Positions 1-64,000 of a stretch of 64,000 nt of DNA are shown piece by piece. How positions within the stretch are numbered: position 1 is the first letter of the stretch; each line of letters opens with the position of its first letter. Under the pieces are notes generated by a model, which did not search any database, was not told the origin of the DNA, and saw nothing but the letters and a program-made list of their open reading frames with translations. A program made the translations under genes and the position numbers. The DNA lies in contig CAXXGO010000001.1 of the NCBI GenBank assembly GCA_963666835.2, forward strand, positions 576,001-640,000. The letters are read 5' to 3'. The stretch comes from Phycisphaerae bacterium. GTDB taxonomy: Bacteria > Planctomycetota > Phycisphaerae > UBA1845.

Positions 1-6
1 TCGGCA

Positions 7-1353
7 ATGGGCGATGACGATTCGACAACAAAGCCCGCAGCCATGGGCATTGTTGTCGGCGGCAGGCCGGCACCCGGCATCAACGGCGTAATCGGTGCAG
101 CTACGATCGAAGCAGTTAACAACGGGCTCTGCGTGCTAGGCATATACGACGGATTCCGTCATCTGGCCAGTGAGTTGTCTGCCACAGAGCAACACGTCCG
201 GGCCCTCACAATCAAGGACGTTGGCCGGATTCACTTCGACGGCGGTTCGATTCTGCGGACCTCGCGCACCAGTCTACTGGACCAGCCGAAACTCGCGGCA
301 TCTCCGGTTGTCGAACCTGATGCTGAGGCAACAACACGCATCTGCCAGCGGCTTCAGTCGCTCGGCGTGACGCGCCTGTTGACCATCGGCGGTGATGACA
401 CCGCCCTGAATGCGCGCCTAGTCGCGACCCAGGCTGCCGGAGGAGTTCGGGTCGTCCATGTTCCATGTACGATTGACAATGATCTACCCTTGCCCGGTGG
501 TGCCCCTACGGTTGGGTTTGCAACCGCACGGCACTTCGGGGCAGCGATCGTGGCCAACCTGATGGAGGATTCGCGCACCACCAGCCGGTGGTATATCATC
601 GTGACCATGGGGCGAAACACGGGCCATCTGGCCTTGGGCATCGGAAAGGCGGCCGGCGCAACGCTTACCGTCGTTCCCGAGGAATTCCCACGGCAAACCA
701 CGATCTCCGAGATCGCGGATATTCTGGAGGGCGCCATGCTTAAGCGTCGAGCGTCAGGCCGACGTGACGGCGTGGCCATACTTGCCGAAGGTTTCGCGTC
801 GATCCTGCGGGATCCCGACGAGTTGTCGAGAGCCCTGGGATCTCCAGTACCTCTCGACGCCGCCGGTCATCCTCGCCTTTCCGAGGTACCACTGGCCCGT
901 ATTCTCCAACTGGAGCTGGAGCGCCGTTTTGCGACTAGGAGCGAACGTATGACGCTTGTCGCGCACACCCTGGGGTACGAGCTGCGCTGCGCCGCTCCCA
1001 CGACGTCGGACATGGGATATGCCCGCGACTTGGGACACGGCGGTGTCCGGCTCCTTGTTGACTCGACACAGGAGCTTCCGACCGGGGTCATGGTCACGCT
1101 GCGCGAAGGCAATCTCAATCCGGTGTCCTTCGAAGACATGATTGACCCCACGACAAACCGAACGAAGATCCGGTCTGTGGACATCAACAGCTACTCGTAC
1201 GACGTTGCCCGGGCGTATATGATCCGCCTGGAACCGGAGGATTTTGAATCGCCGGTCTCGCTCGCGGCGTTGGCATCCGAAGCCCGAATGACACCTCATC
1301 AGTTCCGACAACGGTATGGAACGGTAGTGAAAGAACAACGGGGAATTCAATGA
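7..1353 (+). CDS. pfkA: 6-phosphofructokinase, PfkA family (PPi-type-like)
   Basis: GGxPAPGINGVI, GGSILRTSR, TIGGDDT, TIDND, MGRxxGHL and LGYELRCA motifs. Confidence 0.9.
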   Translation: MGDDDSTTKPAAMGIVVGGRPAPGINGVIGAATIEAVNNGLCVLGIYDGFRHLASELSATEQHVRALTIKDVGRIHFDGGSILRTSRTSLLDQPKLAASPVVEPDAEATTRICQRLQSLGVTRLLTIGGDDTALNARLVATQAAGGVRVVHVPCTIDNDLPLPGGAPTVGFATARHFGAAIVANLMEDSRTTSRWYIIVTMGRNTGHLALGIGKAAGATLTVVPEEFPRQTTISEIADILEGAMLKRRASGRRDGVAILAEGFASILRDPDELSRALGSPVPLDAAGHPRLSEVPLARILQLELERRFATRSERMTLVAHTLGYELRCAAPTTSDMGYARDLGHGGVRLLVDSTQELPTGVMVTLREGNLNPVSFEDMIDPTTNRTKIRSVDINSYSYDVARAYMIRLEPEDFESPVSLAALASEARMTPHQFRQRYGTVVKEQRGIQ

Positions 1354-2165
1354 ACGGCAAGCCCAAGACGCAGAACATGGCATTGTTCTGCGATTTCGAG
1401 AATATCGCCCTGGGAGTGCGGGACGCCCAGCTTGAGGCATTCGACGTCAAGAAGGTGCTGGAGCGTCTGTTGCTCAAGGGAAACATCGTTGTCAAGAAAG
1501 CCTACTGCGACTGGGATCGGTACAAGGAGTTCAAGGCGGCGATGCACGAGGCGGCATTTGAGTTGATCGAGATCCCCCATCTGCGCCAGTCGGGCAAGAA
1601 CTCGGCGGATGTCCGCATGGTCGTAGACGCCTTGGACCTCTGCTACACCAAGTCACACGTCGACACCTTCGTAATCATCAGCGGCGATTCGGATTTTTCG
1701 CCGCTGGCGAGCAAGCTGCGGGAGAACAACAAGATGGTCATCGGCGTCGGGGTCAAATCCTCCACCTCCGACCTGTTGATGTCAAACTGCGACGAGTTCA
1801 TCCTTTACGATGATCTGGTACGAGAGGCGAAGAAGCCGCGCAGGACAAAACCCAGGACCCCGATCGAAAAGTCAGCACCCAAGGCGGCGCCCGCAAGCGA
1901 CGAAAGCAGGAAGCAGAAGGCGCTCGATCTGGTTCTGGAGACAGTTGAAGACCTGTTTAAGGAACGTGGCGAAGAGGAGAAAGTATGGGGCTCGATGGTC
2001 AAGCAGACGCTCAAGCGGCGGAACCCGGGATTTAGCGAGTCCTGGCATGGCTTCAAGAACTTCGGCCAATTGCTTGAAGAGGCCCAGGCGCGCAAGCTGC
2101 TGGAGCTGGAGCACGACGACAAATCCGGCGGGTATATCGTTAGAGGCTTTACGCATGAAGATTAG
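1350..2165 (+). CDS. NYN/LabA-family PIN-fold protein with C-terminal OST-HTH/LOTUS domain
   Basis: FCDFEN, GKNSADxxMVVD, ISGDSDF; C-terminal GSMVKQTLKRRNPGFSE..GF..FGQLLE. Confidence 0.88.
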   Translation: MNGKPKTQNMALFCDFENIALGVRDAQLEAFDVKKVLERLLLKGNIVVKKAYCDWDRYKEFKAAMHEAAFELIEIPHLRQSGKNSADVRMVVDALDLCYTKSHVDTFVIISGDSDFSPLASKLRENNKMVIGVGVKSSTSDLLMSNCDEFILYDDLVREAKKPRRTKPRTPIEKSAPKAAPASDESRKQKALDLVLETVEDLFKERGEEEKVWGSMVKQTLKRRNPGFSESWHGFKNFGQLLEEAQARKLLELEHDDKSGGYIVRGFTHED

Positions 2166-2536
2166 GGCACTCGTTCTGGTTGGGCGTTCCCACGGACTTA
2201 TCTGCCCTGGAACTGGCGAATACACGCGAAGGCCAAGGTGATTCCAGACAACACTTCAGGATAACAACATGATCTTCAAAGGCAGATGTATTAGTCGCGG
2301 AGTCGCGCGAGGCCCTGCCATCCTGTCGGATTCGGCACCAGTCCTGGCGGCGGCGCTCCGAATGCGCCCCGGCGGCCTTCGAGTTCGAGCGTCTAAACGC
2401 CGCTATCGGCCGGGCCTGCGTGCAGCTTGATCGGACCAAGCGGCAGCTCGCGTGGCGCCCGGCGGGGGGCATCAACAGCTGCATCGAATGGGGTGAGTAA
2501 CGACTGGTAAGCAGGCCTTCACATGGAACCGTCATT

Positions 2537-3199
2537 ATGGATGAAGAGCAGGTCGTGCGGGCTGAGAGGTCGCTCATGAAGCCTGCGCGAGCACGTCCAG
2601 AATGGCGTCATCTGGTGCGGTGGCTCATAAAGCTCCGCGGAGCCCCGCGGGCCATCGCCTTGGGTGCCGCGATTGGCGTATTCGTCGCCTTCACGCCCAG
2701 TATCGGGTTTCAGACAGTAATCGCCCTGATCTTGGCCACGCTTCTGAATGCCAACCGACCGGCAGCCATGGCTCTGGTTTGGATCACGAATCCGCTGACC
2801 ATCCCCCCGTGCTTCCTCCTAACTTACTGCGTGGGATCCCTGGTCTGGCCCGGGCCATCACCTGCGACGGTGTCGCGAGAGATTCGGAACGCCATAGCGA
2901 TCGCCGGTCGACACGATTTCTGGGAGATGCACGGTCAGTTCAACGCGTTTGTCGGGATCGGCCGCGATGTCCTGATCCCATTGTTAATTGGCGGCATAGT
3001 CGTGGGGATCATCCTTGGCAGCGTCATGTACGTCCTCACCCTTGGGGCGGTTAAGACGTACCGTCAGCACAGAGCGGCACGCCGCGGGCGACGCGCGTTA
3101 GCGGGCAACAGCGCAGAACCAAGCCAAAAGCCGATGAGGCACGGTGCGTGTTTGCCGGCCGTTAATGACCGGCAGCCGCAAAGGAGGAAAGACCGTTGA
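2537..3199 (+). CDS. DUF2062 family membrane protein
   Basis: PRAIALGAAIGVFVAFTP, WITNPLT, hydrophobic helices; start could be 2576. Confidence 0.82.
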   Translation: MDEEQVVRAERSLMKPARARPEWRHLVRWLIKLRGAPRAIALGAAIGVFVAFTPSIGFQTVIALILATLLNANRPAAMALVWITNPLTIPPCFLLTYCVGSLVWPGPSPATVSREIRNAIAIAGRHDFWEMHGQFNAFVGIGRDVLIPLLIGGIVVGIILGSVMYVLTLGAVKTYRQHRAARRGRRALAGNSAEPSQKPMRHGACLPAVNDRQPQRRKDR

Positions 3200-4458
3200 C
3201 CATTTGGCTGTGGATCGGTTTTGTCGCGTTGGTGCTGGCGCTACTGGCCCTGGACCTGGGCGTGTTTCACCGCAAGACCCATGCGCTGACCGTCTCCGAG
3301 GCAGCGGTGTGGACAACGATGTGGGTGATCCTCGCGATGTTGTTCACCGCCAGCGTGTATTGGATGTACGAGCACCACTTCCTCGGAATCGGTCTGGCGA
3401 TCGGCCATGAGCTCACTGGCGGGCAAGCCGCCCTTCAGTTCTTCACCGGCTATGTGATCGAAAAGTCACTCAGTCTCGACAACATCTTCGTCATCGCCCT
3501 GATCTTCGCCTACTTTCGGATTCCGGCTATGTTCCAGCACCGCGTGCTCTTTTGGGGCATTCTCGGGGCGCTGGTCATGCGCGGCGCCATGATCGCCGCT
3601 GGCACCGTCCTTATTCACCGTTTTGCATGGGTTACCTACCTCTTCGGTGCTTTGCTGATCGCGACGGCGATCAAGCTGCTCGTGGTCCGGCATGACAACC
3701 TCAAGCCCGATCGAAATCCACTCGTCAGATTGGCACGGAGAATCTACCCAGTCAGCACTGAGCTGGACGGACAGAAGTTCTTCACGCAAATCGACGGGCG
3801 GCGTGCGGTCACACCATTGCTGTTAGTACTGCTGGTCGTAGAAAGCACCGACGTTCTGTTTGCGATGGACTCGATCCCCGCCATCTTCGCCGTGACTCGG
3901 GATCCGTTCATCGTGTTCACCTCAAACGTATTTGCGATCTTAGGCTTGCGCTCGCTTTACTTTGTGCTCGCCGGCGTAATGGACAAGTTTCGCTACCTCA
4001 AGATCAGTCTCGTATTCCTTCTGGCCTTCGTCGGGGTGAAGATGCTCCTCGCCCACCGTTTTCCGATACCCACGCTCGTTTCCCTGGGGATTATCAGTGG
4101 GATCCTGTCCGTGGGGGTCTTGGCTTCCATCCTGGCGGGGCACCGGGACAACGCCGCCCTTGTCTCACCGATTGCTGATGAGCTCGAAGACCTGGCTGAA
4201 TACTCATGGAAGCAGACTCGCCGTATCGTGATTGTTCTTATTGGCGCCACCATACTGATCGTCGGGATTGCGATGATCGTTCTTCCCGGTCCGGCAATTT
4301 TGGTTATCCCTGCCGGGCTCGCGATACTTGGAACCGAGTTCTTGTGGGCCCGGCAGCTGCTCGGAAAGATGAGGAAGACAGGGACTACGTTTTGGCAAAC
4401 GCTGCGGGATGCGATCCGTGGCAGCCAGATGGGAAACGGAGCTGGTGATCAAAGCTAG
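3196..4458 (+). CDS. TerC/Alx family membrane protein with C-terminal PGPGW domain
   Basis: EKSLSLDNIFV, QHRVLFWGILGALVMR, TDVLFAMDSIPA, FTSNVFAILGLR; tail LPGPAILVIPAGLAILGTEFLWA. Confidence 0.9.
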   Translation: MTIWLWIGFVALVLALLALDLGVFHRKTHALTVSEAAVWTTMWVILAMLFTASVYWMYEHHFLGIGLAIGHELTGGQAALQFFTGYVIEKSLSLDNIFVIALIFAYFRIPAMFQHRVLFWGILGALVMRGAMIAAGTVLIHRFAWVTYLFGALLIATAIKLLVVRHDNLKPDRNPLVRLARRIYPVSTELDGQKFFTQIDGRRAVTPLLLVLLVVESTDVLFAMDSIPAIFAVTRDPFIVFTSNVFAILGLRSLYFVLAGVMDKFRYLKISLVFLLAFVGVKMLLAHRFPIPTLVSLGIISGILSVGVLASILAGHRDNAALVSPIADELEDLAEYSWKQTRRIVIVLIGATILIVGIAMIVLPGPAILVIPAGLAILGTEFLWARQLLGKMRKTGTTFWQTLRDAIRGSQMGNGAGDQS

Positions 4459-4505
4459 GCAGATGAACCGCTTTGCTGATCCGCACTGAGTAGGAGTTCC
4501 GCATT

Positions 4506-5624
4506 ATGAAATGGTCTTGGAAGGCGGGTGCGATCTCGGGAGTCGCCATCCATATTCATTGGACGTTCGTGCTTCTGATCGGCTGGATTCTTGCTGCCCA
4601 TCTGACGCGTGGTGAGACGATCGCTGACGCTATGGTGGGGCTCGGCTTCATCTTGGCGATCTTCGGTTGTGTTGTGCTGCATGAACTTGGCCATGCCCTC
4701 GCAGCTAGACGCTATGGAATCGCGACGCGGGATATTACGCTGCTGCCAATCGGCGGTGTCGCCCGGCTTGAGCGGATGCCAGAGAATCCTATCGAGGAGC
4801 TGGTTGTCGCGGTAGCCGGTCCTGCCGTCAACATGGTGATTGCCGCTGCCCTCCTTGTAGGCGTCGCGGTGTCCGTGGGAATCGGCTCGATGGGGCAAGT
4901 CGACCCAGCGGGAGGGCACTTCTTGGTCCAGTTGACGTACGTGAACATCGCACTGGTCGTGTTCAATCTCATTCCGGCGTTTCCCATGGATGGAGGTCGC
5001 GTCTTGCGGGCGCTCCTCGCGACACGCATCGAGTACGTGCGCGCGACGCAGATCGCGGCCACAATAGGGCAAGGTCTGGCCATCGTCTTCGGCGTCTTAG
5101 GCTTCTTCTTCAATCCGTTCTTACTGTTCATTGCGCTCTTTGTATATCTCGGGGCGCAGGCCGAAGCTCATCACACCGAATTGCGTTCGCTCACACGCGG
5201 TGTGCCGGTGCGCGAGGCGATGGTCACGCGGTTTCGGTCGCTGGCAGAGGCTGACAGCCTCTCGAAGGTGGTCGAGGAGTTGCTCTCCGGCGACCAGCAG
5301 GATTTTCCAGTCAAGAGCGGCTCCCGTGTAGTAGGAATCCTCCCCCGGGACGCGTTGATCAAGGCCCTCGCGTCAACCGGGCCAACCGGCAGCGTGGCCG
5401 ACGTGATGCGGCGAGACTTCCAAACGGTGAGCGATACCGAGATGCTCGATCAGGTATTCGAACCGATGCGCGCGGCAGGCCTGAGAGCCGTCCCCGTTAA
5501 TCGACAGGGTGAGCTGGTCGGAATGCTGACGCTTGAGAACCTCGGGGAATGGATGATGGTGAACTGCGCGCTTCGGAAATGTCGGCCACGAAGCGCCATC
5601 GAGAATATCTTCGGCAAGATCTGA
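4506..5624 (+). CDS. Site-2 (M50) zinc metalloprotease with tandem CBS domains
   Basis: HELGH, AGP, FNLIPAFPMDGGR, C-terminal CBS pair. Confidence 0.92.
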   Translation: MKWSWKAGAISGVAIHIHWTFVLLIGWILAAHLTRGETIADAMVGLGFILAIFGCVVLHELGHALAARRYGIATRDITLLPIGGVARLERMPENPIEELVVAVAGPAVNMVIAAALLVGVAVSVGIGSMGQVDPAGGHFLVQLTYVNIALVVFNLIPAFPMDGGRVLRALLATRIEYVRATQIAATIGQGLAIVFGVLGFFFNPFLLFIALFVYLGAQAEAHHTELRSLTRGVPVREAMVTRFRSLAEADSLSKVVEELLSGDQQDFPVKSGSRVVGILPRDALIKALASTGPTGSVADVMRRDFQTVSDTEMLDQVFEPMRAAGLRAVPVNRQGELVGMLTLENLGEWMMVNCALRKCRPRSAIENIFGKI

Positions 5625-5728
5625 ACTCCGTCGCACGCGACTGGCATCTCGCCGCCGCGTGCCTTAGTGTCACGCCTGGCGTCCCGATGCGTGGCTGAGT
5701 CGCGTTACTCGCATTTGGAGTTGCTCCG

Positions 5729-6850
5729 ATGGCACGCAGAAAACACACGTTTCTATCGACAAAGGTGGTCCGCGGCATACTCACAGGGTTGGTCTTCCTG
5801 GTTGTGGTCGTGCTGCTGATGGTCTGGCTGGCCGGTGGGTTCCACCGCAAGATCGACCGATCTTCGTCTCAATCCCACGCCGCATCCAGTCCTACAATTG
5901 AACTGCCTACCGATGCGGCGACGGCGCAAGTCCGGTTGATGCAGGTGCCCCGGGTCGAGCAAGCGGTGGGGACTGTCCGGGCCGTGCATGAAAGCGCTGT
6001 CGCAGCGAAGCTGCTTGCGAAGATCATGGAAGTCAACATTACGGCAGGGCAGGCGGTCAGCAAGGGGGACGTTCTGGTGCGCTTGGACGACGAGGATTTG
6101 GCCGCTCGGGTTGAGCAGGCGCAATCGAGCGCCAGTGGAGCCCGCTTCGCCCGTGATCAGGCCAAGATCGAGTACGACCGCATCAAACAGCTGATAGAGC
6201 AGGCAGCTGCCTCGAAGATTGAATGGGACCGGGTGCAGAGTGCGCTCAAAACCGCTGAAGCCGAGCTACAACGTGCCGAGCAGGCGGTCAATGAATCCAA
6301 AACCGTATTGGGCTACGCAACGATTCGGGCTCCCATTGACGGTGTGGTTATCGATAAACGCGTTGAGGTTGGCGACACCGCGACACCCGGTCAGATCTTG
6401 CTGACGCTTTACGATCCGACGCGCATGCAGCTGGTTGCGAGCGTCCGCGAGTCACTCACGCGAAGGCTGCAGGTTGGGCAGACGATCGGCGTGAGCATCG
6501 AGACGATCGGACATACCTGCGAGGGGCGTGTGAGCGAGATCGTTCCTGAGGCCGAAGCGGCGAGCAGGACGTTTCTCGTGAAGGTGACCGGTCCATGTCC
6601 ACCGGGCGTTTACACGGGTATGTTTGGCCGATTGCTGATTCCTCTCGACGACGAGTTCGTTCTCGTCATCCCACGGTCAGCCGTGGAGCAGGTCGGGCAG
6701 CTGGAGCTTGTAAAGGTCGTTGAAGACGACCGGCTGCGGCGGCGTGCGGTCAAGCTTGGCCGATCCTTTGGTGACGACGTCGAGGTTCTTTCAGGCCTGC
6801 GCGAAGGCGAGCGGGTCACCGTCCAGCAAACTCAGGAGGAGCCCAAGTGA
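5729..6850 (+). CDS. RND efflux periplasmic adaptor (membrane fusion protein)
   Basis: N-terminal TM, lipoyl-like V.KGDVLVRLD, IRAPIDGVV, VEVLSGL.EGERV. Confidence 0.9.
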   Translation: MARRKHTFLSTKVVRGILTGLVFLVVVVLLMVWLAGGFHRKIDRSSSQSHAASSPTIELPTDAATAQVRLMQVPRVEQAVGTVRAVHESAVAAKLLAKIMEVNITAGQAVSKGDVLVRLDDEDLAARVEQAQSSASGARFARDQAKIEYDRIKQLIEQAAASKIEWDRVQSALKTAEAELQRAEQAVNESKTVLGYATIRAPIDGVVIDKRVEVGDTATPGQILLTLYDPTRMQLVASVRESLTRRLQVGQTIGVSIETIGHTCEGRVSEIVPEAEAASRTFLVKVTGPCPPGVYTGMFGRLLIPLDDEFVLVIPRSAVEQVGQLELVKVVEDDRLRRRAVKLGRSFGDDVEVLSGLREGERVTVQQTQEEPK

Positions 6851-9800
6851 TGACGTCAGGTGCAACTCCACCCGCTGTCGACTCCAAGCACGGCTTCACC
6901 AATGCCATTGTACGGGCTTTCTTGGAGTCGAATCTGTCGCTAGTCCTGATTCTGCTGGCCGCAGCGCTTGGGATGACCGCGCTCGCAGTCACACCGCGCG
7001 AGGAAGACCCACAAATCGTGGTGCCCATGGCCGACGTGTACGTGGACTTTCCCGGGCACTCGGCCGAGGAAGTCGAACAACTCGTGACCACCCCGCTGGA
7101 GAAGCTGCTCTACGAAATCGACGGCGTTGAGTACGTCTACTCGATGTCCCGCGAAGGATCGGCCATCATCACGGTTCGCTACTTCGTGGGGGAAGACCGC
7201 GAACGCAGTCTGGTGAAGCTCTACAAACGCATTGACGAGCATCTCGACATCGTACCGCCCGGAGTGGCCGGCTGGGTGATTAAGCCGGTCGAGATCGACG
7301 ATGTCCCCATCATCACGCTAACGCTCTCCAGTGCCACATCGGACGGGCACGTCTTGCGTCGTGTTGCCGAGGAACTGGTGCAGCGGCTCTCCACCGTCGA
7401 GAACCTCTCGCGGGCGTACGTCGTGGGTGGCCAGCCGCGCGTCGTCCATGTCTATCTTGATCCCCGCCGCATGGAGGGTTATCGAATCTCTCCGCTCGAC
7501 GTCAAACAGGCGATCGAGTCTGCCAATGTGACAGCCATTGTAGGGAGCTTCGCCCGCGAAGACAGGTCGCAACGTGTCGAGGTCGGGACGGCGTTCGCCC
7601 ATCCTGATGAGCTTCGCGATCTGGTGGTCGGCGTATCCGGTGATCGACCCGTCTTCCTGAAGGATGTCGCCCGCGTTGTTGACGGGGCGTGGGAGGTGAC
7701 GGACTACGTTCGTCATGGCTGGGGGCCGGCACGGGGTTTCGAGCATCGCAAGTCATTCACCGGCACACTCGCGGACGGCGACGGCGCTGCCGATGGCCCC
7801 GATGCTGCAAGTGTGCCAGCGGTCACGATCGCGCTCGCCAAGAAGAAGGGCACGAATGCCGTCAAGGTCGCTGAAGAGATTCTCTTGAAAGCGGAGTTGC
7901 TCAAGCGTGAGGTCGTTCCGGATGACGTCGACATGGTCATCACGCGCAACTACGGTCTAACCGCCGACGAAAAAGTGAACGAACTGGTCGAAGCCTTAGG
8001 CGTGGCTATCTTCATCGTGATCGCCTTGCTGACGCTGGGGCTGGGATGGCGCGAGTCGCTGATCGTTGTCCTGGCAATCCCGGTCGTGTTCGGCTTGACC
8101 CTGACGGTCAACCTGCTCTTCGGCTTCACCATCAACCGTGTGACGCTCTTTGCGCTAATCCTCTCCCTCGGCCTGCTCGTGGACGACCCGATCGTGGATG
8201 TCGAGAACATCTCGCGACACTTTGGGCTCCACCGTCGAGCCTCACGGGACATTGTTCTCGAGGCTGTTGCCGAGATCCGCCCCCCGCTGATCACCGCCAC
8301 GTTGGCCGTCATTGTCTCGTTTCTACCAATGTTCTTTATCACGGGCATGATGGGGCCGTACATGCGCCCGATGGCCCTAAACGTCCCGATAGCGATGCTC
8401 ATGTCGATGGTGGTGGCCTTCACCATCACTCCTTGGCTTTCGTTCCACCTGCTCAAGAGGAAGTACTCATCTGGCGATCCGGTGCCTGACCAAGTCGCCG
8501 ATGTGCATGATACCAGCAAAGTGAAGAAGTCGATGCTCTATCGGTTCTTCTATCCACTGATGGCCCCGCTTCTCCATTCGCGCATGAAGGCTTGGGTATT
8601 TTTGGTGATCATGGGTAGCCTCACCCTGCTGGCGGCCGGGCTGGCTGTGACCCGGCACGTTCCCTTGAAAACGCTGCCGTTCGACAACAAGAACGAATTG
8701 CTGTTCGTGCTCGATCTTGACGAGGGGACAACGCTGGAACGTACGGACGCGTGCGTTCGCGAGGTTGAGGAGTACCTGTATGGCGTGGTGGAGGTGACCG
8801 ATTTTACTTCCTTTGTCGGTCTCTCCTCTCCGATGGACTTCAATGGCATGGTGCGGCACTACTACCTGCGCCGCGGAGACAACGTTGCCGAGATTCGAGT
8901 CAACCTGGTGGGTAAGAAGAGCCGCAGCCAGCAGAGCCACGCCATCGGACTGCGTATCCGCGACGACCTGACGCAGATCGCCCGGAGGCATGATGCAAGC
9001 CTGAAGATCGTTGAGATCCCACCCGGCCCGCCGGTCATTGCGACTGTTGTGGGCGAAATCTACGGCCGGCCGTATCACTCCTACGATGCCCTTATTGAAG
9101 CCGCCAAGGTATTGCGGGCCCGGCTCGAGGCCGAGCCTGGTATTGTGGATGTCGACGACTCCGTCGAGGCCGATGAGACTAAGGTGGTCTTCCGCACCGA
9201 CAAGGAGAAGGCGGCGCTGAACGGTGTCACGGTGGCCGAGATCGTCGAGACGCTCGAAATCTGCCTGGACGGCGTGTCTGGCGGCACCGTGCATGTGCGT
9301 TCCGAGCGCCATCCGCTCCTCATCGAGTTGCGGCTGCAAAGGGCCATCCGTTCCAGTGTCGCCGATCTTGCCGAAGTGCGTGTCAAGGGGCGAAATGGGA
9401 ACGTGGTGCCACTGGCAGAACTCGGACGATGGGAGAACTCACGCTTAGACAAAACCATCTACCACAAGAACCTGCGTCGGGTGGCGTATGTGTTTGCCGA
9501 GACCGCCGGGCGCGCTGCAGCTGATACCGTCGTCGACATTCAAGCCGACCGTGTGGTTGAGACGCTCAGCATGCCGATTGGCGCATCGGTGCTGGGCAAC
9601 GGATGGATCAGTACGGCAAGCCCGAGGCCGACGGCTGGACGTACTTTCTTCAACAACGGCAGCGGAGTCCCGTGGTACGTTCCCGAGGGGATTGAAGTCG
9701 ACTTTGCCGGTGAGGGTGAGTGGAAGATCACGCTGGACGTCTTTCGCGATCTGGGTCTGGCGTTTGCGGCGGCCTTGGCGGGCATTTACATTCTTCTTGT

Positions 9801-10308
9801 CGGACAGACACGTTCATTCGTGGTCCCGGTGGTGGTCATGCTCGCCATTCCGTTAAACATACTGGGCATCATGCCGGGCTTTTGGCTGCTCAATGTTATT
9901 GCCGGCGACACGGTCGGCTCCTACGCTGATCCGATCTTCTTCACCGCCACCGGCATGATTGGCATGATTGCCTTGGCCGGGATTGTGACCCGGGACTCGA
10001 TCATCCTTGTGGATTTCATCCATCTTTCTCTTAAACGGGGACGATCACTCTTTGATGCTATCATGGAAAGCCGCGTCGTGCGACTGCGCCCCATCCTGCT
10101 GACCGTGGCGACGGCCATGCTGTCCGCGGTGCCGATTACGATCGACCCGATCTTCTCGGGCCTGGCATGGTCGCTGATCTTCGGCCTTTTCGCTTCCACC
10201 GTGTTTACGCTTTTTGTTATCCCAATCGCCTACTGGCTGATTTATGCTAATCGCCCGGGGCACGGGGAACAGCACCCCCGGCCCGTGACACAGCAAAACC
10301 CTGCATGA
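6847..10308 (+). CDS. RND efflux permease (AcrB/AcrD/AcrF family)
   Basis: PREEDPQI, LGLLVDDPIVDVENI, RLRPILLT; overlaps the adaptor stop. Confidence 0.93.
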   Translation: MMTSGATPPAVDSKHGFTNAIVRAFLESNLSLVLILLAAALGMTALAVTPREEDPQIVVPMADVYVDFPGHSAEEVEQLVTTPLEKLLYEIDGVEYVYSMSREGSAIITVRYFVGEDRERSLVKLYKRIDEHLDIVPPGVAGWVIKPVEIDDVPIITLTLSSATSDGHVLRRVAEELVQRLSTVENLSRAYVVGGQPRVVHVYLDPRRMEGYRISPLDVKQAIESANVTAIVGSFAREDRSQRVEVGTAFAHPDELRDLVVGVSGDRPVFLKDVARVVDGAWEVTDYVRHGWGPARGFEHRKSFTGTLADGDGAADGPDAASVPAVTIALAKKKGTNAVKVAEEILLKAELLKREVVPDDVDMVITRNYGLTADEKVNELVEALGVAIFIVIALLTLGLGWRESLIVVLAIPVVFGLTLTVNLLFGFTINRVTLFALILSLGLLVDDPIVDVENISRHFGLHRRASRDIVLEAVAEIRPPLITATLAVIVSFLPMFFITGMMGPYMRPMALNVPIAMLMSMVVAFTITPWLSFHLLKRKYSSGDPVPDQVADVHDTSKVKKSMLYRFFYPLMAPLLHSRMKAWVFLVIMGSLTLLAAGLAVTRHVPLKTLPFDNKNELLFVLDLDEGTTLERTDACVREVEEYLYGVVEVTDFTSFVGLSSPMDFNGMVRHYYLRRGDNVAEIRVNLVGKKSRSQQSHAIGLRIRDDLTQIARRHDASLKIVEIPPGPPVIATVVGEIYGRPYHSYDALIEAAKVLRARLEAEPGIVDVDDSVEADETKVVFRTDKEKAALNGVTVAEIVETLEICLDGVSGGTVHVRSERHPLLIELRLQRAIRSSVADLAEVRVKGRNGNVVPLAELGRWENSRLDKTIYHKNLRRVAYVFAETAGRAAADTVVDIQADRVVETLSMPIGASVLGNGWISTASPRPTAGRTFFNNGSGVPWYVPEGIEVDFAGEGEWKITLDVFRDLGLAFAAALAGIYILLVGQTRSFVVPVVVMLAIPLNILGIMPGFWLLNVIAGDTVGSYADPIFFTATGMIGMIALAGIVTRDSIILVDFIHLSLKRGRSLFDAIMESRVVRLRPILLTVATAMLSAVPITIDPIFSGLAWSLIFGLFASTVFTLFVIPIAYWLIYANRPGHGEQHPRPVTQQNPA

Positions 10309-10316
10309 TGCCGGGA

Positions 10317-10916
10317 CTATCCTCCCCTCATCTCGCTCATTCCCGCGGTTACGGCGAACCGCATCGCCTGCTCGATGGACATGTCGATTGGTTGGACAGC
10401 CGAGCGCGGGACCATTGTCGTGAACCCGCCGATCTGGTAGCTCATCGGCAGATAGACCGCCACGTTACCATCGCCACCGATCCCGGCCGGCAGGTCGCCG
10501 AAATCCTCTCGCGTGATAAACCCGATGAAACGTAGCGGGGTGTTCCCGACGGAAACCACGACGGCCTTGCGAATCGTTTTCTTGTCGGAGCCTGAGAAGA
10601 AGCCCATCAGGTCGCGCACGGACCCATACAGCGCCTTCACCAGGGGAATTCGCTCCACGAACCTCTCGCCCCATCGAAACACCTTTCGAAAGAGCCACGC
10701 CTTCATCAAAACGCCAATCACGAAGACCAAAGCCAGCCCGGCCACGACGCCCATCCCCGGCCAGTACAGGCTGCTCGGGACAAGCATCTTCAGTCCTCGT
10801 CCCAGGAAAGACTCTGCCGCGCTGCCCAGCCAGTACAGCACATAGAGCGTCACCGTGACCGGCAGAACGGCGGCCAGCCCTGTGAGAAACATCCTTATAA
10901 CCAGCTTCATGTTCAC
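10317..10916 (-). CDS. DUF502 family membrane protein
   Basis: FLTGL..VLP..VT, RIPLVKALY, VYLPMSYQIGG, AMRFAVTAG. Confidence 0.85.
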   Translation of the reverse strand: MNMKLVIRMFLTGLAAVLPVTVTLYVLYWLGSAAESFLGRGLKMLVPSSLYWPGMGVVAGLALVFVIGVLMKAWLFRKVFRWGERFVERIPLVKALYGSVRDLMGFFSGSDKKTIRKAVVVSVGNTPLRFIGFITREDFGDLPAGIGGDGNVAVYLPMSYQIGGFTTMVPRSAVQPIDMSIEQAMRFAVTAGMSEMRGG

Positions 10917-11211
10917 GTTCCTTTCGAAAGCCGCCCGGGCGTTGATTCATCAGAAGAGTCCTCCATGCTCGCGAAAAGCGCCCACGTGGCCCGTGTCCAG
11001 CACAACATCACCCTTCTCCGAAGGCACGGCAGCCTAGCACGGATCTTCGCGCTCACAAGGTTTTCGCCGAGGCTCTGGCGGCCTCGCCGGCACCAATGAT
11101 GTCCCAGAACTCGCCGGGAACGTGGCGCTGAGAGAGGATCCCCGGAAGCGAGCTCCATTCGTCCTGTCCACGGGCGTGCTACGATGCGCTGTAGGCTGCT
11201 TGAGGGGGGGC

Positions 11212-11592
11212 CTAGACTTTCTTTTTCTCGCGGAAGAGTGGCGACTCGGCCAAGGTGAAGACCACGATCTCTTCTCCGGTGGTGGTGCTGATGTCGTGGT
11301 GCAGGCTCACGACCTTGATGCCGGTGACCTCCTGGACCGTCGATTCCAGGACCGGCCGGGCCGTTTCGATGAGTTGGATCCTCACTTGCTTGAGCAAGTC
11401 CCGGCCCTTCTCGGTTGGTTGCGACTGGACGAGATGCTGCTCGGCCGCGGTCAGAACGCCCTGAAGACGGACCACGAGGAGGTCGCTAATCAAGTGGGAC
11501 TGGATATTCTTCGGCCCGCGGCCCATGAACTCCTGTTCAAAACGCCTGATGCCCTCGGAAACGGCAGCCTCGATTTCTCCCTGTGTTTTCAT
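11212..11592 (-). CDS. DUF2294 / MpsC-like protein
   Basis: MKTQGEIEAA..FEQEFMGRGP, LVVRLQGVLTAAE, TGIKVVSLHHDISTTTGEE; GGAGG RBS before ATG 11592. Confidence 0.85.
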   Translation of the reverse strand: MKTQGEIEAAVSEGIRRFEQEFMGRGPKNIQSHLISDLLVVRLQGVLTAAEQHLVQSQPTEKGRDLLKQVRIQLIETARPVLESTVQEVTGIKVVSLHHDISTTTGEEIVVFTLAESPLFREKKKV

Positions 11593-11784
11593 CGTGACCT
11601 CCAACCTGTCCCACGTACCGGTCAAAGTCTGGCAGAGGCGAAACGTTTACTCGGCCAAAAGCGAAACCGTCTGGCGTCGGAAACCTGCGTAGTAGCAGGG
11701 AATCGCCGACCGGGTAATAATTCTGCTTTGTTTCTCAGAAACTGCAAGCATCGGCGCGCCGATGGAGTATACTATAGTAGTGAG

Positions 11785-11931
11785 CGGGGTTGCCGTACGC
11801 CTAACGGCGGCTCCGGTCGAGGTTTTCGGATGACTTAATAAAGGGCAACCCGGCGCTGCCGGGGCGTCCGTTGCAGAGTAAGCCGACGTGGTTGCGCACC
11901 TTCGGGTGTTTGGCCACGTCGGCTTTTTTTT
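11785..11931 (+). ncRNA. Structured leader with intrinsic terminator, copy 1 (candidate attenuator/riboswitch)
   Basis: P1 hairpin, CGGATGACT, GGCAACCCGGC-GCCGGGG, GTTGCAGAGTAAGCCG, then hairpin plus T8; homologous to copies at 12280 and 14766. Confidence 0.72.
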
Positions 11932-11944
11932 GAGGAGTTCAACC

Positions 11945-12211
11945 ATGGTTATCGGAGTAATCGGCTGGATCGTGTTGGGGCTCATCGCCGGCTACATTGC
12001 CAGCACGCTGGTAAACAAGCGTGGCAAAGGACTCGCCTTTGATATTCTGCTCGGCATGGTCGGCGCGGTGATTGGCGGCTGGATCTTCAACGCGGCCGGG
12101 GCTACCGGCGTGACGGGCTTCAATGCCTGGAGCCTTCTGGTGGCCGTGGTCGGAGCGGTGGTAGTGCTGGTAGTCTGGCACGCCATCCGACGCTCGGCCC
12201 GGCGCGCATGA
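11945..12211 (+). CDS. GlsB/YeaQ/YmgE (transglycosylase-associated) stress membrane protein
   Basis: GWIVLGLIAGYIA, DILLGMVGAVIGG, SLLVAVVGAVVVL; GAGGAG RBS. Confidence 0.88.
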   Translation: MVIGVIGWIVLGLIAGYIASTLVNKRGKGLAFDILLGMVGAVIGGWIFNAAGATGVTGFNAWSLLVAVVGAVVVLVVWHAIRRSARRA

Positions 12212-12279
12212 ACTTCACGATATCGACGTGAAAGGACCGCCTCATGTAGCGGCGTGAGTCCTCTCTCGTCGAGGCAGCG

Positions 12280-12441
12280 GTAGAAGATGTACGGAGCCAA
12301 CGGTGACGTTTCGTTCGGCTCCAATCATGGTTTGAGTCGGATGACTAGATGAAGGGCAACCCGGCCTGGCCGGGGGGCTCGTTGAAGAGTAAGCCGACGT
12401 GGTCGCGCACCTTCGGGTGTCTGGCCGCGTCGGCTTTTTTT
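12280..12441 (+). ncRNA. Structured leader with intrinsic terminator, copy 2
   Basis: GGAGCCAACG/CGTTCGGCTCC hairpin, AGTC-GGAT-GACT, conserved core, terminator plus T7. Confidence 0.75.
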
Positions 12442-12499
12442 GTTCTTGGCGGCCGCGGTGGTGCGGACGAACGATCCTTTCGCAGAAAGGTGCAGAGAC

Positions 12500-12949
12500 A
12501 TGTTAAGAACCCGATGGCATCCTTTGGGCGTGGTGTGGCCGGAGATGAACCGTCTGCCGGCGGAAATGGAGCATAGGTTAGGCCGTTTTGTGATGAACGA
12601 CCCGAGGCGGCTTGCCCACAGCGCCTATCCGCCGCTCAACCTCTGGGAGGACGACAACAACCTGTACGTCGAAGCGGAACTTCCCGAGCTTGAGGTGACC
12701 GACCTGGAGATCTTTGTCAAAGGCGACAACGAGCTGTCGATCAAAGGCGAGCGCAAGCAACCCGAACTGGGAGAGGGCAAGTGGCATCGTCGGGAGCGAG
12801 GCCATGGTGAGTTCTCGCGGGTGGGCGTGTTGCCTCACTACGTGGACAGCGACAAGGTCACGGCCAAATTCAGGCACGGTGTGTTGACCATCACGTTGCC
12901 GAAGCGAAAGGAGGCCCAGGCGCGGCGAATCGAGGCCAAAGCCACCTAA
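12500..12949 (+). CDS. Hsp20/alpha-crystallin small heat shock protein
   Basis: YPPLNLWED, AELP, LSIKGERK, RRER..GEFSR, A.F..GVLTITLPK. Confidence 0.92.
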   Translation: MLRTRWHPLGVVWPEMNRLPAEMEHRLGRFVMNDPRRLAHSAYPPLNLWEDDNNLYVEAELPELEVTDLEIFVKGDNELSIKGERKQPELGEGKWHRRERGHGEFSRVGVLPHYVDSDKVTAKFRHGVLTITLPKRKEAQARRIEAKAT

Positions 12950-13108
12950 TTCCGACACCGGCCGCGTCTCGCCCGCCTTCCACGTCGGCAGGTTGGGTCG
13001 AAAGTGGCCATGTCACGGGAGGTGGGCCTCGACACGAAATCGGCGGTCAATGCGAGCGCGAAACAACGTTTTGGAACGTATTTTCTTGACAAAGTGGAGG
13101 TGCAAACC

Positions 13109-13504
13109 ATGACACCAACCTTAACGACGGAAGAAACCCACAGCGACGTTGCCCCCGTGGAACGTACACTCGGTGGGATTACTTTCAGTCCCCGGTTCGA
13201 CATCTGGGAGAACGACGACGAGACGATTCTGTACGGCGATCTACCCGGTGTCATGCCGAGGGATTTGGATGTTAGCTTCGAAAAGCCCGTGCTGACGATT
13301 CACGGCAAAGTCAGTCCGCGCCACGATGACATCAAGTTCCTGCACGGCGAATACGGAATCGGCGATTTTCACCGTACGTTCACCATCGGCGAAGCGATCG
13401 ACACGGAGAGGATCTCCGCCGAATTCAAGAACGGTGTCCTGACCGTGCATTTGCCGAAGGACGAGAAGGTGAAACCGCGTGAGATCGAGGTCAAATGCCG
13501 CTGA
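13109..13504 (+). CDS. Hsp20/alpha-crystallin small heat shock protein
   Basis: PRFDIWE, DLPGV, EYGIGDFHRTF, AEFKNGVLTVHLPK; GGAGG RBS. Confidence 0.92.
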   Translation: MTPTLTTEETHSDVAPVERTLGGITFSPRFDIWENDDETILYGDLPGVMPRDLDVSFEKPVLTIHGKVSPRHDDIKFLHGEYGIGDFHRTFTIGEAIDTERISAEFKNGVLTVHLPKDEKVKPREIEVKCR

Positions 13505-13753
13505 TGCAAAGACCTCTGAGGAATCGTATCTGGTTCGAAATCGGAGCCGCTGGCGCCGAAGGCAAAGGACGCTGCGCTGAGCCCTCCTCGTGTCACCACA
13601 ATGAAAGGTCTTCCAGTTGCTCCATTCTGATCATCCTGCTGCCTACGGGACGCACGTGATCACCAGCGCAGCGAGATCGTCTGCGCTCAAGAAGGAGGTC
13701 TGGTTATGACTCGATTCGCTTGGATGACTGATTGATCTAAAAGGAGAATCTTC

Positions 13754-14740
13754 ATGGATCCTATCGTGTATGCAGTGATCTTCGCCGTTGTCGTTCCTTT
13801 AGTGGTCTTTTTCTCGGGCATCAGGCTTGTTCGTCCAACACACAAGGGACTCGTCGAGAGGCTCGGCAGGTACCGGCGCTTCGCGAATCCGGGTTTCAAC
13901 TGGATCATCCCTGTCATTGACAGAATGATCAAGGTCAACACGACGGAGCAGATGGTTGATGCCCAGCCGCAAGAGATCATCACCAACGACAATCTCAACG
14001 CCAGGGTGGATGCCCAAGTCTACTTCAAAGTGAAGGACGACGAGGAAAGCGTCAAGAGTTCCCAGTACCACGTCAACAACTACCAGAGTCAGATTGTCAG
14101 CCTGGCTCGGACGACACTCCGCAATATCATCGGCACGTTAACCCTGAAATCCGCCAACAGCGAACGAGACAACATCAACGGTGCGCTTCTGACTACGTTG
14201 AGCAAGGAAACCATGAGCTGGGGAATGGCGATTGTCAGGACCGAACTGAAGGAAATCGACCCTCCCAAGGATGTCCAGGAGACGATGAACAAGGTTGTCA
14301 AAGCGGAGAACGAGAAGGTAGCCGCCTTGGATTTCGCCAACGCGGTCGAGAGACAGGCGGATGGGGAAAAGAGGGCGGAGATCAAGAAGGCCGAAGGCAT
14401 CAGGCAGGCCAAGATTCTTGCGGCGGAGGGCGAGGCTCAGGCAATAAAGCTCGTGAATGAGGCGGCGAACACATACTTCATTGGAAACGCACAGCTTCTG
14501 AGGAAGCTGGAGGCCCTCGAGAGCTCATTGAGCCACAATGCCAAGATCGTCATTCCGTCAGGCTGTGAACTGGTCAATGTCATCGGAGAGATGGCCGGCG
14601 TTTTGCCGCTGGCGGGCGGAAACGGACGACGCCGAAGCGAAGACGGAAAACACGGGTCCGCGGAGTTGGCGCGGGCGGCCCAGCGGGTGGTCAAGCCTTC
14701 TGTTATGAGGGAGGAGGTCCGCTCGCAGCCTGCGCTGTAG
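13754..14740 (+). CDS. SPFH/band 7 (stomatin-like) protein
   Basis: N-terminal TM, VERLGRY, PQEIITNDN, TTLRNIIG, ELKEIDPP. Confidence 0.9.
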   Translation: MDPIVYAVIFAVVVPLVVFFSGIRLVRPTHKGLVERLGRYRRFANPGFNWIIPVIDRMIKVNTTEQMVDAQPQEIITNDNLNARVDAQVYFKVKDDEESVKSSQYHVNNYQSQIVSLARTTLRNIIGTLTLKSANSERDNINGALLTTLSKETMSWGMAIVRTELKEIDPPKDVQETMNKVVKAENEKVAALDFANAVERQADGEKRAEIKKAEGIRQAKILAAEGEAQAIKLVNEAANTYFIGNAQLLRKLEALESSLSHNAKIVIPSGCELVNVIGEMAGVLPLAGGNGRRRSEDGKHGSAELARAAQRVVKPSVMREEVRSQPAL

Positions 14741-14765
14741 ATGCTGGTCGGCATTCATGCGGTCA

Positions 14766-14925
14766 GTAGAGGATGTACGGAGCCACCGGTGACGTTTGAT
14801 TCGGCTCCGATCACAGTTTGAGTCGGATGACTAGACGAATGGCAACCCGGCCGTGCCGGGGGGCTCGTTGAAGAGTAAGCCGGCGTGGTCAGACACCTTA
14901 TGGTGTCCCACCGCGCCGGCTTTTT
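14766..14925 (+). ncRNA. Structured leader with intrinsic terminator, copy 3
   Basis: Close to copy 2 in the 5' part; terminator stem carries compensatory changes. Confidence 0.75.
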
Positions 14926-14973
14926 CTCGCTTGCAGTGGTAGTGGACGGCCGTAGCGGCCAGGGAGGAACGCC

Positions 14974-15393
14974 ATGGACAAACCCAATTCAACAATGGCG
15001 CGCCAGATTGCCCAGGCGGCCAGTGTTTTCGAGCAGCAGAGGACGGGCAACACACCCAAGTCCGTGACCGTGGTGCTGAGCGACACCACGCTGGTGATCA
15101 CGCTGCACGGGGCCTTGTCGGAGGCCGAGAAGGCCCTGGCGAGAAGTCCCGAGGGTGCCGCTCAGATACAAGACTTTCACCGACAGCTGTTCGCCAACGC
15201 CTCCGAGTCGTTGCGACAGGAGATCAAGAGGATTACTGGCGTGGAGGTGCGTGAGGCTACCGCGGAAGTCGAGCCGGCTACCGGCACCGTGGTAGGCGTG
15301 TTCACAAGCGGCACGACGGTACAGGTATACCAGCTCGCGCATGGCGTACCCACGGACACCTGGAACGGGAGTGAACGAGGCGACCAATCATGA
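14974..15393 (+). CDS. DUF2294 / MpsC-like protein (second paralog)
   Basis: FEQQRTGNTPKSVTVVL, LVITLHGALSEAE, FHRQLF, ITGVEV; GGAGG RBS. Confidence 0.8.
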   Translation: MDKPNSTMARQIAQAASVFEQQRTGNTPKSVTVVLSDTTLVITLHGALSEAEKALARSPEGAAQIQDFHRQLFANASESLRQEIKRITGVEVREATAEVEPATGTVVGVFTSGTTVQVYQLAHGVPTDTWNGSERGDQS

Positions 15394-15409
15394 GATCGGG
15401 GGTTCTACC

Positions 15410-15610
15410 ACGTTCCTTTTGTCGAGGAAGAACCGTAAATCCGTGGTTGCCGGATGTTCCAACTGCGTCGGGCGCCTTCTGCGGATCATGGTGCTCGTGT
15501 TTTATGACGGGACCGCAAGTCCGGGCTTTGAAGCCGGTGACGGTTTCCCTGTCCATCGTTGGGAGGTGTGCGAACGGATTCGCGCCGGTGTCGGGCTGGA
15601 AGCAGGTTGA
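15410..15610 (+). pseudogene. csrA: CsrA (carbon storage regulator)-like gene with ACG at the start position
   Basis: (T/M)FLLSRKNRKSVVAG...RIMVL...GFEA....PVHRWEVCERIRA follows the CsrA pattern MLVLSRK..ES..IG...PVHR.EV..RI. Confidence 0.68.
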
Positions 15611-15628
15611 CTGACAAGGAGAACACCG

Positions 15629-16072
15629 ATGGGTAAGACGAACGTCGAACGACGAAACCACGCGTGGTTTGCCCTGGCAGACGCAGAGCATTGTCGGCTC
15701 TTGTGCTGCCGCTTGACTGAACAAGGCACGCCACACGTTGACGAGTATGAAGCGATCGAGAACAAGTTTCCAGAACGTGAACACCTGCGGCCGCAGACCG
15801 GGGACGGCATGACCCATGATGTCGAGGAGAAGGAGCGACGTTTCACGGGGAAGATCGTGGAAAGGTTGCAGGAGAACGCCAAGAAGCACGAGATCGATTG
15901 CCTGGTCATCTTCGCGCCCGCTCGCATGCTCGGCGAACTCCGGAAGGCTTCCTCCCGACTGCTACCGGGACACCTTAAGGAACTCGAGGGCAATCTGATG
16001 CGGCTGCGCGTCGGTCAATTGGCGGAACATCCGATGATCCGCGAACTGGTGCAGGCCACGCATGAGGCATGA
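15629..16072 (+). CDS. Host attachment protein / baeRF-like (release factor-related) protein
   Basis: W..LAD..HCRL, RF...I.ERL, LVIFAPARMLGELRK. Confidence 0.7.
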   Translation: MGKTNVERRNHAWFALADAEHCRLLCCRLTEQGTPHVDEYEAIENKFPEREHLRPQTGDGMTHDVEEKERRFTGKIVERLQENAKKHEIDCLVIFAPARMLGELRKASSRLLPGHLKELEGNLMRLRVGQLAEHPMIRELVQATHEA

Positions 16073-16149
16073 TTAACCGGCATTTGGGGCCGTAGTCGGC
16101 TTTTCTTATGAATATTTGGATCTTATATCAAACAAAAGGAGCGACACAA

Positions 16150-17649
16150 ATGAAGTCCATCGGCTTTCTTGCGGCGATTCTGGCAGTCGCCTGTACAGGA
16201 CTGAGTCCAAGCACAGCTCGGGCATTACAGCCGCCGCCGCCGCGGCCTGAGGGCGAGGACGGCGTGCTGGTGCTCACGCGTGGGCCGGTGCATGAGGCAT
16301 TTGCCGAGACGGTCACTTTTGACCCCGAGCCGGGCATCGTTGTGACCATGGCCCCCCCGAATCCAATCGACGAAGTGCCGCCGGATCAGAGGCCGGAAGG
16401 CGCCGACGTCACCTGGATTCCCGGCTACACCGCCTGGGACGACGAGCGAAATGACTACCTTTGGGTCAGCGGCGTGTGGCGCGCCCCCCCGCCCGGTCGT
16501 CAATGGATGTCCGGGTATTGGGGGAGGACGCAACAAGGCTTTCAGTGGACTTCCGGGTACTGGGCCGATGCGGAGATGAATGAGGTTGAATATCTGCCCG
16601 AGCCGCCGGAGACCGTGGAAGTCGGGCCCGGCATGCCCGCCTTTTCGTCGGACCAGAGTTGGATCCCAGGCTCCTGGATTTGGCACCAGGGGCGCTACGC
16701 CTGGCGTCCGGGTTACTGGGTAACTGTGCAGTCGGATTGGGATTGGATTCCTGCCCATTACACGTGGACGCCCCGCGGCTACGTCTTTGTCGATGGCTAC
16801 TGGGATTACGACGTCGGACGGCGCGGCGTATTGTTCGCCCCGATTTATTTCGACGCAGGTGTCTACAGGCGCAGCGGTTACTATTACTCGCCTTCAACCG
16901 TGATCAGCCTGGACGTATTCTCCGACCATCTTTTCGTGCGTCCGCGATACAACCACTATTACTTCGGTGATTACTATGATGCCAGCTACCAAGGCGCGGG
17001 GTTCTACTCTCGGCTTGCGTTCCAGTCGAGCCGTCGCGGCTACGATCCGATTTACGTCCATCAGCGCTGGAGGCATCGGCAAGACCCCGCCTGGGAGGTC
17101 CGCCTCGACACGGATTTCCGCCACCGCCGCGAGCACATCGAGGCGCGACCGCCGCGCACTTTTCGCGCCCAGATAGCCCTAAACACCGGCGGAGGCACGA
17201 GGGAGGGCGGCCTCGTGATCGCCGCCACCTTCGATAACTTCGTGCGAAGCAAAGACAGTTCGGTGCGATTCCGCGCGGTGGACGGTGCGGAAAGACAGAC
17301 TTTCGTTCAGCGTGGGAGGGAAGTCCGGAAATTCCGCGAGGAACGGCAAAAGCTGGAAACCCATGCGGCGGATCGGTCGGCCAATGACCGTAACCGTCAA
17401 TTCGCACCGGCCAGAGCGATCATTCCCAGGTCCCCGATTATGGCGAGGCGCCCCAATGAATTCGCCAAGGACCGAAGGCCCCCGACGAGGCACAAGGCGC
17501 CGGAGCCGGATCCGAGAGTCGAGGCCAAGCCGAGAAAGGCCCGTGGCCCGGCCGAATCGTCGAAGGCGAGGTCGCAGGAAGAACGCGAGTCTCCTGCGAA
17601 GCAGCGAAAGGCGAAGACTGACAAACGCAAGGGCAAAGACAAACCTTAG
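16150..17649 (+). CDS. Secreted YXWGXW-repeat protein
   Basis: Signal peptide, VLTRGPVHEAFA, repeated WIPG.W.W / W.SGYW motifs, basic low-complexity tail. Confidence 0.82.
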   Translation: MKSIGFLAAILAVACTGLSPSTARALQPPPPRPEGEDGVLVLTRGPVHEAFAETVTFDPEPGIVVTMAPPNPIDEVPPDQRPEGADVTWIPGYTAWDDERNDYLWVSGVWRAPPPGRQWMSGYWGRTQQGFQWTSGYWADAEMNEVEYLPEPPETVEVGPGMPAFSSDQSWIPGSWIWHQGRYAWRPGYWVTVQSDWDWIPAHYTWTPRGYVFVDGYWDYDVGRRGVLFAPIYFDAGVYRRSGYYYSPSTVISLDVFSDHLFVRPRYNHYYFGDYYDASYQGAGFYSRLAFQSSRRGYDPIYVHQRWRHRQDPAWEVRLDTDFRHRREHIEARPPRTFRAQIALNTGGGTREGGLVIAATFDNFVRSKDSSVRFRAVDGAERQTFVQRGREVRKFREERQKLETHAADRSANDRNRQFAPARAIIPRSPIMARRPNEFAKDRRPPTRHKAPEPDPRVEAKPRKARGPAESSKARSQEERESPAKQRKAKTDKRKGKDKP

Positions 17650-17691
17650 ACGGTTGAAGTGGACAACGTGTCACAAAAATGGGAGTGTGCG

Positions 17692-17958
17692 ATGAAGACA
17701 TTGATTAAGGTGCTGGTCGTGCTGGCGATCTGCGTAGCCGGGCTGGGGTTTTACAGAGGCTGGTTCTCCCTGTCGGGCAGCGGACGCGACGCCGATAGCA
17801 ATAAGGTCGAAGTCAGTTTGACGGTCGACCCCGACAAAATGAAGGAGGATGCCGAGAAGGTGGAGGAAAAGACTGCAGAGCTGACCGACGAGGCCGCGGC
17901 GCAAGCCAAAGAGCTCGGTGGTCAGGCAACAGGCAATGCGAACTCGGATGATAAATAG
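17692..17958 (+). CDS. Small membrane-anchored hypothetical protein
   Basis: N-terminal TM ending GFYRGWF, LTVDPDKMKED; GGAG RBS. Confidence 0.7.
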   Translation: MKTLIKVLVVLAICVAGLGFYRGWFSLSGSGRDADSNKVEVSLTVDPDKMKEDAEKVEEKTAELTDEAAAQAKELGGQATGNANSDDK

Positions 17959-18038
17959 GGGACGCGAAGAGAAGTTAGCCCTGAAACGACACACGATGCT
18001 ACTCCCTGCGTTCGGCGCTTTTCTGAGAGGAAACTGAG

Positions 18039-18194
18039 ATGCTTTCCACAGTTTTGATCGTTATCTTGATTTTCACGGTCTTGGGTGCGCTACCCAGGTG
18101 GTCTCACAGCAAAAACTGGGGTTATTACTCAAGCGGCGGACTTGGATTGGTTTTGGCCGTGGTGGTCATCCTGGTGCTCCTGGGACAGATCTGA
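18039..18194 (+). CDS. DUF3309 family small membrane protein (not in ORF track)
   Basis: Hand translation MLSTVLIVILIFTVLGALPRWSHSKNWGYYSSGGLGLVLAVVVILVLLGQI; GAGG RBS. Confidence 0.85.
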   Translation: MLSTVLIVILIFTVLGALPRWSHSKNWGYYSSGGLGLVLAVVVILVLLGQI

Positions 18195-18203
18195 TCATTA
18201 ACG

Positions 18204-19751
18204 ATGGGCAAATCGCTAAAACTTACAGTGATCGGCGTGGTGTGCGCGGTCGTTGTCGTTGGGGGAGCGGCGTGGTTGTACGTTCATCTCGGCAAACGCG
18301 GGACGTCGCGCCTGGAGCAGTGGATCGGCCAACAGATTGTCGGCGTCGTGCAGGGGCATCTCAACTGCACTGCAGGGTTCGAGACGTTGGACTATCAAGC
18401 GCCTAAGACGGTTGAGGTCACAGGTTTGTCGCTCTCGCGCGACGGGAACGAAATTGTCGGCGCGTCGCGCATGCTGATCGAGCTCGGCGAAAGGCCGCGA
18501 TTATCCGAGCCGATTCAGATTCAACTGATCGAGGTGGACGATCCGCACATGATGTTCAAAGCCGCCCCTGGCGGCGGGTTCGTCGGATGGAACAATCTGG
18601 TTCGTTCGGAGGTTGTTGAGAATCCCGACAGTGTCGAAGCCGGCAAACGACTGAGCGACGTGCTCGTGCTGCGGCACGTCGAGGTCAAGAACGGGCGGTT
18701 GGTCTACGAGCCGACGGACGGCAACGCAGCGATGAAGATGACCGGGCTTGGCTTCACCATGGACACCGTTCCAGAGGCGGACGATCCCGGCTGGTATGCG
18801 CTGAACTGTGCGTTCGGGCGCGAAGGTCTGAGCGAGTTCAATGCGGAGGCGCGATTGAATCTTGACACGGCTGTTATCGAGATCAAGCGAATCAAAGGGG
18901 CGCTGACACTGGACAAGGAGAAGTATTCAATCATGCCGCCGCCGGTGCAGGAGCTGCTTCGCAAGCACGAGGTGCGCGGGTCACTGACGCTCAGCGTGTC
19001 GGGACGGGCGCCGCTGAAAGATCTCTTCGGCGCGGAATTGTCGGTGCGCGCCGTGTTGGACGACGCTTACGCCGCGGTCGGCGAATACCAGTTGCCGGTT
19101 GACCGCATCGAGGTGTCGGCGGAAACCGCTGACCGGAAATTGGACGCGACGCTTGCGGCGGAGCTGCTCGACGGTGACATCGACGGTCGGGCGGAGATCG
19201 AATTGGCTGGAGCCATGCCGGTCAACGCTTCCTGGCAAGTCAAATCCATCGAGATCCGCGAGATGCTACGCGAAGCGGTGCAGGAAGGAGTGCCGCAATA
19301 CGCGGGCAAGGTGTTCATCAGCGGCAGCGCAAAGGCGCGGTCGAAAGACATGCCCGCGTCACTGAGCGGGTCGGGCAACTTCAGCATCACACAGGGCAAT
19401 CTGACTTTCCTGCCCGGATTCACGGATCTTGTCCGTAAGGTCGCGCTGAACGCCTCGTTCGCCCAGCCGTCATTCGCCCATAAGGCCGGGGGGGACTACG
19501 TGATTCAGCCGCATGCGATACGGATCGAGCAGATGGAGATCGAGACGGATTGGATGGCCGCGCGCGTGCGCGGGGAAATCGGTTTTGACGGGCAGATTGA
19601 TCTAGACGTCAACGCCGGGCCTTTGGAAAAGCTACAGGCCGTGCTGGGACGCGTGGGCGAATTCTTCGGACAAATCACGGATACGCTGGTGACGTATCGA
19701 GTACACGGGCCGATGATGAAGCCGATGATAACGGTCAGACCGTTTGGGTAG
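18204..19751 (+). CDS. AsmA-like / beta-taco membrane-anchored protein
   Basis: N-terminal TM, beta-rich body, C-terminal GEIGFDGQIDL...YRVHGP..KP. Confidence 0.6.
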   Translation: MGKSLKLTVIGVVCAVVVVGGAAWLYVHLGKRGTSRLEQWIGQQIVGVVQGHLNCTAGFETLDYQAPKTVEVTGLSLSRDGNEIVGASRMLIELGERPRLSEPIQIQLIEVDDPHMMFKAAPGGGFVGWNNLVRSEVVENPDSVEAGKRLSDVLVLRHVEVKNGRLVYEPTDGNAAMKMTGLGFTMDTVPEADDPGWYALNCAFGREGLSEFNAEARLNLDTAVIEIKRIKGALTLDKEKYSIMPPPVQELLRKHEVRGSLTLSVSGRAPLKDLFGAELSVRAVLDDAYAAVGEYQLPVDRIEVSAETADRKLDATLAAELLDGDIDGRAEIELAGAMPVNASWQVKSIEIREMLREAVQEGVPQYAGKVFISGSAKARSKDMPASLSGSGNFSITQGNLTFLPGFTDLVRKVALNASFAQPSFAHKAGGDYVIQPHAIRIEQMEIETDWMAARVRGEIGFDGQIDLDVNAGPLEKLQAVLGRVGEFFGQITDTLVTYRVHGPMMKPMITVRPFG

Positions 19752-19883
19752 CGGGGCTGGCTGGGGCGAGGGGCTCCTTCAGTCCATTCTGTTGAGGTGT
19801 GCGCGGCGGAGGCGGATGGGCGCGCGCGAGGATGCTCACGCCTGGACAGGTTTGTCTGCAATGCGGAAGGAAAGGATCGCAAA

Positions 19884-20057
19884 ATGCCAAAAGATACGAA
19901 GAAAATGGCGGCGGCTCGCAGCCGTTTGCGGATGGGTGGCAGGAAGGCAAAGGCGGCGGCGAAAGTGAAAGCGGTTCGCCGCGCGGCTCGCGAAGACGTG
20001 TCGGAACGCCAAATCAAACGACGAAAGGAGCGCCAGCACAGCAAAACCGAGCAATAG
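19884..20057 (+). CDS. Small basic hypothetical protein
   Basis: AAGGA RBS, MPKDTKKMAAARSRLRMGGRKAK...; Lys/Arg-rich 57 aa. Confidence 0.45.
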   Translation: MPKDTKKMAAARSRLRMGGRKAKAAAKVKAVRRAAREDVSERQIKRRKERQHSKTEQ

Positions 20058-20207
20058 GACGCGTGCGGATGAGCATGGACCATCCGGGCGGTGTCCGGGA
20101 CCGGCACCTAGTTCTCGCACGAAGCGCCGAGAAAACCTTGAAGCCGCGCGAACATCTGCGGTTCACCTGATTTCGCGCACTCGGAGCGCAGTCTGGAGGC
20201 TTTCACA

Positions 20208-22112
20208 ATGCCTGACAAATGGCGTGATCTTTGCAGTACCAAGCTCGTGACCGCCGCCGAGGCGCTCAAGGCCATCCGGCCCGGCAACCGCGTGTTCGTC
20301 GGCTCGGCGTGCGGCGAGCCACAGGAACTCGTCCGGGCCATGACCGAATTCGGCGACCGCCTGGAAGACACCGAAGTCATCCATGTGCTCACCCTCGGCG
20401 TCGCGCCCTATGCGGAGCCGAAGTACGCTCCGAACTTCCGGCCTAACGCGTTCTTCGTCGGCAGCAGCGTGCGCGAAGCCGTCAACGAGGCGCGGGCCGA
20501 CTACACACCGGTTTTCCTCTCGCAGTTGCCGGGGCTATTCCGTTCCCAACGCATCGCGATCGACGTGGCCCTGGTTATGGTCAGTCCGCCGGACGACTAC
20601 GGCAACTGCAGCCTGGGCGTTTCGGTCGATATCACGAAGGCGGCGGTCGAGTCTGCGAAGCGGGTCGTCGCGCAAGTGAACCGGCACATGCCGCGCGCGC
20701 ACGGTGATTGCTTCCTCAATGTTCGGCAGATGCACTACCTGGTCGAGCACGACGAGCCGCTGCTCGAGTGGCCTGAGGTCGGCGAGCCGGATGAGGTCAC
20801 CCGGCAGATCGCGACCCATCTGGCCCGACTGGTGCCCGACCGGGCGACGCTGCAACTTGGCATCGGGCGGATTCCCGACGCGGTTCTATCCCTATTGACC
20901 GAGAAGCACGACCTGGGAATCCACACGGAGATGTTCTCTGACGGCGTGCTCAAGCTGGCCCGGCAGGGAGTCATCACCGGCAAGTACAAGACGCTCAATC
21001 CGGGCAAGATCGTCGGCAGCTTCGCGGCCGGCAGCCGCGAGTTGTTCGAATACATGAACGACAACCCGCAGATCGAGATGCACCCGTCGGAGTACACTAA
21101 CCATCCGGGCGTGATCAGCGGGCAGGAGAACATGGTCGCCATCAATGCGGCCCTGGAGGTGGACCTGACCGGGCAAGTGGTCGCCGACTCGCTCGGGCAA
21201 TTGCTGTACAGCGGCATCGGCGGGCACGCGGACTTCATTCGCGCCGCGGCGCTGGCCAAGAACGGCAAGCCGATCATCGCTATGCCCAGCACCGCCGACA
21301 CGCCGGCGGGGGTCAAGTCGCGCATCGTCGCGACGCTTCAGGAAGGTGCCGGCGTGATCACGACGCGCGGCGACACGCACTACATCGTCACCGAGTACGG
21401 AGTGGCGTTCCTCCACGGCAAGACGATGCGCGAGCGAGCCATGTCGCTCCTGAGCGTGGCGCACCCGGACTTCCGAGCGGAACTGCTGCACGCGGCCAAG
21501 CAGCGACGGATCGTGTACTCGAACCAGATCATGCCGCCCTCTCAAACCCCTTATCCCGCTCAATACGAGGAGACGCTCACCCTGGACAGCGGCGAGAAGA
21601 TCTTCGTCCGGCCGATACGTTCGGACGACGAACCGCGCATGCGCGAGATGTTCTATGACTTCAGCGAGAACACGAAGTACTTGCGTTATCACGCGGCGAC
21701 GAAGTCCATGCCGCACAACAAGCTGCAGGTCTTCTGCACGGTCGACTACGACAACGACATGGCGCTGATTGGCCTGCACGGCCCGCCGGGAGGCGAGGAG
21801 GTCGTGGGCGTCGCGCGCTATATGACCGACGCCGAGAAGCGGTCGGCCGAGGTAGCGTTTACGGTTAGCGACGCTTGGCAGCGCAAGGGGCTCGGAACGT
21901 ATTTCTTGGGACGCCTCGTCTACATCGCCCGCCTGCAGGGCATCCAGACCTTCCACGCCTACGTGCTGGTCCAGAACAGCGGGATGCTCAAGATCTTTCA
22001 TGGCTCCGGGCTCGTTGTAGAGACGACAACGGAGGATGGCGTTGTGTGCGTGACGATGAAGCTGCCGGAAGAAAGGCCGGGAGATCCGAACCGTGTCGGG
22101 CTCGACGGATGA
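20208..22112 (+). CDS. Acetyl-CoA hydrolase/4-hydroxybutyrate CoA-transferase fused to a GNAT domain
   Basis: TLQLGIG.IP, GIHTEMFSDG, EVDLTGQ, SGIGG..DF, IVTEYG; C-terminal WQRKGLG. Confidence 0.9.
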   Translation: MPDKWRDLCSTKLVTAAEALKAIRPGNRVFVGSACGEPQELVRAMTEFGDRLEDTEVIHVLTLGVAPYAEPKYAPNFRPNAFFVGSSVREAVNEARADYTPVFLSQLPGLFRSQRIAIDVALVMVSPPDDYGNCSLGVSVDITKAAVESAKRVVAQVNRHMPRAHGDCFLNVRQMHYLVEHDEPLLEWPEVGEPDEVTRQIATHLARLVPDRATLQLGIGRIPDAVLSLLTEKHDLGIHTEMFSDGVLKLARQGVITGKYKTLNPGKIVGSFAAGSRELFEYMNDNPQIEMHPSEYTNHPGVISGQENMVAINAALEVDLTGQVVADSLGQLLYSGIGGHADFIRAAALAKNGKPIIAMPSTADTPAGVKSRIVATLQEGAGVITTRGDTHYIVTEYGVAFLHGKTMRERAMSLLSVAHPDFRAELLHAAKQRRIVYSNQIMPPSQTPYPAQYEETLTLDSGEKIFVRPIRSDDEPRMREMFYDFSENTKYLRYHAATKSMPHNKLQVFCTVDYDNDMALIGLHGPPGGEEVVGVARYMTDAEKRSAEVAFTVSDAWQRKGLGTYFLGRLVYIARLQGIQTFHAYVLVQNSGMLKIFHGSGLVVETTTEDGVVCVTMKLPEERPGDPNRVGLDG

Positions 22113-22165
22113 AGGGTCAGAGGAATCGAAAGTGGCGTTCAGTTGGGCCTCCACGGACTATATCC

Positions 22166-22295
22166 GCCGCCGCCCTGTTCGTGGGGGTCGCGGTGTCCGT
22201 GGGAATCGGCTCGATGGCGCAAGTAGACCCAACGGGAGGGTACTTCCTGGTCCAGTTGAGGTACGTGAACATCGCACTGGTCGTGTTCAATCTCA
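22166..22295 (+). repeat. 130-bp diverged copy of an internal segment of the M50 protease gene (4842-4971)
   Basis: Ungapped alignment by eye, about 12 mismatches in 130 bp. Confidence 0.88.
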
Positions 22296-22722
22296 GTACG
22301 GCCGCTGGTACTGCCGTATTAGCCGCCCGCTGGAGCATCCTGGCAAGAGACGAGCAACACAAGCCTATGACGCGGCAATCAGCTATCCGCAGGGGATGCG
22401 GCATCACAAAGCTGCGAGGCTACTGTGGCTGCTGAGAGCTGGACTCTCGCGGAGACTGCGCGAAGAGATTGCCGCGGAGATCATCGCCATGTCGCAGGCA
22501 GTGTCGGGTCCGTGAAATGAGCCCTCGGGCGGACGACATGAGCATTGTGACAAGGACTACAACAAAGTGGGCAGAGGTCTCCGGCGAACGCGCGTTCTTC
22601 GTTGCGATCGTCTGCTGCGTCACTAGAATGACGAGGGAGGAGTTGTTGATGGAAATCTCGTGTTGGATATCGGCACACGTCTAAACCGGGACGTGCGCAC
22701 TAAGATGTAAGCGAGGCGCGCC

Positions 22723-24357
22723 ATGGAAATGTCGAACCTAGTGTGCGACTACGGATTGGAACAGATCGGTCTGACGAAGCTTGGAAACATTTACTGGAAC
22801 CGGTCGACACCAGCACTCTACGAAAGCACGATCCGTCAGGGCGAGGCGCAGATCTCGCACCTCGGACCTTTGCTCGTGCGCATGGGGCAGCATACCGGAC
22901 GGGCGGCACGGGACAAGTACGTTGTGGATGAGCCGAGCACTTCTGGCAACATCTGGTGGGGCAAGATCAACATCAGATACCAAGACGAGCGTTTTGCGGG
23001 ATTGCAGCGCCGCATGTGCGCCTACCTTCGCGGCAAGAAGGTGTTTGTCCAGGATTGCTACGCTGGCGCCGACGAGCGTTACAGGATCGCGGTTCGCGTC
23101 ATCACCGAGTTCGCCTGGCACAGTTTGTTCGCACGGAACATGTTCATCCAGCAGCCGCGCGAGCGGGAGGCGATCCGGTCCTTCAAGCCCGAGTTCACTA
23201 TCCTGCACTGTCCGGACTTCCACGCTGATCCCGACGACGACGGAACGCGCAGCGGTACCTTCGTCGCCCTGGACTTCGCACGGAAGCTGATTCTGATTGG
23301 CGGCACGGCCTACGCCGGCGAGATCAAGAAGTCGATCTTTACGGTCTTGAACTACCTACTGCCCGGTCGCGGCATACTCTCGATGCATTGCTCGGCAAAC
23401 GTCAGTAAGAGCGATCCGGATGACGTGGCCATTTTCTTTGGCCTTTCGGGAACGGGCAAGACGACTTTATCAACCGATCCCAATCGCCTTCTGATCGGCG
23501 ATGATGAGCACGGTTGGTCGGACGACGGGGTCTTCAATTTCGAGGGCGGTTGCTATGCCAAAGTGGTCAGGCTTTCCAAGGAATCGGAGCCGGAGATCTA
23601 CGAGTGTACACGGCGGTTTGGCACCATCCTGGAGAACGTGGCCATGGACCCCGCGACGCGTTACATCGATCTGGACGATGTGGCCATTACCGAGAACACG
23701 CGGGCGGCATACCCGCTCAAGCACTTGAGTGACATCGTGCCCTCGGGAAGGGCAGGCCACCCGCGCAACGTGGTGATGCTAACGGCCGACGCCTTCGGTG
23801 TGTTGCCGCCGATCGCCCGACTGACGCCGGAGCAGGCGATGTATCATTTCATCAGTGGTTACACGGCAAAACTGGCCGGTACCGAGGCAGGCGTGACAGA
23901 ACCCAGTGCCGTGTTCAGCGCTTGTTTCGGCGCCCCATTCTTGGCGAGACATCCTTCAGTTTACGCCGCGCTGCTCGCCGCGAAGCTGGTTAAGCACAAG
24001 GCCGATTGTTGGCTGGTCAACACGGGATGGACAGGCGGGCCTTACGGCGTCGGTTCGCGCATGAAGATCGAGGTCACGCGGGCCGTGCTAAACGCTGCGT
24101 TGGCCGGGACATTGGCCGACGCCGAGACGGAGGAGGATCCTCACTTCGGGTTCCAGGTCCCGCGTGAGGCGCCCGGCGTGCCGACTGACATACTCAATCC
24201 ACGCAAGACTTGGCGCGATCCGAGAGCATATGACGAGCAAGCGAAGAAACTCGCCGGTATGTTCAGGAAGAACTTCGAGCAGTCTGCTGGTGGTACGGCG
24301 GATGAGGTCGTTGCTGCGGGACCAAGAACCGACAGGGAGCGCACCGAGGTGCGCTAA
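22723..24357 (+). CDS. pckA: Phosphoenolpyruvate carboxykinase (ATP)
   Basis: GTAYAGEIKKS, SMHCSAN, FFGLSGTGKTTLS, IGDDEHGW, FEGGCYAK. Confidence 0.96.
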   Translation: MEMSNLVCDYGLEQIGLTKLGNIYWNRSTPALYESTIRQGEAQISHLGPLLVRMGQHTGRAARDKYVVDEPSTSGNIWWGKINIRYQDERFAGLQRRMCAYLRGKKVFVQDCYAGADERYRIAVRVITEFAWHSLFARNMFIQQPREREAIRSFKPEFTILHCPDFHADPDDDGTRSGTFVALDFARKLILIGGTAYAGEIKKSIFTVLNYLLPGRGILSMHCSANVSKSDPDDVAIFFGLSGTGKTTLSTDPNRLLIGDDEHGWSDDGVFNFEGGCYAKVVRLSKESEPEIYECTRRFGTILENVAMDPATRYIDLDDVAITENTRAAYPLKHLSDIVPSGRAGHPRNVVMLTADAFGVLPPIARLTPEQAMYHFISGYTAKLAGTEAGVTEPSAVFSACFGAPFLARHPSVYAALLAAKLVKHKADCWLVNTGWTGGPYGVGSRMKIEVTRAVLNAALAGTLADAETEEDPHFGFQVPREAPGVPTDILNPRKTWRDPRAYDEQAKKLAGMFRKNFEQSAGGTADEVVAAGPRTDRERTEVR

Positions 24358-24492
24358 TAATGGAAAGTGTAGCGTTTGAGCGGCGAACGGTCACCCGTTC
24401 GACAGGCTGATTGGCTACCATGCTGCCGCTGGAAGTAGCGCCGGGTGATCGCCGGCAGAGCGTATGTTCAATTTGTGCTGTGGAGTTGCGCG

Positions 24493-26229
24493 ATGGAGCC
24501 AAAGCCAACCGTGGCCTATTTTTCGATGGAGATCGGCCTGGATCCGGCCGTGCCGACGTACAGCGGTGGCCTCGGCGTGCTTGCAGGGGACTCCCTGCGT
24601 GCGGCCGCCGATCTCAAGTTGCCCATGGTCGCGGTGACACTGGTTCACCGGCGAGGCTACTTCTATCAACGCCTCGACGCTCAGGGGAACCAGACCGAGG
24701 AACCCGTGGATTGGCCGCTCGACGACTATCTGAAGCCGCTTGAGCTTCGAACGACGGTGACGCTCGAAGGGCGTCAGGTGCAGATCGCCGCCTGGCAGTT
24801 CGATGTCGTGGGGGTAGGTGGTTTCACCGTTCCGGTGGTCCTCCTTGACACCGATGTGCCCGAGAATGCCGAGGATGACCGGTCGATCACGCATCATCTT
24901 TACGGAGGAGACTCGCGCTATCGACTGCGGCAGGAGGCTGTCCTGGGAATCGGCGGCGTACGCATGCTCCGGGCGTTGGGCCTTCGCGAGCTCGAACGGT
25001 ACCACATGAATGAAGGCCACGCAGCCCTGTTGGTGCTGGAACTGCTTAAGGAGGAGTCCAGCGTTCGGCAGGTTGGCCCGGCCGAGCAGCCTGTCGTGGA
25101 TGCGGTCCGGCGCCTGTGCGTCTTCACCACACACACGCCGGTCGAGGCCGGGCACGACAAGTTCCCGATCGATCTCGCTCGCGATGTTCTGGAGCCGGAA
25201 CTCATCCAGATACTAACGTCCACCGAGGGGCAGGACGCGCTTTGCTGTGACAAACTCTTGAACATGACCTTCTTGGGGTTCGCCCTCAGCCACTACATCA
25301 ATGGAGTGGCCAAACGACACGGCGAGGTCTCCCGGCAGATGTTCGGGCAATATCCGATCGATGCGATCACCAACGGCATCCACTCAGCGACCTGGACGGT
25401 ACCGCCGGTTGCGGAGATGTTCGATAAGTACATCCCGGGTTGGCGTGAGGACACCGCCAGTCTCCGATACGCGATGTCAATAGATCGCGACGTGCTGTGG
25501 AATGCACACTCTGCGGCCAAACGTCGCTTGATTGAAGAGGTGAATCGAGATACGAACGCGGGGTTCGATCAGGATGTCTTCACCATCGGCTTCGCACGAC
25601 GGGCGACAGCCTACAAACGCCCCGATCTGATTCTGACGGACATGGATCGTCTCAAACGCGTTGCGCGGGACGTCGGCGCCTTGCAGTTGGTGTACGCGGG
25701 CAAAGCTCACCCGAACGACGGTCAGGGCAAGGAGACCATTCGAGCCATTGTCGGCGCCTGCCGCGCGCTCCACCCAGAGATTCGCGCTACGTACCTTCCC
25801 AATTATGACATGGAGAGGTGCCAACTGATGGTGGCCGGCGTGGACCTCTGGTTGAACACGCCGCAGCCGCCGTTGGAGGCTTCCGGTACGAGTGGTATGA
25901 AAGCCGCCGTCAACGCTGTGCCGTCGCTCAGCGTTCTTGATGGATGGTGGCTGGAGGGCTGCATCGAAGGAGTAACCGGTTGGGCCATCGGCGATGACCC
26001 CGTGACACGCGATCCAGACGCACGCCCATCAGTTCCACCGTCAGACGAGGCTCGCCGGCGCGATGCCGACTTGCTCTATCGCAAGCTGGAGGAAGTCATC
26101 TTGCCGTTGTTCTACAGCAATCGGACTGGGTACGTCGACGTGATGCGTCTTGCGATTGCCATCAACGGCTCGTTCTTCAACACGCGGCGCATGATGCAGA
26201 ACTACGTGGCCAAAGCGTACTTTGAGTAG
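24493..26229 (+). CDS. glgP: Alpha-glucan (glycogen) phosphorylase
   Basis: AYFSMEIG, YSGGLGVLAGD, HMNEGH, FARRATAYKR, EASGTSGMKA. Confidence 0.95.
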   Translation: MEPKPTVAYFSMEIGLDPAVPTYSGGLGVLAGDSLRAAADLKLPMVAVTLVHRRGYFYQRLDAQGNQTEEPVDWPLDDYLKPLELRTTVTLEGRQVQIAAWQFDVVGVGGFTVPVVLLDTDVPENAEDDRSITHHLYGGDSRYRLRQEAVLGIGGVRMLRALGLRELERYHMNEGHAALLVLELLKEESSVRQVGPAEQPVVDAVRRLCVFTTHTPVEAGHDKFPIDLARDVLEPELIQILTSTEGQDALCCDKLLNMTFLGFALSHYINGVAKRHGEVSRQMFGQYPIDAITNGIHSATWTVPPVAEMFDKYIPGWREDTASLRYAMSIDRDVLWNAHSAAKRRLIEEVNRDTNAGFDQDVFTIGFARRATAYKRPDLILTDMDRLKRVARDVGALQLVYAGKAHPNDGQGKETIRAIVGACRALHPEIRATYLPNYDMERCQLMVAGVDLWLNTPQPPLEASGTSGMKAAVNAVPSLSVLDGWWLEGCIEGVTGWAIGDDPVTRDPDARPSVPPSDEARRRDADLLYRKLEEVILPLFYSNRTGYVDVMRLAIAINGSFFNTRRMMQNYVAKAYFE

Positions 26230-26346
26230 GTCCAATCCCGAGTATGGCGTTGACGGCACTCGGCGGCTTGGCACCTGGTGACGCCGTGCGGAACAGTCCG
26301 CGAAACCTGATCTTGCCTTCCCCTGTCCAACGCTACTGCGGTTGAA

Positions 26347-27478
26347 TCACTCCTCCTTCTTCTTCGGCGGCCTACGGCTGAGCCACGTGGCGGTGATCAG
26401 GCCCAAGGCAAAGCCCACCAAGAGCGTGACAAAGAGCAGCACGGCCCGGGGCATCGTGATCGTGACAAGAAGCAACTTCGTTTCCACGGCCTGTGTATTC
26501 TGCAAGGCGACTATGACAGCTAGGATTGCGACTACGATCGCAATGACGATGCGTATTCGTGGCAGGAGCAGCCGACAAGGCTGCGGATCTTATGGGGTGA
26601 GAGTCCCCTCGCCGTCAGTTTCCCGGTTCGGACGGCTAGCTTATTCGATGCACGTGTCTGGTAACAGCACGTGTTCTGCTCGAACGAAAACGCCACGGCT
26701 GCCCTGCAGGCTCAGAACTGCAGCGGTGGGAGCGATCGGGGTGGCAAGCAAACTTGGAGGCCTGAACATTAGTGAATGGCTGCAGCTGCGAAAGTACGCC
26801 CGCTCGGGAAATCGCTGGAGCGGATTATTGCGGGAAAGCCGACCCGATTGCCATGCGGGGAAGGCCGACGTCATCGAGGGAAGAAACGGGAATGTGCACC
26901 TCGACGACCCGCCGCGGTAGGGGCCCAGGCATCCAAGGAAAGATCTGCAGAGATAACGTCGGGAAGGGCCATCTCCCAGCAGGGACTGGCGACAACCTGC
27001 GAAGACTCGCCGACCAAGGCAACGACCGTAGGCGGCGAGAGGGATTTGGTCCGGCGCATGGGCCCGTATGAGCGATGAAGGCGGGGTAATGCCCGCTGAC
27101 GTAGCCCGCGAGGCTGCGACGTGACGGGTAACGCCCGAAGCGTGCAAAGGGACCCTGGATACTAGGCGGTCCTGGGGCGCTCCCGGACATTGAGCCGGGA
27201 TCGAGCGTACCCTTAAAGAGTGGACGAGCGTCGCATGCAAACCACAGCCAAGAGGGGCGTATACGAGCCAGCGTTTGAGTTTCCTTGGTTGTGGGCAGGC
27301 AGTGGCGGGACAAGCCAAGGTCAGAACCGGACTCGGGAAATCCGACCGTCCGGGATCGTAGGGGGGCCTCGGGAAACGTGGCTCATGGTGGAACTGTGAA
27401 CCCACTCCGCAACCGAAAGGGCGGATCTGGAAACCCTCCACCTAAAAGCGCGCGCGCCCGAGTTCTATCCCGACCCAT
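26347..27478 (-). pseudogene. LapA-family small membrane protein gene interrupted by an antisense group II intron (parts 27475-27478 and 26347-26564)
   Basis: Removing 26565-27474 gives MVPRIRIVIAIVVAILAVIVALQNTQAVETKLLLVTITMPRAVLLFVTLLVGFALGL...; GGAGG RBS upstream of ATG 27478. Confidence 0.8.
26565..27474 (+). mobile_element. ORF-less group II intron
   Basis: 5' GGATCTTATGGGGTGAGAGTCCCC; domain V GAACCGGACTCGGGAAATCCGACCGTCCGGGATCGTAGGGGGG; domain VI ending CTATCCCGAC; EBS1 loop complementary to the upstream exon. Confidence 0.88.
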
Positions 27479-27613
27479 GTCCGATCCTCCAAATGAGATT
27501 ACTCGTTCGGTCAGCCGCCGGCTACACACTTCCAGCACCCGCCGGCTTCGAAATAAGCATCCCAACTACTCCGCCTGCTCTGAATCAGGCTCTGTCGGCG
27601 GCGACCCACGCTG

Positions 27614-27834
27614 TTGGAGGCGAGGGTCTTGATCGAGCGTTGGCGTGAGCACTACAACCGGGTGCGTCCGCACAGTTCATTGGGATACCGTCCGCCGGCT
27701 CCGGAGGCGTACTCGTTTCCGGTGCAAACGGCGGGCTGCGCTACGCTGCGCAGGGCTTCGCTCCGCCCGCCGCTTGCGGTTCACGAAGCCCTCGGACTAA
27801 CATAACAAGTGGTGTCACCCATGGGGGCGGGTCA
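27614..27834 (+). mobile_element. IS3-family transposase C-terminal fragment and right end
   Basis: EARVLIERWREHYNRVRPHSSLGYRPPAP, then end-like ...ATGGGGGCGGGTCA. Confidence 0.8.
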
Positions 27835-27836
27835 TA

Positions 27837-28202
27837 CTCAGGGTTAAGGTCGCAGTCGGAATCGCTGACGGCTCCGACACGGATCTGGCCGAATGAATCC
27901 TTCATAGAGTCGCGGGAGCGACGGAACACGTCCTTCCTGACCCGGAACCCAAGGTCCTGTTTCTGGCTTTTGGCGAAAGCTCGCTGACTTTTGAACTGCG
28001 GGTTTTTGTTCCGAGCATCGACTACTACTTGAAAGTCAAACACGACCTGCTTAAGGCAATCGATCGCAAGTTCCGCGAGGAGCGCATCGAGATTGCATTC
28101 CCGCAACGTGACATTCATGTGCGCTCGATCCGTCAGGCGCTTCCGATCACCGGAGATAGCGCCACACTGATAGCGACCGAAGAACCGGCCGAGAAGCACT
28201 GA
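27837..28202 (+). pseudogene. MscS mechanosensitive channel C-terminal fragment with internal stop
   Basis: VGIADGSDTDLAE*IL...DPEPKVLFLAFGESSLTFELRVF...IEIAFPQRDIHVRS. Confidence 0.8.
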
Positions 28203-28259
28203 TGGATTCGTCCCGCGAAAAGCCGGCAGCGGAGAATCGGAGCCGGGGTTGGCCGGCTT

Positions 28260-28712
28260 TCAACGCTGTAGGCAGCGGCGAACCCCGGTATGCCGCGCAA
28301 GCTTCAATGCGTCATCTTCGTCGGTCTTGCGATTGACGTTCTTCCACTTCCAGGGATCCTGAGTCGGGTCGGCCACCTGGATTGTGATGTCCATCTCGCT
28401 CACCAAGTCGTACACCCACCCCGCCAGTGGGCAGATCTCGATGACGACCAGGTCAGGGCGAAGTCGTTCAAGCAGATCTCGCAAGTTCGCCCGTCTCGTG
28501 GCAACCTCGCCAAAGGCTGCCTTGCCAGTGTTCGTGTGGAACTCGCAGAAGATGGACTTGCTCTTGGCCAGGTCGAGTGCGAGAATCGTCATTGCTGGGT
28601 CTCCCTTTTTGATGCTGTTAACATCTGTGGGCCGCCACCACGGCGGGCCCGTCAGTGGCCTGGGATTATCCATCCCGCCAAGGCCACAGGGAGGCCCGGC
28701 TTGCATAGTTTC
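28260..28712 (-). mobile_element. IS110-family remnant: left non-coding end plus N-terminal DEDD transposase fragment (ATG 28592)
   Basis: MTILALDLAK, VVIE, RKTD..DALKLAR, then truncated. Confidence 0.78.
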
Positions 28713-29026
28713 TCCGGGTACCGACCCCGGAGGTAGTCCGGGTGCGTGCCAACCATAGCTGCCAGCGCGTTTGGAACCTGCCCACCGGTCCATGGGAGAC
28801 CTCCTTCGGATCGGGGAAGTTGACCTCGGTCCCGCGAGACAGTGTCAACGATGTCCAGCCTGGTCGACTGGCAATCATCCACTTGATGGCCGCCATAAGG
28901 TCCTCCGTGACAGACGCTTGCGCAAACGAATGCGCATCTCAACACGTGGCAGTTACCACTATACGGTGCGAGAGATTGCAGCACCGTGCACAGGATGATG
29001 GTCGTACCGCCTTGCGAGGGGCACAT

Positions 29027-29338
29027 TCAACTCCGATGGCCATAGATCTTGTTGACTTCGCGCGCAGCTCGCTCGATCTCGCGCAGGCGCGCAAGCGAGT
29101 AAGGTGGTGTACTCACGTTTCCTGGATGGCTGAGCCCTTCTGCGAAGCGCTGCAGCGCCTCTGTCGACGTATACGTCGTGCCGCCAACCTTAAGACTCTC
29201 GAGCTTGACACCACGTACGCCATGGTTGATCCAGCGGTACACCGAAGTGACGTGTACGCTCTTACCGCTTGGGCGCGGGGGCAGCTTCTGCGGAACCTGG
29301 CCAATCGGTATCAGCGTCTCCTCGCTCATGTCGATCAT
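29027..29338 (-). CDS. DUF1580 domain (excisionase-like HTH) protein
   Basis: VHVTSVYRWINHGVRGVKLES.KVGG..YTS.EALQRF. Confidence 0.85.
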   Translation of the reverse strand: MIDMSEETLIPIGQVPQKLPPRPSGKSVHVTSVYRWINHGVRGVKLESLKVGGTTYTSTEALQRFAEGLSHPGNVSTPPYSLARLREIERAAREVNKIYGHRS

Positions 29339-29570
29339 GAAATCCACTCCGTTTCTTCTTGCGCCGGTGCACGGTGAAAGACCGTGCACCAGGCCGGTAG
29401 GTCGTCCGATCCGACGTGGCTCGCCATCATACCTCGGAGCGGAGAACCGCGTCCTGCCAACATGCGACGGCCAGTTGAAGAGGCAGTCAAGTAGCGGAGC
29501 ACGCGTTCCGAGTACGCCTCCAAACACCTCATGTAACCCGCGAACGTCGACGCGCTCGGAATGCGATGAG

Positions 29571-29650
29571 TACGGGTACTTTTACGGGTACTCCGCCTGA
29601 ATTCCTTGTCCTTCTGTGTCCTCTGGTGTACCTTGGTGTCACTATGTGTC
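29571..29650 (+). repeat. Two TACGGGTACT direct repeats plus five 10-bp-phased TGTC/TGTA units
   Basis: Repeats at 29571 and 29583; units attccttgtc/cttctgtgtc/ctctggtgta/ccttggtgtc/actatgtgtc at 29601-29650. Confidence 0.75.
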
Positions 29651-29716
29651 CCGCATCGAATGGCGATGCGGTCAAGATGTGGTGTTAAGGACGTTTAAGA
29701 GGGCTTCTAGGAAGAA

Positions 29717-29735
29717 TCGATTCCCCCCGCCTCCA
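29717..29735 (+). other. Attachment-site core resembling the 3' end of tmRNA (ssrA)
   Basis: TCGATTCCCCCCGCCTCCA = T-loop/T-stem plus acceptor 3' strand compatible with G3-U70; directly upstream of an integrase. Confidence 0.7.
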
Positions 29736-29822
29736 TTGAATTTCTGAGCTAGAATCCTTGATTTGTAAAGAATTCCGTATAAAATTATACGCGTTCTTGG
29801 CCCTGAAATCGAGGATTCTGAC

Positions 29823-31127
29823 ATGGCGAAACGAGGCAGAAAACCCAAGCATTACGTCACCTCGGACGGCGAAACCATCGTTGGTCTGACCAAGCGAGCC
29901 GACGGTCGTTTCGGGCCGGTTGGTGTGGCTGGCGTTGCGTTCGGCAGTGACGAAGCCACGGCCATCGCTCGGTTCCGCAAGTGGGAAGCTGAGCGGGATG
30001 GCACCGCTTGGGAGAAGCACGTCGGGGACGATCTCAAGGTCGATTCGATCTGGTACGGGATGCGGTTCACTGGTCCCGGCAAGTCAACTACTGCCGCCGG
30101 ACGACGCTTGGAGAAGATGGCCCTCGCCTATGTCGCCGAGTATAGGAAGTTCATCCGCAACCTTATCCTCACCAATCCCCACCAGGCGGCCATCGAACTC
30201 GACATCGAGGAGCTGAAGTGGTTCGACGAGTTCAGATCGCCTGGCCTATCGGTACGCCTTGAAGACATCGGTGAGGCCTACCGCAGCAAGCGCAAGAAGA
30301 TCAGCGATACCTGGCGGAGGAAAGTCAAGCGGTTCTGGAGCGAGTTTGTCGACGCAGTTGGCGTGGAGACCGTGGCCGAGATTTCGGCAGACGACATCAG
30401 CCGCTACCACAATATCGTGTGGGACGACTACGAGAAGAACGACAGGTCACCCACCTACGTCGCCCACCGCTTCCAGTGCATCAAGACGATGTTGAACCAT
30501 GCGATGAAACAGGGCAAGGACCACAAGCATATTCGTCGCGTCATCGATCTGTGTGCCATGTTTACGACTCCCGACAAGACCGGGACCGATCCTCACCCGA
30601 TATCGCGTGAACATTTCGACGCCCTGTTGGCGGTTTCGGACGCCAAGTGGACGGCCATGTTTCTGCTTGCTTTGAACGCTGCGTTCTATCCGTCGGAGGT
30701 TGCTGCGGTGAAGAAGTCGCATGTTGATCTTGATGCCGCAACGCTTGTCATGGATCGGAGCAAGACAGGCGTTCCCCGGATCGCGGTTCTCTGGAACCGC
30801 ACGGTCGAGGCGATCAGGGAATACTTGGACGGAAGCCGAAACGAGTCGGAGTACTTGTTCGTCTCAGCGACGGGTGCTCCATACAACGCCAACCACGCCA
30901 GCCGGAATTTCAGGCGTCGGCGAACCGAGGCCGAACTTCCGGATGAGGTGAAGTTCGACAACATCCGCGATGGAGCCTATACCGCCGCTGTGGAAGGAGG
31001 GGCCGATGTGAACCAAGCCAAAATGTTGGCTGGCCACCGTGTTGGAATCAGCGATCACTATCTCAAGCGGAATCCCAGTATGGTGGCCGACGCCTGCCGG
31101 GCTATCGAGGAGCGGTATTTCGGGTGA
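29823..31127 (+). CDS. Tyrosine recombinase/integrase (divergent)
   Basis: SAM-like core domain, RSKTG, FDNIRD, LAGH...DHY. Confidence 0.82.
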   Translation: MAKRGRKPKHYVTSDGETIVGLTKRADGRFGPVGVAGVAFGSDEATAIARFRKWEAERDGTAWEKHVGDDLKVDSIWYGMRFTGPGKSTTAAGRRLEKMALAYVAEYRKFIRNLILTNPHQAAIELDIEELKWFDEFRSPGLSVRLEDIGEAYRSKRKKISDTWRRKVKRFWSEFVDAVGVETVAEISADDISRYHNIVWDDYEKNDRSPTYVAHRFQCIKTMLNHAMKQGKDHKHIRRVIDLCAMFTTPDKTGTDPHPISREHFDALLAVSDAKWTAMFLLALNAAFYPSEVAAVKKSHVDLDAATLVMDRSKTGVPRIAVLWNRTVEAIREYLDGSRNESEYLFVSATGAPYNANHASRNFRRRRTEAELPDEVKFDNIRDGAYTAAVEGGADVNQAKMLAGHRVGISDHYLKRNPSMVADACRAIEERYFG

Positions 31128-31195
31128 TAGGCTCGCCATCCGGGCTTACGGGTAATCGTAGCACTCCAGAATCCGTCATCACATCGACATTATCC

Positions 31196-32071
31196 TCACG
31201 CGAAGAGTTCTTCCCCAGGCTCGTCGGACTTGCGGGTTTTACGCCGATCTGCCAGATCTTTCAGGTCAAGGTGGTTCTTCTCTTCGGTCGTTGCGTCGCA
31301 CCCACTCAACGCCTTGAATGCCTCTGCGTTTACTTTCCTCATCACTCGATGGAGTTTATCGAGTATTGTGGGGTCTACAGTTCGAGGATCGGAGCGATGA
31401 TATGCGACATTGCATCGAATCAGCCGCTGAAGCAGATTCAGTGTGTCATCGCGTGACAGAGCAGTAGAAGACTCCGGAATCCAATGGTCCGCTTCAAGGC
31501 GACCTTTCTTCTTCTTCTTCCTCTTGATCTTCGCCCCCGCTTTCCTCGCGGTCTTTCTCCTTTCGGCCTCTCTCCTTGCGGCCTCTTTCTTTGCGGCCGC
31601 CTTCTTCCTCGACTCCAATTTGAGTTCTCGCACTGTCTTGGGCCGTGGACTCCTCAGCATGTATTCGATTTGACGCACGTCGCCAGCGTCTACAAAGCCG
31701 ACCTCCCGTTCGCACCCGCTTGCATCCATCACCGTTGCTATCTGCAGGACCTTCGCCCCTTCGCGGTTTTCGAGGCGAGCGATGGCCTTGCGAACCGTAT
31801 CGGCGTGCACACCGAGTTCCTTGGCGATCTCGGGGACCATGAGCGTTCCCTTCGGCCGATCCGCGTATCTCCTGTAGTCGGTCCGGAAGTAGATCAACTG
31901 CTTAATCTGTTCACCCGTGAACTTCCGGCCCCCGCCGGTTAGCACAGGTTCGATGCCAGCCTTCGCAGCGGTGCGACGCACCGTATCGGTCGAGCATTGC
32001 AGTTCTTTCGCAACTCGCCCTATTCCGTACAGGGCATCCGGGACGAGGTTGCCAGTCTCGCTGGTTGTCAT
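31196..32071 (-). CDS. Tandem helix-turn-helix protein with possible HNH-like C-terminus
   Basis: IGRVAKELQCSTDTVRR and VPEIAKELGVHADTVRK; ADHWIP...NL....CN. Confidence 0.6.
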   Translation of the reverse strand: MTTSETGNLVPDALYGIGRVAKELQCSTDTVRRTAAKAGIEPVLTGGGRKFTGEQIKQLIYFRTDYRRYADRPKGTLMVPEIAKELGVHADTVRKAIARLENREGAKVLQIATVMDASGCEREVGFVDAGDVRQIEYMLRSPRPKTVRELKLESRKKAAAKKEAARREAERRKTARKAGAKIKRKKKKKGRLEADHWIPESSTALSRDDTLNLLQRLIRCNVAYHRSDPRTVDPTILDKLHRVMRKVNAEAFKALSGCDATTEEKNHLDLKDLADRRKTRKSDEPGEELFA

Positions 32072-32571
32072 TCTTAGCCTCCCGCAACTGTTCGGTTTCT
32101 CGCTTGCCGGTTCGCGTTTTTTCGGCGGTGCATCGCTCGGCAACCGTTCATTATACGAACTATCGATCATACACCGCGAATAACAGGGGTCTAATCCTAG
32201 AAAGTGCACGAGCCTATGCCATGAGGTTGGGCTTTCTACCGGTTTTGAGCGTTTCCATGGCCTTCCAACGCACGATTCACTAATCCCCGCGTCAATTCCC
32301 GGGAGGCCCTGTTCCGATTATGTAAGAATTGGCTTGCATAGGAGCGGTAAAACCTTGCAGCTACCCGGCTCGTGTGTCTCTTTGCCCATATTCGTCCTAT
32401 AACTCATGCGAAATAATAGCCTGAGCCACTCATTCTCTTTGCCCTCGCACGTTTTGTATCCTACGCTCAATATGAGGCAGCGGCTCACTGGAGCAGGGCA
32501 ACGTGTTTGACGTGCAACGACGCCTGGAGACGAGCCGCATCCAGGCTGCCGGTTAGCGAAGGAGAGGAAGG

Positions 32572-32799
32572 ATGAGCAGGCGGGACAAGAGCAAGAAGAG
32601 ACGCAACCGGCGACGGCGTGCAACCGGCAAGGGTGGGACTCAGCCAGGCAAGGACTCCCCCGCCTTCCGGGTGCGAATGTGTGAAGCCAAGATCCACAAT
32701 ACGCACGGTGGACAGGTAATCAAGCACCTTGTGCCGCTGAGCGATCTTGCAAGATCGCAACGTCAATCGGTACGCGGGAGTCTTGCGGTACCAGATTGA
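32572..32799 (+). CDS. Small basic hypothetical protein
   Basis: AAGGAGAGG RBS; directly upstream of the AAA gene. Confidence 0.4.
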   Translation: MSRRDKSKKRRNRRRRATGKGGTQPGKDSPAFRVRMCEAKIHNTHGGQVIKHLVPLSDLARSQRQSVRGSLAVPD

Positions 32800-32815
32800 T
32801 GTAGCCGGCGCTGCA

Positions 32816-33685
32816 ATGACCGCGAGCTTCGGCATCGAGCACCATCTTGTTCCGCGGGAAGATCCAACGTTCGTTTGGACGGAGCCCTGCCGGGACGTGG
32901 CCGAGGCGGTCGAGCACAACGAACGCGTGTTCATCTACGGTCCGAGCGGCACAGGCAAGAGCTCGCTGGTTCGGCAAATCGGCGCGCTCACGCTACGACC
33001 GGTTCGGCGGGTCTCGCTCAACGGCGAGACCAGCGTGGGTGACTTCGTCGGACACTGGACTGTCAACGAAGAGAAGGAGACCGTCTTCGTCAAGGGCATT
33101 CTCCCTCAGGCGTTGGAACAGGGCCAGATCCTTCAGTTGGACGAAGTCGACGCCATGCAGCCGGAGGTGGGTTTCGTCCTTCAGCAGGTGCTCGAGCCCG
33201 GCGGGCATCTTTTGCTCACTGACACCGGCGAGGACATCGCACCGCATCCGGATTTCCGGCTGGTGGCTACAGCCAACACGTTGGGCTTCGGATCCGACTC
33301 GGGGCTCTATTCCAGTGGAACGCACGTGCTCAACTTCAGCTGGCTTGATCGCTGGGACGTGGTGGTCCACATGGATCATCTGCCGGCCAAGCGGGAAACT
33401 GAACTGCTGCGCGCCCGCCACCCCGGACTGAACAAGGACCTGATCAAGTGCATGGTCAAATCGGCCGGGGATCTGAGGAGGGCGCACGCCGAAGAGCAGC
33501 TAACCACGGTGCTGAGCACGCGACGTTTGCTGGCGCTCTGCGCTCGGCTGGATCGCGGAAACGACTTCGATCGGGCCCTTGCGGTTTGCGTGCTCAACAA
33601 GGTCCCGCCGGAGGACGTCAAGGTCATCCGCGAGACCTTTGATCATCACGTCGGCCCCCTGGCGCAAAAGGTCACCGCTTCTTAG
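32816..33685 (+). CDS. MoxR/CbbQ-CobS-like AAA+ ATPase
   Basis: GPSGTGKS, LQLDEVD, PHPDFRLVATANT, LDRW, STRRL; frame is open from 32747. Confidence 0.9.
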   Translation: MTASFGIEHHLVPREDPTFVWTEPCRDVAEAVEHNERVFIYGPSGTGKSSLVRQIGALTLRPVRRVSLNGETSVGDFVGHWTVNEEKETVFVKGILPQALEQGQILQLDEVDAMQPEVGFVLQQVLEPGGHLLLTDTGEDIAPHPDFRLVATANTLGFGSDSGLYSSGTHVLNFSWLDRWDVVVHMDHLPAKRETELLRARHPGLNKDLIKCMVKSAGDLRRAHAEEQLTTVLSTRRLLALCARLDRGNDFDRALAVCVLNKVPPEDVKVIRETFDHHVGPLAQKVTAS

Positions 33686-33713
33686 GCGCCAATCGAAGAG
33701 TCTGAATCACAGA

Positions 33714-33756
33714 GGGTTGCGCCCGCAATGGCGATGCGGCTGGCGCGGCCCTTTTT
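33714..33756 (+). terminator. Intrinsic terminator-like hairpin between AAA and VWA genes
   Basis: GGGTTGCGCC...GGCGCGGCCC followed by TTTTT. Confidence 0.5.
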
Positions 33757-33784
33757 CTATGCGCATCGCAAGGAGTTAGAGGAA

Positions 33785-35656
33785 ATGAACCTCAATCCCT
33801 TTGAAAGTCAGCTTGAGCGGCTGGCACGGACGTTGACTGATCAGTTCGGCGTTCGTGTGATTTGCCGCGGCGAGGAGGCCTGGACGGACGGGAAGCAGAT
33901 CGTCCTTCCGTCGCTTCCGGAACCGATGGACGCGGCACTAGATCGTATGGTCGTAGGTTTCTTGGATCATGAGATGGCCCATGTGGCGTTCTCGGATTTC
34001 GAGGCCGTGAAGCGATTTTCGCAGCGGCATCCTGGATACGAGGCCATGCTTAACGTGGTCGAGGATGCACTGATTGAACGACGCGCCATGGAACGCTGGC
34101 CCGGCGTACGTGCCAACCTGGATGCGATGTTTCGACAGATCCGCGATCGAATCGTGCGACTCGTCGGACAGCGCGACGCGTTCGGCAAGTTTTGCACAGC
34201 AGTATATTTGAAGTTCTCGCACCACCAAGACATGCTCGGTCTCGAGGACCTTGTCGCAGGCTACGACGACTTGTTCGCGTGGTTTCCAGCAATCCACGAC
34301 ACCGGTGGCGCCGCCGACCTGGCGGAGCAGATCCTCGATCGTTGGTTGAAGCAACAGCCGCCGGAGGAAGCAGGCGCACCGGGTTCGTCGGATAGCGACA
34401 ATCGTGAAACGTCCGGAACGGAGGATGGCGGAAGCGCAGGCCCGAGCGATTCCGGTGAATCAATCGATAGCAAGGCCGAGTCGTCAGCCGAAGTCGGAGC
34501 TCAGGAAGAGGCCGACGGCACGACGGGTGAATCGACCCGGGATGATTCCGATCCGAATAGCGATAACGCTTCGGAAGATGAGTCCGCGGTAATGGATGCG
34601 CTCGGCGCAGACGCGCCCGAATCGGGTGCGGCACAAGAAAATGACGTCGAATCGGTTGCTGGCGACGGAGGGCCACGCGAGGTCAACCACGGCAGTTTAA
34701 TCGGCGAGATCGTAGCCGAGGCAATCGCGGAGCATGTCGCTCAACTCAACACAAACTCCGAGTATCGCGCCTACACCAAGGAGCTGGATCGCATTCAGTC
34801 GATTGCTTTCGCCAGCGAGCATGAGGTGGCCACGTTACGGAACCATCATACAGATGTGATCCGCCGGCTGCGCCGAGGCCTCGCCAACGCGCTTCGGTCG
34901 CAGGAGAAACGTTGGTGGCGTGATGAGCAAGCCCGAGGGCAGTTATCACCCAAGACCTTGCACCGGCTCTGCATGGACAGGCCGCGCGTTGATGTGTTTC
35001 GAACGCGCGCTATGGTGCAGGGCCGCTCGACCGCTGTTTCGATATTGCTCGATGCATCGGGCAGCATGACCCGTAACAAGATGGAAGTCGCCCGTGACGC
35101 GCTGCGAGTCCTGCTGGAGGCACTTGCGGACTTGAAGGTCGCCACGGAGGCACTCACTTTCACGACGGGCCGGGACTTCGACTTGTTTAGGGTCGCACAA
35201 GAGACTGGCCAAGATCCGACCGAGATGCGCACCCGGTACAGCCGCTTCGCGAATCTGGAGATTGGCCTGGTCAAGCAGTTCAACGAGCCGGTCAAGACTG
35301 GCCTGCGCCGCTTGCCGACAATCAGCGGCACCGGCCTGACGCCACTTGGCGAAGGCATGCAAATAGCCGCACGCCGTCTGATTCAACGACCGGAGAGTCG
35401 GCGAATTCTCGTTGTGTTGACCGACGGCCGCGCCGGCTGCGAGGCCTGTGATGACGCCGCCGTTCGGCACGCACAGTTTGTGGCCGAGCAGGCGATCAAG
35501 ACCGGCATTGAGCTGGTTGGCGTAGGGATTATTGATGAAAGCTTGCGCGCGATCGTGGCGGACACGATTGTGGTTCATCGAATCGAAGAACTTCCGGCTG
35601 AGCTGTGCAAGCTGCTGAGCCGGACGCTTATGAAGGGACTTCGCCATGTTGGATGA
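33785..35656 (+). CDS. CobT-like protein: HExxH metallopeptidase-like N-terminus, acidic linker, VWA domain
   Basis: DHEMAH, NVVEDALIE, DASGSM MIDAS, TPL, VLTDG. Confidence 0.85.
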   Translation: MNLNPFESQLERLARTLTDQFGVRVICRGEEAWTDGKQIVLPSLPEPMDAALDRMVVGFLDHEMAHVAFSDFEAVKRFSQRHPGYEAMLNVVEDALIERRAMERWPGVRANLDAMFRQIRDRIVRLVGQRDAFGKFCTAVYLKFSHHQDMLGLEDLVAGYDDLFAWFPAIHDTGGAADLAEQILDRWLKQQPPEEAGAPGSSDSDNRETSGTEDGGSAGPSDSGESIDSKAESSAEVGAQEEADGTTGESTRDDSDPNSDNASEDESAVMDALGADAPESGAAQENDVESVAGDGGPREVNHGSLIGEIVAEAIAEHVAQLNTNSEYRAYTKELDRIQSIAFASEHEVATLRNHHTDVIRRLRRGLANALRSQEKRWWRDEQARGQLSPKTLHRLCMDRPRVDVFRTRAMVQGRSTAVSILLDASGSMTRNKMEVARDALRVLLEALADLKVATEALTFTTGRDFDLFRVAQETGQDPTEMRTRYSRFANLEIGLVKQFNEPVKTGLRRLPTISGTGLTPLGEGMQIAARRLIQRPESRRILVVLTDGRAGCEACDDAAVRHAQFVAEQAIKTGIELVGVGIIDESLRAIVADTIVVHRIEELPAELCKLLSRTLMKGLRHVG

Positions 35657-36161
35657 ACGGACGAAGCTAATGTTGGATGTCGCGAACGAACTGACAGCGG
35701 CCGACATAGAGTTCTTGAGGGCTGGCGTGCTCGCACAGTCACCGCCTCGTGCGATTCCCCGATCTACTACGGAGAGGCAAGCACGCGGTCAGGCTGCGAG
35801 TACCTCGAGGCAGACGTCCTCGATTATGTCCGCAGGTGAGTATGAACGGGGCCGTACTCGCGAGTCCAAGATCTCCACGGCCTGTGTAGGCACCGAGCGT
35901 GTTAAGCACGCCTGGTGGTCAGTCGGGACGGAGCTGGTGGGCAGAATTGGAAATGAGGAATTCACGGCGAGAGTCGTTGAGAATTCGCAGGTCAAGAGTG
36001 GACGAAGCATCCTGCTCACGTCCGGCGTAGCGAACGGACGGTTGTGTATAACACCGACGCGCGCCGCGCTCGAAGCGACGGAAGCCTATCGACAGGCCAA
36101 TAGCTTAGGTCGCGGCGGCGGCGTCACCAACGGATGGCTGTTCTGGCAGCCGAGGGCCTGA
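35646..36161 (+). CDS. Hypothetical protein with RAMA-like C-terminal domain
   Basis: TPTRAA...TNGWLFW resembles the RAMA SPS.AA...NGW..W pattern; overlaps the VWA stop. Confidence 0.55.
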   Translation: MLDERTKLMLDVANELTAADIEFLRAGVLAQSPPRAIPRSTTERQARGQAASTSRQTSSIMSAGEYERGRTRESKISTACVGTERVKHAWWSVGTELVGRIGNEEFTARVVENSQVKSGRSILLTSGVANGRLCITPTRAALEATEAYRQANSLGRGGGVTNGWLFWQPRA

Positions 36162-36225
36162 CACACGGAGAGAAGCACACGCTGCGCTGCGGAGCGTGTG
36201 CTTCCGGCAAAACAAGGTGAGAATC

Positions 36226-36438
36226 ATGAAGAATCAAGCAATAGAAGCAATCCGGATTGTGGTCTACGTAGACGGCGGGATCGTTCAGGATGTATTGAGC
36301 GACACCGCAGGCGTGGAAGTGATGATCGTGGACTACGATGACGAGCGCGCAGGTGATCCGAAGTCATCGCGCTCATTTGAGCCGGTAACGGTGGACGCAT
36401 CGATGATCAAGCGGACGGCCAAAGGCATGGAGGACTGA
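36226..36438 (+). CDS. Small hypothetical protein
   Basis: IVVYVDGGIVQDV...VEVMIVDYD; AAGGTG RBS. Confidence 0.6.
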   Translation: MKNQAIEAIRIVVYVDGGIVQDVLSDTAGVEVMIVDYDDERAGDPKSSRSFEPVTVDASMIKRTAKGMED

Positions 36439-36643
36439 CCCAAATACCCGCTCGCCGTACACCGTTTCTTCTTCCTTTCTTTCTTCGCGGTCGGGCTTTC
36501 TGGCCGCGATTCCTCCCCGGAGCTAGCGTCAGCTCTGTCCACCTATTCGCGCTAGACACGAGAAAAAGTGAGTTGCTCACTTGCGCGGGCGCCTTTCGTG
36601 CGCTATGCTCTGGATGGAATCCATCAGTTAAGGAGTGTGTGCG

Positions 36644-36919
36644 ATGAATATGGCGATTCGCAAAATAGGAGTCGCGGGGTTTGTTCTGGGTGTTCTGGCG
36701 ATGGCAAACTTCGCCGTGATCGCTCATTGGCTTGAAGAGATCGGCATCATTCCATGGGCACAGTGCATCCGCGAAGAGTATCTTCCGGGCCCGACCCTTA
36801 CTGTCGTCGCTGTGATGCTGATCCTGTTGCCGTCAGGCGCGGCCGTCGCGCTTCATGTTCGGCGGTGCCGGGTGTGTAGCTGTCTGATGCTGAGGCGTGG
36901 GCGGTACTGCTGCGAATGA
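36644..36919 (+). CDS. Two-TM protein with truncated zinc ribbon
   Basis: TM segments, then CRVC...RYCCE-stop; AAGGAG RBS. Confidence 0.5.
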   Translation: MNMAIRKIGVAGFVLGVLAMANFAVIAHWLEEIGIIPWAQCIREEYLPGPTLTVVAVMLILLPSGAAVALHVRRCRVCSCLMLRRGRYCCE

Positions 36920-37003
36920 CCTTACGTTCACGCAGCGGCCGAAGCTGAATGATGGGAATGTCGCGTGCCTCTGATTCATCCATCGTAACCGTCCTTCCAC
37001 CCG

Positions 37004-37900
37004 TTACTTGGACATCGCGCCGTCGTAGGTGCCGGCCAACTCCGGCCGATCGGCGAGTCCCTCGGCCCGAAGCAGTTCCAACAAGGTCGTGTCGTTCCAC
37101 AGCTCGGCGAGTCCGTCGAGCAGCGCAAACAGGCGCGTTTCCTTCTCCTGTGCTTCACGCACATAGGACTCTTTCGTTTGCGTCGCCTGGGCGATGTCAC
37201 TCTTCAGTGTGTTCACCGTGTAGCTCTTGGCTCGATCGCGACCGTTCTTGCGATTACGCGGATCCATCCGCGACCTGATGATCGCTCGGGCCTTGGAAAA
37301 GTTTTCGCAGTTGACAATCCCACGGTCGAACGCGTCCATCAGAACGTTCTGAATCGCCCCATCCTCGGTGCTTGCAACCAGCACGGCGAACGATATTGGA
37401 AACACCCCCTGCTCTACGCCTTGGATGAGTCGCTCCTCGCCTTTCTCGACCAGCTCTATGTAGTGCCTAACGTACTCGAGACTCCGACAAGCAACCGGTG
37501 CGATCTGCTCATACGTCCAGCCTTCGTCACGCAGGCTCTTGAGCTCCCGAGCAAACTCCATTGTCCCGGGTCGGCTGCGGGCCAGGTTCTCCACCAACGA
37601 CTCAAGATAAGCCTGCTTACGGGTGCATGTAACAACCTCAGCACGAATGTGCGTTTGGCCGAGCCTCTTCTGGGCAATCAGCCGGCCTTCGCCGCAGATC
37701 AGCTCGTATAGGCCGCTCCTGGCAAGGAACTTGTCGTTGACCCGGATGTCCTTGAGTTGGCCGTTCGTCTCGATGCTCTGAACATTGAGGGTGAACTGCT
37801 GTTCGTCGCGGTTGCGCGAGTTGATCACCTTGATCTTGTCGACGGGGATCATCTCTCTGCGGCGGTCCTTCATCAGCAGAATCGGTGCAGTATCCATCAT
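37004..37900 (-). CDS. ParB/RepB-like protein
   Basis: IPVDKIKV, YELICGEGRL, SLVENLAR. Confidence 0.85.
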   Translation of the reverse strand: MMDTAPILLMKDRRREMIPVDKIKVINSRNRDEQQFTLNVQSIETNGQLKDIRVNDKFLARSGLYELICGEGRLIAQKRLGQTHIRAEVVTCTRKQAYLESLVENLARSRPGTMEFARELKSLRDEGWTYEQIAPVACRSLEYVRHYIELVEKGEERLIQGVEQGVFPISFAVLVASTEDGAIQNVLMDAFDRGIVNCENFSKARAIIRSRMDPRNRKNGRDRAKSYTVNTLKSDIAQATQTKESYVREAQEKETRLFALLDGLAELWNDTTLLELLRAEGLADRPELAGTYDGAMSK

Positions 37901-39420
37901 GACCTCGCAAGCTGGAAAATCATGTCCAAGCCGCGGTGACCGTAGAGGTCGATTCGCGACTCCGACGTACCGAACAACCGGATTCCGCGATCCGCGACCA
38001 GCAAACGCGGAAGGGCCAGATATCCAAGGATCTGCGGACCCCGTGGACCGGAAACCGGCACGCCCAGCGTGATGTCGACGACGCCGCGCATGTCGGGCCG
38101 AAAGTACCAGTACTGGTTGTAGCCGTACGGAACGGGAACGGAGGGTTGGATCAGAACCGTGAACCTGCCGTTGAGCACGAGGAAGTCTTCGTAATTCTCG
38201 ACCTCCTCGACAAGCTTCCGCAGTTGAGATTCAACCTCTTGGGTCACCTGCCGTAGCGCGAATTGGAACACTTGCTGGTAGGCGGCATCCAGGGAGGCGA
38301 AGTGCTTGGCGTACGTGGATGGCGAAGGCGCTTCCGCGTCGGCTCGCAAAAGCGCGGGCCGGAAGAAGTTATGCGCATCCAGCACGCGGCGCAACTGCTC
38401 CAGCATAAACTCCGGCGTATACTTGAGCGCCGCTTGAGTCAGAATGCGCTGCGCCTCATCGAAAAGAGCTCGATCCACGAGCGGGTCAAAAGCACCAGCT
38501 GTTTTGATCCACTCCTCCCTTGGGTTGTACCGCGTGGGCGTCTTCAGTTTCTGCGTTGTCCTGTTATAGACGAGCGTGCCGACGTACAACTCGTTGAGCA
38601 GGATGCGACGTACCTTCGAACGATCCCATGTGCCCCCACCCGGCGAACTGATGCCGTCGCGGTTGAGAGCCTCTGCGATCTCTTGCATGCTACGGAGTGT
38701 CTCGGTGAACTCGCGGAAGATGCGCTGTATGGTTGCGACCTGAAGTTCGTCTCCCGGCGCCAAGGTCACACGCTGGTTCTGGATGCTCTTCCTCTGTCCG
38801 GGGGCCAACGCCTGGACAGGCCTCCGGGCCTCGTCGAGCAGGAGCCGTTGCAGGCCGTACGGAGGCTTTCCGCCGGCCCAGTAGCCTTGCTGGGAGATCT
38901 TCACGCATCCACGGAAGACCTTATCACTCAGTTCCTTGCTGTACTGCGCGGCGCGGAAGCGTTCAAACTGGACGTACACCTGGTAAAGCTGATCGCCGGG
39001 CTTGGGCTTGCCGAGCGTGGTGTAGATCACCTGTTTGCCGTAGCGCTTGCACTCGGCACTGTAAGTCGCCGACAGGTCGATGTCCTGGAATCGACCCCAT
39101 CGGCTGACATCCAGGCAAAGAACGAAGTCAAAGTCATTGCGTCCCTTGACCCAGTCTTCCATCATGTTGTTGAAGCCATCCCTGCCCTCGGCGGTAAGCC
39201 CTGATTTACCGCGATCGGCGAACTCATGGATGATGTCGACGCCGTTCTCACGAGCCCATTGCTGAACTTGCTCCTGCTGTATGGCGACGGAGTTCTCCTG
39301 TCGGTCCTGTGCCGAGTGGCGGTAGTACGCAACCGCCCGAAACTCCGGCGTTGCGGGCTCGGTCGAGGGACTGCCTCGTACCCACCACTGATGTTGCTTT
39401 TCCTCTGATTGCCCGGGCAA
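37897..39420 (-). CDS. Large serine recombinase (resolvase plus recombinase domain)
   Basis: AVAYYRHS...QENS, D.GKSG, DVSRWGRFQD, GGKPPYG; start uncertain (TTG 39420 with GAGG RBS, frame open to 39609). Confidence 0.9.
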   Translation of the reverse strand: MPGQSEEKQHQWWVRGSPSTEPATPEFRAVAYYRHSAQDRQENSVAIQQEQVQQWARENGVDIIHEFADRGKSGLTAEGRDGFNNMMEDWVKGRNDFDFVLCLDVSRWGRFQDIDLSATYSAECKRYGKQVIYTTLGKPKPGDQLYQVYVQFERFRAAQYSKELSDKVFRGCVKISQQGYWAGGKPPYGLQRLLLDEARRPVQALAPGQRKSIQNQRVTLAPGDELQVATIQRIFREFTETLRSMQEIAEALNRDGISSPGGGTWDRSKVRRILLNELYVGTLVYNRTTQKLKTPTRYNPREEWIKTAGAFDPLVDRALFDEAQRILTQAALKYTPEFMLEQLRRVLDAHNFFRPALLRADAEAPSPSTYAKHFASLDAAYQQVFQFALRQVTQEVESQLRKLVEEVENYEDFLVLNGRFTVLIQPSVPVPYGYNQYWYFRPDMRGVVDITLGVPVSGPRGPQILGYLALPRLLVADRGIRLFGTSESRIDLYGHRGLDMIFQLARS

Positions 39421-39645
39421 TTCTGCCTCGCTCGTTTCTGGTCCTAGTGTCACAACTTTGACTCTCACCTGTGCCAGGGCGTCACCCTGCACGAGTGTGA
39501 TCGCTGTCACGTCGTTGGTATCCGACCCCGCTTGGCCGCAGCGGCAACGCAAAGGCGAACACGTCGGCAACTCGATCCAACCCGGGCAGCGTACAGCATG
39601 ACCGTGCAAATCCAGGGTGCATCTACGTGCAATTTTCGTGCAAAA

Positions 39646-40125
39646 TTACGGTAGGTTACCGTCGAGAATCAGACCGTAGCGACCACCGGTGCCGTGTATC
39701 GCAGCCGCAAGGTCCTTCATTCCGGCACTGCTCAAACGTTGCCGGAGGTGCCGTACCGCACTCCGAATCGTCTCGGGTGACTTGATGCCACCCTCCCAAA
39801 CGTCGCGCAGTAGCTGGTCCGCCGTGATATACTGATTGGGATGGCGCGCCAGGCGCTCGGCCAGTCGGAACAGGACTGTGCGGCGTAGCAGGCAAGTTTT
39901 CCCCGCCCAGAGCACCGAGAATGTCGAGCTATCGACCAAGGGGCGCCGGCGTGCAGGATTGCGCGGCTTCGTATTCTGCGATTCTCCCCCGGAAACGGGA
40001 TTACGGCCGTCGAATTCGATCAGGAGAATGGAACGAATGTCGTCGGCACAGATCGCGGCGGCCATGAGCGCCTCTGAGAGTCGCTCCGTGAGGTTCACAA
40101 GTCGCTTGGCTTGTTCTAGGATCAT
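39646..40125 (-). CDS. OmpR/PhoB-type winged-helix DNA-binding protein lacking a receiver domain
   Basis: LARHPNQYITADQLLRDVW...TIRSAVRHLRQRL...GRYGL; GGAG RBS. Confidence 0.75.
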   Translation of the reverse strand: MILEQAKRLVNLTERLSEALMAAAICADDIRSILLIEFDGRNPVSGGESQNTKPRNPARRRPLVDSSTFSVLWAGKTCLLRRTVLFRLAERLARHPNQYITADQLLRDVWEGGIKSPETIRSAVRHLRQRLSSAGMKDLAAAIHGTGGRYGLILDGNLP

Positions 40126-40671
40126 GACGGTCTCCACCTGTCGGCCGCAGATGGCGGGACCACCATGCCTGAACTGGCCCGGCGGGTTCAGGTGCGTCAC
40201 GTTATGCGGGGGTCTACCCCGTTGGGCCTTCAAGACAAGGGCCACGGGTTCGTTAGAGCGGGGCACGGGGCGGCGCATGGCCTTTCCAGTCGGCCCGGAA
40301 GTTGTGGCTGGGCGTATGTGCGGTGCGGACGTGGATGATCGGATGGTCTCCCAAACAAGAGGAGCGCCGAACCAAGGCCACTCCCGAACCCCCGCCAAGG
40401 GGCCACGATGTAGCACATGGCCGACGCTCCCTTTCGGGAGCGCGGCGTCAGTGCTGCCATCGTGTTGCACGGGTCAGGGACCCGCGTTGGCGGTATTTCG
40501 GGAGACAGCCGGACGCTCACGCGTCTTTCGAGTTTTCCATGCGGCGGTTCAGCGCCGCGATTCGCTCAACTCCTTTCACCGGCCTAAACCACCGGCTGCC
40601 TGGCAGGGTACCGAGTCTCGCATGGAACGCCAACCAGCTGAGCCCGGCCTTTCCGCCGCCGGCTCAGCCTC

Positions 40672-41178
40672 TCAGCCTTCGACCCCGCGACGTCCCCGCC
40701 GCTGGGCGGTCTCATCGTCCACATGCTCCTGCCACCCGCAACACGCGCCATCGCGAACGTCAAAGCGCGTGACGTACGGCTTAATGTCCAACAGCGGCGT
40801 CCCGTCGAGAACGTCAACATCCTCCAAGTGCAGAATCGGCCCTTCTCGGCGCACTAGGCGAACCAGGCTCATGCCAATCGGGTTCGGTCGGCACGGCGCG
40901 CGCGTAGCGAAGACGCCGCGCGACACGTCGTCAAGAAACGGCTTGACGGTCAGGCACGGCTCGCCGGCCCGGTGGAACACATAGATGAGCCACAGATGGG
41001 AGAAGCCCTCCAGATCGACCAGCCCCTGCTCGTACTCATGTTGCAGTTCTGCCGTCCCGCGGGCATTCGCGGCGAATACCGGCTGAATGGGCGTATCCTC
41101 GGCCACCGTGTGTGGGCTCCGAATGACACCAATCGGATGGAGTGTGATCGGGGTCAGCGATGCGTTGCCCGTCTGCAT
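40672..41178 (-). CDS. tsaA: tRNA m6t6A37 methyltransferase TrmO/TsaA
   Basis: PIGVIRSP, FSHLWLIYVFH, GVFATRAP.RPNPIG, DGTPLLDIKPY. Confidence 0.9.
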   Translation of the reverse strand: MQTGNASLTPITLHPIGVIRSPHTVAEDTPIQPVFAANARGTAELQHEYEQGLVDLEGFSHLWLIYVFHRAGEPCLTVKPFLDDVSRGVFATRAPCRPNPIGMSLVRLVRREGPILHLEDVDVLDGTPLLDIKPYVTRFDVRDGACCGWQEHVDDETAQRRGRRGVEG

Positions 41179-41222
41179 GGTCTGCCTCCCCGGCGCAAGG
41201 CTGTAAGTGGCCAAGCACTTTA

Positions 41223-42092
41223 CTACTTGCGTCTCTTACCTGGCCTTGGTCGGCCACGTTTCTTCGCGTCACCGGACGACTGCGTCCCCCGCCACGGCTC
41301 TCCACTCAACCGGCTGATGAGGTTCTCACGGACGAGCGTCATTGCCACCTCCGCGTCATAGTCGATCCCCGCGGCGAGAAGCGGCCTGATGTCCTCCAAG
41401 AACGCCCGGTCATCCTCTTTCTCGAATAGGTTACGCTCAAACTCGCCGCGTGAGATCCTATGCTTCTCGTGCTTCATGTACGCGGTGAAGCACGCAACCA
41501 CCTGATCCGGGTCCAGCAGGCCACGGCTCAGGCACAGCCACAGATCGAATAGATCGCGACCTTTGCGACGCTGGTAGAGGGCTCGCAGTTTCGTGCCCAT
41601 CAGTTCGTCCAGCTGATAGGTAGTCACGCTGGCCTCGCCGGTGAACCACGGGTTGGCCACCGCGAGCGGATGCCGGTGGTAGTCCAGAACCACGAAGTGC
41701 TCGCGCGTGTTGATTTCGATCTTCAGACGCAGGGTGCGGACAGGCGGAACCTCCGATTCGAACCGATACATAAGTGTCACGCTTGCGTCACTACGTGACC
41801 TCTTGGGTCGCCCTAGCCAGGGATCCAGGCGACCGCGGATCGCATTCAGCACATCACCAATGGCGCCTGCCTTCGCCTGGACCAGGTCTATGTCCTGCGA
41901 GTACCGGCTCGGTGGTTGGATGAACAGCTTGTTCAGGGCGGTCCCCCCTCGCAGGACAAGCGCACCGGCCAGGTCGGAATCGGCGAATATCTCGACCACC
42001 GCCCGCGAGAGTACAAGGTCCTGTTCGACTTGAGCGTCATCGGCCCAGGGTGCCGTCGCACGCCACGCGGTTATATGCGCCTGTGGTATCAT
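41223..42092 (-). CDS. AbiEii-family nucleotidyltransferase toxin
   Basis: QVEQDL, RGGTALNK, RYS.DIDL, TKLRALYQR.KGRDLFD. Confidence 0.9.
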   Translation of the reverse strand: MIPQAHITAWRATAPWADDAQVEQDLVLSRAVVEIFADSDLAGALVLRGGTALNKLFIQPPSRYSQDIDLVQAKAGAIGDVLNAIRGRLDPWLGRPKRSRSDASVTLMYRFESEVPPVRTLRLKIEINTREHFVVLDYHRHPLAVANPWFTGEASVTTYQLDELMGTKLRALYQRRKGRDLFDLWLCLSRGLLDPDQVVACFTAYMKHEKHRISRGEFERNLFEKEDDRAFLEDIRPLLAAGIDYDAEVAMTLVRENLISRLSGEPWRGTQSSGDAKKRGRPRPGKRRK

Positions 42093-42883
42093 GTTTCGAT
42101 CTCGATCGGCTCAACAACGCGCACGTGCCACCGCCAATCCTCCATCGAGCCGTTTGCGTTTCGGCCTGGTCGCAGCGGGACGATCCGCGGAGACTGGCGC
42201 CCAATCCATTCGTGAAGGGCCTTCGCCTGTGAGCGACCTCGAACCTGCTCAAGCAAGTAGCCAAGCCGCTGCGCGTTGGGAAGGTCCCCACTGGCGCGCA
42301 CGACCTTGAGCAATCGCTTTGGATCGAGCAGCGGAACCAGATCCATCAGGACGGTCGCGACGTTATCCAGGTGGCCGGCGGATTTCGCGAAGCGCACCAA
42401 ATCGACGGCCGTCGACTCCGGAGTGGACACGCGCATTGCACCCGTCGGGGTCTTCAGATTCTGGACCGCGGTGTTCGCAATGCGCTTGTTCACTAAGAAC
42501 CGAATCCTCGCACGGCCGACCTGTATGGGCCTGATCGGCCGGTCGGTGAGGACCTGGAACTCCTGAGGCTGCTGGTGCGAAGCTCCGTGGAGGGCCGCCG
42601 CGCTGAGGAGCCCAACATAGTAGGGTCGCTCCATCGCCTTCATCAGGTCCTCAATAAACCAGGACGGCGGCGGGGCGCCGGCGTGCAGATACTCGAGCGG
42701 GACGATTACGTAGAAGTAGCTCTTGACCTTCGCCACACGCTGGCGGCGGGCAAGTCTCTGTAGGGCCTTCTTCACTGCCTCGGCCGAGAGGCCGCTGCTG
42801 TTCACAGCCTCCGCCCGGAGGAAGGTGTACCGCCCGCGCGCCTGCAGGGCGTCGACCCAGGCTTCCAGAGTCGGAGCTGACAT
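42089..42883 (-). CDS. AbiEi-family antitoxin (type IV TA)
   Basis: YYVGLLSAAALHGASHQQPQEFQV, STPE.TAVDL, QRLGYLLE; overlaps the toxin start. Confidence 0.9.
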   Translation of the reverse strand: MSAPTLEAWVDALQARGRYTFLRAEAVNSSGLSAEAVKKALQRLARRQRVAKVKSYFYVIVPLEYLHAGAPPPSWFIEDLMKAMERPYYVGLLSAAALHGASHQQPQEFQVLTDRPIRPIQVGRARIRFLVNKRIANTAVQNLKTPTGAMRVSTPESTAVDLVRFAKSAGHLDNVATVLMDLVPLLDPKRLLKVVRASGDLPNAQRLGYLLEQVRGRSQAKALHEWIGRQSPRIVPLRPGRNANGSMEDWRWHVRVVEPIEIET

Positions 42884-43512
42884 TGCCACCTCGTAACGTC
42901 GTTTGCTTAAAGGGCTTACAAATATCCCTTTTCGCAAACAAGTGTACCACGCGTTTCTTTCCCTGTCAAGCGAGTCTCGGGCTCCGAAACTCCTGGTTAC
43001 CGGCGAGTCACGGCGCGCCTTGCGGCGAAACCGCCTGTTGCACAGCCGTCTTCCCTGCTCACGCGAGGTCCACTCCCGCTTAACCATTATGCGAGTTTCG
43101 GGGGTCGTGTTCAACCCCGGACATCGCGCTGCAAACGAGATTCCGACGCTGAAGGCCCGCCGGTGTCGCCCGGAGCTAATGCGTTGCTCACGATTGTATC
43201 ACGAGGGTACGACAGATGAGGTCGGACCCCTTGGTGGCATGGATCCACGCGCGGTTCGGAAATGTTCGACGTGTTGATCCGGGTCGGTGCGGCTTCTTCA
43301 ACCGTGGTATCCCAGTATATCCGCTTGGCGCTCGGCGCCTGCGCGGACCCGTTGCTAAACGCCGCCACGCGCGAATGCCCCGCCGAAGCCGAGACGCGCC
43401 AGCGACACCCTGCACCATAAGCGCGCGAGCGGCCGCATCTATCGCGCTCGCGCTGGTACGCAACTTGCAGCAACACGAGTGTTAGGCAGCATATTCCCTC
43501 GGAGCGTTCACC

Positions 43513-44019
43513 ATGTACTGCATAGGCAGGACCCCAGAGCCAGTGCGAGGCACCGTTCTTCTGATTGATGATGGACTGCATATGGGCTACCTTGTTAAGG
43601 AGGCGCTTAGGAGGATCGAGCAGCACTGCGTCTGCGACCTTTCTGGCATCTCGGCGGCACACGTCCTTCCTGACCACGAAAGGGCTATGGACGCAGCGCT
43701 TGCAACCATCGATTCCATGGAACGTTTTCTGGCGCAGCGCACAGACACAATCCTCGCGTGTCTCCTTGACTGCCACCTCCATTCCAGTCCATTGGAGCGT
43801 AGCATCGAGTTGCAGCAAACCGCAGCCGCCGGGTTGCCCCCCTTCGGCCTGCGGTTTCGTAGTATTCCGATGGCGATGTTAACGGCGGTCGCAGACATCG
43901 CTGATATTCGTCACCGAGCCACCTGCACCGTATTTCAGAAATGCGTGTGCGTGGGCGATGGCGTTGATCTCTGTCCACGGCTGGTTTATTGGCTACGCAA
44001 CGCGATCGGCATTCTCTAG
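43513..44019 (+). CDS. Divergent receiver-domain protein
   Basis: VLLIDD, CLLDCHL, IPMAMLT, FQK match receiver D-D/D/T/K positions. Confidence 0.5.
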   Translation: MYCIGRTPEPVRGTVLLIDDGLHMGYLVKEALRRIEQHCVCDLSGISAAHVLPDHERAMDAALATIDSMERFLAQRTDTILACLLDCHLHSSPLERSIELQQTAAAGLPPFGLRFRSIPMAMLTAVADIADIRHRATCTVFQKCVCVGDGVDLCPRLVYWLRNAIGIL

Positions 44020-46434
44020 TAATCGCGGAAGGTCAATCCAAACCTGTGTGCCCTCGTCGTGGGACTCCTTCCTCAAGATCACTCCGTAATGCCCTAGTTG
44101 GTTCGCAAGCGTATTCCACGGCACGGGCGGAGAGATAAGGCACTTCGGGTAGACGATGGGGCGTTCGAGGCCCGTCGTCGTGCTCCCACTTTCGTCAAGC
44201 GAGGCAATCGCAACAGACGTCACCAAACCGATGTGCAACCATCCGGACGTCTCCTTGCTCACAACCTTGACCGTAAGTGCCTCTTTCTTTCCATCCAACA
44301 GTGTGTTCGGTGTGTGCTCGTATAACCATGCGGGCAAAACCAGTATGGCCACTTCCAGCAGCGTCTGTCCACATTTAACGAGTGTCCCTTCGGCTAGAGA
44401 CTCGACATCCGACTGCACCGTGGCGCGAATACTGTATGTGGCATCCGTGGATATGCTCCCATTGTGAAACAGATTTCTCCATACGGCTTGGAGATCACAC
44501 CAGTCGTCTTCCGAGTGCGCATTCTGATCCGCGGCGACTCGTGCTGCTGCCAAGGAGCGGTTCAACATCTGAACGATCCGGTCCGCACCGACGACGTACG
44601 CCTCGTTCGTGTCGCCCGGACTCCCTCCGAGAAGAAACTTGATTGCACACGCAAAGTTGCCTACCTCATGTCGGTACGTTCCCGCAATCTCCCTAGCCCG
44701 CTCCCTCTCCTGTGCCTCGCGCCACTTCATGCTCTCCTGGTTTCCGATCCGAAAGGAGATCATCTGGGCAAACGCCTGCAGCAGACGCATGTCCCCTCTC
44801 GAGAACCCGTCCGCCGCTAACGCGTCTTCGTTGCGATTCAGCCGATCGCGGATCTTCAGTACACCGATCGTGCGGATCGGCTTCCCGGCGGCCCGTAACT
44901 GGACAGGCTCGAAAACCGGCACGGCGATAACATGCTGCGACAAGCGGTATTTTCCCGCTTGCACGCTCCCTGACTCCTCTTCCTTCTCAAAGGCATCCGT
45001 CCAGTGCAGAAACCCGTCATCGATCCGGATCGGTTTCCCACTCGCGAACACCTGTCCGGTTGTTCCTTCATCAGCAACATAGTAGGCGTCTCCGCACCAC
45101 GATCGGCGGCATCGACAATACAGCTCCATGTGCTGACAATCGGCTTCTTCCTCGCTCTTACCTCTGAACTCGGGGGTAAGGTAGAGTTCGGATCGATCGG
45201 CCTTGAAATCACCGCGGATCCTCTCCAATTCGTTCAGTACGTCATCCAACGGGGTGTCGCCCGACAGACCACCACATCCCTCGAGCATACCGAGGAGGTC
45301 CTTTGCTCGCGCTAACAGCTGTCCCTCAGTTTCGGCCTTGAATCCGCCATCTTGAATGCACACCCGGCCCTGGACGTCTCGTGAGTGATTATCGCGCAGG
45401 ATAAGCACGCCGATCGGCTTTGTACGGTCAGTGTTCCAGAGAAGCAGACCTAGAACGCAGCGCGTGAGCCCAAGAGGCCCCAGAGCATATCGCCCGAACT
45501 TCTCATCCCGGAGGAGGTCAGGTATATTCAACGGCTCACTACTGCCAGCCTGCCAGATGTGGGATACCAAAGATTGATCACCCCACCCATGCCTGAGGGG
45601 CTTGAATGGAGCGATCGCCTCGTTTACTAGCCGAACACGGTCTCGTGTTTTGTCGTTCGTATCCGGAGCATACTCGGGGGTCAGGTAAAGCTGGCAGCTG
45701 TCACAGTTCATGTGCTCGCGGACACGCTCCACCAAACCGCCAAACTCTGTCGCGGCGCCCGCCATTGGCTGCCTCTGGGCGAGAAGGTCTACAACGCCCG
45801 AGTGTATGGCATCAGCAAGATGATCATAGCGCCGCGCTAGCCCCGCTGATTCCCAGTTGATGCTCACGTGAGTGACGATCCACGCGAGAAACTCAAGTTC
45901 CTTGGCGTATGGTCTTTCAACGTCGCCGCCTTGTGTCACCCGGGACTCGTTCAGCGCCACTACCAACAAAGACCGTGCCGTACGCGCGGCAACATACTCT
46001 GGCGGAACGAAACTCTTCAGAGGAATGATGGCAAGCGTATCCGGTCGGCCAGCCTTGAGCGCTCTCGCAAGCCATCTAAACTCCGGGGGGTCGTCCGCCG
46101 TGTGCTTATGGTAGGTAACTGCGGCATCCCCTGCGAGATCGAAGTGCTCTTTCAAGTAGCTTGCGAGGCGCGCTAGGCCATCGTCTTCGCTCAGCAACTT
46201 ACGGTTCCAAGCCTTCGAACACACGGGGAGTTTCGGTTTCGCGCAAGCCTGCGAAGACAGCAGGATCGTGCCGGTAACACCGGGGATCTTGTCCTGCATT
46301 TCCTGCAGCAGATCGGCCATACGGTCGTCGAACCGCTGCGCTTTCCCCTCAGCAGTCGCCGAGAGGTCTTGCTTCTTGAGTTCCCGAAGAGCATGATAAA
46401 GTAACGACGCCATTGCGCCATCGTCCCACGGCAT
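43993..46434 (-). CDS. Multi-GAF sensor protein with degenerate histidine-kinase-like C-terminus
   Basis: Duplicated LYLTPE GAF units, GTTGQVF..GKPI, IAVPV..IGVLKI, F...D..LL..FA; H-box-like RHEVGN. Confidence 0.65.
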   Translation of the reverse strand: MPWDDGAMASLLYHALRELKKQDLSATAEGKAQRFDDRMADLLQEMQDKIPGVTGTILLSSQACAKPKLPVCSKAWNRKLLSEDDGLARLASYLKEHFDLAGDAAVTYHKHTADDPPEFRWLARALKAGRPDTLAIIPLKSFVPPEYVAARTARSLLVVALNESRVTQGGDVERPYAKELEFLAWIVTHVSINWESAGLARRYDHLADAIHSGVVDLLAQRQPMAGAATEFGGLVERVREHMNCDSCQLYLTPEYAPDTNDKTRDRVRLVNEAIAPFKPLRHGWGDQSLVSHIWQAGSSEPLNIPDLLRDEKFGRYALGPLGLTRCVLGLLLWNTDRTKPIGVLILRDNHSRDVQGRVCIQDGGFKAETEGQLLARAKDLLGMLEGCGGLSGDTPLDDVLNELERIRGDFKADRSELYLTPEFRGKSEEEADCQHMELYCRCRRSWCGDAYYVADEGTTGQVFASGKPIRIDDGFLHWTDAFEKEEESGSVQAGKYRLSQHVIAVPVFEPVQLRAAGKPIRTIGVLKIRDRLNRNEDALAADGFSRGDMRLLQAFAQMISFRIGNQESMKWREAQERERAREIAGTYRHEVGNFACAIKFLLGGSPGDTNEAYVVGADRIVQMLNRSLAAARVAADQNAHSEDDWCDLQAVWRNLFHNGSISTDATYSIRATVQSDVESLAEGTLVKCGQTLLEVAILVLPAWLYEHTPNTLLDGKKEALTVKVVSKETSGWLHIGLVTSVAIASLDESGSTTTGLERPIVYPKCLISPPVPWNTLANQLGHYGVILRKESHDEGTQVWIDLPRLLENADRVA

Positions 46435-46502
46435 GGTTGTACTCCCCTCATAGTACGGCGCGGTGCGGTTGTGGCGGAATACGTCCAGCGGATCACCTAC
46501 TG

Positions 46503-46904
46503 CTAATCCCGGTGATCCTGCAAAGCCTCACGAATCTCGCGGACAATCTCATCTTCGAGATCAGGACGGCCCTTTTCCACGAACCTCACGCCGAGCTTTT
46601 CACATCGTGACCACAAGCGGTCGGGTTCAACCAGCGTGATAAGAAGAATGGCGGCACATGACCCCATCCGCCGCAGCTCCTCCGCCACGTCGAGGCCCGT
46701 CTTGAGGTCCTCGTCTGATCCCGTCTGCTCGAGCGAGTAATCGAGCAAGGCGATAGTGAAACTCTCTTCCCTTATCAGGCGGAGTGCCTCACCGTACGTC
46801 GTGGCGTGGCGAATACTACAGTCAGGAAGCTGCCCGTTCCGCACTGCGGAGGTGACGAGTGCGTCCCATCCCGGCTGGTCTTCCAATACGAGAATCTTCG
46901 ACAT
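46503..46904 (-). CDS. Single-domain response regulator
   Basis: KILVLED, ALLDYSL, GLDVAEELR, ILLIT, FVEK. Confidence 0.82.
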   Translation of the reverse strand: MSKILVLEDQPGWDALVTSAVRNGQLPDCSIRHATTYGEALRLIREESFTIALLDYSLEQTGSDEDLKTGLDVAEELRRMGSCAAILLITLVEPDRLWSRCEKLGVRFVEKGRPDLEDEIVREIREALQDHRD

Positions 46905-47667
46905 AACCAAGGCTCCATTGCTGTAGCCGGCTGATATTAACCATGCAAGATCCATGCCAAGCAGGTCACGTGAATATTGGAGCGGACCGCTGGGGATTTG
47001 CCATTGTGCCTCCTTGTGTGTAAGTCCGTAGCAGTGCCCGCCGGTCGCGGAGTGCTACGAACTCCCTCCTGGTAATAGACAGCACCCATCCGCGCGCCCC
47101 TGGTGCGGGCGCAGGCCGGGATCGCGCTGCTCTTCAAGAAGCGCCCCACGCGAATACGGAGACGCGTCCGCTTCCGCTTCGTCGTTTTTCTTTGCGACGC
47201 ACGTGCCTGACAGCGCGCCGTAACGACACAGGATCGACTGCCGACAGTCGGTCGCACGAGAACGCTCGCGAACCGTGATTCTGTGCTTTTCGAGACGCCA
47301 CCCGCTCCCACCGCTACGGCCTGGGCCAGCGGATCGAGACACGGTTCTACGCCATTGCACTGCAATCCACGCCGGTCGGGTTACTCACCCAATACGCGAC
47401 GAATCGTCCGCAGATCACCTCAATTCCACACCCCGGAGCCCGGGAGAGGAAGAAGTCTCATACGCCCCCCCCATTGGAACGACTGGAGCGGCGGAGTCGA
47501 TCGCCGGACCGTCGTTTCTATCCCCGGCGATCGTTAATCCCGCCCGCGGCCTTGCTCCACATACGTCGCTCTGTCATACTTACTACTCGGTCGCCTTTCG
47601 CAGACTTGAAGCATAGGATCAACTGCCGCCATTGCGCAGGAGAACATCTGTGGCGTCCAAACGAGGA

Positions 47668-49635
47668 ATGCCCGGGCAAGATCAGGCCGCCACCGCGGAT
47701 GCGCTGGGATTCGCCCCGTTCGTGACCGCGGTCCATAAGCACCTCGCCGATCCTCACTCCAAACCCCCGCTAACTCTGTCCGTCGAAGGTGATTGGGGCA
47801 GTGGCAAGTCCTCGTTCATGCTCCAACTTCGCGACAAGATCAGGGAAGAGAACCCCGAAGACTACGTCGTGTGGTTTAACGCCTGGCGGCACGACAAGGA
47901 CGAGTCGGTCTGGGCGGCGTTCGCCGTGGAGTTTGTGAGGCAGTTGAATCACGAAATCTGGCGAAGATGCAACTGGCGGAACCGGTGGTTCTTTCCGTGG
48001 CTCAGATCCTGGATCCGGAACCGGTCGTTGGTCAAGCGTCTCGCAAAATGCGGGCTGGTGAAGTGGTTGCGCCGCAGGCTGCTGGTCAAGTTCGTAGGCT
48101 GGGCGATCGAGGCCGTCAACCCGCTCAATCTGATCTCAGTGACATTCTGGGGCTGGTCGAGACTGCGGATCGCCACTAGGCTGTCACTGCAGAGGTTCGA
48201 CTGGGACAAGGGCCTCCAGGACGTCCTGAAGACGGCGTTTCTTTTCCTGCCCTGGCTTGCGCTATTAGCCTACGGCCTGTGGGCGTGGTGCGTCGGATCG
48301 GGGGACAAGGTTGAGAATGTCGCGCAAGCGGCGACGCAGGCCGTGCCGGGCGACGTCGATGCCTCCAATTGGCCTAAGCTGGCGGAGGTCTTCCTTCCCG
48401 TCCGGTCCTCCATCCTGGGCGCCGTCGGTATCCTCCTCACATTGGCCTACAAATTCACTGGCAACCCTCTGCGATACGACTTGCGCAAGTACGCTCGCGG
48501 ACCGAACTATCAAGACAAGGTCGCGTTCATTGAGCGGTTCCACGCGGACTTCAGCAAGGTCGTCTCGGTCATGGCCGGCGAACGGAAGATCTACGTTTTC
48601 ATCGACGATCTCGACCGTTGCGACGTGCCCAAGGCGGCCGATCTGATGCAAGCCTTGAATCTGATGATCCCGGATGACAGCGATCCGGCGCACCTGCGAC
48701 TTGTCTTTATCCTCGGCCTGGATCGCGAGAAAGTCTCCGCCGGTCTGGCGGTCAAGTTCAAGGATCTTCTGCCTTATCTCGGCAGCCCCGCGCCCGCTGA
48801 CGAGAATGAGACCGAGCCGGAGAACAACCGGACGGAGAATACGGCCGCGACCGCCTCGAAAAGTGCAGCGCTATCCCGGCAGGAAAGGGCCGCCGGCGTA
48901 CGCTTCGGGCACTCCTTCATCGAGAAGTTCATTCAGCTCCCATTCTTGGTCCCGCGGCCCAGAACGGAGGACTTGGACAGGTTTGTTGAGGATCTCTTTC
49001 TAGACGACAAGCCGACGACCCCGGCCGCGGAGAAGCCGGGCAAACTGGAACAGAAGGACGTCGGCGACGCTTCGCGCGTGGCGGATCGCGGGGGTGCCGA
49101 GCCGGCAGAACGTGTTGACGGCCCCGACACGCAAACTGATGCGAGGGCGGGCGGGGAAGGCGTCCCCGTCGATGTTGACTCACAGTTGGCGACGTCCACG
49201 CCACCGCAATGTCCGCACGACGAACGGGAAGCCTGGGATGCATTCTTCGATGACCCGAAGGAGAAGCTCCGCGAGCTTGTACTGATGGTCGCTCCGGCCT
49301 TCGGTTACAACCCGCGGACCATGAAGCAATTCATGAACCTGTTCCGCCTGCGAGCACGCATCTGGGACGAAGTCTGTACACAAACTGCCGGCACTCGGCA
49401 GGTGCCGCACATCTGCATGGAACAGTTAGCCAAGTTTGTGGCCATCAGTCTGCGATGGCCTTTGCTGGTATCCCTGGGGCAACGACGAGCCGAGTCCGGT
49501 GGTTGCCAACTACGACGAGAGCGGAGTGTCGTGTCCCACACCAGTAGGCGTCTACGCCCGTGGGGCCACGCCGGAGGGCGCGTTGGATCTGGCCGGCAAT
49601 GTCTGGGAGTGGTGCCGGGATGCGTGGCATGGTAA
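47668..49635 (+). CDS. KAP-family P-loop NTPase, C-terminally disrupted
   Basis: EGDWGSGKSS, FNAW, FIDDLDRC, FIEKFIQLPF, NPR.MKQF.N; recognisable family sequence ends near 49465. Confidence 0.85.
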   Translation: MPGQDQAATADALGFAPFVTAVHKHLADPHSKPPLTLSVEGDWGSGKSSFMLQLRDKIREENPEDYVVWFNAWRHDKDESVWAAFAVEFVRQLNHEIWRRCNWRNRWFFPWLRSWIRNRSLVKRLAKCGLVKWLRRRLLVKFVGWAIEAVNPLNLISVTFWGWSRLRIATRLSLQRFDWDKGLQDVLKTAFLFLPWLALLAYGLWAWCVGSGDKVENVAQAATQAVPGDVDASNWPKLAEVFLPVRSSILGAVGILLTLAYKFTGNPLRYDLRKYARGPNYQDKVAFIERFHADFSKVVSVMAGERKIYVFIDDLDRCDVPKAADLMQALNLMIPDDSDPAHLRLVFILGLDREKVSAGLAVKFKDLLPYLGSPAPADENETEPENNRTENTAATASKSAALSRQERAAGVRFGHSFIEKFIQLPFLVPRPRTEDLDRFVEDLFLDDKPTTPAAEKPGKLEQKDVGDASRVADRGGAEPAERVDGPDTQTDARAGGEGVPVDVDSQLATSTPPQCPHDEREAWDAFFDDPKEKLRELVLMVAPAFGYNPRTMKQFMNLFRLRARIWDEVCTQTAGTRQVPHICMEQLAKFVAISLRWPLLVSLGQRRAESGGCQLRRERSVVSHTSRRLRPWGHAGGRVGSGRQCLGVVPGCVAW

Positions 49636-49660
49636 CTACGAAGGTACTCCGGATGGTCGG
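49463..49660 (+). pseudogene. FGE-sulfatase (CLec-fold) domain fragment
   Basis: YPWG, PTPVG.Y..GATPEG.LDLAGNVWEWC.D. Confidence 0.85.
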
Positions 49661-49663
49661 GGC

Positions 49664-49783
49664 ATGGCTGAACCGGCAGCGCAAGTGGACCTCTTCGAAA
49701 AGCTGACGAGCTGGGAAAACCTCTATAGTGCCGCCCGCAAGACACGCCTTGGCAAGCGCCGCCGCACGCAAGTCGTCGCCTGG
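49664..49783 (+). pseudogene. Reverse transcriptase N-terminal fragment (DGR-like)
   Basis: DLFEKLTSWENLYSAARKTRLGKRRRTQV. Confidence 0.6.
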
Positions 49784-49875
49784 GCGAGCTTCGCCAGCTG
49801 GCGGAATCCGGGAAGGTTGGGGATACGCAAGGTTGTGCAGGTTCGCGGGAACGATGCCGTTCGCAGCCGCTGGGA

Positions 49876-50589
49876 TTGCTGGAATACCGGTATCGGGTCA
49901 AGGCGAGGAATGATGCCGGCGAGAGTTCCTACAGCAGCGCGAGCAGTGGTGAACGAGCCGAAAGCGTTGACACACCGAATGCTCCGATTAGTGTAAGCGC
50001 CTCGGACGGAACGTATGCGGACAAGGTCCGTGTCACCTGGGGGAGTGTTCAAGCGGCTGATGAGTATCGTGTCTATCGCTGCACAAACTCCAGCAGTACC
50101 TCGTCCTGCTCGGGCCAGAGCGCGTGGCAGAGCGCGAGAATATACGATGACACCTCTGTTGTGCCTGGGACGACCTATTGGTATCGTGTGAAGGCGAGGA
50201 ACGACGACGGGGAGAGCCCATACAGCGACGCGAACAGTAGCTTCCGCGCGGAATGCAGCACTACCAGCGACTGTAGCATCAGCTTACGATGCTTGAGCGG
50301 GCGGTGCATAACACAGATAGGATCTGGCGACCCAGATAATGATGGCCTGTTGTTCGACGAAGACAACTGCCTGGATGATTGGAATCCCGGCCAAGATGAC
50401 ACCGATGGAGATGGGATAGGCGATGCATGCGACGCGTGTCGTAATTCGAGTGGCAGTTGCGCCAACGGCTGCCCGCCGACGCCTTCCATTTGTGGCAACG
50501 GTGCCTGCGCGGGTATGCTAGTGGCTCTATTCGGGTGGTTCGGCTTACGCTTTGTCGGGGGCAGGCGACGAACGTGTTGCAAGGGGTGA
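49876..50589 (+). pseudogene. C-terminal fragment of a surface protein: FN3 repeats, thrombospondin type-3 repeat, TM anchor
   Basis: YRVKARN..GES.YS twice, DNC....NPGQDDTDGDGIGDACD, CG.G-TM-RRR; no N-terminus. Confidence 0.72.
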
Positions 50590-50929
50590 GAATGACTGTC
50601 GTTCGGGAGAATCCCATCCGGATGGGATCGGACACGCCGAGTGGGGTGCATGAGGGCGATCGCACGCGGGGCCAGGATAGCCGGCCCGTTGAGAGCGGTT
50701 CCGATGAGTGTTTAGGGGCGTTTCGGGCTTGTCCCAGGCTGGTCGTGGCAGTGTACCTGCGTCTATAATGGACCGAGGTTTGCATCCGGGCGCGTTTTCC
50801 CGGTGGCTGGGAGGCATGGGCTCCGCGGTATAGTGGGACTGCTGGCTCTGGTTGACGTCGTTGGGCCGACGGCAATCGTCCGTCTTATGAAAGGTGAGGC
50901 GGTTCAGTGACGCTCGGCGTGGGATGCGG

Positions 50930-53539
50930 CTACCCGCCTTCCGAAGCGGCAGTCTCCAGTGCGTGAATCCTGCTCCGGATATCATCGACGACCGGCAGGC
51001 CCTCCAGCCCGGGGAGCAGTAGGCTCTGCTGATAGGTTGCGATCGCAAGTTGTGGCTCGCCGTTAGCCGCGTATAGGTCTCCAAGTTGCCATAGGATTGC
51101 CGGGTGCTGGTAGTTCGTTCTCTCGGCCGCCAGTTTGCACAGCCGCACGGCCTCGGCCGTGTCGCGCAGATCCTCCGGATAGACTTCGTTCAACAGGCGG
51201 GCGCAAGTGCGCAGCAACCCGATCGTCGCCGGACCGCTCTCCATCAGCTCTTCGGCCAGCGTGAGGGCTCGTAGGCTGAGGGCACGGGCCTCGGTTTCGT
51301 CTCCCCGTTGCGCCGCACGTCGCGCGAGAACTCCCAAGCCTACCAGGATCCGCTCCCGGGTCTCCACGCGATCGGGTTCGAATTCGGCCAACTGCTCGAG
51401 AATTCGCTGCGTGGCGCGAATGTGCTCGTCACACGCGTCCGCGTTCCTCATGTCCGAATTGATCGCGGTCATGGCACCGTGGTACTGCAACAACAGCCGC
51501 AGGCTATCGGCGTCATTCGGGGCAAGCTCAACCAGCGGGCGGAACAACGCCTCCGCTCTGGCGCAGTTGTCCAGCGCCTCCTGCGCGCATCCCGTAAGGG
51601 AGAGCGGACGTGCCGTAGCCAGGCAGGCCCGAGCCAGGGACTTCCGGGCTTCAACATCGCCCGGATTCTCCTTAAACACTTGCTCGGTCATTGCGAGTGT
51701 TTCGCGAATACTCTCCGCGGCCATGGGCCAGTCTTCGATCTCGACGGCTATATCGGCCCGGTGCGCATGAGCTCTGCGTATCGCTTTCCGAATCCCGCTT
51801 CTCCCCGGTTCCAGGTCCAGTAGCGCGCGGGCCGACTCGAGTTGAAGATTGAAATGCGCCATTGCCGGACCAATCCGCCCTTCCTTCAGAACGAAAGCCC
51901 CCATACGCTCGTGGCTCCATACCAGATTATCGAGGTAGTACGGGTTGGCCGGGAACTCCTCGACTAACGCTTCGTCGATAGCCAGTGCTTCGGCGTAATA
52001 CTCGCGAGTTACGTCGACGTCACCCAATTCCTTAGCAACGTCGCCAACCCGGACCATCGCGAGCGAAAGAGCAGCCTGACGATCGGGCACTTCCAGAGCT
52101 GCGGACGCCAAGGCCCGGCGAATCTCCAGCGCTTCAGAGAAGCGCTCGAACGCCTGCCGGTGGCGCCCGAGTGCCTGATCGATTCCCCCAAGATCCCGAA
52201 GCGTACAAGCGTAATCGGCCTGCAAGGCCGGGTCATCCGCGCGTTGCTCAAGGAGCTTCTGGAGATTCTCATATGCATTCTCGAGGATGATCCTGCGAGC
52301 CTCCTCCGCCCCGTCGATCCGCTTGAGTCGCTGAGCGACATCACCCACAAGAACCTCGATGGTCTTCTGGGAATCACGTTTCGCATTATGTGCTTCCGTC
52401 GCGCTGCGGTCCGCCTCCAACTCCGCCGTGACCGCCCGGCCGTACATCGCCGTTATCGTGACTGCGTAGACCAGCGTAGCCGCCACGGCCAGGCATAGCG
52501 CGATTGCGGCTTTTCGATGCCGACGCACGGTTTTGGCGAGCACATACCACGTACTCTCGCGCCTGGCCTCGATTGGCTCGCCGGCCATGAACCGTTGTAT
52601 GTCGGCCATCAGGTCGGTCACGTGCTGGTACCGATCATCGCGGTCCTTGGCGAGGCACTTTTGCGTTACGATGTTCAGGTCGTCGTCAAGACCACGCCGA
52701 GCGGCACCGGGTTGCGGCGGCTCGGACTCTATAATGTTCCGCAGCGCCGTATGCGCCGGCGTCGTCGGATCAAACGGCAGTCTCCCAGTGAGCAGGAAGA
52801 ACAGGATCAACCCCAACGCATGAACGTCCGTGCGGATGTCGATCTCGTCCGGCAAACCTCGGGCCTGCTCCGGACTCGCCCAGTGCAATGAACCGAGAAA
52901 CTGCCCGGTTATCGTGGCTCTGTCCCCTCCGGCGTCATCATCGGCCGAAATGAGCTTCGCCAGTCCGAAGTCGAGGATGTGCGGGTCGCCGTGACCGTCG
53001 ACCAGGATGTTAGCGGGTTTGAGGTCGCGATGGATGATACCGCGGACATGAGCGGCGTTGACGCCCGCACAGATCTTCATGAACAACTGCAGCGCGTCCC
53101 GGACGGTGAGATTGCGGCTCCGGATGTAGACGTCGAGCGGCCGGCCCTCGATGAAGTCCATCACCAGGTAGGGCAGTTCGTCCACCGTTCCGCCGTCGTA
53201 TAGCGTAACGATGTGGGGATGCTTGAGTTTCCCCAGGACATCCAGCTCTCGCCGGAAGCGCAGGCGTTCCACCGCATCGCAGAACCGCCCGGTTCGAAGC
53301 ACTTTGATTGCCACGGTCCGCTCGGTCGAGGCCTGCACGGCCTTGTACACGACGCCCTGCCCGCCCCGGTGAATCAGCTCCGTCAGGGTGTAGCCGGGGA
53401 ACGTATCGGAGGGGACCGCGGGCACCTCGCGGGGCGGTGATACCAGCTCTGCGAGGGCGACCTGGCGGCGGGCGTACTCTATGGGTGACCGCGGCGCGGC
53501 GTCCACGGAAATGTCCTGCTCTGTTCCATCTTGAGGCAT
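50930..53539 (-). CDS. Ser/Thr protein kinase with TM and TPR repeats
   Basis: GGQGVVY, VAIK, HRDLKPAN, DFGLAK, SPEQ. Confidence 0.95.
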   Translation of the reverse strand: MPQDGTEQDISVDAAPRSPIEYARRQVALAELVSPPREVPAVPSDTFPGYTLTELIHRGGQGVVYKAVQASTERTVAIKVLRTGRFCDAVERLRFRRELDVLGKLKHPHIVTLYDGGTVDELPYLVMDFIEGRPLDVYIRSRNLTVRDALQLFMKICAGVNAAHVRGIIHRDLKPANILVDGHGDPHILDFGLAKLISADDDAGGDRATITGQFLGSLHWASPEQARGLPDEIDIRTDVHALGLILFFLLTGRLPFDPTTPAHTALRNIIESEPPQPGAARRGLDDDLNIVTQKCLAKDRDDRYQHVTDLMADIQRFMAGEPIEARRESTWYVLAKTVRRHRKAAIALCLAVAATLVYAVTITAMYGRAVTAELEADRSATEAHNAKRDSQKTIEVLVGDVAQRLKRIDGAEEARRIILENAYENLQKLLEQRADDPALQADYACTLRDLGGIDQALGRHRQAFERFSEALEIRRALASAALEVPDRQAALSLAMVRVGDVAKELGDVDVTREYYAEALAIDEALVEEFPANPYYLDNLVWSHERMGAFVLKEGRIGPAMAHFNLQLESARALLDLEPGRSGIRKAIRRAHAHRADIAVEIEDWPMAAESIRETLAMTEQVFKENPGDVEARKSLARACLATARPLSLTGCAQEALDNCARAEALFRPLVELAPNDADSLRLLLQYHGAMTAINSDMRNADACDEHIRATQRILEQLAEFEPDRVETRERILVGLGVLARRAAQRGDETEARALSLRALTLAEELMESGPATIGLLRTCARLLNEVYPEDLRDTAEAVRLCKLAAERTNYQHPAILWQLGDLYAANGEPQLAIATYQQSLLLPGLEGLPVVDDIRSRIHALETAASEGG

Positions 53540-53585
53540 GGTCCGGGTACCTCAACAGTCACCAAGCGACAGGGCGGTTAGCGGT

Positions 53586-54245
53586 TCACGTGCCCTTAGA
53601 GAAGAAGTTTGTGCTCCCGCCGAGTAGCTCGGCCAGGCGGTCATGGGCTCGGGCTTTCAGCATGTGGATAGCGCCCCGAGAACGCTCCATCTGATCGGCA
53701 ACGTTGTCGGCCGGGCGCCCTTCCAGATCGCACAGGCGAATCACCTTCTCGTAGTCGGGGGGGAGCTTGCGTAACGCCTTCTCGATCAGATCACTCGCTT
53801 CGCTTCGCGCGGCGCCGCTGGTAGGAGAGGTGCCGTGCCCCGGCAATGAGGCCAACAAGGTGACGTACGACTCGTCGGTCACTGCGTCGCCGACGCGACG
53901 GGCCGGTGACGGACGCTTCTGCCGGTTGAGCGTCTTGATGGCGTCTGCGATGTTGTTCGCGGCGATCCGGCGCAGCCAGGCCTTGAAGGAACCCGACCCG
54001 CGCGGCTCGAACTGCCCAATACGCAGGTAGGCCTCGACATAGGTTACCTGAAGCACGTCCTCAGCATCCAGAATCGACCGATACCGAACACCAATCCGCC
54101 CGCGGAGCCATCCCCGCAGATCCGGGTCATGATGGTGAAGAAGCTGGGTGAGCGCCTCCACATCACCCGACACCGCCGCGGTAGTGAGTTCGTCCTGGGA
54201 AACCAGCATGATGGGGTCCCCGACCGCTGTATTCCGTTCCGCCAC
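53586..54245 (-). CDS. ECF sigma-70 factor (kinase-associated)
   Basis: DAEDVLQ, F.AWL.RIA.N, L..LP..Y..VI.L, RS.GAI..L..RA. Confidence 0.9.
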   Translation of the reverse strand: MAERNTAVGDPIMLVSQDELTTAAVSGDVEALTQLLHHHDPDLRGWLRGRIGVRYRSILDAEDVLQVTYVEAYLRIGQFEPRGSGSFKAWLRRIAANNIADAIKTLNRQKRPSPARRVGDAVTDESYVTLLASLPGHGTSPTSGAARSEASDLIEKALRKLPPDYEKVIRLCDLEGRPADNVADQMERSRGAIHMLKARAHDRLAELLGGSTNFFSKGT

Positions 54246-54465
54246 GTCGACGCTGCGCCATTATAGCAGGGAACTCCGAAAAAAGCTCGGATCAAGGCGT
54301 TAATGGCGGTTCCGGCCGTCGCTTGGACATACATAAGGATGCAGGCCGCGACTTCACGACGGCTTTCCGGTGATATCTTTGATGTATGCGTGAGTCGCCA
54401 AGATCACGGCCGCTTGCATTGGAGCTGTGGGCGGGCCGCGCGGTAACATAGGGAAGGAGCAAGTC

Positions 54466-56835
54466 ATGAGGGTCAATCCAGCAACGTTAACGGCACTTAC
54501 CGTCATTCTGAGCCTGCTCTTCTTTTCCAGCGTTGGGTTCGCAGCGAATACGGGCAGCGCTCGTTCGGGCGACAGCTTTCATTGGATCAGCCCCATAGGT
54601 GGTGCCTTCGCAGCGCCGGCAAACTGGGAGGAAGGCACTCCACCCCAATGGGATGATACGGCTATCTTCGATCTGGCCAGCGTTCCCGGGTACACAGTGA
54701 ACTTCTACTCCGCCATTGACAACGATCGCCTGCTTATCCTCACGGACCGCATCACTTTCGACCTTGGCAATGCTACGTACAACCTCCTGCGTGAAAGTGA
54801 TGATCCCGACGGCCTGGCGGTCACGGTGGGTACCTCAACGGGCGAGGTCGCTCAACTGCACGTGACCAACGGGACATTGCACTCCGTGGGGTGGATCTAC
54901 GTTGGCTATCTGGGGGGTGAGGGGAGCCTCGACATTCACGATGGAGGACACGTCACAACCGATAGATTCTGTGATATCGGCAGTTGGGATGGCAGTTCCG
55001 TCGGTCGCGTATCTGTTGCCGGCACGGATGCGACCTTCGACCTCACGGAATACCTGCAAGTTGGCTACGAAGGCGACGGCACGTTGGAAATAACCGCTGG
55101 TGGACAAGTTACCAATACACGCACTGACATCGGCAATCAACCCGATTCCCAGGGAAGTGTTACCGTATCCGATTCCGGTTCCAACTGGAGCAGCTCAGCC
55201 CATGTCATCGTCGGTAGGTACGGACAAGGCTCACTGTCTGTCGATGACGGCGCCACGGCATCATGCACGTTCTCTCACGTTGGCGAAGCCATTAGCGGCG
55301 TTGGCGACGTTCTAGTTTCGGGCGACGGATCGGCGTGGCTGTTGTCGGGACGCCTGAATGTCGGCTTGGATGGGAACGGCACACTACACATCGCAGACGG
55401 TGCCACCGTTGAGAGCGATTACGGCATTGTTGGTGATCATCCCGGGGCTGTTGGAGATGTCGTAGTGACCGGTGTCGGGTCACTCTGGAGCGCAGCCACG
55501 ACGCTTCGCATCGGTCCCGGAGGATCCGGAACGCTGACAGTTGCCAACGGTGCCGCGGTCGAGGTTGGCGACTGGCTGTGGGTCGGTACAGGCGATGACA
55601 CTTTGGACGTATCCGGAGCCGGGTACGTAACGGTTGGTTCCGGAACAGAGACGCCGGAGAGTAGCGCAGTACTTGTCCGCCCTGACGGCTACCTGTACGG
55701 CGGCGGCGGAGCCGTCGTTGGCGATATAGACAACCACGGAACCGTGGTTGCATTGCGCGGATCAGGCGTATTCTCGAACAGCGGATCCTACACACAGGAC
55801 GGTGCCGCGGCCTACGGCGTAGAGATCGGAGGTCGAGAGGTTGGGATCGATTATGGTCAGCTTGCCATTGCGGGGACAAGCTGGCTCGACGGCACCCTGA
55901 TTGTTGCACTGGCGGACTACTTCGTTCCCGCGGACGACGACGTGTTTAACGTCATGACCTGTCCCTCGCGACTTGGAGTGTTCTCCAATATCCAGTGTGC
56001 GGGAGGCTACGACTGCGGCGTTTCATACACGGACACGGCCGTCACCGTGAGCATGGAATCCAACGGTCGCCCACTACATGACACGCAAGCCGGCTACATT
56101 GGCAACAGCGGCTTGTCTTCGCAGCAAGGGCTTGGGCTGCACCGACGTGTCTATCAACCAATGCCGATCAATCCCCAAGAGTGTTCAATCTCGCAGCTTG
56201 CCGTGATCCTATCGGCCACGATCATGGAAGAGGGCGAGAGTCGACCGCTCACAAGAGAAGAGTATATCGGCCGGACTATCACCGTGGAGTTCCTTCTTGG
56301 TCATTACACGGAGGAGACCGGATTCGTCCCAGACGGCACCGTTCCGGAGATCCCGGACCGGGAGATCGTAATACAGGATCATATGCTCACCGACGCCTCT
56401 GAGGATCCGGAAACGTATAAGAGGCTCTTGCTCGGATTCACTGGGATCGCTGTGCCCGCAGGGAAGGAGCTTAACATCGGGGTTGTCGGTCAATTCGACC
56501 TGTCTCCCGATGAAGAACGTTTCGCCGTCCCTGAATCCACTTCGGTTCGCGTGGCCGCCGCAGGTCATCGTGCGGGGTACCCGAGTGCGTGGTTCGTTCT
56601 TCCGGATGATCCCGGGCAGCCGCACGGTCTGGTCTCAGGCCAGCCGGGTTTCAGCACCGGGACTCACGCCATGACCGTGACCATAACCGGAGAGGCGGGG
56701 TCAGTTCCGGCCGTTTCGACGTGGGGATTGCTTACGATGACGCTACTCATGCTGGTCGCGGGGACGCTGGTGTATAGGTGGGTGCCGTTTGGACAGAGTG
56801 CCTGGGCCACTCTTCAGGCGAAAACCGTGGATTAG
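54466..56835 (+). CDS. Secreted protein with autotransporter-passenger-like repeats and IPTL-CTERM-like sorting signal
   Basis: Signal peptide, repeated VG..G.G.L.I..G / G.V.V.G.GS.W units, C-terminal VPAVSTWGLLTMTLLMLVAG. Confidence 0.82.
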   Translation: MRVNPATLTALTVILSLLFFSSVGFAANTGSARSGDSFHWISPIGGAFAAPANWEEGTPPQWDDTAIFDLASVPGYTVNFYSAIDNDRLLILTDRITFDLGNATYNLLRESDDPDGLAVTVGTSTGEVAQLHVTNGTLHSVGWIYVGYLGGEGSLDIHDGGHVTTDRFCDIGSWDGSSVGRVSVAGTDATFDLTEYLQVGYEGDGTLEITAGGQVTNTRTDIGNQPDSQGSVTVSDSGSNWSSSAHVIVGRYGQGSLSVDDGATASCTFSHVGEAISGVGDVLVSGDGSAWLLSGRLNVGLDGNGTLHIADGATVESDYGIVGDHPGAVGDVVVTGVGSLWSAATTLRIGPGGSGTLTVANGAAVEVGDWLWVGTGDDTLDVSGAGYVTVGSGTETPESSAVLVRPDGYLYGGGGAVVGDIDNHGTVVALRGSGVFSNSGSYTQDGAAAYGVEIGGREVGIDYGQLAIAGTSWLDGTLIVALADYFVPADDDVFNVMTCPSRLGVFSNIQCAGGYDCGVSYTDTAVTVSMESNGRPLHDTQAGYIGNSGLSSQQGLGLHRRVYQPMPINPQECSISQLAVILSATIMEEGESRPLTREEYIGRTITVEFLLGHYTEETGFVPDGTVPEIPDREIVIQDHMLTDASEDPETYKRLLLGFTGIAVPAGKELNIGVVGQFDLSPDEERFAVPESTSVRVAAAGHRAGYPSAWFVLPDDPGQPHGLVSGQPGFSTGTHAMTVTITGEAGSVPAVSTWGLLTMTLLMLVAGTLVYRWVPFGQSAWATLQAKTVD

Positions 56836-57303
56836 GAACCGGAGTCCCGCATCCATGAACCATAACAGCGCTCCACCAGCCGTGTCGAATACGTCCGGCG
56901 ATCACCGGGCTGAAAGGCGTCTGCGCCCGGAATCGGCTGGATTCCACGACGGGACACGTAGTCGAGACTCGTGCCCCTTCACACCAGGATGGGCTGGCGA
57001 CATCTTGGTGCAACCAAGCGGATCCGATCCCGCGGCGATCATTGCAGACGTTAGCGAGGATCTTACTCGGGGCTCTCTCTGGGTTCACATAGGTAACGGG
57101 TGTTTAGAGAACGCGGCTGTTCCAATACATGGTGGTATTGCAGCAGTGCGCCTGAGACGCCGTTGGGGTGCGATCCCTATTGATTGGCCGCCGCTCCAGG
57201 GAGGGGCACGAACCCCATCTTCCCTATTATGGCTACTAACCCACTATGGATGAAGAGCTTAAGAAACAGCGCGAAACGAAATGAACGACACTACAAATGT
57301 GGG

Positions 57304-57332
57304 TTGACAGTTTCGCCTTAGTTTGGTAGTAT
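57304..57332 (+). promoter_or_regulatory. Sigma70-type promoter candidate
   Basis: TTGACA-N17-TAGTAT with TG extension, in an AT-richer intergenic stretch. Confidence 0.5.
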
Positions 57333-57746
57333 AACTGCGATCATGATCTGGGCATTGTCGATTCTCTTGGTCAGTTCGACAACCGACCGGCGGTGGCATC
57401 TGCGTATGGCCCTCCGTCAGATTCGGTGTCGGCCAAATGGTCTGTGTTGAGCGCGTTTGGTTGTGGAACATCTGTGTTATGGAGTATTGCGGACCGCACT
57501 CGGTCTTGAGGGGTGCGGGCACACCGCATAGTAAAACAGGTCGCCCGGCGGCGTCTGGCGCTTCCGGCCTAACGACTGGGATTCTGAGTGTAGCGCACCT
57601 ATGCTCCGTTGTTGCCGTGCGTGGAGTAGCGGCAACCCGGGCGGGGTCTGCGCAAGAGTATCACGTGGGGCGACGTCGTCGGTGTCTGCAGCACCGCGAC
57701 AACGTCGGCAGAGCGGTCATATTGGCTACGTAAGGAGTGCGAGACG

Positions 57747-58853
57747 ATGAGGCTGATCAGTTGCGGAGTCCTTGTTCTTGTCGTGTCTGTCAATGCAGTG
57801 CCGTCGGCGCTGGGCGGGCCCGTGTCGAGGTCCAAGTTCACGTATCAGGGGCAACTCACGTTGGACGGGCAGAAAATCAACCAGCCGTGCGACTTCGAGT
57901 TCTGCCTGTTTGATGATCCGGTCGGCGGCAACGAGATTGGGTGTATTGAAGAGCCTGCCCTCCCGGTTGAGGACGGGGTCTTCACGGTCATGCTCGACTT
58001 TGGCATGGCCGCCATGCGGATAGACCCGCTCTGGTTGGAGATTAAGGCCGATTGTACTGGAGCAACCGATACTCTAAGGCCTCGCCAGCAGCTTACGGGA
58101 TCGCCGTTCGCCATCCGCGCGTTCGGCATGGTCCCGATCGGCTCGATTCAGGCTTGGCATAAGGACCTTTTCGACACTCCCGTTCTTCCGGACGGGTGGT
58201 TAGAGTGCAACGGACAGGAGGTGGACGATTCGGAAAGCCCGTTTCACGGAAAGACGCTGCCGAATTTGAACGGTGAAGCCCGGTTTCTGAGAGGCGGGGC
58301 GGACTCCGGCCTATTCGAATCCGATGCAATACGTTCCCACAACCATACCATAGACCATGACCACGGCGCTGTTGATACCGGAAACAACAACGTCGGGCAT
58401 ACGCACGCTATGGCGCATACCCATGCGATTGATCCGCCTAACACGGCGTCCGGTGCCAACAACAAGGATCATACGCATAGCCATAACCACGGGCCGGTGC
58501 AGACTAGTGGCGCTGGAAACGCGGCTTCTGTGCAGAATCTTCCCAATGTATATAACATGACTGCTGTTATGAACGGGTTTATAGGAAAGACATGGCAGTC
58601 TGCGGACGCACACAAGCATACGGTAGACCTACCGAACAAGGTCTCAAGTACGCAAAGCACTAATCACTCGCATAGTGTGAACATCGCCCCCTTTACCTCG
58701 GGGGCGAGTAGCGCCGGGAGTACCGGGGACGTAAGCGCCAACCACCATCATACCGTGGACCTGCCTAACTACACGGGCGTGTCCGGATCTTGCGGCGGTA
58801 CGGAGACGAGGCCGGTCAACATGTCTGTGGTGTGGATCATACGAGTCAAATAA
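57747..58853 (+). CDS. Secreted protein with phage tail-collar domain and His-x-His fibre repeats
   Basis: Signal peptide, FTYQGQL domain, PIGSIQAW...PDGWLECNGQ...LPNL..RFLRG, repeated HxH, ETRPVN...WIIRVK. Confidence 0.82.
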   Translation: MRLISCGVLVLVVSVNAVPSALGGPVSRSKFTYQGQLTLDGQKINQPCDFEFCLFDDPVGGNEIGCIEEPALPVEDGVFTVMLDFGMAAMRIDPLWLEIKADCTGATDTLRPRQQLTGSPFAIRAFGMVPIGSIQAWHKDLFDTPVLPDGWLECNGQEVDDSESPFHGKTLPNLNGEARFLRGGADSGLFESDAIRSHNHTIDHDHGAVDTGNNNVGHTHAMAHTHAIDPPNTASGANNKDHTHSHNHGPVQTSGAGNAASVQNLPNVYNMTAVMNGFIGKTWQSADAHKHTVDLPNKVSSTQSTNHSHSVNIAPFTSGASSAGSTGDVSANHHHTVDLPNYTGVSGSCGGTETRPVNMSVVWIIRVK

Positions 58854-58876
58854 CCGTCAAACTGCGTCAGAGGAGA

Positions 58877-61800
58877 ATGACGATGTTCGGAGACGCGCGA
58901 TTGTTATCGCTTGACCCGAGGGTCAGCGCGCTCATAGCGGGTGTTCTGCTTGCACCGAGCCTAGCCATAGGCGAACCGCGACTGCGTATCGAACGGCATA
59001 CGATTGCAGGCGGGGGCGGAACGAGTAGTGCGGCGGCTTTGCTCCTTCGTGGCACGATTGGCCAGTGGGACGCGGTCAGGGCGTCCAGCACGGGAGGAAG
59101 CCGCACGCTTGCTCTGACGGGCGGCTTCTGGCCGCGCGAGTGCCAGCCCGGAGAATGTAACGTCCCCAGGACCATCAGAGTCTCCTCGAGTGATCCGGGG
59201 TGGGCCTACGGCGGAAGTTCGGCACTCTCGGGGTCGCTGCCGACGCAGCTCGCCGCCCTCAACAGCGGCCCGCCGCCGTTTGACGAGTCGTCGTGGGTCG
59301 TAATCGATGAGAGTCCACCAGGCGTGCGCAAGAACTGGAACGGTGACGTCCTCAATGAGGGGTTCCGATGTTCCTGCGACGGGATTATCGATGAAGACAC
59401 CCTCGCGGAATGCGAGACATTCCTGCGCGAGCCATACGATCAGAGCTACGTCTCGGCGATCGAGTACATGTACGATGTCGACGAGGTCACGTACGACAAC
59501 TGCTCGTCGGCCTTCTATCGCTGGGTCTTCGACCTGCCTGAGGACCTCTTCCAAGTCGCGATTAGTGGCTGGGCCAACGTCGATGACCAAGGTGTGGTCT
59601 TCCTCAACGGCCATCGCCTGACCGGGGCGATGACTATTCCGGGGTTCAAGAACTGTGCACCGGATGCCCAATGCCATGATCTTAGGAGCTGCAAACCGTG
59701 TATAACCGGCATGGGTGATCCAGGATGCATGGCCTGCGATCCGGATCCGAACTGTAGTTTTCGCGACGCTTGTTATTCGTCTCAGGACTCGTGGCCTGGC
59801 GATCGAGAGGACGATGATCCGGTGGGCGCCCGTGGAACGTCTATTCTCACCTGGCCGGTGGCCGGCCGTTTCAGCACGTCAGAAAGGGCGCACTTTCGGC
59901 CCGGGCAGAACGAGCTCGTGTTTGCTGTGGCGGGTGACGCCCAATGGCTTGAGCCAACCGGACTGGAATTCAGCGCGGTTGTCTACTACGACCCTGATTG
60001 CAACCTTAACGACAGACTCGACTCATGGGACATCCGTGACGCGGTGTCACCCGACTACAACACGAACGGCATCCCGGATGAATGCGAAGGACAAGACTGT
60101 GATGGAGACGGAATCTCGGACAACGTAGAGATCGCAACGGCAGGCAGCCGTGATGACGACCTGAACTACATGCCCGATGAGTGTGAAATCCCAGGAGAGG
60201 AGAAGGGGCTCATCGGGACGTATTACGACGACGTAGATTCCACCGGCCTGGCCATGGCCCGAATCGATCCCTACGTAAACCACGCTTGGGGCTCCGAGGC
60301 ACCCTGGCCGACCTTCAGCCCCGAGTCGTTCAGTGTGCGCTGGGAGGGTACGGTTAAGACCACTGCTGAAAGGGGATCCTACACGTTCTACACCATGACG
60401 GATGGCGGCGAGAGCCTGTGGATCGACGGTCAACTTCTGATCGATGAGTCGGAGGATCAGTCGGCGATTGAGCATCAGCAAGCGATCCAACTTCGGGAAG
60501 ATACCGAATATAGCGTTGTCATGGAGTATTACTCGGTCTCGGACAATGCGTTCGCGCGTTTGTCTTGGCAGCCGCCGGGCCACGAAAAGGAGATCATCCC
60601 AGAGGATAACTTGCGCCCGTTCCCAGACTGCAATGGGGACGGCGTGACGAATCAGCTCGACATCGCACGGGGCCGCTCTCTCGACTGCAATGCGAACGGG
60701 CGTCCGGACGACTGCGATGTTGACTCGGAGTTCAAATCGGACTGCAATGGCAACGGAATGCCGGACGATTGTGAGGTCGAGGTGCGGAATGGGTTGATTG
60801 GGACTTACTTTGACGGTTACAACCATGGTACCGGAGAGTTCATTGGTGAACGGCGAGCCCGGCTGGATGAAACCGTCGATTGGGAGTGGGACGGAAGACC
60901 CTGGCCGGCCTTCGCTGCCGATGAGTTGGGCGTACAATGGGAGGGAAGGCTCCTCACCGGGGACAACGCCGGCTCTTATAACTTCTTCACTTTGGCGCAG
61001 GATGGTGTTTGGCTGACGGTTGGAGGGTTTCTTGTTATCGGCGAATGGGCCGACCACGCGGAAGTTACTGAGTATTCCGGCGCCATCTGGCTCGACGCTT
61101 ACACTGAGTACCTAATCAGCTTCGAGTACTACGACAGCGCAGGCCCCGCTACGGCGGTGCTTAGCTGGCAGCCTCCAGGAGAGACGAAGGTTGTTATTCC
61201 CTCGAGCCATCTTCTCACCGGCGGTGACTGCAATAATAACGGGCTTCCAGATAAGTGCGACATCGAAAGCGGCTATTCGCACGATTGCGACTTTAGCCTA
61301 ATTCCGGATGAATGTGAAAACGACTGTAACGATAATGGGTTTGAAGACTCGTGCGATGTTGCCGAGGGTACCAGCGAAGACTGCAACGCGAACGGTGTAC
61401 CCGATGAATGTGAGGGAGGCCTCGGTTATGCCGAGGACTGCAATAACAACGGGATTCCGGATGAATGTGAGATAGACCGTGTGCCGGACCCGGAAAACCC
61501 GGATGAGCCGGAACGGGACTGCAACACGAACCGATATCTCGATATGTGCGAGTTAGTTCCGCAAGAAGGTCTGATAGGTACCTACTACGATGCCATAAAC
61601 TTCGCGGGTAAGGCGCGCGGCCGAAACGACGCTTCTGTCGACTTCTATTGGGGAGATTCGGCTCCGTGGTATGGGTACGGTCCGGATACATTCAGTATTA
61701 AATGGGTTGGAGGACTGCGGAATCTGCCGGCATCGGGCACGTATACGTTCTATACGGAGACTGACGCCGGCGAACGTCTTTGGATCGACGGACAGTTGCT

Positions 61801-64000
61801 CATCGACGCGTGGTTCGATGACGATGATGCCGAATACTCTGCTACTATCGATCTGGATCTGTCCGAGGAACATACCATAGAGATGAAGTATTACCATAGC
61901 GACGGACCGGCATTTGCGCGCCTAAGTTGGCAACCTCCGGGCCGGAGTAAGGAGATTATACCTCTTCTGAATCTAACTGCCGGGGGTGACTGCAACGACA
62001 ATGATAGGCCGGACGACTGCGATCTTGCGGAGCATCCTGAATGGGATGCCGACGGGGACGGAATAATCGATGAATGCGTGCTCGTAGATTGTAACGGAAA
62101 CGGGATTCCCGACTACCGCGATATAAGGTCGGGCTTCAGTAGCGACTGTAACAGTAACGGCATGCCGGACGAGTGTGAGACCGCTCTCCTTCGAGTCGAC
62201 GGTTTCGCGTCGGATTCGGCACAAGAAGGCAGCACGCTGGGCGGCGACGTGATTGCCTTTACCGGTTGGGGTTTCCAGTCGGGAATGAAGGTCGTCTTTA
62301 CCGATGGCCATCATCGCGTTGAGCCGCCGCCGGAGGGCGGGGTGATTGCCTCCGATGGCGGCGAGCGTCTGGAGGTGCTGGTCCCGTCCTTTGCGCCGGG
62401 TTGCAGGTGCGGGAGCGACCAGCGCTTGCCGGTGAACATTGAGTTCGATAACGGGTGTGCTGCGGATGACTTGAATCGTATTGCTGAGCGGTTCGCGTAC
62501 ACCGTGTTCAGGAGGCTGGTCAACCCGGGTGAGGATGTCCAGGCGGCCATCGCTGGGGCCAGCGAGGGTACCTGTATCGTGCTCGCAGCGGACGCGAATC
62601 ACCTCGGCCCGGTGCGTATCTCGGCACCGAAGCGGCAGGTGTCGTTAACCAGCGCCTATCCCGATACACCGGGGCGCACGCAACTCGACGGCGGGTACAC
62701 GCCGCCCCCGTCACCGCACGTGTCGGATCCTACAGTCACGCTCGACGGGTGCGATGACAGCGTGTGCCTGAGTGGGTTGAATATCATCCTGGGTAACGGC
62801 GGAGTTGAGATCAAGAACTCGGCAACGTGCATTGTGTCCGGGTGTTTGATCGATGACAACATATCGAACAGTGCCGAGCGAGGGGGTGGCGTCACTATTC
62901 GTGACGGCGCTACGCCGGTGCTTGTCGGAAACGTGATTGCGGTGAATACGAACGAAAGTACCAAGGGTGGAGGAGGTGTCCGGATCGATGAGGCCGGCGG
63001 CGTCCTGGTGGGCAATACCATTCAGGGCAACAAGGTCCCTAAAGAAAGTGACGGTGCCGGCATGTACTTGTCGAGTACGTTCGCCGAGCTTGTCATTGCG
63101 GACAATGTTATACATGGAAACCAAAGCGCCTTTGCTTGTCCGGCACTATCTTCACCCCAGATAGAAGAGGACTACGACGGTGGAGGCGTGTATTGGACCG
63201 GAGAAGAAGACAAGCCCGGAATGGGCGTGCTTCTTCGGAACCGGATCGTTGAGAATACCAATTATAAGGGCCAAGGTGTCGGCCTCTTCCTGGATACTGA
63301 TGTCGCCCCGACTATTGCGGGGAATGAAATCGCAGCGAATCGGGGCCTTACTGAGCATTCGCACGGTGGAGGTGTCCTCATCAATGAATTCAACCGCAAC
63401 GCGTTCGATTTCTGCAATAACTGGGTGCATAATAACGAGGCGCATTTCGGTGGTGGTATTGTCATTCTGAAGAAGAACCCGGTGAATATGTTCCAGAACC
63501 TTGTTTACTGCAATCGCTCGGTGTTGCGGGATTGTGACCTCTTATACAACCCGCCCTGGTATGCGCCCGGCGTTTATATCGACGATGCCTCACCGACGGT
63601 AACACGCAACGTGATTCATGGGAACACGGGCGGTGATCCGTCCATGAGGATGATTCAAGGTGGAGGATTACACTGCAACGACTTGGCTACGGGAGACCCC
63701 TTATTCTGGGATAATATCTTATCCGAGAACGACGGGTGGGAGGTTTATTCCAACCTCTCGCTGGCGGGCCCGCTCGATATGCCCATCGATTGGAACATTG
63801 GGTTTGACGCAAGTGATCCCGAGCACATTTTCTCTCCCGAGTCGGAACCCGGTCCGTATTGTACTGTGGAGGATCCGCTCTTGTTCTCGCCGGGTTGCGG
63901 CCCGGCTGACCCCTGGATGGCTTACAGTGTACTGGACGGCTCACCGGCTATCTGCACTGCGAGCGACGAATGTAACCGTGGGGCAATACAGGCAAGCTGC
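58877..64000 (+). CDS. Giant secreted protein (partial): three PA14 domains, DCNxNGxPDxC repeats, IPT/TIG-like region, right-handed beta-helix
   Basis: GAGGAG RBS and ATG 58877; no terminated ORF in this frame in the track, consistent with run-off; GLIGTY-type PA14 starts near 60207, 60791 and 61568. Confidence 0.85.
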   Translation, partial: MTMFGDARLLSLDPRVSALIAGVLLAPSLAIGEPRLRIERHTIAGGGGTSSAAALLLRGTIGQWDAVRASSTGGSRTLALTGGFWPRECQPGECNVPRTIRVSSSDPGWAYGGSSALSGSLPTQLAALNSGPPPFDESSWVVIDESPPGVRKNWNGDVLNEGFRCSCDGIIDEDTLAECETFLREPYDQSYVSAIEYMYDVDEVTYDNCSSAFYRWVFDLPEDLFQVAISGWANVDDQGVVFLNGHRLTGAMTIPGFKNCAPDAQCHDLRSCKPCITGMGDPGCMACDPDPNCSFRDACYSSQDSWPGDREDDDPVGARGTSILTWPVAGRFSTSERAHFRPGQNELVFAVAGDAQWLEPTGLEFSAVVYYDPDCNLNDRLDSWDIRDAVSPDYNTNGIPDECEGQDCDGDGISDNVEIATAGSRDDDLNYMPDECEIPGEEKGLIGTYYDDVDSTGLAMARIDPYVNHAWGSEAPWPTFSPESFSVRWEGTVKTTAERGSYTFYTMTDGGESLWIDGQLLIDESEDQSAIEHQQAIQLREDTEYSVVMEYYSVSDNAFARLSWQPPGHEKEIIPEDNLRPFPDCNGDGVTNQLDIARGRSLDCNANGRPDDCDVDSEFKSDCNGNGMPDDCEVEVRNGLIGTYFDGYNHGTGEFIGERRARLDETVDWEWDGRPWPAFAADELGVQWEGRLLTGDNAGSYNFFTLAQDGVWLTVGGFLVIGEWADHAEVTEYSGAIWLDAYTEYLISFEYYDSAGPATAVLSWQPPGETKVVIPSSHLLTGGDCNNNGLPDKCDIESGYSHDCDFSLIPDECENDCNDNGFEDSCDVAEGTSEDCNANGVPDECEGGLGYAEDCNNNGIPDECEIDRVPDPENPDEPERDCNTNRYLDMCELVPQEGLIGTYYDAINFAGKARGRNDASVDFYWGDSAPWYGYGPDTFSIKWVGGLRNLPASGTYTFYTETDAGERLWIDGQLLIDAWFDDDDAEYSATIDLDLSEEHTIEMKYYHSDGPAFARLSWQPPGRSKEIIPLLNLTAGGDCNDNDRPDDCDLAEHPEWDADGDGIIDECVLVDCNGNGIPDYRDIRSGFSSDCNSNGMPDECETALLRVDGFASDSAQEGSTLGGDVIAFTGWGFQSGMKVVFTDGHHRVEPPPEGGVIASDGGERLEVLVPSFAPGCRCGSDQRLPVNIEFDNGCAADDLNRIAERFAYTVFRRLVNPGEDVQAAIAGASEGTCIVLAADANHLGPVRISAPKRQVSLTSAYPDTPGRTQLDGGYTPPPSPHVSDPTVTLDGCDDSVCLSGLNIILGNGGVEIKNSATCIVSGCLIDDNISNSAERGGGVTIRDGATPVLVGNVIAVNTNESTKGGGGVRIDEAGGVLVGNTIQGNKVPKESDGAGMYLSSTFAELVIADNVIHGNQSAFACPALSSPQIEEDYDGGGVYWTGEEDKPGMGVLLRNRIVENTNYKGQGVGLFLDTDVAPTIAGNEIAANRGLTEHSHGGGVLINEFNRNAFDFCNNWVHNNEAHFGGGIVILKKNPVNMFQNLVYCNRSVLRDCDLLYNPPWYAPGVYIDDASPTVTRNVIHGNTGGDPSMRMIQGGGLHCNDLATGDPLFWDNILSENDGWEVYSNLSLAGPLDMPIDWNIGFDASDPEHIFSPESEPGPYCTVEDPLLFSPGCGPADPWMAYSVLDGSPAICTASDECNRGAIQASC

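Follow-up and report, generated by a model that had tools for sequence, protein, structure and literature searches.

MpsC proteins as candidate antiterminators at repeated leader RNAs of a planctomycete stress-gene cluster

Layout of the Locus

The window analyzed here, a 64,000-nucleotide stretch of the genome of a Phycisphaerae bacterium, contains a cluster of stress genes interspersed with three copies of a leader sequence and preceded by a divergent gene of the MpsC (DUF2294) family. The features of the cluster are as follows.

11212..11592, minus strand: mpsC type A (DUF2294, 126 aa; PF10057, E 3e-36), candidate trans-acting antiterminator, reading away from the leaders
11768..11773, plus strand: TATACT, putative −10-like hexamer of a promoter for leader 1
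11786..11815, plus strand: variable 5' hairpin of leader 1, from folds and alignment; its sequence differs between copies
11825..11931, plus strand: leader copy 1, with antiterminator rod (11825-11887), overlapping terminator (11881-11923) and U-tract
11945..12211, plus strand: GlsB/YeaQ stress membrane protein, first gene of leader 1 (PF04226, E 2e-13)
12336..12441, plus strand: leader copy 2, internal, with antiterminator (12336-12398), terminator (12392-12434) and U-tract; no −10 seen
12500..12949, plus strand: Hsp20 small heat-shock protein 1 (PF00011, E 4e-19)
13109..13504, plus strand: Hsp20 small heat-shock protein 2 (PF00011, E 6e-18)
13754..14740, plus strand: SPFH/Band 7 protein (PF01145, E 3e-35)
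14822..14925, plus strand: leader copy 3, internal, with antiterminator (14822-14884), terminator (14878-14920) and U-tract; no −10 seen
14974..15393, plus strand: mpsC type B (139 aa; PF10057, E 5e-22; tblastn), leader-gated paralog that may act as a feedback partner or an antagonist
15410..15610, plus strand: apparently decayed csrA paralog; ACG stands where the start codon should be, with changes at 9 of 26 conserved residues
15629..16072, plus strand: baeRF12/Host_attach release-factor-like protein (PF10116, E 5e-12; PF18856, E 2e-11)

Pfam matches upheld most of the gene content proposed in the initial annotation: a divergent DUF2294 gene beside the leader cluster, a second one 49 nt past the copy-3 terminator, the stress genes GlsB/YeaQ, two Hsp20 and SPFH, and a release-factor-like gene, which belongs to baeRF12/Host_attach. 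An MpsAB/DabAB transporter had been reported as absent from the window, and DabA/MpsB (PF10070) indeed gave no match there or elsewhere in the 92%-complete genome.

Both MpsC proteins score far above the curated PF10057 cut-off of 23 bits (type A, 124; type B, 78.5), but they are only 28% identical and type B forms a separate clade (91/86 in a tree from which row L135, in the wrong frame, was disregarded). The AlphaFold2 model of type A has a pLDDT of 91 and the order helix-strand-strand-helix-helix-strand-strand; that of type B has the same order with a pLDDT of 75. Lysine or arginine is conserved at a level of at least 90% in 13 positions of type A and 3 of type B, a comparison affected by the lower diversity of the type A alignment, and conserved acidic positions in type A likewise number 13, with a mean net charge of −1.9. 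A Foldseek search with the two models gave no match at E 0.001, HutP was not among the structural matches listed by Foldseek and VIA-align, and neither a sequence search of solved structures nor one of the ESM Atlas without PF10057 returned a clear relative. RbfA, which would point to a KH type II/RbfA-like fold, appeared at rank 11 in VIA-align (Z 5.6, rmsd 3.8, 88 aligned), level with unrelated folds. The absence of a clear structural relative does not make the MpsC fold new. A predicted complex of the two proteins scored 0.09 (mark 0.32), which counts neither way.

A Leader RNA with Two Competing Folds

The leaders described as repeats in the initial annotation are three genuine copies, 65 to 87% alike over 160 nt, and fold with z scores of −3.4 to −6.4. 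The whole genome contains nine copies, eight of them inside 70 kb, and a 3.7-kb portion of the cluster is duplicated in it with 99.1% identity. The distribution is patchy, a sample of the phylum having the leader in 4 of 151. G047, at 31.6 bits, was left out of the leader counts. Dozens of different first genes stand behind the 151 leader sites that we collected, a GlsB/YeaQ-type gene being the first at 11; these genes were chosen by a heuristic that picked some wrong frames. Rfam covariance models gave no match to the window at the gathering score, chance matches alone appearing at E up to 10, and matched only a tmRNA across 12 related loci. The leader is an uncatalogued Planctomycetota RNA in which a rod-shaped antiterminator overlaps a strong intrinsic terminator. 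Two further likenesses, of one stretch of copy 1 to PyrR and of one word to SAM-I, were rejected as not conserved or structurally wrong.

Across 116 sequences, 94.1% of the antiterminator cells are paired, with 103 both-side changes in comparison with 22 in shuffled data, and 93.8% of the terminator cells, with 190 in comparison with 52, the structure having been derived from the same sequences that were used to score it. Alignment columns 67-71 are common to the two folds, which makes them mutually exclusive. The rod is irregular and about 63 nt long, with two 3x3 loops and purine-rich internal loops, and conservation is maximal in its basal loops. Its basal helix pairs UCGG-AUG-ACU with AGU-AAG-CCGA; it shows no both-side change, and both of its G–C pairs are invariant rather than covarying. 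RNAalifold finds the basal antiterminator pairs unprompted, and 96 of 107 nascent folds contain the basal pair. In copy 3, in contrast to copies 1 and 2, the nascent minimum-energy fold is without the basal antiterminator helix. The computed energy of the terminator is −33 to −36 kcal/mol and that of the rod −28 to −31 kcal/mol; an inner hairpin that can form in either state contributes −17 to −20 kcal/mol to the latter. A run of at least five U follows the hairpin in 109 of the 116 leaders, and the arrangement of a stable hairpin and a U-tract between the putative promoter and the first gene is that of an intrinsic-terminator attenuator.

For the promoter itself, inspection found a hexamer similar to TATACT ahead of six of the nine genome copies, and 45 of 70 related loci have one, in comparison with 13 in a control window; a consensus scan did not list the TATACT hexamer of leader 1. 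No promoter was seen at the internal copies 2 and 3, which retain the rod. Most of the cluster is covered by RNA contigs assembled from sediment metatranscriptomes, four in number. Two of the contigs run across a terminator into the following gene; such contigs show neither strand, level nor RNA ends and may include DNA.

Pairing of the Leader with MpsC Type A

Co-occurrence of the RNA motif with DUF2294, expected from the initial annotation, was evident in three genome samples, the leader tracking MpsC type A in each; the counts include related and thus nonindependent genomes, and the RNA model was partly built from the first sample. In that sample, of 61 genomes, MpsC was present in 21 of the 22 leader-bearing ones and 35 genomes had neither. 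In a second class, all 11 genomes with type A carry the leader, none of the 15 having distant MpsC alone does, and 91 of 121 genomes have neither leader nor MpsC. The genomic arrangement is equally regular: the leader is divergent from type A and within 700 nt of it at 69 of 76 loci (80 less the four whose upstream DNA was too short), and the spacing is 195 to 245 nt at 52 of 70. Type A never stands directly behind a leader (0 of 151 sites), whereas type B is the first gene at 51.

The pairing also occurs in unlinked form. Genome G050 has 10 strong leaders on eight contigs and its sole type A gene on a different contig, with no leader inside 1.5 kb, and the type A gene and the leaders are also on separate contigs in G289 and G314. 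Where an intact type A gene is missing, the core is lost in three of five leaders, in comparison with 4 of 116 family-wide. Three genomes (G041, G257 and G293) carry the leader while MpsC was not found in them. Most leader genomes carry type B, G026 being an exception, and no type B gene is nearby at 28 of 80 loci.

An Inferred Antitermination Mechanism and Its Alternatives

As MpsC is tightly paired with a leader hairpin that competes with a stop signal, it is probably an RNA-binding on-switch, and we regard MpsC type A as the probable trans-acting antiterminator of a general-stress regulon. Under this model, the leader would be a transcription attenuator that is OFF by default. Transcription would start approximately 45 to 60 nt upstream of it, and the nascent RNA could form the long irregular rod, whose basal helix would sequester the 5' arm of the terminator; unaided, the terminator is computed to win over the rod. 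MpsC type A, produced from the divergent gene and thus outside the attenuated transcript, would bind the purine-rich internal loops and stabilize the rod, allowing read-through at all leaders genome-wide. The cluster would then be controlled by three serial gates, and the nine copies would together define a general-stress regulon. MpsC type B would be made only following read-through and may feed back as a partner or an antagonist, and the csrA paralog would be a regulated passenger. The autoregulation at copy 3 proposed in the initial annotation is plausible as such feedback, but the gene there is the distinct paralog type B and not the likeliest activator.

The same platform could serve a riboswitch. 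Conserved purine-rich loops joined to a terminator fit an aptamer too, and the rod might be an ON switch for a small molecule or an ion, the MpsC genes being linked members of the same pathway that do not touch the RNA; the three genomes with the leader only are in line with this, and the position of distant MpsC loci ahead of sbtA, pckG and an NADH-dehydrogenase-subunit-5 gene would suggest inorganic carbon as the signal. However, a riboswitch requires no gene outside the transcript, yet type A is transcribed away from the leader at a constant distance and never follows one, and the RNA matches a single protein clade and decays where type A has been lost. With no match to any Rfam riboswitch either, we find this explanation unlikely.

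We assign a similarly low probability to MpsC type A controlling the genes by other means than stabilizing the rod, that is, by melting the terminator as HutP does, by binding the DNA of the divergent promoter, or by needing type B or another factor as the RNA-binding unit. Co-occurrence is silent on which molecule is touched, the fixed spacing of 195 to 245 nt is compatible with shared promoter DNA, the terminator stem shows good conservation of its own, and most leader genomes do have type B. Against these stand the retention of the rod in the promoterless copies 2 and 3, the conservation peak in the basal loops of the rod, and the leader genomes and loci where type B is absent or not nearby.

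CsrA was another candidate regulator. The CsrA-like gene noted after the second DUF2294 gene is recognizable as a frame at 15410-15610, but it scores 15.2 bits against a Pfam cut-off of 27 and has no NCBIfam match. Its first codon is ACG, compared with ATG in an intact relative, its ribosome-binding site is altered, and it deviates at 9 of 26 conserved positions in comparison with 0 to 4 in 21 intact relatives. The local csrA looks like a decaying gene. Relatives carry a true CsrA paralog linked to the leader system (PF02599, E 4e-13), whose clade retains R6 and R50 and is confined to leader genomes (10 of 22 versus 0 of 39 others), and a housekeeping csrA is present in all 61 genomes. Furthermore, GGA occurs in 107 of the 116 leaders, and 23 of those 107 have it within a hairpin loop of the terminated fold. 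That either CsrA binds this GGA and sets termination is nevertheless very improbable. The GGA here is outside a hairpin loop, the GG is base-paired in all 116 leaders, 1 of 116 shows the ANGGA context, and the nine leaders without GGA have GGU or GGC. CsrA favors ANGGAN loops and loses affinity when GGA is paired (PMC7652899). The anticipated co-occurrence of motif and csrA fails in the 12 of 22 leader genomes that are missing the paralog clade, the universal csrA cannot account for a patchy leader, and GGA is found in one of eight related cores at distant MpsC loci. A passenger hypothesis, in which linkage arises from hitch-hiking on a mobile stress island and the repeats are duplicated ordinary terminators, would suit the 3.7-kb duplication, the clustering of copies within 70 kb and the patchy distribution, but has very little chance of being right given the covariation within the rod ahead of the terminator, the unlinked co-occurrence in G050, G289 and G314, the dozens of different first genes, and a related core adjoining MpsC in Bacillota.

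Distant MpsC Clades and Wider Implications

The related core and a terminator were found within 350 nt of distant MpsC genes at 8 of 16 loci, two of them in Bacillota, using a cross-clade descriptor that was written after inspecting these 16 loci; elsewhere, it had no match in 135 kb (shuffle mean 0.01). On held-out distant-MpsC loci, the strict descriptor matched 0 of 16. TTGAC followed by a terminator is present at seven of these, three of which have an AUAGGC arm in front, both counts being post hoc and uncontrolled. We take ybcI, the MpsC gene of Bacillus subtilis, to belong to the ndhF operon. A 158-nt RNA of that species has been mapped immediately upstream of ndhF (PMC2965217). In Staphylococcus aureus, deletion of mpsC caused no growth defect and MpsAB transport does not require MpsC (PMC6689103); the name "Na+-translocating" is therefore uninformative on its function here.

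More tentatively, MpsC/DUF2294 could be an unrecognized family of single-domain RNA-binding antiterminators extending from Planctomycetota to Bacillota, with clades that have co-evolved with their own purine-loop hairpin variants. The distant clades might then gate bicarbonate/CO2 genes (sbtA, pckG, mpsAB-like) and perhaps sense inorganic carbon directly, and the planctomycete clade would have become the master switch for a general-stress regulon that works wholly through antitermination, a leader-gated paralog supplying the feedback. If true, this would assign a role to a widespread orphan domain that carries the annotation of a sodium-transport subunit even though its deletion leaves transport unaffected, and add a new family beside CAT, ANTAR and HutP, the RNA-binding antiterminators named in a 2025 review (PMC12591593). 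A general-stress regulon would be governed at termination instead of by a sigma factor, and CO2 regulation of bicarbonate transporters would become testable in B. subtilis.

Comparison with Known Systems

MpsC of S. aureus mpsABC and YbcI of B. subtilis share the PF10057 domain with the proteins described here, and distant members adjoin bicarbonate-related genes; unlike S. aureus, this genome is without a DabA/MpsB match. The resemblance to CsrA/RsmA regulation lies in the true CsrA paralog clade linked to the system in relatives, whereas csrA is decayed here and dispensable, and the leader has no ANGGA loop.

The remaining parallels draw on the 2025 review (PMC12591593). HutP, too, is small, with a single alpha/beta domain, and is encoded outside the part subject to attenuation, and the gene-then-terminator layout of hutP-hutH also occurs at distant MpsC loci, but HutP recognizes NAG motifs and melts the terminator, whereas the leader has a separate conserved antiterminator. 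ANTAR regulators (AmiR, NasR and EutV), the analogy drawn in the initial annotation, follow the same logic of protein-dependent antitermination, here presumed, at several leaders of a regulon, internal ones included. The likeness ends at the molecules: Pfam found no ANTAR domain in the proteins of the cluster, MpsC carries no sensor or receiver domain, and the consensus fold of the leader is one irregular rod instead of the two short hairpins of ANTAR RNA.

The BglG/SacY/LicT proteins and their RAT hairpins are closer. There, too, an imperfect 5'-leader hairpin overlaps an intrinsic terminator, the default state is OFF, and the hairpin is stabilized by a dedicated protein, a role that MpsC type A would fill here. 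The two systems differ in their components, as both MpsC proteins consist of a single PF10057 domain without the CAT or PRD domain (Pfam) and the rod of about 63 nt with two 3x3 loops has no Rfam match, and in their targets, which here are the stress genes of a multi-site regulon instead of sugar operons.

Leader Copies and MpsC Genes in the Genome

The gene list of the initial annotation was right for the cluster except for its CsrA-like frame, and Pfam matched two MpsC (DUF2294, PF10057), GlsB/YeaQ, two Hsp20, SPFH and baeRF12/Host_attach proteins. The two MpsC genes, placed by their Pfam matches, are the following:

11212–11592 (-), MpsC type A (MpsC-A), divergent gene
14974–15393 (+), MpsC type B (MpsC-B), behind leader copy 3

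The three leader copies noted in the window are real, without any Rfam match being found for them, and the reported lack of MpsAB/DabAB holds for the 92%-complete genome, where no DabA/MpsB was found. The genome carries nine leader copies and six intact MpsC genes plus a broken one, and the genes fall into two types that are ~28% identical to each other: type A, with three intact genes and the broken one, every one divergent from a leader, and type B, with all three genes directly behind a leader. By inspection, a −10-like hexamer lies just upstream of six leader copies but was not seen before window copies 2 and 3 or the duplicate of copy 3, and we therefore read these three as internal gates. 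The duplicate belongs to a repeated hsp20-hsp20-SPFH-mpsC-B-csrA-baeRF12 block (window 12337–16073 and G000:C1:525200–528936 of the same genome; 3.7 kb at 99.1%), each copy of which carries the same decayed csrA. The broken type A gene is a remnant at G000:C1:559728–559958; the leader from which it diverges is intact and stands before a second groEL-like gene (G000:C1:560142–561980). Close relatives are, by their database names, Planctomycetota.

Elsewhere in the window, 4–10 kb downstream (20208–26229), lie genes for an acetyl-CoA hydrolase–GNAT fusion, an ATP-dependent PEP carboxykinase and a glucan phosphorylase. A 137-nt piece of an M50 peptidase–CBS gene has a 90% identical copy between genes (4842–4978 and 22166–22302), probably a gene remnant. 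A mobile or defence-type region at 29823–46434 contains a tyrosine integrase, an AAA ATPase with a VWA protein, a serine recombinase and an AbiEi/AbiEii pair; a KAP NTPase comes next, at 47632. A large gene at the end of the window contains a 46-nt repeat in at least nine copies (60049–62189), in frame with a short peptide repeat rich in cysteine and aspartate.

Two Overlapping Folds of the Leader

The alignment of 116 leader copies, below 90% identity, supports two overlapping folds with five columns common to both. The first is a rod of ~63 nt, consisting of a basal helix, a 3×3 loop (most commonly AUG/AAG), three pairs, a second 3×3 loop, an A–G mismatch and an inner hairpin. The second, a terminator, has 19 pairs and a U-tract. 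Scored on the same sequences from which the structures were drawn, 94.1% of the cells were paired in the rod and 93.8% in the terminator, with 103 and 190 both-side changes in comparison with 22 and 52 in shuffled data. The basal helix of the rod is invariant rather than covarying; its pairs were recovered unprompted by RNAalifold and formed in 96 of 107 minimum-energy folds of nascent RNAs, while the nascent RNA of window copy 3 favours another fold. As the terminator is stronger than the rod, the default state is predicted to be off. The leader is a real and apparently uncatalogued attenuator family: the motif has no match in Rfam, and the supplements of PMC5737381 and PMC11109978 might list it.

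Co-occurrence and Gene Order

The initial annotation proposed that DUF2294 and/or CsrA paralogs bind the leaders and control read-through, and the expected co-occurrence with DUF2294 was observed. Among 61 genomes of the same order, which are related and thus not independent and from which the leader model was partly built, the leader (above 50 bits) was present in 22 and PF10057 in 25: both in 21, leader only in 1, MpsC only in 4 and neither in 35. Three of the four MpsC-only genomes have distant MpsC proteins of 52–54% identity, and the protein of the fourth is cut by a contig end; one genome counted among the 21 (G016) has a degenerate sole MpsC match. Across 151 genomes of the phylum, the leader occurred in four, all with type A (one broken), and ten had distant MpsC only. 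Among 121 genomes sampled from another class, likewise related to one another, the leader was found in 11 of 11 type A genomes (at least 183 bits, the threshold being placed at the gap to the next score of 166), in none of the 15 with distant MpsC only and in two with broken or partial type A; 91 had neither, and two carried weak orphan leaders without MpsC.

The geometry is similarly regular. We took 80 type A loci from GTDB and, at the 76 with enough upstream DNA, found a divergent leader within 700 nt in 69; the spacing from the type A start codon was 195–245 nt at 52 of 70 loci. The 165 leader hits gave 151 distinct first genes downstream, of which 51 encode type B and none encodes type A. 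The others, assigned with Pfam on 47 of 69 cluster representatives, included GlsB (11), GroEL, DUF892, BON, DUF883, PRC-barrel, KaiC-like, PP2C and glycosyltransferase proteins, families that we take to be a general-stress set. Records that carry the labels Gammaproteobacteria, Verrucomicrobia and an archaeon (L036, L047, L096) also contain type A with a leader, and both transfer and mis-binning are possible there.

Distant MpsC Clades

Of 16 distant MpsC genes, eight are followed by a related core (GG-NNG-AY with RU-ANR-CC) that leads into a terminator, with GGA in only one of the eight. These loci include Acetoanaerobium and Anoxybacillus records, the latter before a bicarbonate permease. 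The descriptor, composed after inspecting those 16 loci, had no match in 135 kb of other sequence, averaged 0.01 hits in shuffles, and matched 0 of 16 held-out loci; in seven of the latter, a promoter-like TTGAC is followed by a terminator, in two cases before sbtA. MpsC genes are thus widely tied to attenuator-like leaders, and a single universal motif is unsupported by the held-out loci. At four loci (L163, L165, L166, L174), distant MpsC genes lie before sbtA (Pfam) and, judged by eye only, before carbonic-anhydrase-like genes, and most of these loci have a promoter–terminator leader in between. What lies next to the distant clades points tentatively to inorganic carbon as the signal. Two distant loci (L020, L135) repeat the A/B layout, with a second, divergent MpsC paralog after the leader. 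PEP carboxykinase genes also adjoin distant MpsC loci; that of the window has no leader upstream.

According to the available part of PMC6689103, mpsC deletion gave no phenotype and mpsA expression was lower in 5% CO2. In the openly available full-text literature, DUF2294 matched a single paper, an unrelated fungal one, and MpsC together with MpsAB and bicarbonate matched four. The accessible portions of a review from 2025 on antiterminators that bind RNA, and of a B. subtilis bicarbonate preprint from 2026, make no mention of MpsC, and a term search did not find it in a 2026 preprint on non-coding families.

Candidate Regulators of the Leader

The reading that we favour, with some reserve, is that MpsC-A would stabilise the rod and switch on all leaders in trans, with MpsC-B giving feedback. 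In G050, the single type A gene has no leader within 1.5 kb and 10 strong leaders lie on 8 other contigs; type A and leaders are likewise apart in G289 and G314. In genomes without intact type A, three of five leaders lack the core and a fourth lacks the U-tract, in comparison with 4 of 116 family leaders without the core, a loss pattern that fits an RNA dependent on the type A protein. Set beside this pattern, a riboswitch with a linked MpsC gene seems unlikely. The type A gene of G050 (L018, G050:C79) lies behind a tmRNA-like 5′ piece, with a tmRNA match 1.4 kb upstream, which suggests an integration site.

Both MpsC types are predicted to fold as helix-strand-strand-helix-helix-strand-strand (pLDDT 91 for A, 75 for B), and structure searches gave no clear relative of either model. 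Type A has 13 conserved basic positions and type B three; type A also has 13 conserved acidic positions and is not net basic. These patterns weakly suggest type A as an RNA binder and type B as a modifier. That MpsC acts by another route, or needs B, appears improbable to us.

The proposed CsrA-like gene (15410–15610) did not hold up: it has an ACG start, a changed ribosome-binding site and a Pfam score under the cut-off, with 9 of 26 conserved positions changed in comparison with 0–4 in 21 intact relatives, and an invariant leucine replaced by proline. A housekeeping csrA is present elsewhere in the genome, and the available part of PMC13443453 describes CsrA as common in Planctomycetota. The linked paralog belongs to a genuine clade, in which the invariant arginines are retained, and is found near 28 of 80 type A loci, usually behind type B. 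As it is confined to leader genomes (10 of 22, one with an internal stop, vs. 0 of 39 others) but present in only 10 of them, we consider it a dispensable regulon member. CsrA favours ANGGAN loops (PMC7652899, in the part available), and in the leader the GG is paired in 116 of 116 copies and the ANGGA context is present in one. CsrA is thus a very doubtful regulator of the leader, and could act on downstream ribosome-binding sites. Mere hitch-hiking of leader and gene is, given the separated loci, highly improbable.

The ANTAR analogy of the initial annotation was not borne out, the leader fold being a rod. If binding by MpsC-A is confirmed, this attenuator family and the orphan protein family that accompanies it would represent a new variant of protein-dependent antitermination.

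What the first reader, a model, noticed from the sequence alone, without database searches (positions are those of the whole stretch)
11785..14925. Three copies of a structured leader RNA with terminator/antiterminator architecture
Seen: homologous ~150-nt intergenic elements at 11785-11931, 12280-12441 and 14766-14925, each in sense orientation upstream of a gene (GlsB/YeaQ, Hsp20, DUF2294). The shared order is a P1 hairpin ending GGCTCC; TCGGATGACT (an AGTC-GGAT-GACT hairpin in copies 2 and 3); GGCAAC-CCGGC-nnn-GCCGG, a 7-nt bulge and GTTG; (A/C)AGAGTAAGCCG; then a long hairpin and a T-tract. Structure is conserved where sequence is not: P1 differs between copy 1 and copies 2/3 yet still pairs, and the terminator has a compensatory change (GCCGAC/GTCGGC versus GCCGGC/GCCGGC). 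CGGCT in the P1 3' arm is complementary to AGCCG in the terminator 5' arm in all three copies, which gives a mutually exclusive antiterminator pairing. Inference: a cis-acting transcription attenuator (riboswitch or protein-bound RNA) that I cannot assign to a family I know.
Basis: partly seen in the sequence, partly recalled or inferred. Interest (0 to 1): 0.88.

Follow-up and report, generated by a model that had tools for sequence, protein, structure and literature searches.

The report
Stress-gene leader RNA with built-in terminator
The three repeats are copies of an uncatalogued leader RNA of planctomycete bacteria that sits in front of stress-protection genes and appears to decide, by folding one of two ways, whether transcription stops or reads on into the gene.

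Summary
Three ~160-nt homologous elements lie at 11774-11932, 12281-12443 and 14767-14929, each in sense orientation before a gene (GlsB, Hsp20, DUF2294). The genome has nine copies. A covariance model finds the element in 21 of 60 related genomes and in MAGs labelled as several Planctomycetota orders. Rfam 15 has no match, and six literature searches found no description. This scan flagged the same family earlier in other genomes.

Covariation supports a variable P1 hairpin, a conserved two-helix hairpin and a long intrinsic terminator. Instead, the nearly invariant UCGGAUGACU pairs with AGUAAGCCGA. This closes the hairpin into a rod that sequesters the base of the terminator.

Downstream genes are general-stress types: DUF2294/MpsC, Hsp20, GroEL, CsbD, YflT, BON, PRC, KaiC and ferritin.

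The element co-occurs with DUF2294 genes (20 of 21 leader-positive relatives against 4 of 39 leader-negative). A highly conserved DUF2294 paralogue lies divergently about 180 nt upstream.

Best reading: a factor-dependent terminator/antiterminator switch that terminates by default. The effector is unproven. The upstream DUF2294 protein is the leading candidate, and a small ligand is the main rival.

The parts
11212..11625 (-). DUF2294/MpsC gene of the conserved 'type B' kind, divergent from leader 1. It is the candidate trans-acting factor.
   Evidence: Pfam MpsC 123.9 bits. Homologues are 47-84% identical across MAGs labelled as several orders. 25 of 31 such genes in G000 plus the 60 relatives lie 89-576 nt upstream of a leader, 21 of them divergent.
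11744..11773 (+). Promoter-like region of leader 1: -35-like GCAAGC (11744-11749), the perfect palindrome ATCGGCGCGCCGAT (11750-11763) and -10 TATACT (11768-11773).
   Evidence: Read from the sequence. A TAnnnT box with an upstream hexamer precedes 45 of 98 homologues, against 5.7 expected from shuffles. No transcription start was mapped.
11774..11932 (+). Leader copy 1: P1 about 11782-11819, rod (antiterminator) 11826-11886, terminator 11880-11923, U-tract 11924-11931.
   Evidence: CM hit of 164.6 bits. Structure. The GlsB start codon lies 13 nt after the U-tract, which leaves no room for a separate promoter.
11945..12211 (+). GlsB/YeaQ-type small membrane stress protein.
   Evidence: Pfam Transgly_assoc, E = 2.4e-13.
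12281..12443 (+). Leader copy 2, intercistronic with no -10 box upstream: rod 12337-12387, terminator 12381-12434, U-tract 12435-12441.
   Evidence: CM hit of 158.6 bits. Listed among the copies without a promoter-like match.
12500..12949 (+). Hsp20 small heat-shock protein.
   Evidence: Pfam HSP20, E = 4.3e-19.
13109..13504 (+). Second Hsp20 gene.
   Evidence: Pfam HSP20, E = 9.5e-18, on ORF 13004-13501. The ATG at 13109 was read.
13754..14740 (+). SPFH/Band 7 membrane protein.
   Evidence: Pfam Band_7, E = 3.3e-35.
14767..14929 (+). Leader copy 3, intercistronic: rod 14823-14883, terminator 14877-14920, U-tract 14921-14927.
   Evidence: CM hit of 157.3 bits. It begins 27 nt after the SPFH stop codon.
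14974..15393 (+). DUF2294/MpsC gene of 'type A', the commonest gene directly behind a leader.
   Evidence: Pfam MpsC 78.5 bits. 27 of 33 low-scoring MpsC genes in G000 plus the relatives lie directly downstream of a leader on the same strand.
15629..16072 (+). Host_attach/baeRF12-family gene further down the same transcription unit.
   Evidence: Pfam Host_attach, E = 5.2e-12. The same family follows leaders in L055 and L056.

Best explanation
This is a cis-acting leader RNA that controls transcription read-through into general-stress genes through two mutually exclusive folds. The first fold to be transcribed is a rod-shaped hairpin. In it, UCGGAUGACU pairs with AGUAAGCCGA (UCGG:CCGA and ACU:AGU around A.G / U-A / G.A), closing two covarying helices (GGGC:GCYC and CCCGGC:GCCGGG) that are separated by conserved internal loops. 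The 3' strand of the rod is also the base of a 21-bp intrinsic terminator with a U-tract. On its own the terminator wins, so termination is the default. Read-through needs a factor that holds the rod closed, which makes this an ON switch. In the window, one promoter drives leader 1-glsB-leader 2-hsp20-hsp20-SPFH-leader 3-DUF2294, so three such checkpoints act in series. Shown here: the family, its helices, its orientation, its terminator and its gene set. Inferred: the rod/terminator competition, the ON polarity and the effector. My odds on the effector are about 0.4 for the divergently encoded, highly conserved DUF2294 'type B' protein, with the leader-controlled 'type A' paralogue as possible feedback. 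They are about 0.3 for a small molecule or ion, and about 0.3 for something else or unknown.
For: Family and copy number:
- Nine copies in the genome score 157-174 bits; the next best score 43 bits or less.
- The element occurs in 21 of 60 related genomes, in 7 of 11 families of the order.
Of the 80 listed titles, 78 carry Planctomycetota labels.

Structure:
- The inner helix has compensatory changes at 6 of 6 pairs. GGGC:GCYC is 95% paired, with GU 31 / GC 21 / AU 11 at one pair.
- The terminator has compensatory changes at 14 of 21 pairs and is 94% paired.
- An all-against-all mutual-information scan of 98 sequences ranks P1, terminator, inner-helix and GGGC:GCYC pairs at the top.
- 97 of 98 copies end with at least 6 T in the last 10 nt.

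Rod:
- The rod's lower helix is 94.7% paired.
- Its middle pair shows U-A 63, C-G 6, A-U 2. G at the 3' position goes with C at the 5' position in 6 of 8 cases.
- Single compensatory events change ACU/AGU to AUU/AAU and to GCU/AGC.

Folding:
- Without the terminator's 3' arm, the minimum-energy fold contains all four UCGG:CCGA pairs in 45 of 66 sequences.
- With the full length, the terminator base forms in 56 of 66.
- The rod-constrained fold is a median 8.8 kcal/mol less stable.

Cis action:
- 57 of 66 hits have a Pfam-annotated sense ORF starting within 400 nt; 0 of 123 antisense ORFs have a Pfam family.
- GlsB starts 13 nt after the U-tract.
- Metatranscriptome contigs of one run bridge terminator and gene at copy 1 (11858-12156) and copy 2 (12380-12604). 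This is a weak hint, because these are contigs only.

Regulon:
- MpsC follows 26 of 66 hits. Hsp20, Cpn60, Transgly_assoc, PRC, CsbD, DUF892, DUF883 and KaiC also occur.
- In a second set of 83 hits, 47 have a family: MpsC 18, YflT 4, CsbD 3, BON 2, and ferritin, KaiC, SufBD and NifU once each.

DUF2294 link:
- Among 60 relatives, 20 have both leader and MpsC, 1 has the leader only, 4 have MpsC only and 35 have neither.
- 25 of 31 type-B genes lie 89-576 nt upstream of a leader, and 27 of 33 type-A genes lie directly behind one.
Against: - The rod's closing helix is almost invariant, so its covariation rests on a few sequences. Conservation alone could equally reflect recognition of single-stranded sequence.
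- No transcript ends or read-through ratios were measured. The RNA evidence is contigs from one run and could include DNA.
- Five type-B DUF2294 loci have no leader beside them, even with the model run without filters (best score 23.9 bits, a terminator only). They are in G011, G038, G044, G056 and one locus of G050.
- One 99%-complete genome (G041) has a leader but no MpsC.
- The type-B model (pLDDT 87.8) resembles no known RNA-binding fold. Its best, weak matches are V4R / H-NOX / Bet3-like sensor folds. This would fit a ligand sensor, but it does not show RNA binding.
- In an even sample of the phylum, only 5 of 150 genomes had a hit. Only 19 candidates per genome were scored, so this is a lower bound.
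Confidence: 0.7

Rival explanations
1. It is a true riboswitch. The rod with its conserved internal loops is an aptamer for a small molecule or ion linked to general stress (for example an alarmone or a cation). Ligand binding stabilises the rod and allows read-through. DUF2294 genes are simply the commonest regulated genes.
For: The conserved unpaired nucleotides sit inside covarying helices directly coupled to a terminator. Tandem copies occur in L091 and L128, as in some riboswitches. One genome has a leader but no MpsC (G041). Type-B DUF2294 occurs without a leader at five loci.
Against: The regulated genes form a broad stress set rather than a pathway or transporter for one compound. The near-obligate co-occurrence and fixed divergent placement of a conserved protein gene is not typical of riboswitches. 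No Rfam riboswitch matches.
Confidence: 0.3
2. It is a CsrA-controlled leader or sponge. CsrA binds the conserved GGA in UCGGAUGACU, which lies in a hairpin loop in copies 2 and 3, and shifts the fold. The csrA gene in the DUF2294-csrA operons would give autoregulation.
For: GGA is present at that position in 94 of 98 sequences. A CsrA ORF follows the type-A DUF2294 gene in 4 of 66 hits and in 4 of 83 hits. An earlier scan note, e1-4962162, makes the same link.
Against: This genome has a single csrA, about 1 Mb from any leader. The CsrA-like ORF I suspected at 15341-15610 has no Pfam match. Only one GGA is conserved. The GUC-GGAU-GAC hairpin is seen in only a minority of the 66 aligned copies (alignment read by eye). 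The invariant GG is equally explained by pairing with CC of CCGA.
Confidence: 0.07
3. It is a family of small trans-acting RNAs with their own promoter and terminator. The conserved UCGGAUGACU acts as a seed, and downstream genes are expressed only by incidental read-through.
For: Six of nine copies in this genome have a -10 box about 7 nt before P1 and a strong terminator. A promoter-like pair precedes 45 of 98 copies. The element is multi-copy and highly conserved in sequence.
Against: Copies 2 and 3, and others, are intercistronic and lack a promoter. The element always points into a gene, and the gap is too short for a promoter (13 nt for GlsB). A dual role is not excluded.
Confidence: 0.1
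4. It is a REP/MITE-like mobile or recombining repeat that merely carries a terminator hairpin.
For: The element is multi-copy and clustered (8 of 9 copies lie within 70 kb). One copy junction shows recombination between leaders: the duplicate at C1:525 kb joins a type-1 leader directly to hsp20.
Against: Orientation is strictly sense (57 of 66 against 0 of 123). Structure is conserved with covariation across MAGs labelled as several orders. The family is linked to one functional gene set. No terminal inverted repeats or target duplications were seen in the flanks.
Confidence: 0.02

Closest known systems
BglG/SacY/LicT antiterminators acting on RAT hairpins (E. coli, Bacillus; recalled knowledge)
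   Same: An imperfect hairpin with conserved internal loops overlaps the 5' arm of an intrinsic terminator. Termination is the default. A factor that stabilises the hairpin gives read-through. Several copies per genome are served by one regulator.
   Different: The genome (92% complete) has no CAT_RBD protein. The rod is about 61 nt rather than about 29 nt and is unrelated in sequence. The regulon is general stress, not sugar uptake. The candidate protein is a single-domain DUF2294.
Terminator-coupled ON riboswitches built as simple hairpins with internal loops, such as the Na+ (DUF1646 motif) and Li+ (nhaA-I) riboswitches and guanidine-I (recalled knowledge)
   Same: A conserved hairpin with internal loops directly abuts an intrinsic terminator, with ON logic. 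The element sits in 5' leaders and sometimes in tandem.
   Different: No Rfam model matches. The controlled genes are a broad stress set. The element co-occurs tightly with a dedicated protein family.
HutP, PyrR and TRAP protein-dependent attenuation (Bacillus; recalled knowledge)
   Same: A small ligand-sensing protein without a classical RNA-binding domain decides between terminator and antiterminator.
   Different: There is no HutP homologue. There are no UAG or GAG triplet repeats. DUF2294 is unrelated by sequence and by fold search.
General stress regulons: sigma-B of Bacillus, RpoS of E. coli, EcfG/PhyR of Alphaproteobacteria (recalled knowledge)
   Same: The gene set overlaps: CsbD, YflT, BON/OsmY-like, Dps/ferritin, GlsB/YeaQ, DUF892 (YciF-like), DUF883 (ElaB-like), PRC-barrel, KaiC and Hsp20.
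   Different: Those regulons are defined by a sigma factor and partner switching. Here the shared element is a leader RNA with a terminator, although a conserved promoter is also present in many copies.

Membership tests
Any Rfam 15 family | A score at or above the family's gathering threshold | tested here: not met
   The window gave 0 matches. In E-value mode on 11600-15100 the best match was mir-3156 at 24.5 bits against a threshold of 76. Fifteen homologue loci gave only 3 tRNAs.
Intrinsic (Rho-independent) terminator | A G+C-rich stem-loop directly followed by a U-tract | tested here: met
   The 21-bp stem is 94% paired, with compensatory changes at 14 of 21 pairs. 97 of 98 copies have at least 6 T in the last 10 nt. 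Termination itself was not measured.
Terminator/antiterminator attenuator (riboswitch-like expression platform) | A conserved alternative helix that uses the 5' arm of the terminator | tested here: met
   UCGGAUGACU:AGUAAGCCGA is 94.7% paired and shares AAGCCGA with the terminator. It forms in the truncated-transcript fold in 45 of 66. Covariation is thin because both strands are nearly invariant.
Riboswitch (metabolite-binding RNA) | Direct, protein-free binding of a small ligand by the conserved domain | not testable with these tools
   This needs in-line probing, ITC or a structure.
RAT / BglG-SacY-LicT system | A CAT (CAT_RBD) plus PRD antiterminator protein encoded in the genome | tested here: not met
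   PF03123 gave 0 matches in G000 (92.3% complete), while the control rang in 4 of 14 genomes.
ANTAR-regulated leaders | An ANTAR-domain protein in the genome | tested here: inconclusive
   PF03861 gave 0 matches, but the control rang in no genome.
ANTAR-regulated leaders | Two tandem small hairpins with hexaloops, the second overlapping the terminator | tested here: not met
   The conserved domain is a single rod whose apical loop is 3 nt in most copies (alignments).
CsrA-binding leader or sponge | Several GGA motifs, preferably in hairpin loops, and a functional link to csrA | tested here: inconclusive
   One GGA is conserved (94 of 98). csrA is adjacent in 4 of 66 and 4 of 83 hits. It is unlinked in this genome.
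REP/MITE-type intergenic repeat | Orientation independent of neighbouring genes, with no conserved gene association | tested here: not met
   57 of 66 hits have an annotated sense ORF downstream, against 0 of 123 antisense ORFs.
Pfam MpsC/DUF2294 (the two flanking proteins) | A score above the curated cut-off of 23 bits | tested here: met
   123.9 bits for 11212-11622(-) and 78.5 bits for 14974-15390(+).

The most novel reading that the evidence does not exclude
The general stress response of many Planctomycetota is run not by sigma-factor partner switching but by transcription attenuation. A single conserved leader RNA gates dozens of stress genes, and it is operated by DUF2294 (MpsC-like) proteins. 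These would then be a new class of ligand-sensing RNA-binding antiterminators, with an invariant HHD...EE site in the upstream paralogue and a leader-controlled paralogue for feedback.
Probability: 0.3. Interest if true: 0.85.

Novelty: new variant of a known kind. Interest (0 to 1): 0.74.

Why it matters
Planctomycetota are poorly understood at the regulatory level, and no RNA-based control of a general stress regulon is described for them. This element is a strongly conserved, multi-copy leader with a clear switch architecture and no catalogued family. It therefore offers either an orphan riboswitch with a stress-related ligand, or the first function for the widespread DUF2294/MpsC family as an RNA-directed regulator. 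It also defines a stress regulon by sequence alone, which makes the many 'hypothetical' genes behind it interpretable. Three switches in series within one operon suggest graded, checkpoint-like control.

Tried and rejected
I folded the stretches in a script instead.
- The built-in promoter/terminator scan was uninformative for these long stems: 5 terminator-like sites against 4.1 expected.
- I suspected a csrA-like ORF at 15341-15610. Pfam found nothing, and the genome's only csrA is elsewhere.
The CAAC:GUUG pairing is weaker than GGGC:GCYC.
- Complex prediction of type-B with type-A DUF2294 gave no verdict (score 0.02).
- The protein-atlas search gave no usable hit for type B.
- Sequence search of the PDB found nothing below E = 0.2 for either DUF2294 type.
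- Fold searches gave only weak matches (Foldseek best E = 0.01; VIA Z of 6.6 or less). The V4R / H-NOX / Bet3 resemblance is a lead, not a result.
- I predicted that type-B genes reported without a leader would have one beside them. This failed at 5 of 5 loci.
- The pattern-selected set cannot be used for covariation in the rod's closing helix, because the pattern fixed those bases.
- The metatranscriptome data are contigs only. Uncovered stretches and contig ends say nothing about termination.
- The ANTAR search is uninterpretable because its control failed.
- Literature searches found no description of this motif or of a DUF2294-RNA link in the held library. The searches were: Planctomycetes+riboswitch+Hsp20; DUF2294+CsrA; Planctomycetes+structured RNA+terminator+motif; DUF2294; Planctomycetota/riboswitch/antiterminator; MpsC. 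I saw only listings and the starts of abstracts, and subscription journals are not covered.
Full report
**Observation**

- They align over about 160 nt with 83% mean column identity, and the repeat finder reports them as one family (D2).
- BLAST of copy 2 against the window's own genome (G000: 6.02 Mb, 7 contigs, 92% complete) finds nine places with E of 3.7e-28 or better. The next match has E = 0.07.
- A covariance model built from the nine copies scores them at 157-174 bits. Everything else in the genome scores 43 bits or less and is the reverse strand of the same terminators.
- The window copies are 11774-11932, 12281-12443 and 14767-14929.
- Pfam confirms the downstream genes: Transgly_assoc (GlsB/YeaQ) at 11945-12211, HSP20 at 12500-12949 with a second HSP20 after it, and MpsC/DUF2294 at 14974-15393.

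**No catalogued family**

- Rfam 15 gives no match at gathering thresholds in the window.
- In E-value mode on 11600-15100 it gives only noise. The best match is mir-3156 at 24.5 bits against a threshold of 76.
- Fifteen homologue loci give nothing but three tRNAs.
- Six full-text searches found no paper describing the motif or linking DUF2294 to an RNA. I saw listings and the starts of abstracts only, and subscription journals are not covered.
- Notes of this scan show that the same family was flagged before in other genomes (e1-1396133, e1-1396135, e1-4962162, e1-7087021, e1-7868717). I treated those notes as leads and re-tested their main claims here.

**Distribution**

- The model finds the element in 21 of 60 related genomes, in 7 of 11 families of the same order, with up to about ten copies per genome.
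- I designed an exact pattern from the core. It recovers 43-47 of the 66 known copies.
- Of the 80 records whose titles were listed, 78 carry Planctomycetota labels: Pirellulales, Planctomycetaceae, Gemmataceae, Isosphaeraceae, Thermoguttaceae, Phycisphaerales, Tepidisphaeraceae and 'Ca. Kuenenia'. The other two are labelled Chitinophagaceae and delta proteobacterium.
- In an even sample of the phylum, only 5 of 150 genomes had a hit. Only 19 candidates per genome were scored, so this is a lower bound.
- The element is therefore widespread but patchy.

**Structure**

I used an alignment of 66 unselected hits.
- The inner helix CCCGGC:GCCGGG has compensatory changes at all six pairs.
- GGGC:GCYC is 95% paired, with GU 31 / GC 21 / AU 11 at one position.
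- The terminator is 94% paired, with compensatory changes at 14 of 21 pairs.
- P1 covaries strongly although its sequence is not conserved.
- An all-against-all mutual-information scan over 98 sequences ranks pairs of exactly these helices at the top.
- 97 of 98 copies end in a U-tract.
It is incompatible with the better-supported GGGC:GCYC.

**The switch**

It exists in the three window copies but in only 19 of 66 homologues, and some homologues lack P1.

What is nearly invariant is UCGGAUGACU on the 5' side and AGUAAGCCGA on the 3' side.
- The two are complementary: UCGG:CCGA and ACU:AGU around A.G / U-A / G.A.
- They are 94.7% paired.
- They close the two covarying helices into one rod.
- AAGCCGA is also the base of the terminator, so the two folds exclude each other.

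Covariation in this closing helix is thin because both strands hardly vary.
- The middle pair shows U-A 63, C-G 6 and A-U 2, and G at the 3' position goes with C at the 5' position in 6 of 8 cases.
- Single events change ACU/AGU to AUU/AAU and to GCU/AGC.

Folding supports the order of events.
- Without the terminator's 3' arm, the minimum-energy structure contains all four UCGG:CCGA pairs in 45 of 66 sequences.
- With the full length, the terminator base forms in 56 of 66.
- Forcing the rod costs a median 8.8 kcal/mol.

The unaided outcome should therefore be termination, and read-through should need something that stabilises the rod. This is an inference; nothing here measures termination.

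**Cis action**

- 57 of 66 hits have a Pfam-annotated ORF on the same strand starting within 400 nt. Among 123 antisense ORFs in the same stretches, none has a Pfam family. This excludes a REP/MITE-like pattern.
- GlsB starts 13 nt after the U-tract of leader 1, so it can only be transcribed by read-through.
- Six of the nine genomic copies have a TATACT/TATAAT box about 7 nt before P1.
- A hexamer-spacer-TAnnnT arrangement precedes 45 of 98 copies, against 5.7 expected from shuffles. In other genomes it reads GAATYCACTTGCYTTCC...TAnnAT.
- Copies 2 and 3 of the window are intercistronic and have no such box. The window therefore appears to hold one unit with three switches in series: promoter-leader 1-glsB-leader 2-hsp20-hsp20-SPFH-leader 3-DUF2294-....
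- Contigs of one metatranscriptome run bridge terminator and gene at copy 1 (11858-12156) and at copy 2 (12380-12604). These are contigs, possibly from relatives or DNA, so this is only a weak hint of read-through.

**Regulon**

- Behind the 66 hits: MpsC/DUF2294 26; also HSP20, Cpn60, Transgly_assoc, PRC-barrel, CsbD, DUF892, DUF883, Host_attach/baeRF12, OmpA-collagen, KaiC, fatty-acid desaturase, a SpoIIE-type phosphatase and others. Nine hits have no family.
- In a second, independently collected set of 83 hits from named MAGs, 47 have a family: MpsC 18, YflT 4, CsbD 3, AMP-binding 3, BON 2, and ferritin, KaiC, Transgly_assoc, a sigma-70 factor, NifU, SufBD and ArsD once each, plus others.
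- From recalled knowledge, this is the gene repertoire of general stress regulons in other phyla.

**The DUF2294 link**

G000 has six MpsC genes.
- Three score high ('type B'). Each is divergent, about 180 nt upstream of a leader. One of them is 11212-11625(-) in the window.
- Three score lower ('type A'). Each lies directly behind a leader.

Among the 60 relatives, 20 have both leader and MpsC, 1 has the leader only (G041), 4 have MpsC only and 35 have neither. Relatives are not independent, so this is descriptive.

Position is equally regular.
- 25 of 31 type-B genes lie 89-576 nt upstream of a leader, 21 of them divergent.
- 27 of 33 type-A genes lie directly downstream on the same strand.

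Type B is 47-84% identical across the aligned sequences (mostly 60-84%). It has invariant H108, D110, S112 and E117 and several nearly invariant Arg/Lys residues.

The fold gives only a weak lead.
- Its predicted structure is confident (pLDDT 87.8, pTM 0.79).
- It matches known folds only weakly: YslB, H-NOX, Bet3/TPC6, V4R and PoxR sensor domains (Foldseek E of 0.01 or worse; VIA Z of 6.6 or less).
- That would suit a small-ligand sensor but shows nothing about RNA binding.

Evidence against a strict partnership:
- The five type-B loci reported without a leader have none beside them, even with the model run without filters.
- G041 has a leader without MpsC.

**CsrA**

- CsrA follows type-A DUF2294 in 4 of 66 and 4 of 83 hits, and the invariant GGA could be a CsrA site.
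- This genome's only csrA is about 1 Mb away, and my suspected csrA-like ORF at 15341-15610 has no Pfam match.
- CsrA is therefore at most an occasional member of the regulon.
- No CAT_RBD or HutP protein is encoded. The ANTAR search had a failed control.

**Verdict**

- The attenuator reading is supported, with a corrected antiterminator.
- The element works like RAT-type protein-dependent antitermination or like a hairpin-type ON riboswitch. It is a member of neither family.
- The effector is open. My odds are about 0.4 for type-B DUF2294, about 0.3 for a small ligand or ion, and the rest for other factors.
- It is a new family within a known kind of mechanism. It is notable for its copy number, its conservation, its link to a general stress regulon and its pairing with a protein family of unknown function.

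Noticed in passing
window 11774-12443 and G000:C1:525148-525306 (L007:1467-1625): A segmental duplicate of the window's stress operon lies about 63 kb upstream. There a promoter-bearing type-1 leader is joined directly to the hsp20 flank that follows leader 2 in the window, so glsB and one leader are missing. This looks like recombination between leader copies.
   Followed up: partly
window 11750-11763: A perfect 14-nt palindrome, ATCGGCGCGCCGAT, lies between the -35-like hexamer and the -10 box of leader 1. It is also present in L007 and partly in L004, L005, L026 and L060. It may be an operator for a DNA-binding regulator.
   Followed up: no
L027, L048, L046, L024, L051, L066, L053 (upstream of their leaders): In other genomes the leaders share a conserved promoter block, GAATYCACTTGCYTTCC...TAnnAT. 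This suggests a dedicated sigma factor or an UP-like element in addition to the RNA switch.
   Followed up: partly
L091:1035-1307 and L128:662-938: Two leaders lie directly in tandem, head to tail.
   Followed up: no
window 12240-13751: One metatranscriptome contig (run X18) joins 12240 to 13751, skipping 1510 nt. A relative therefore seems to lack leader 2 and both hsp20 genes, which points to modular gain or loss of leader-gene cassettes.
   Followed up: no
window 4842-4978 and 22166-22302: A 137-nt stretch from inside the long + strand ORF 4506-5624 recurs at 90% identity at 22166-22302. There it overlaps only shorter ORFs, so it is probably a gene-fragment remnant.
   Followed up: partly
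window 60053-62184: At least 12 copies of a ~41-nt unit, GACTGCAAC...CCGGAYGANTGYGA, occur mostly at 57-nt spacing. They are presumably coding repeats of a large secreted protein.
   Followed up: no
window 11212-11625 (-) and alignment A8: Type-B DUF2294 proteins carry an invariant SLHHDIST.TGEE block that type A lacks. It looks like a metal- or ligand-binding site.
   Followed up: no
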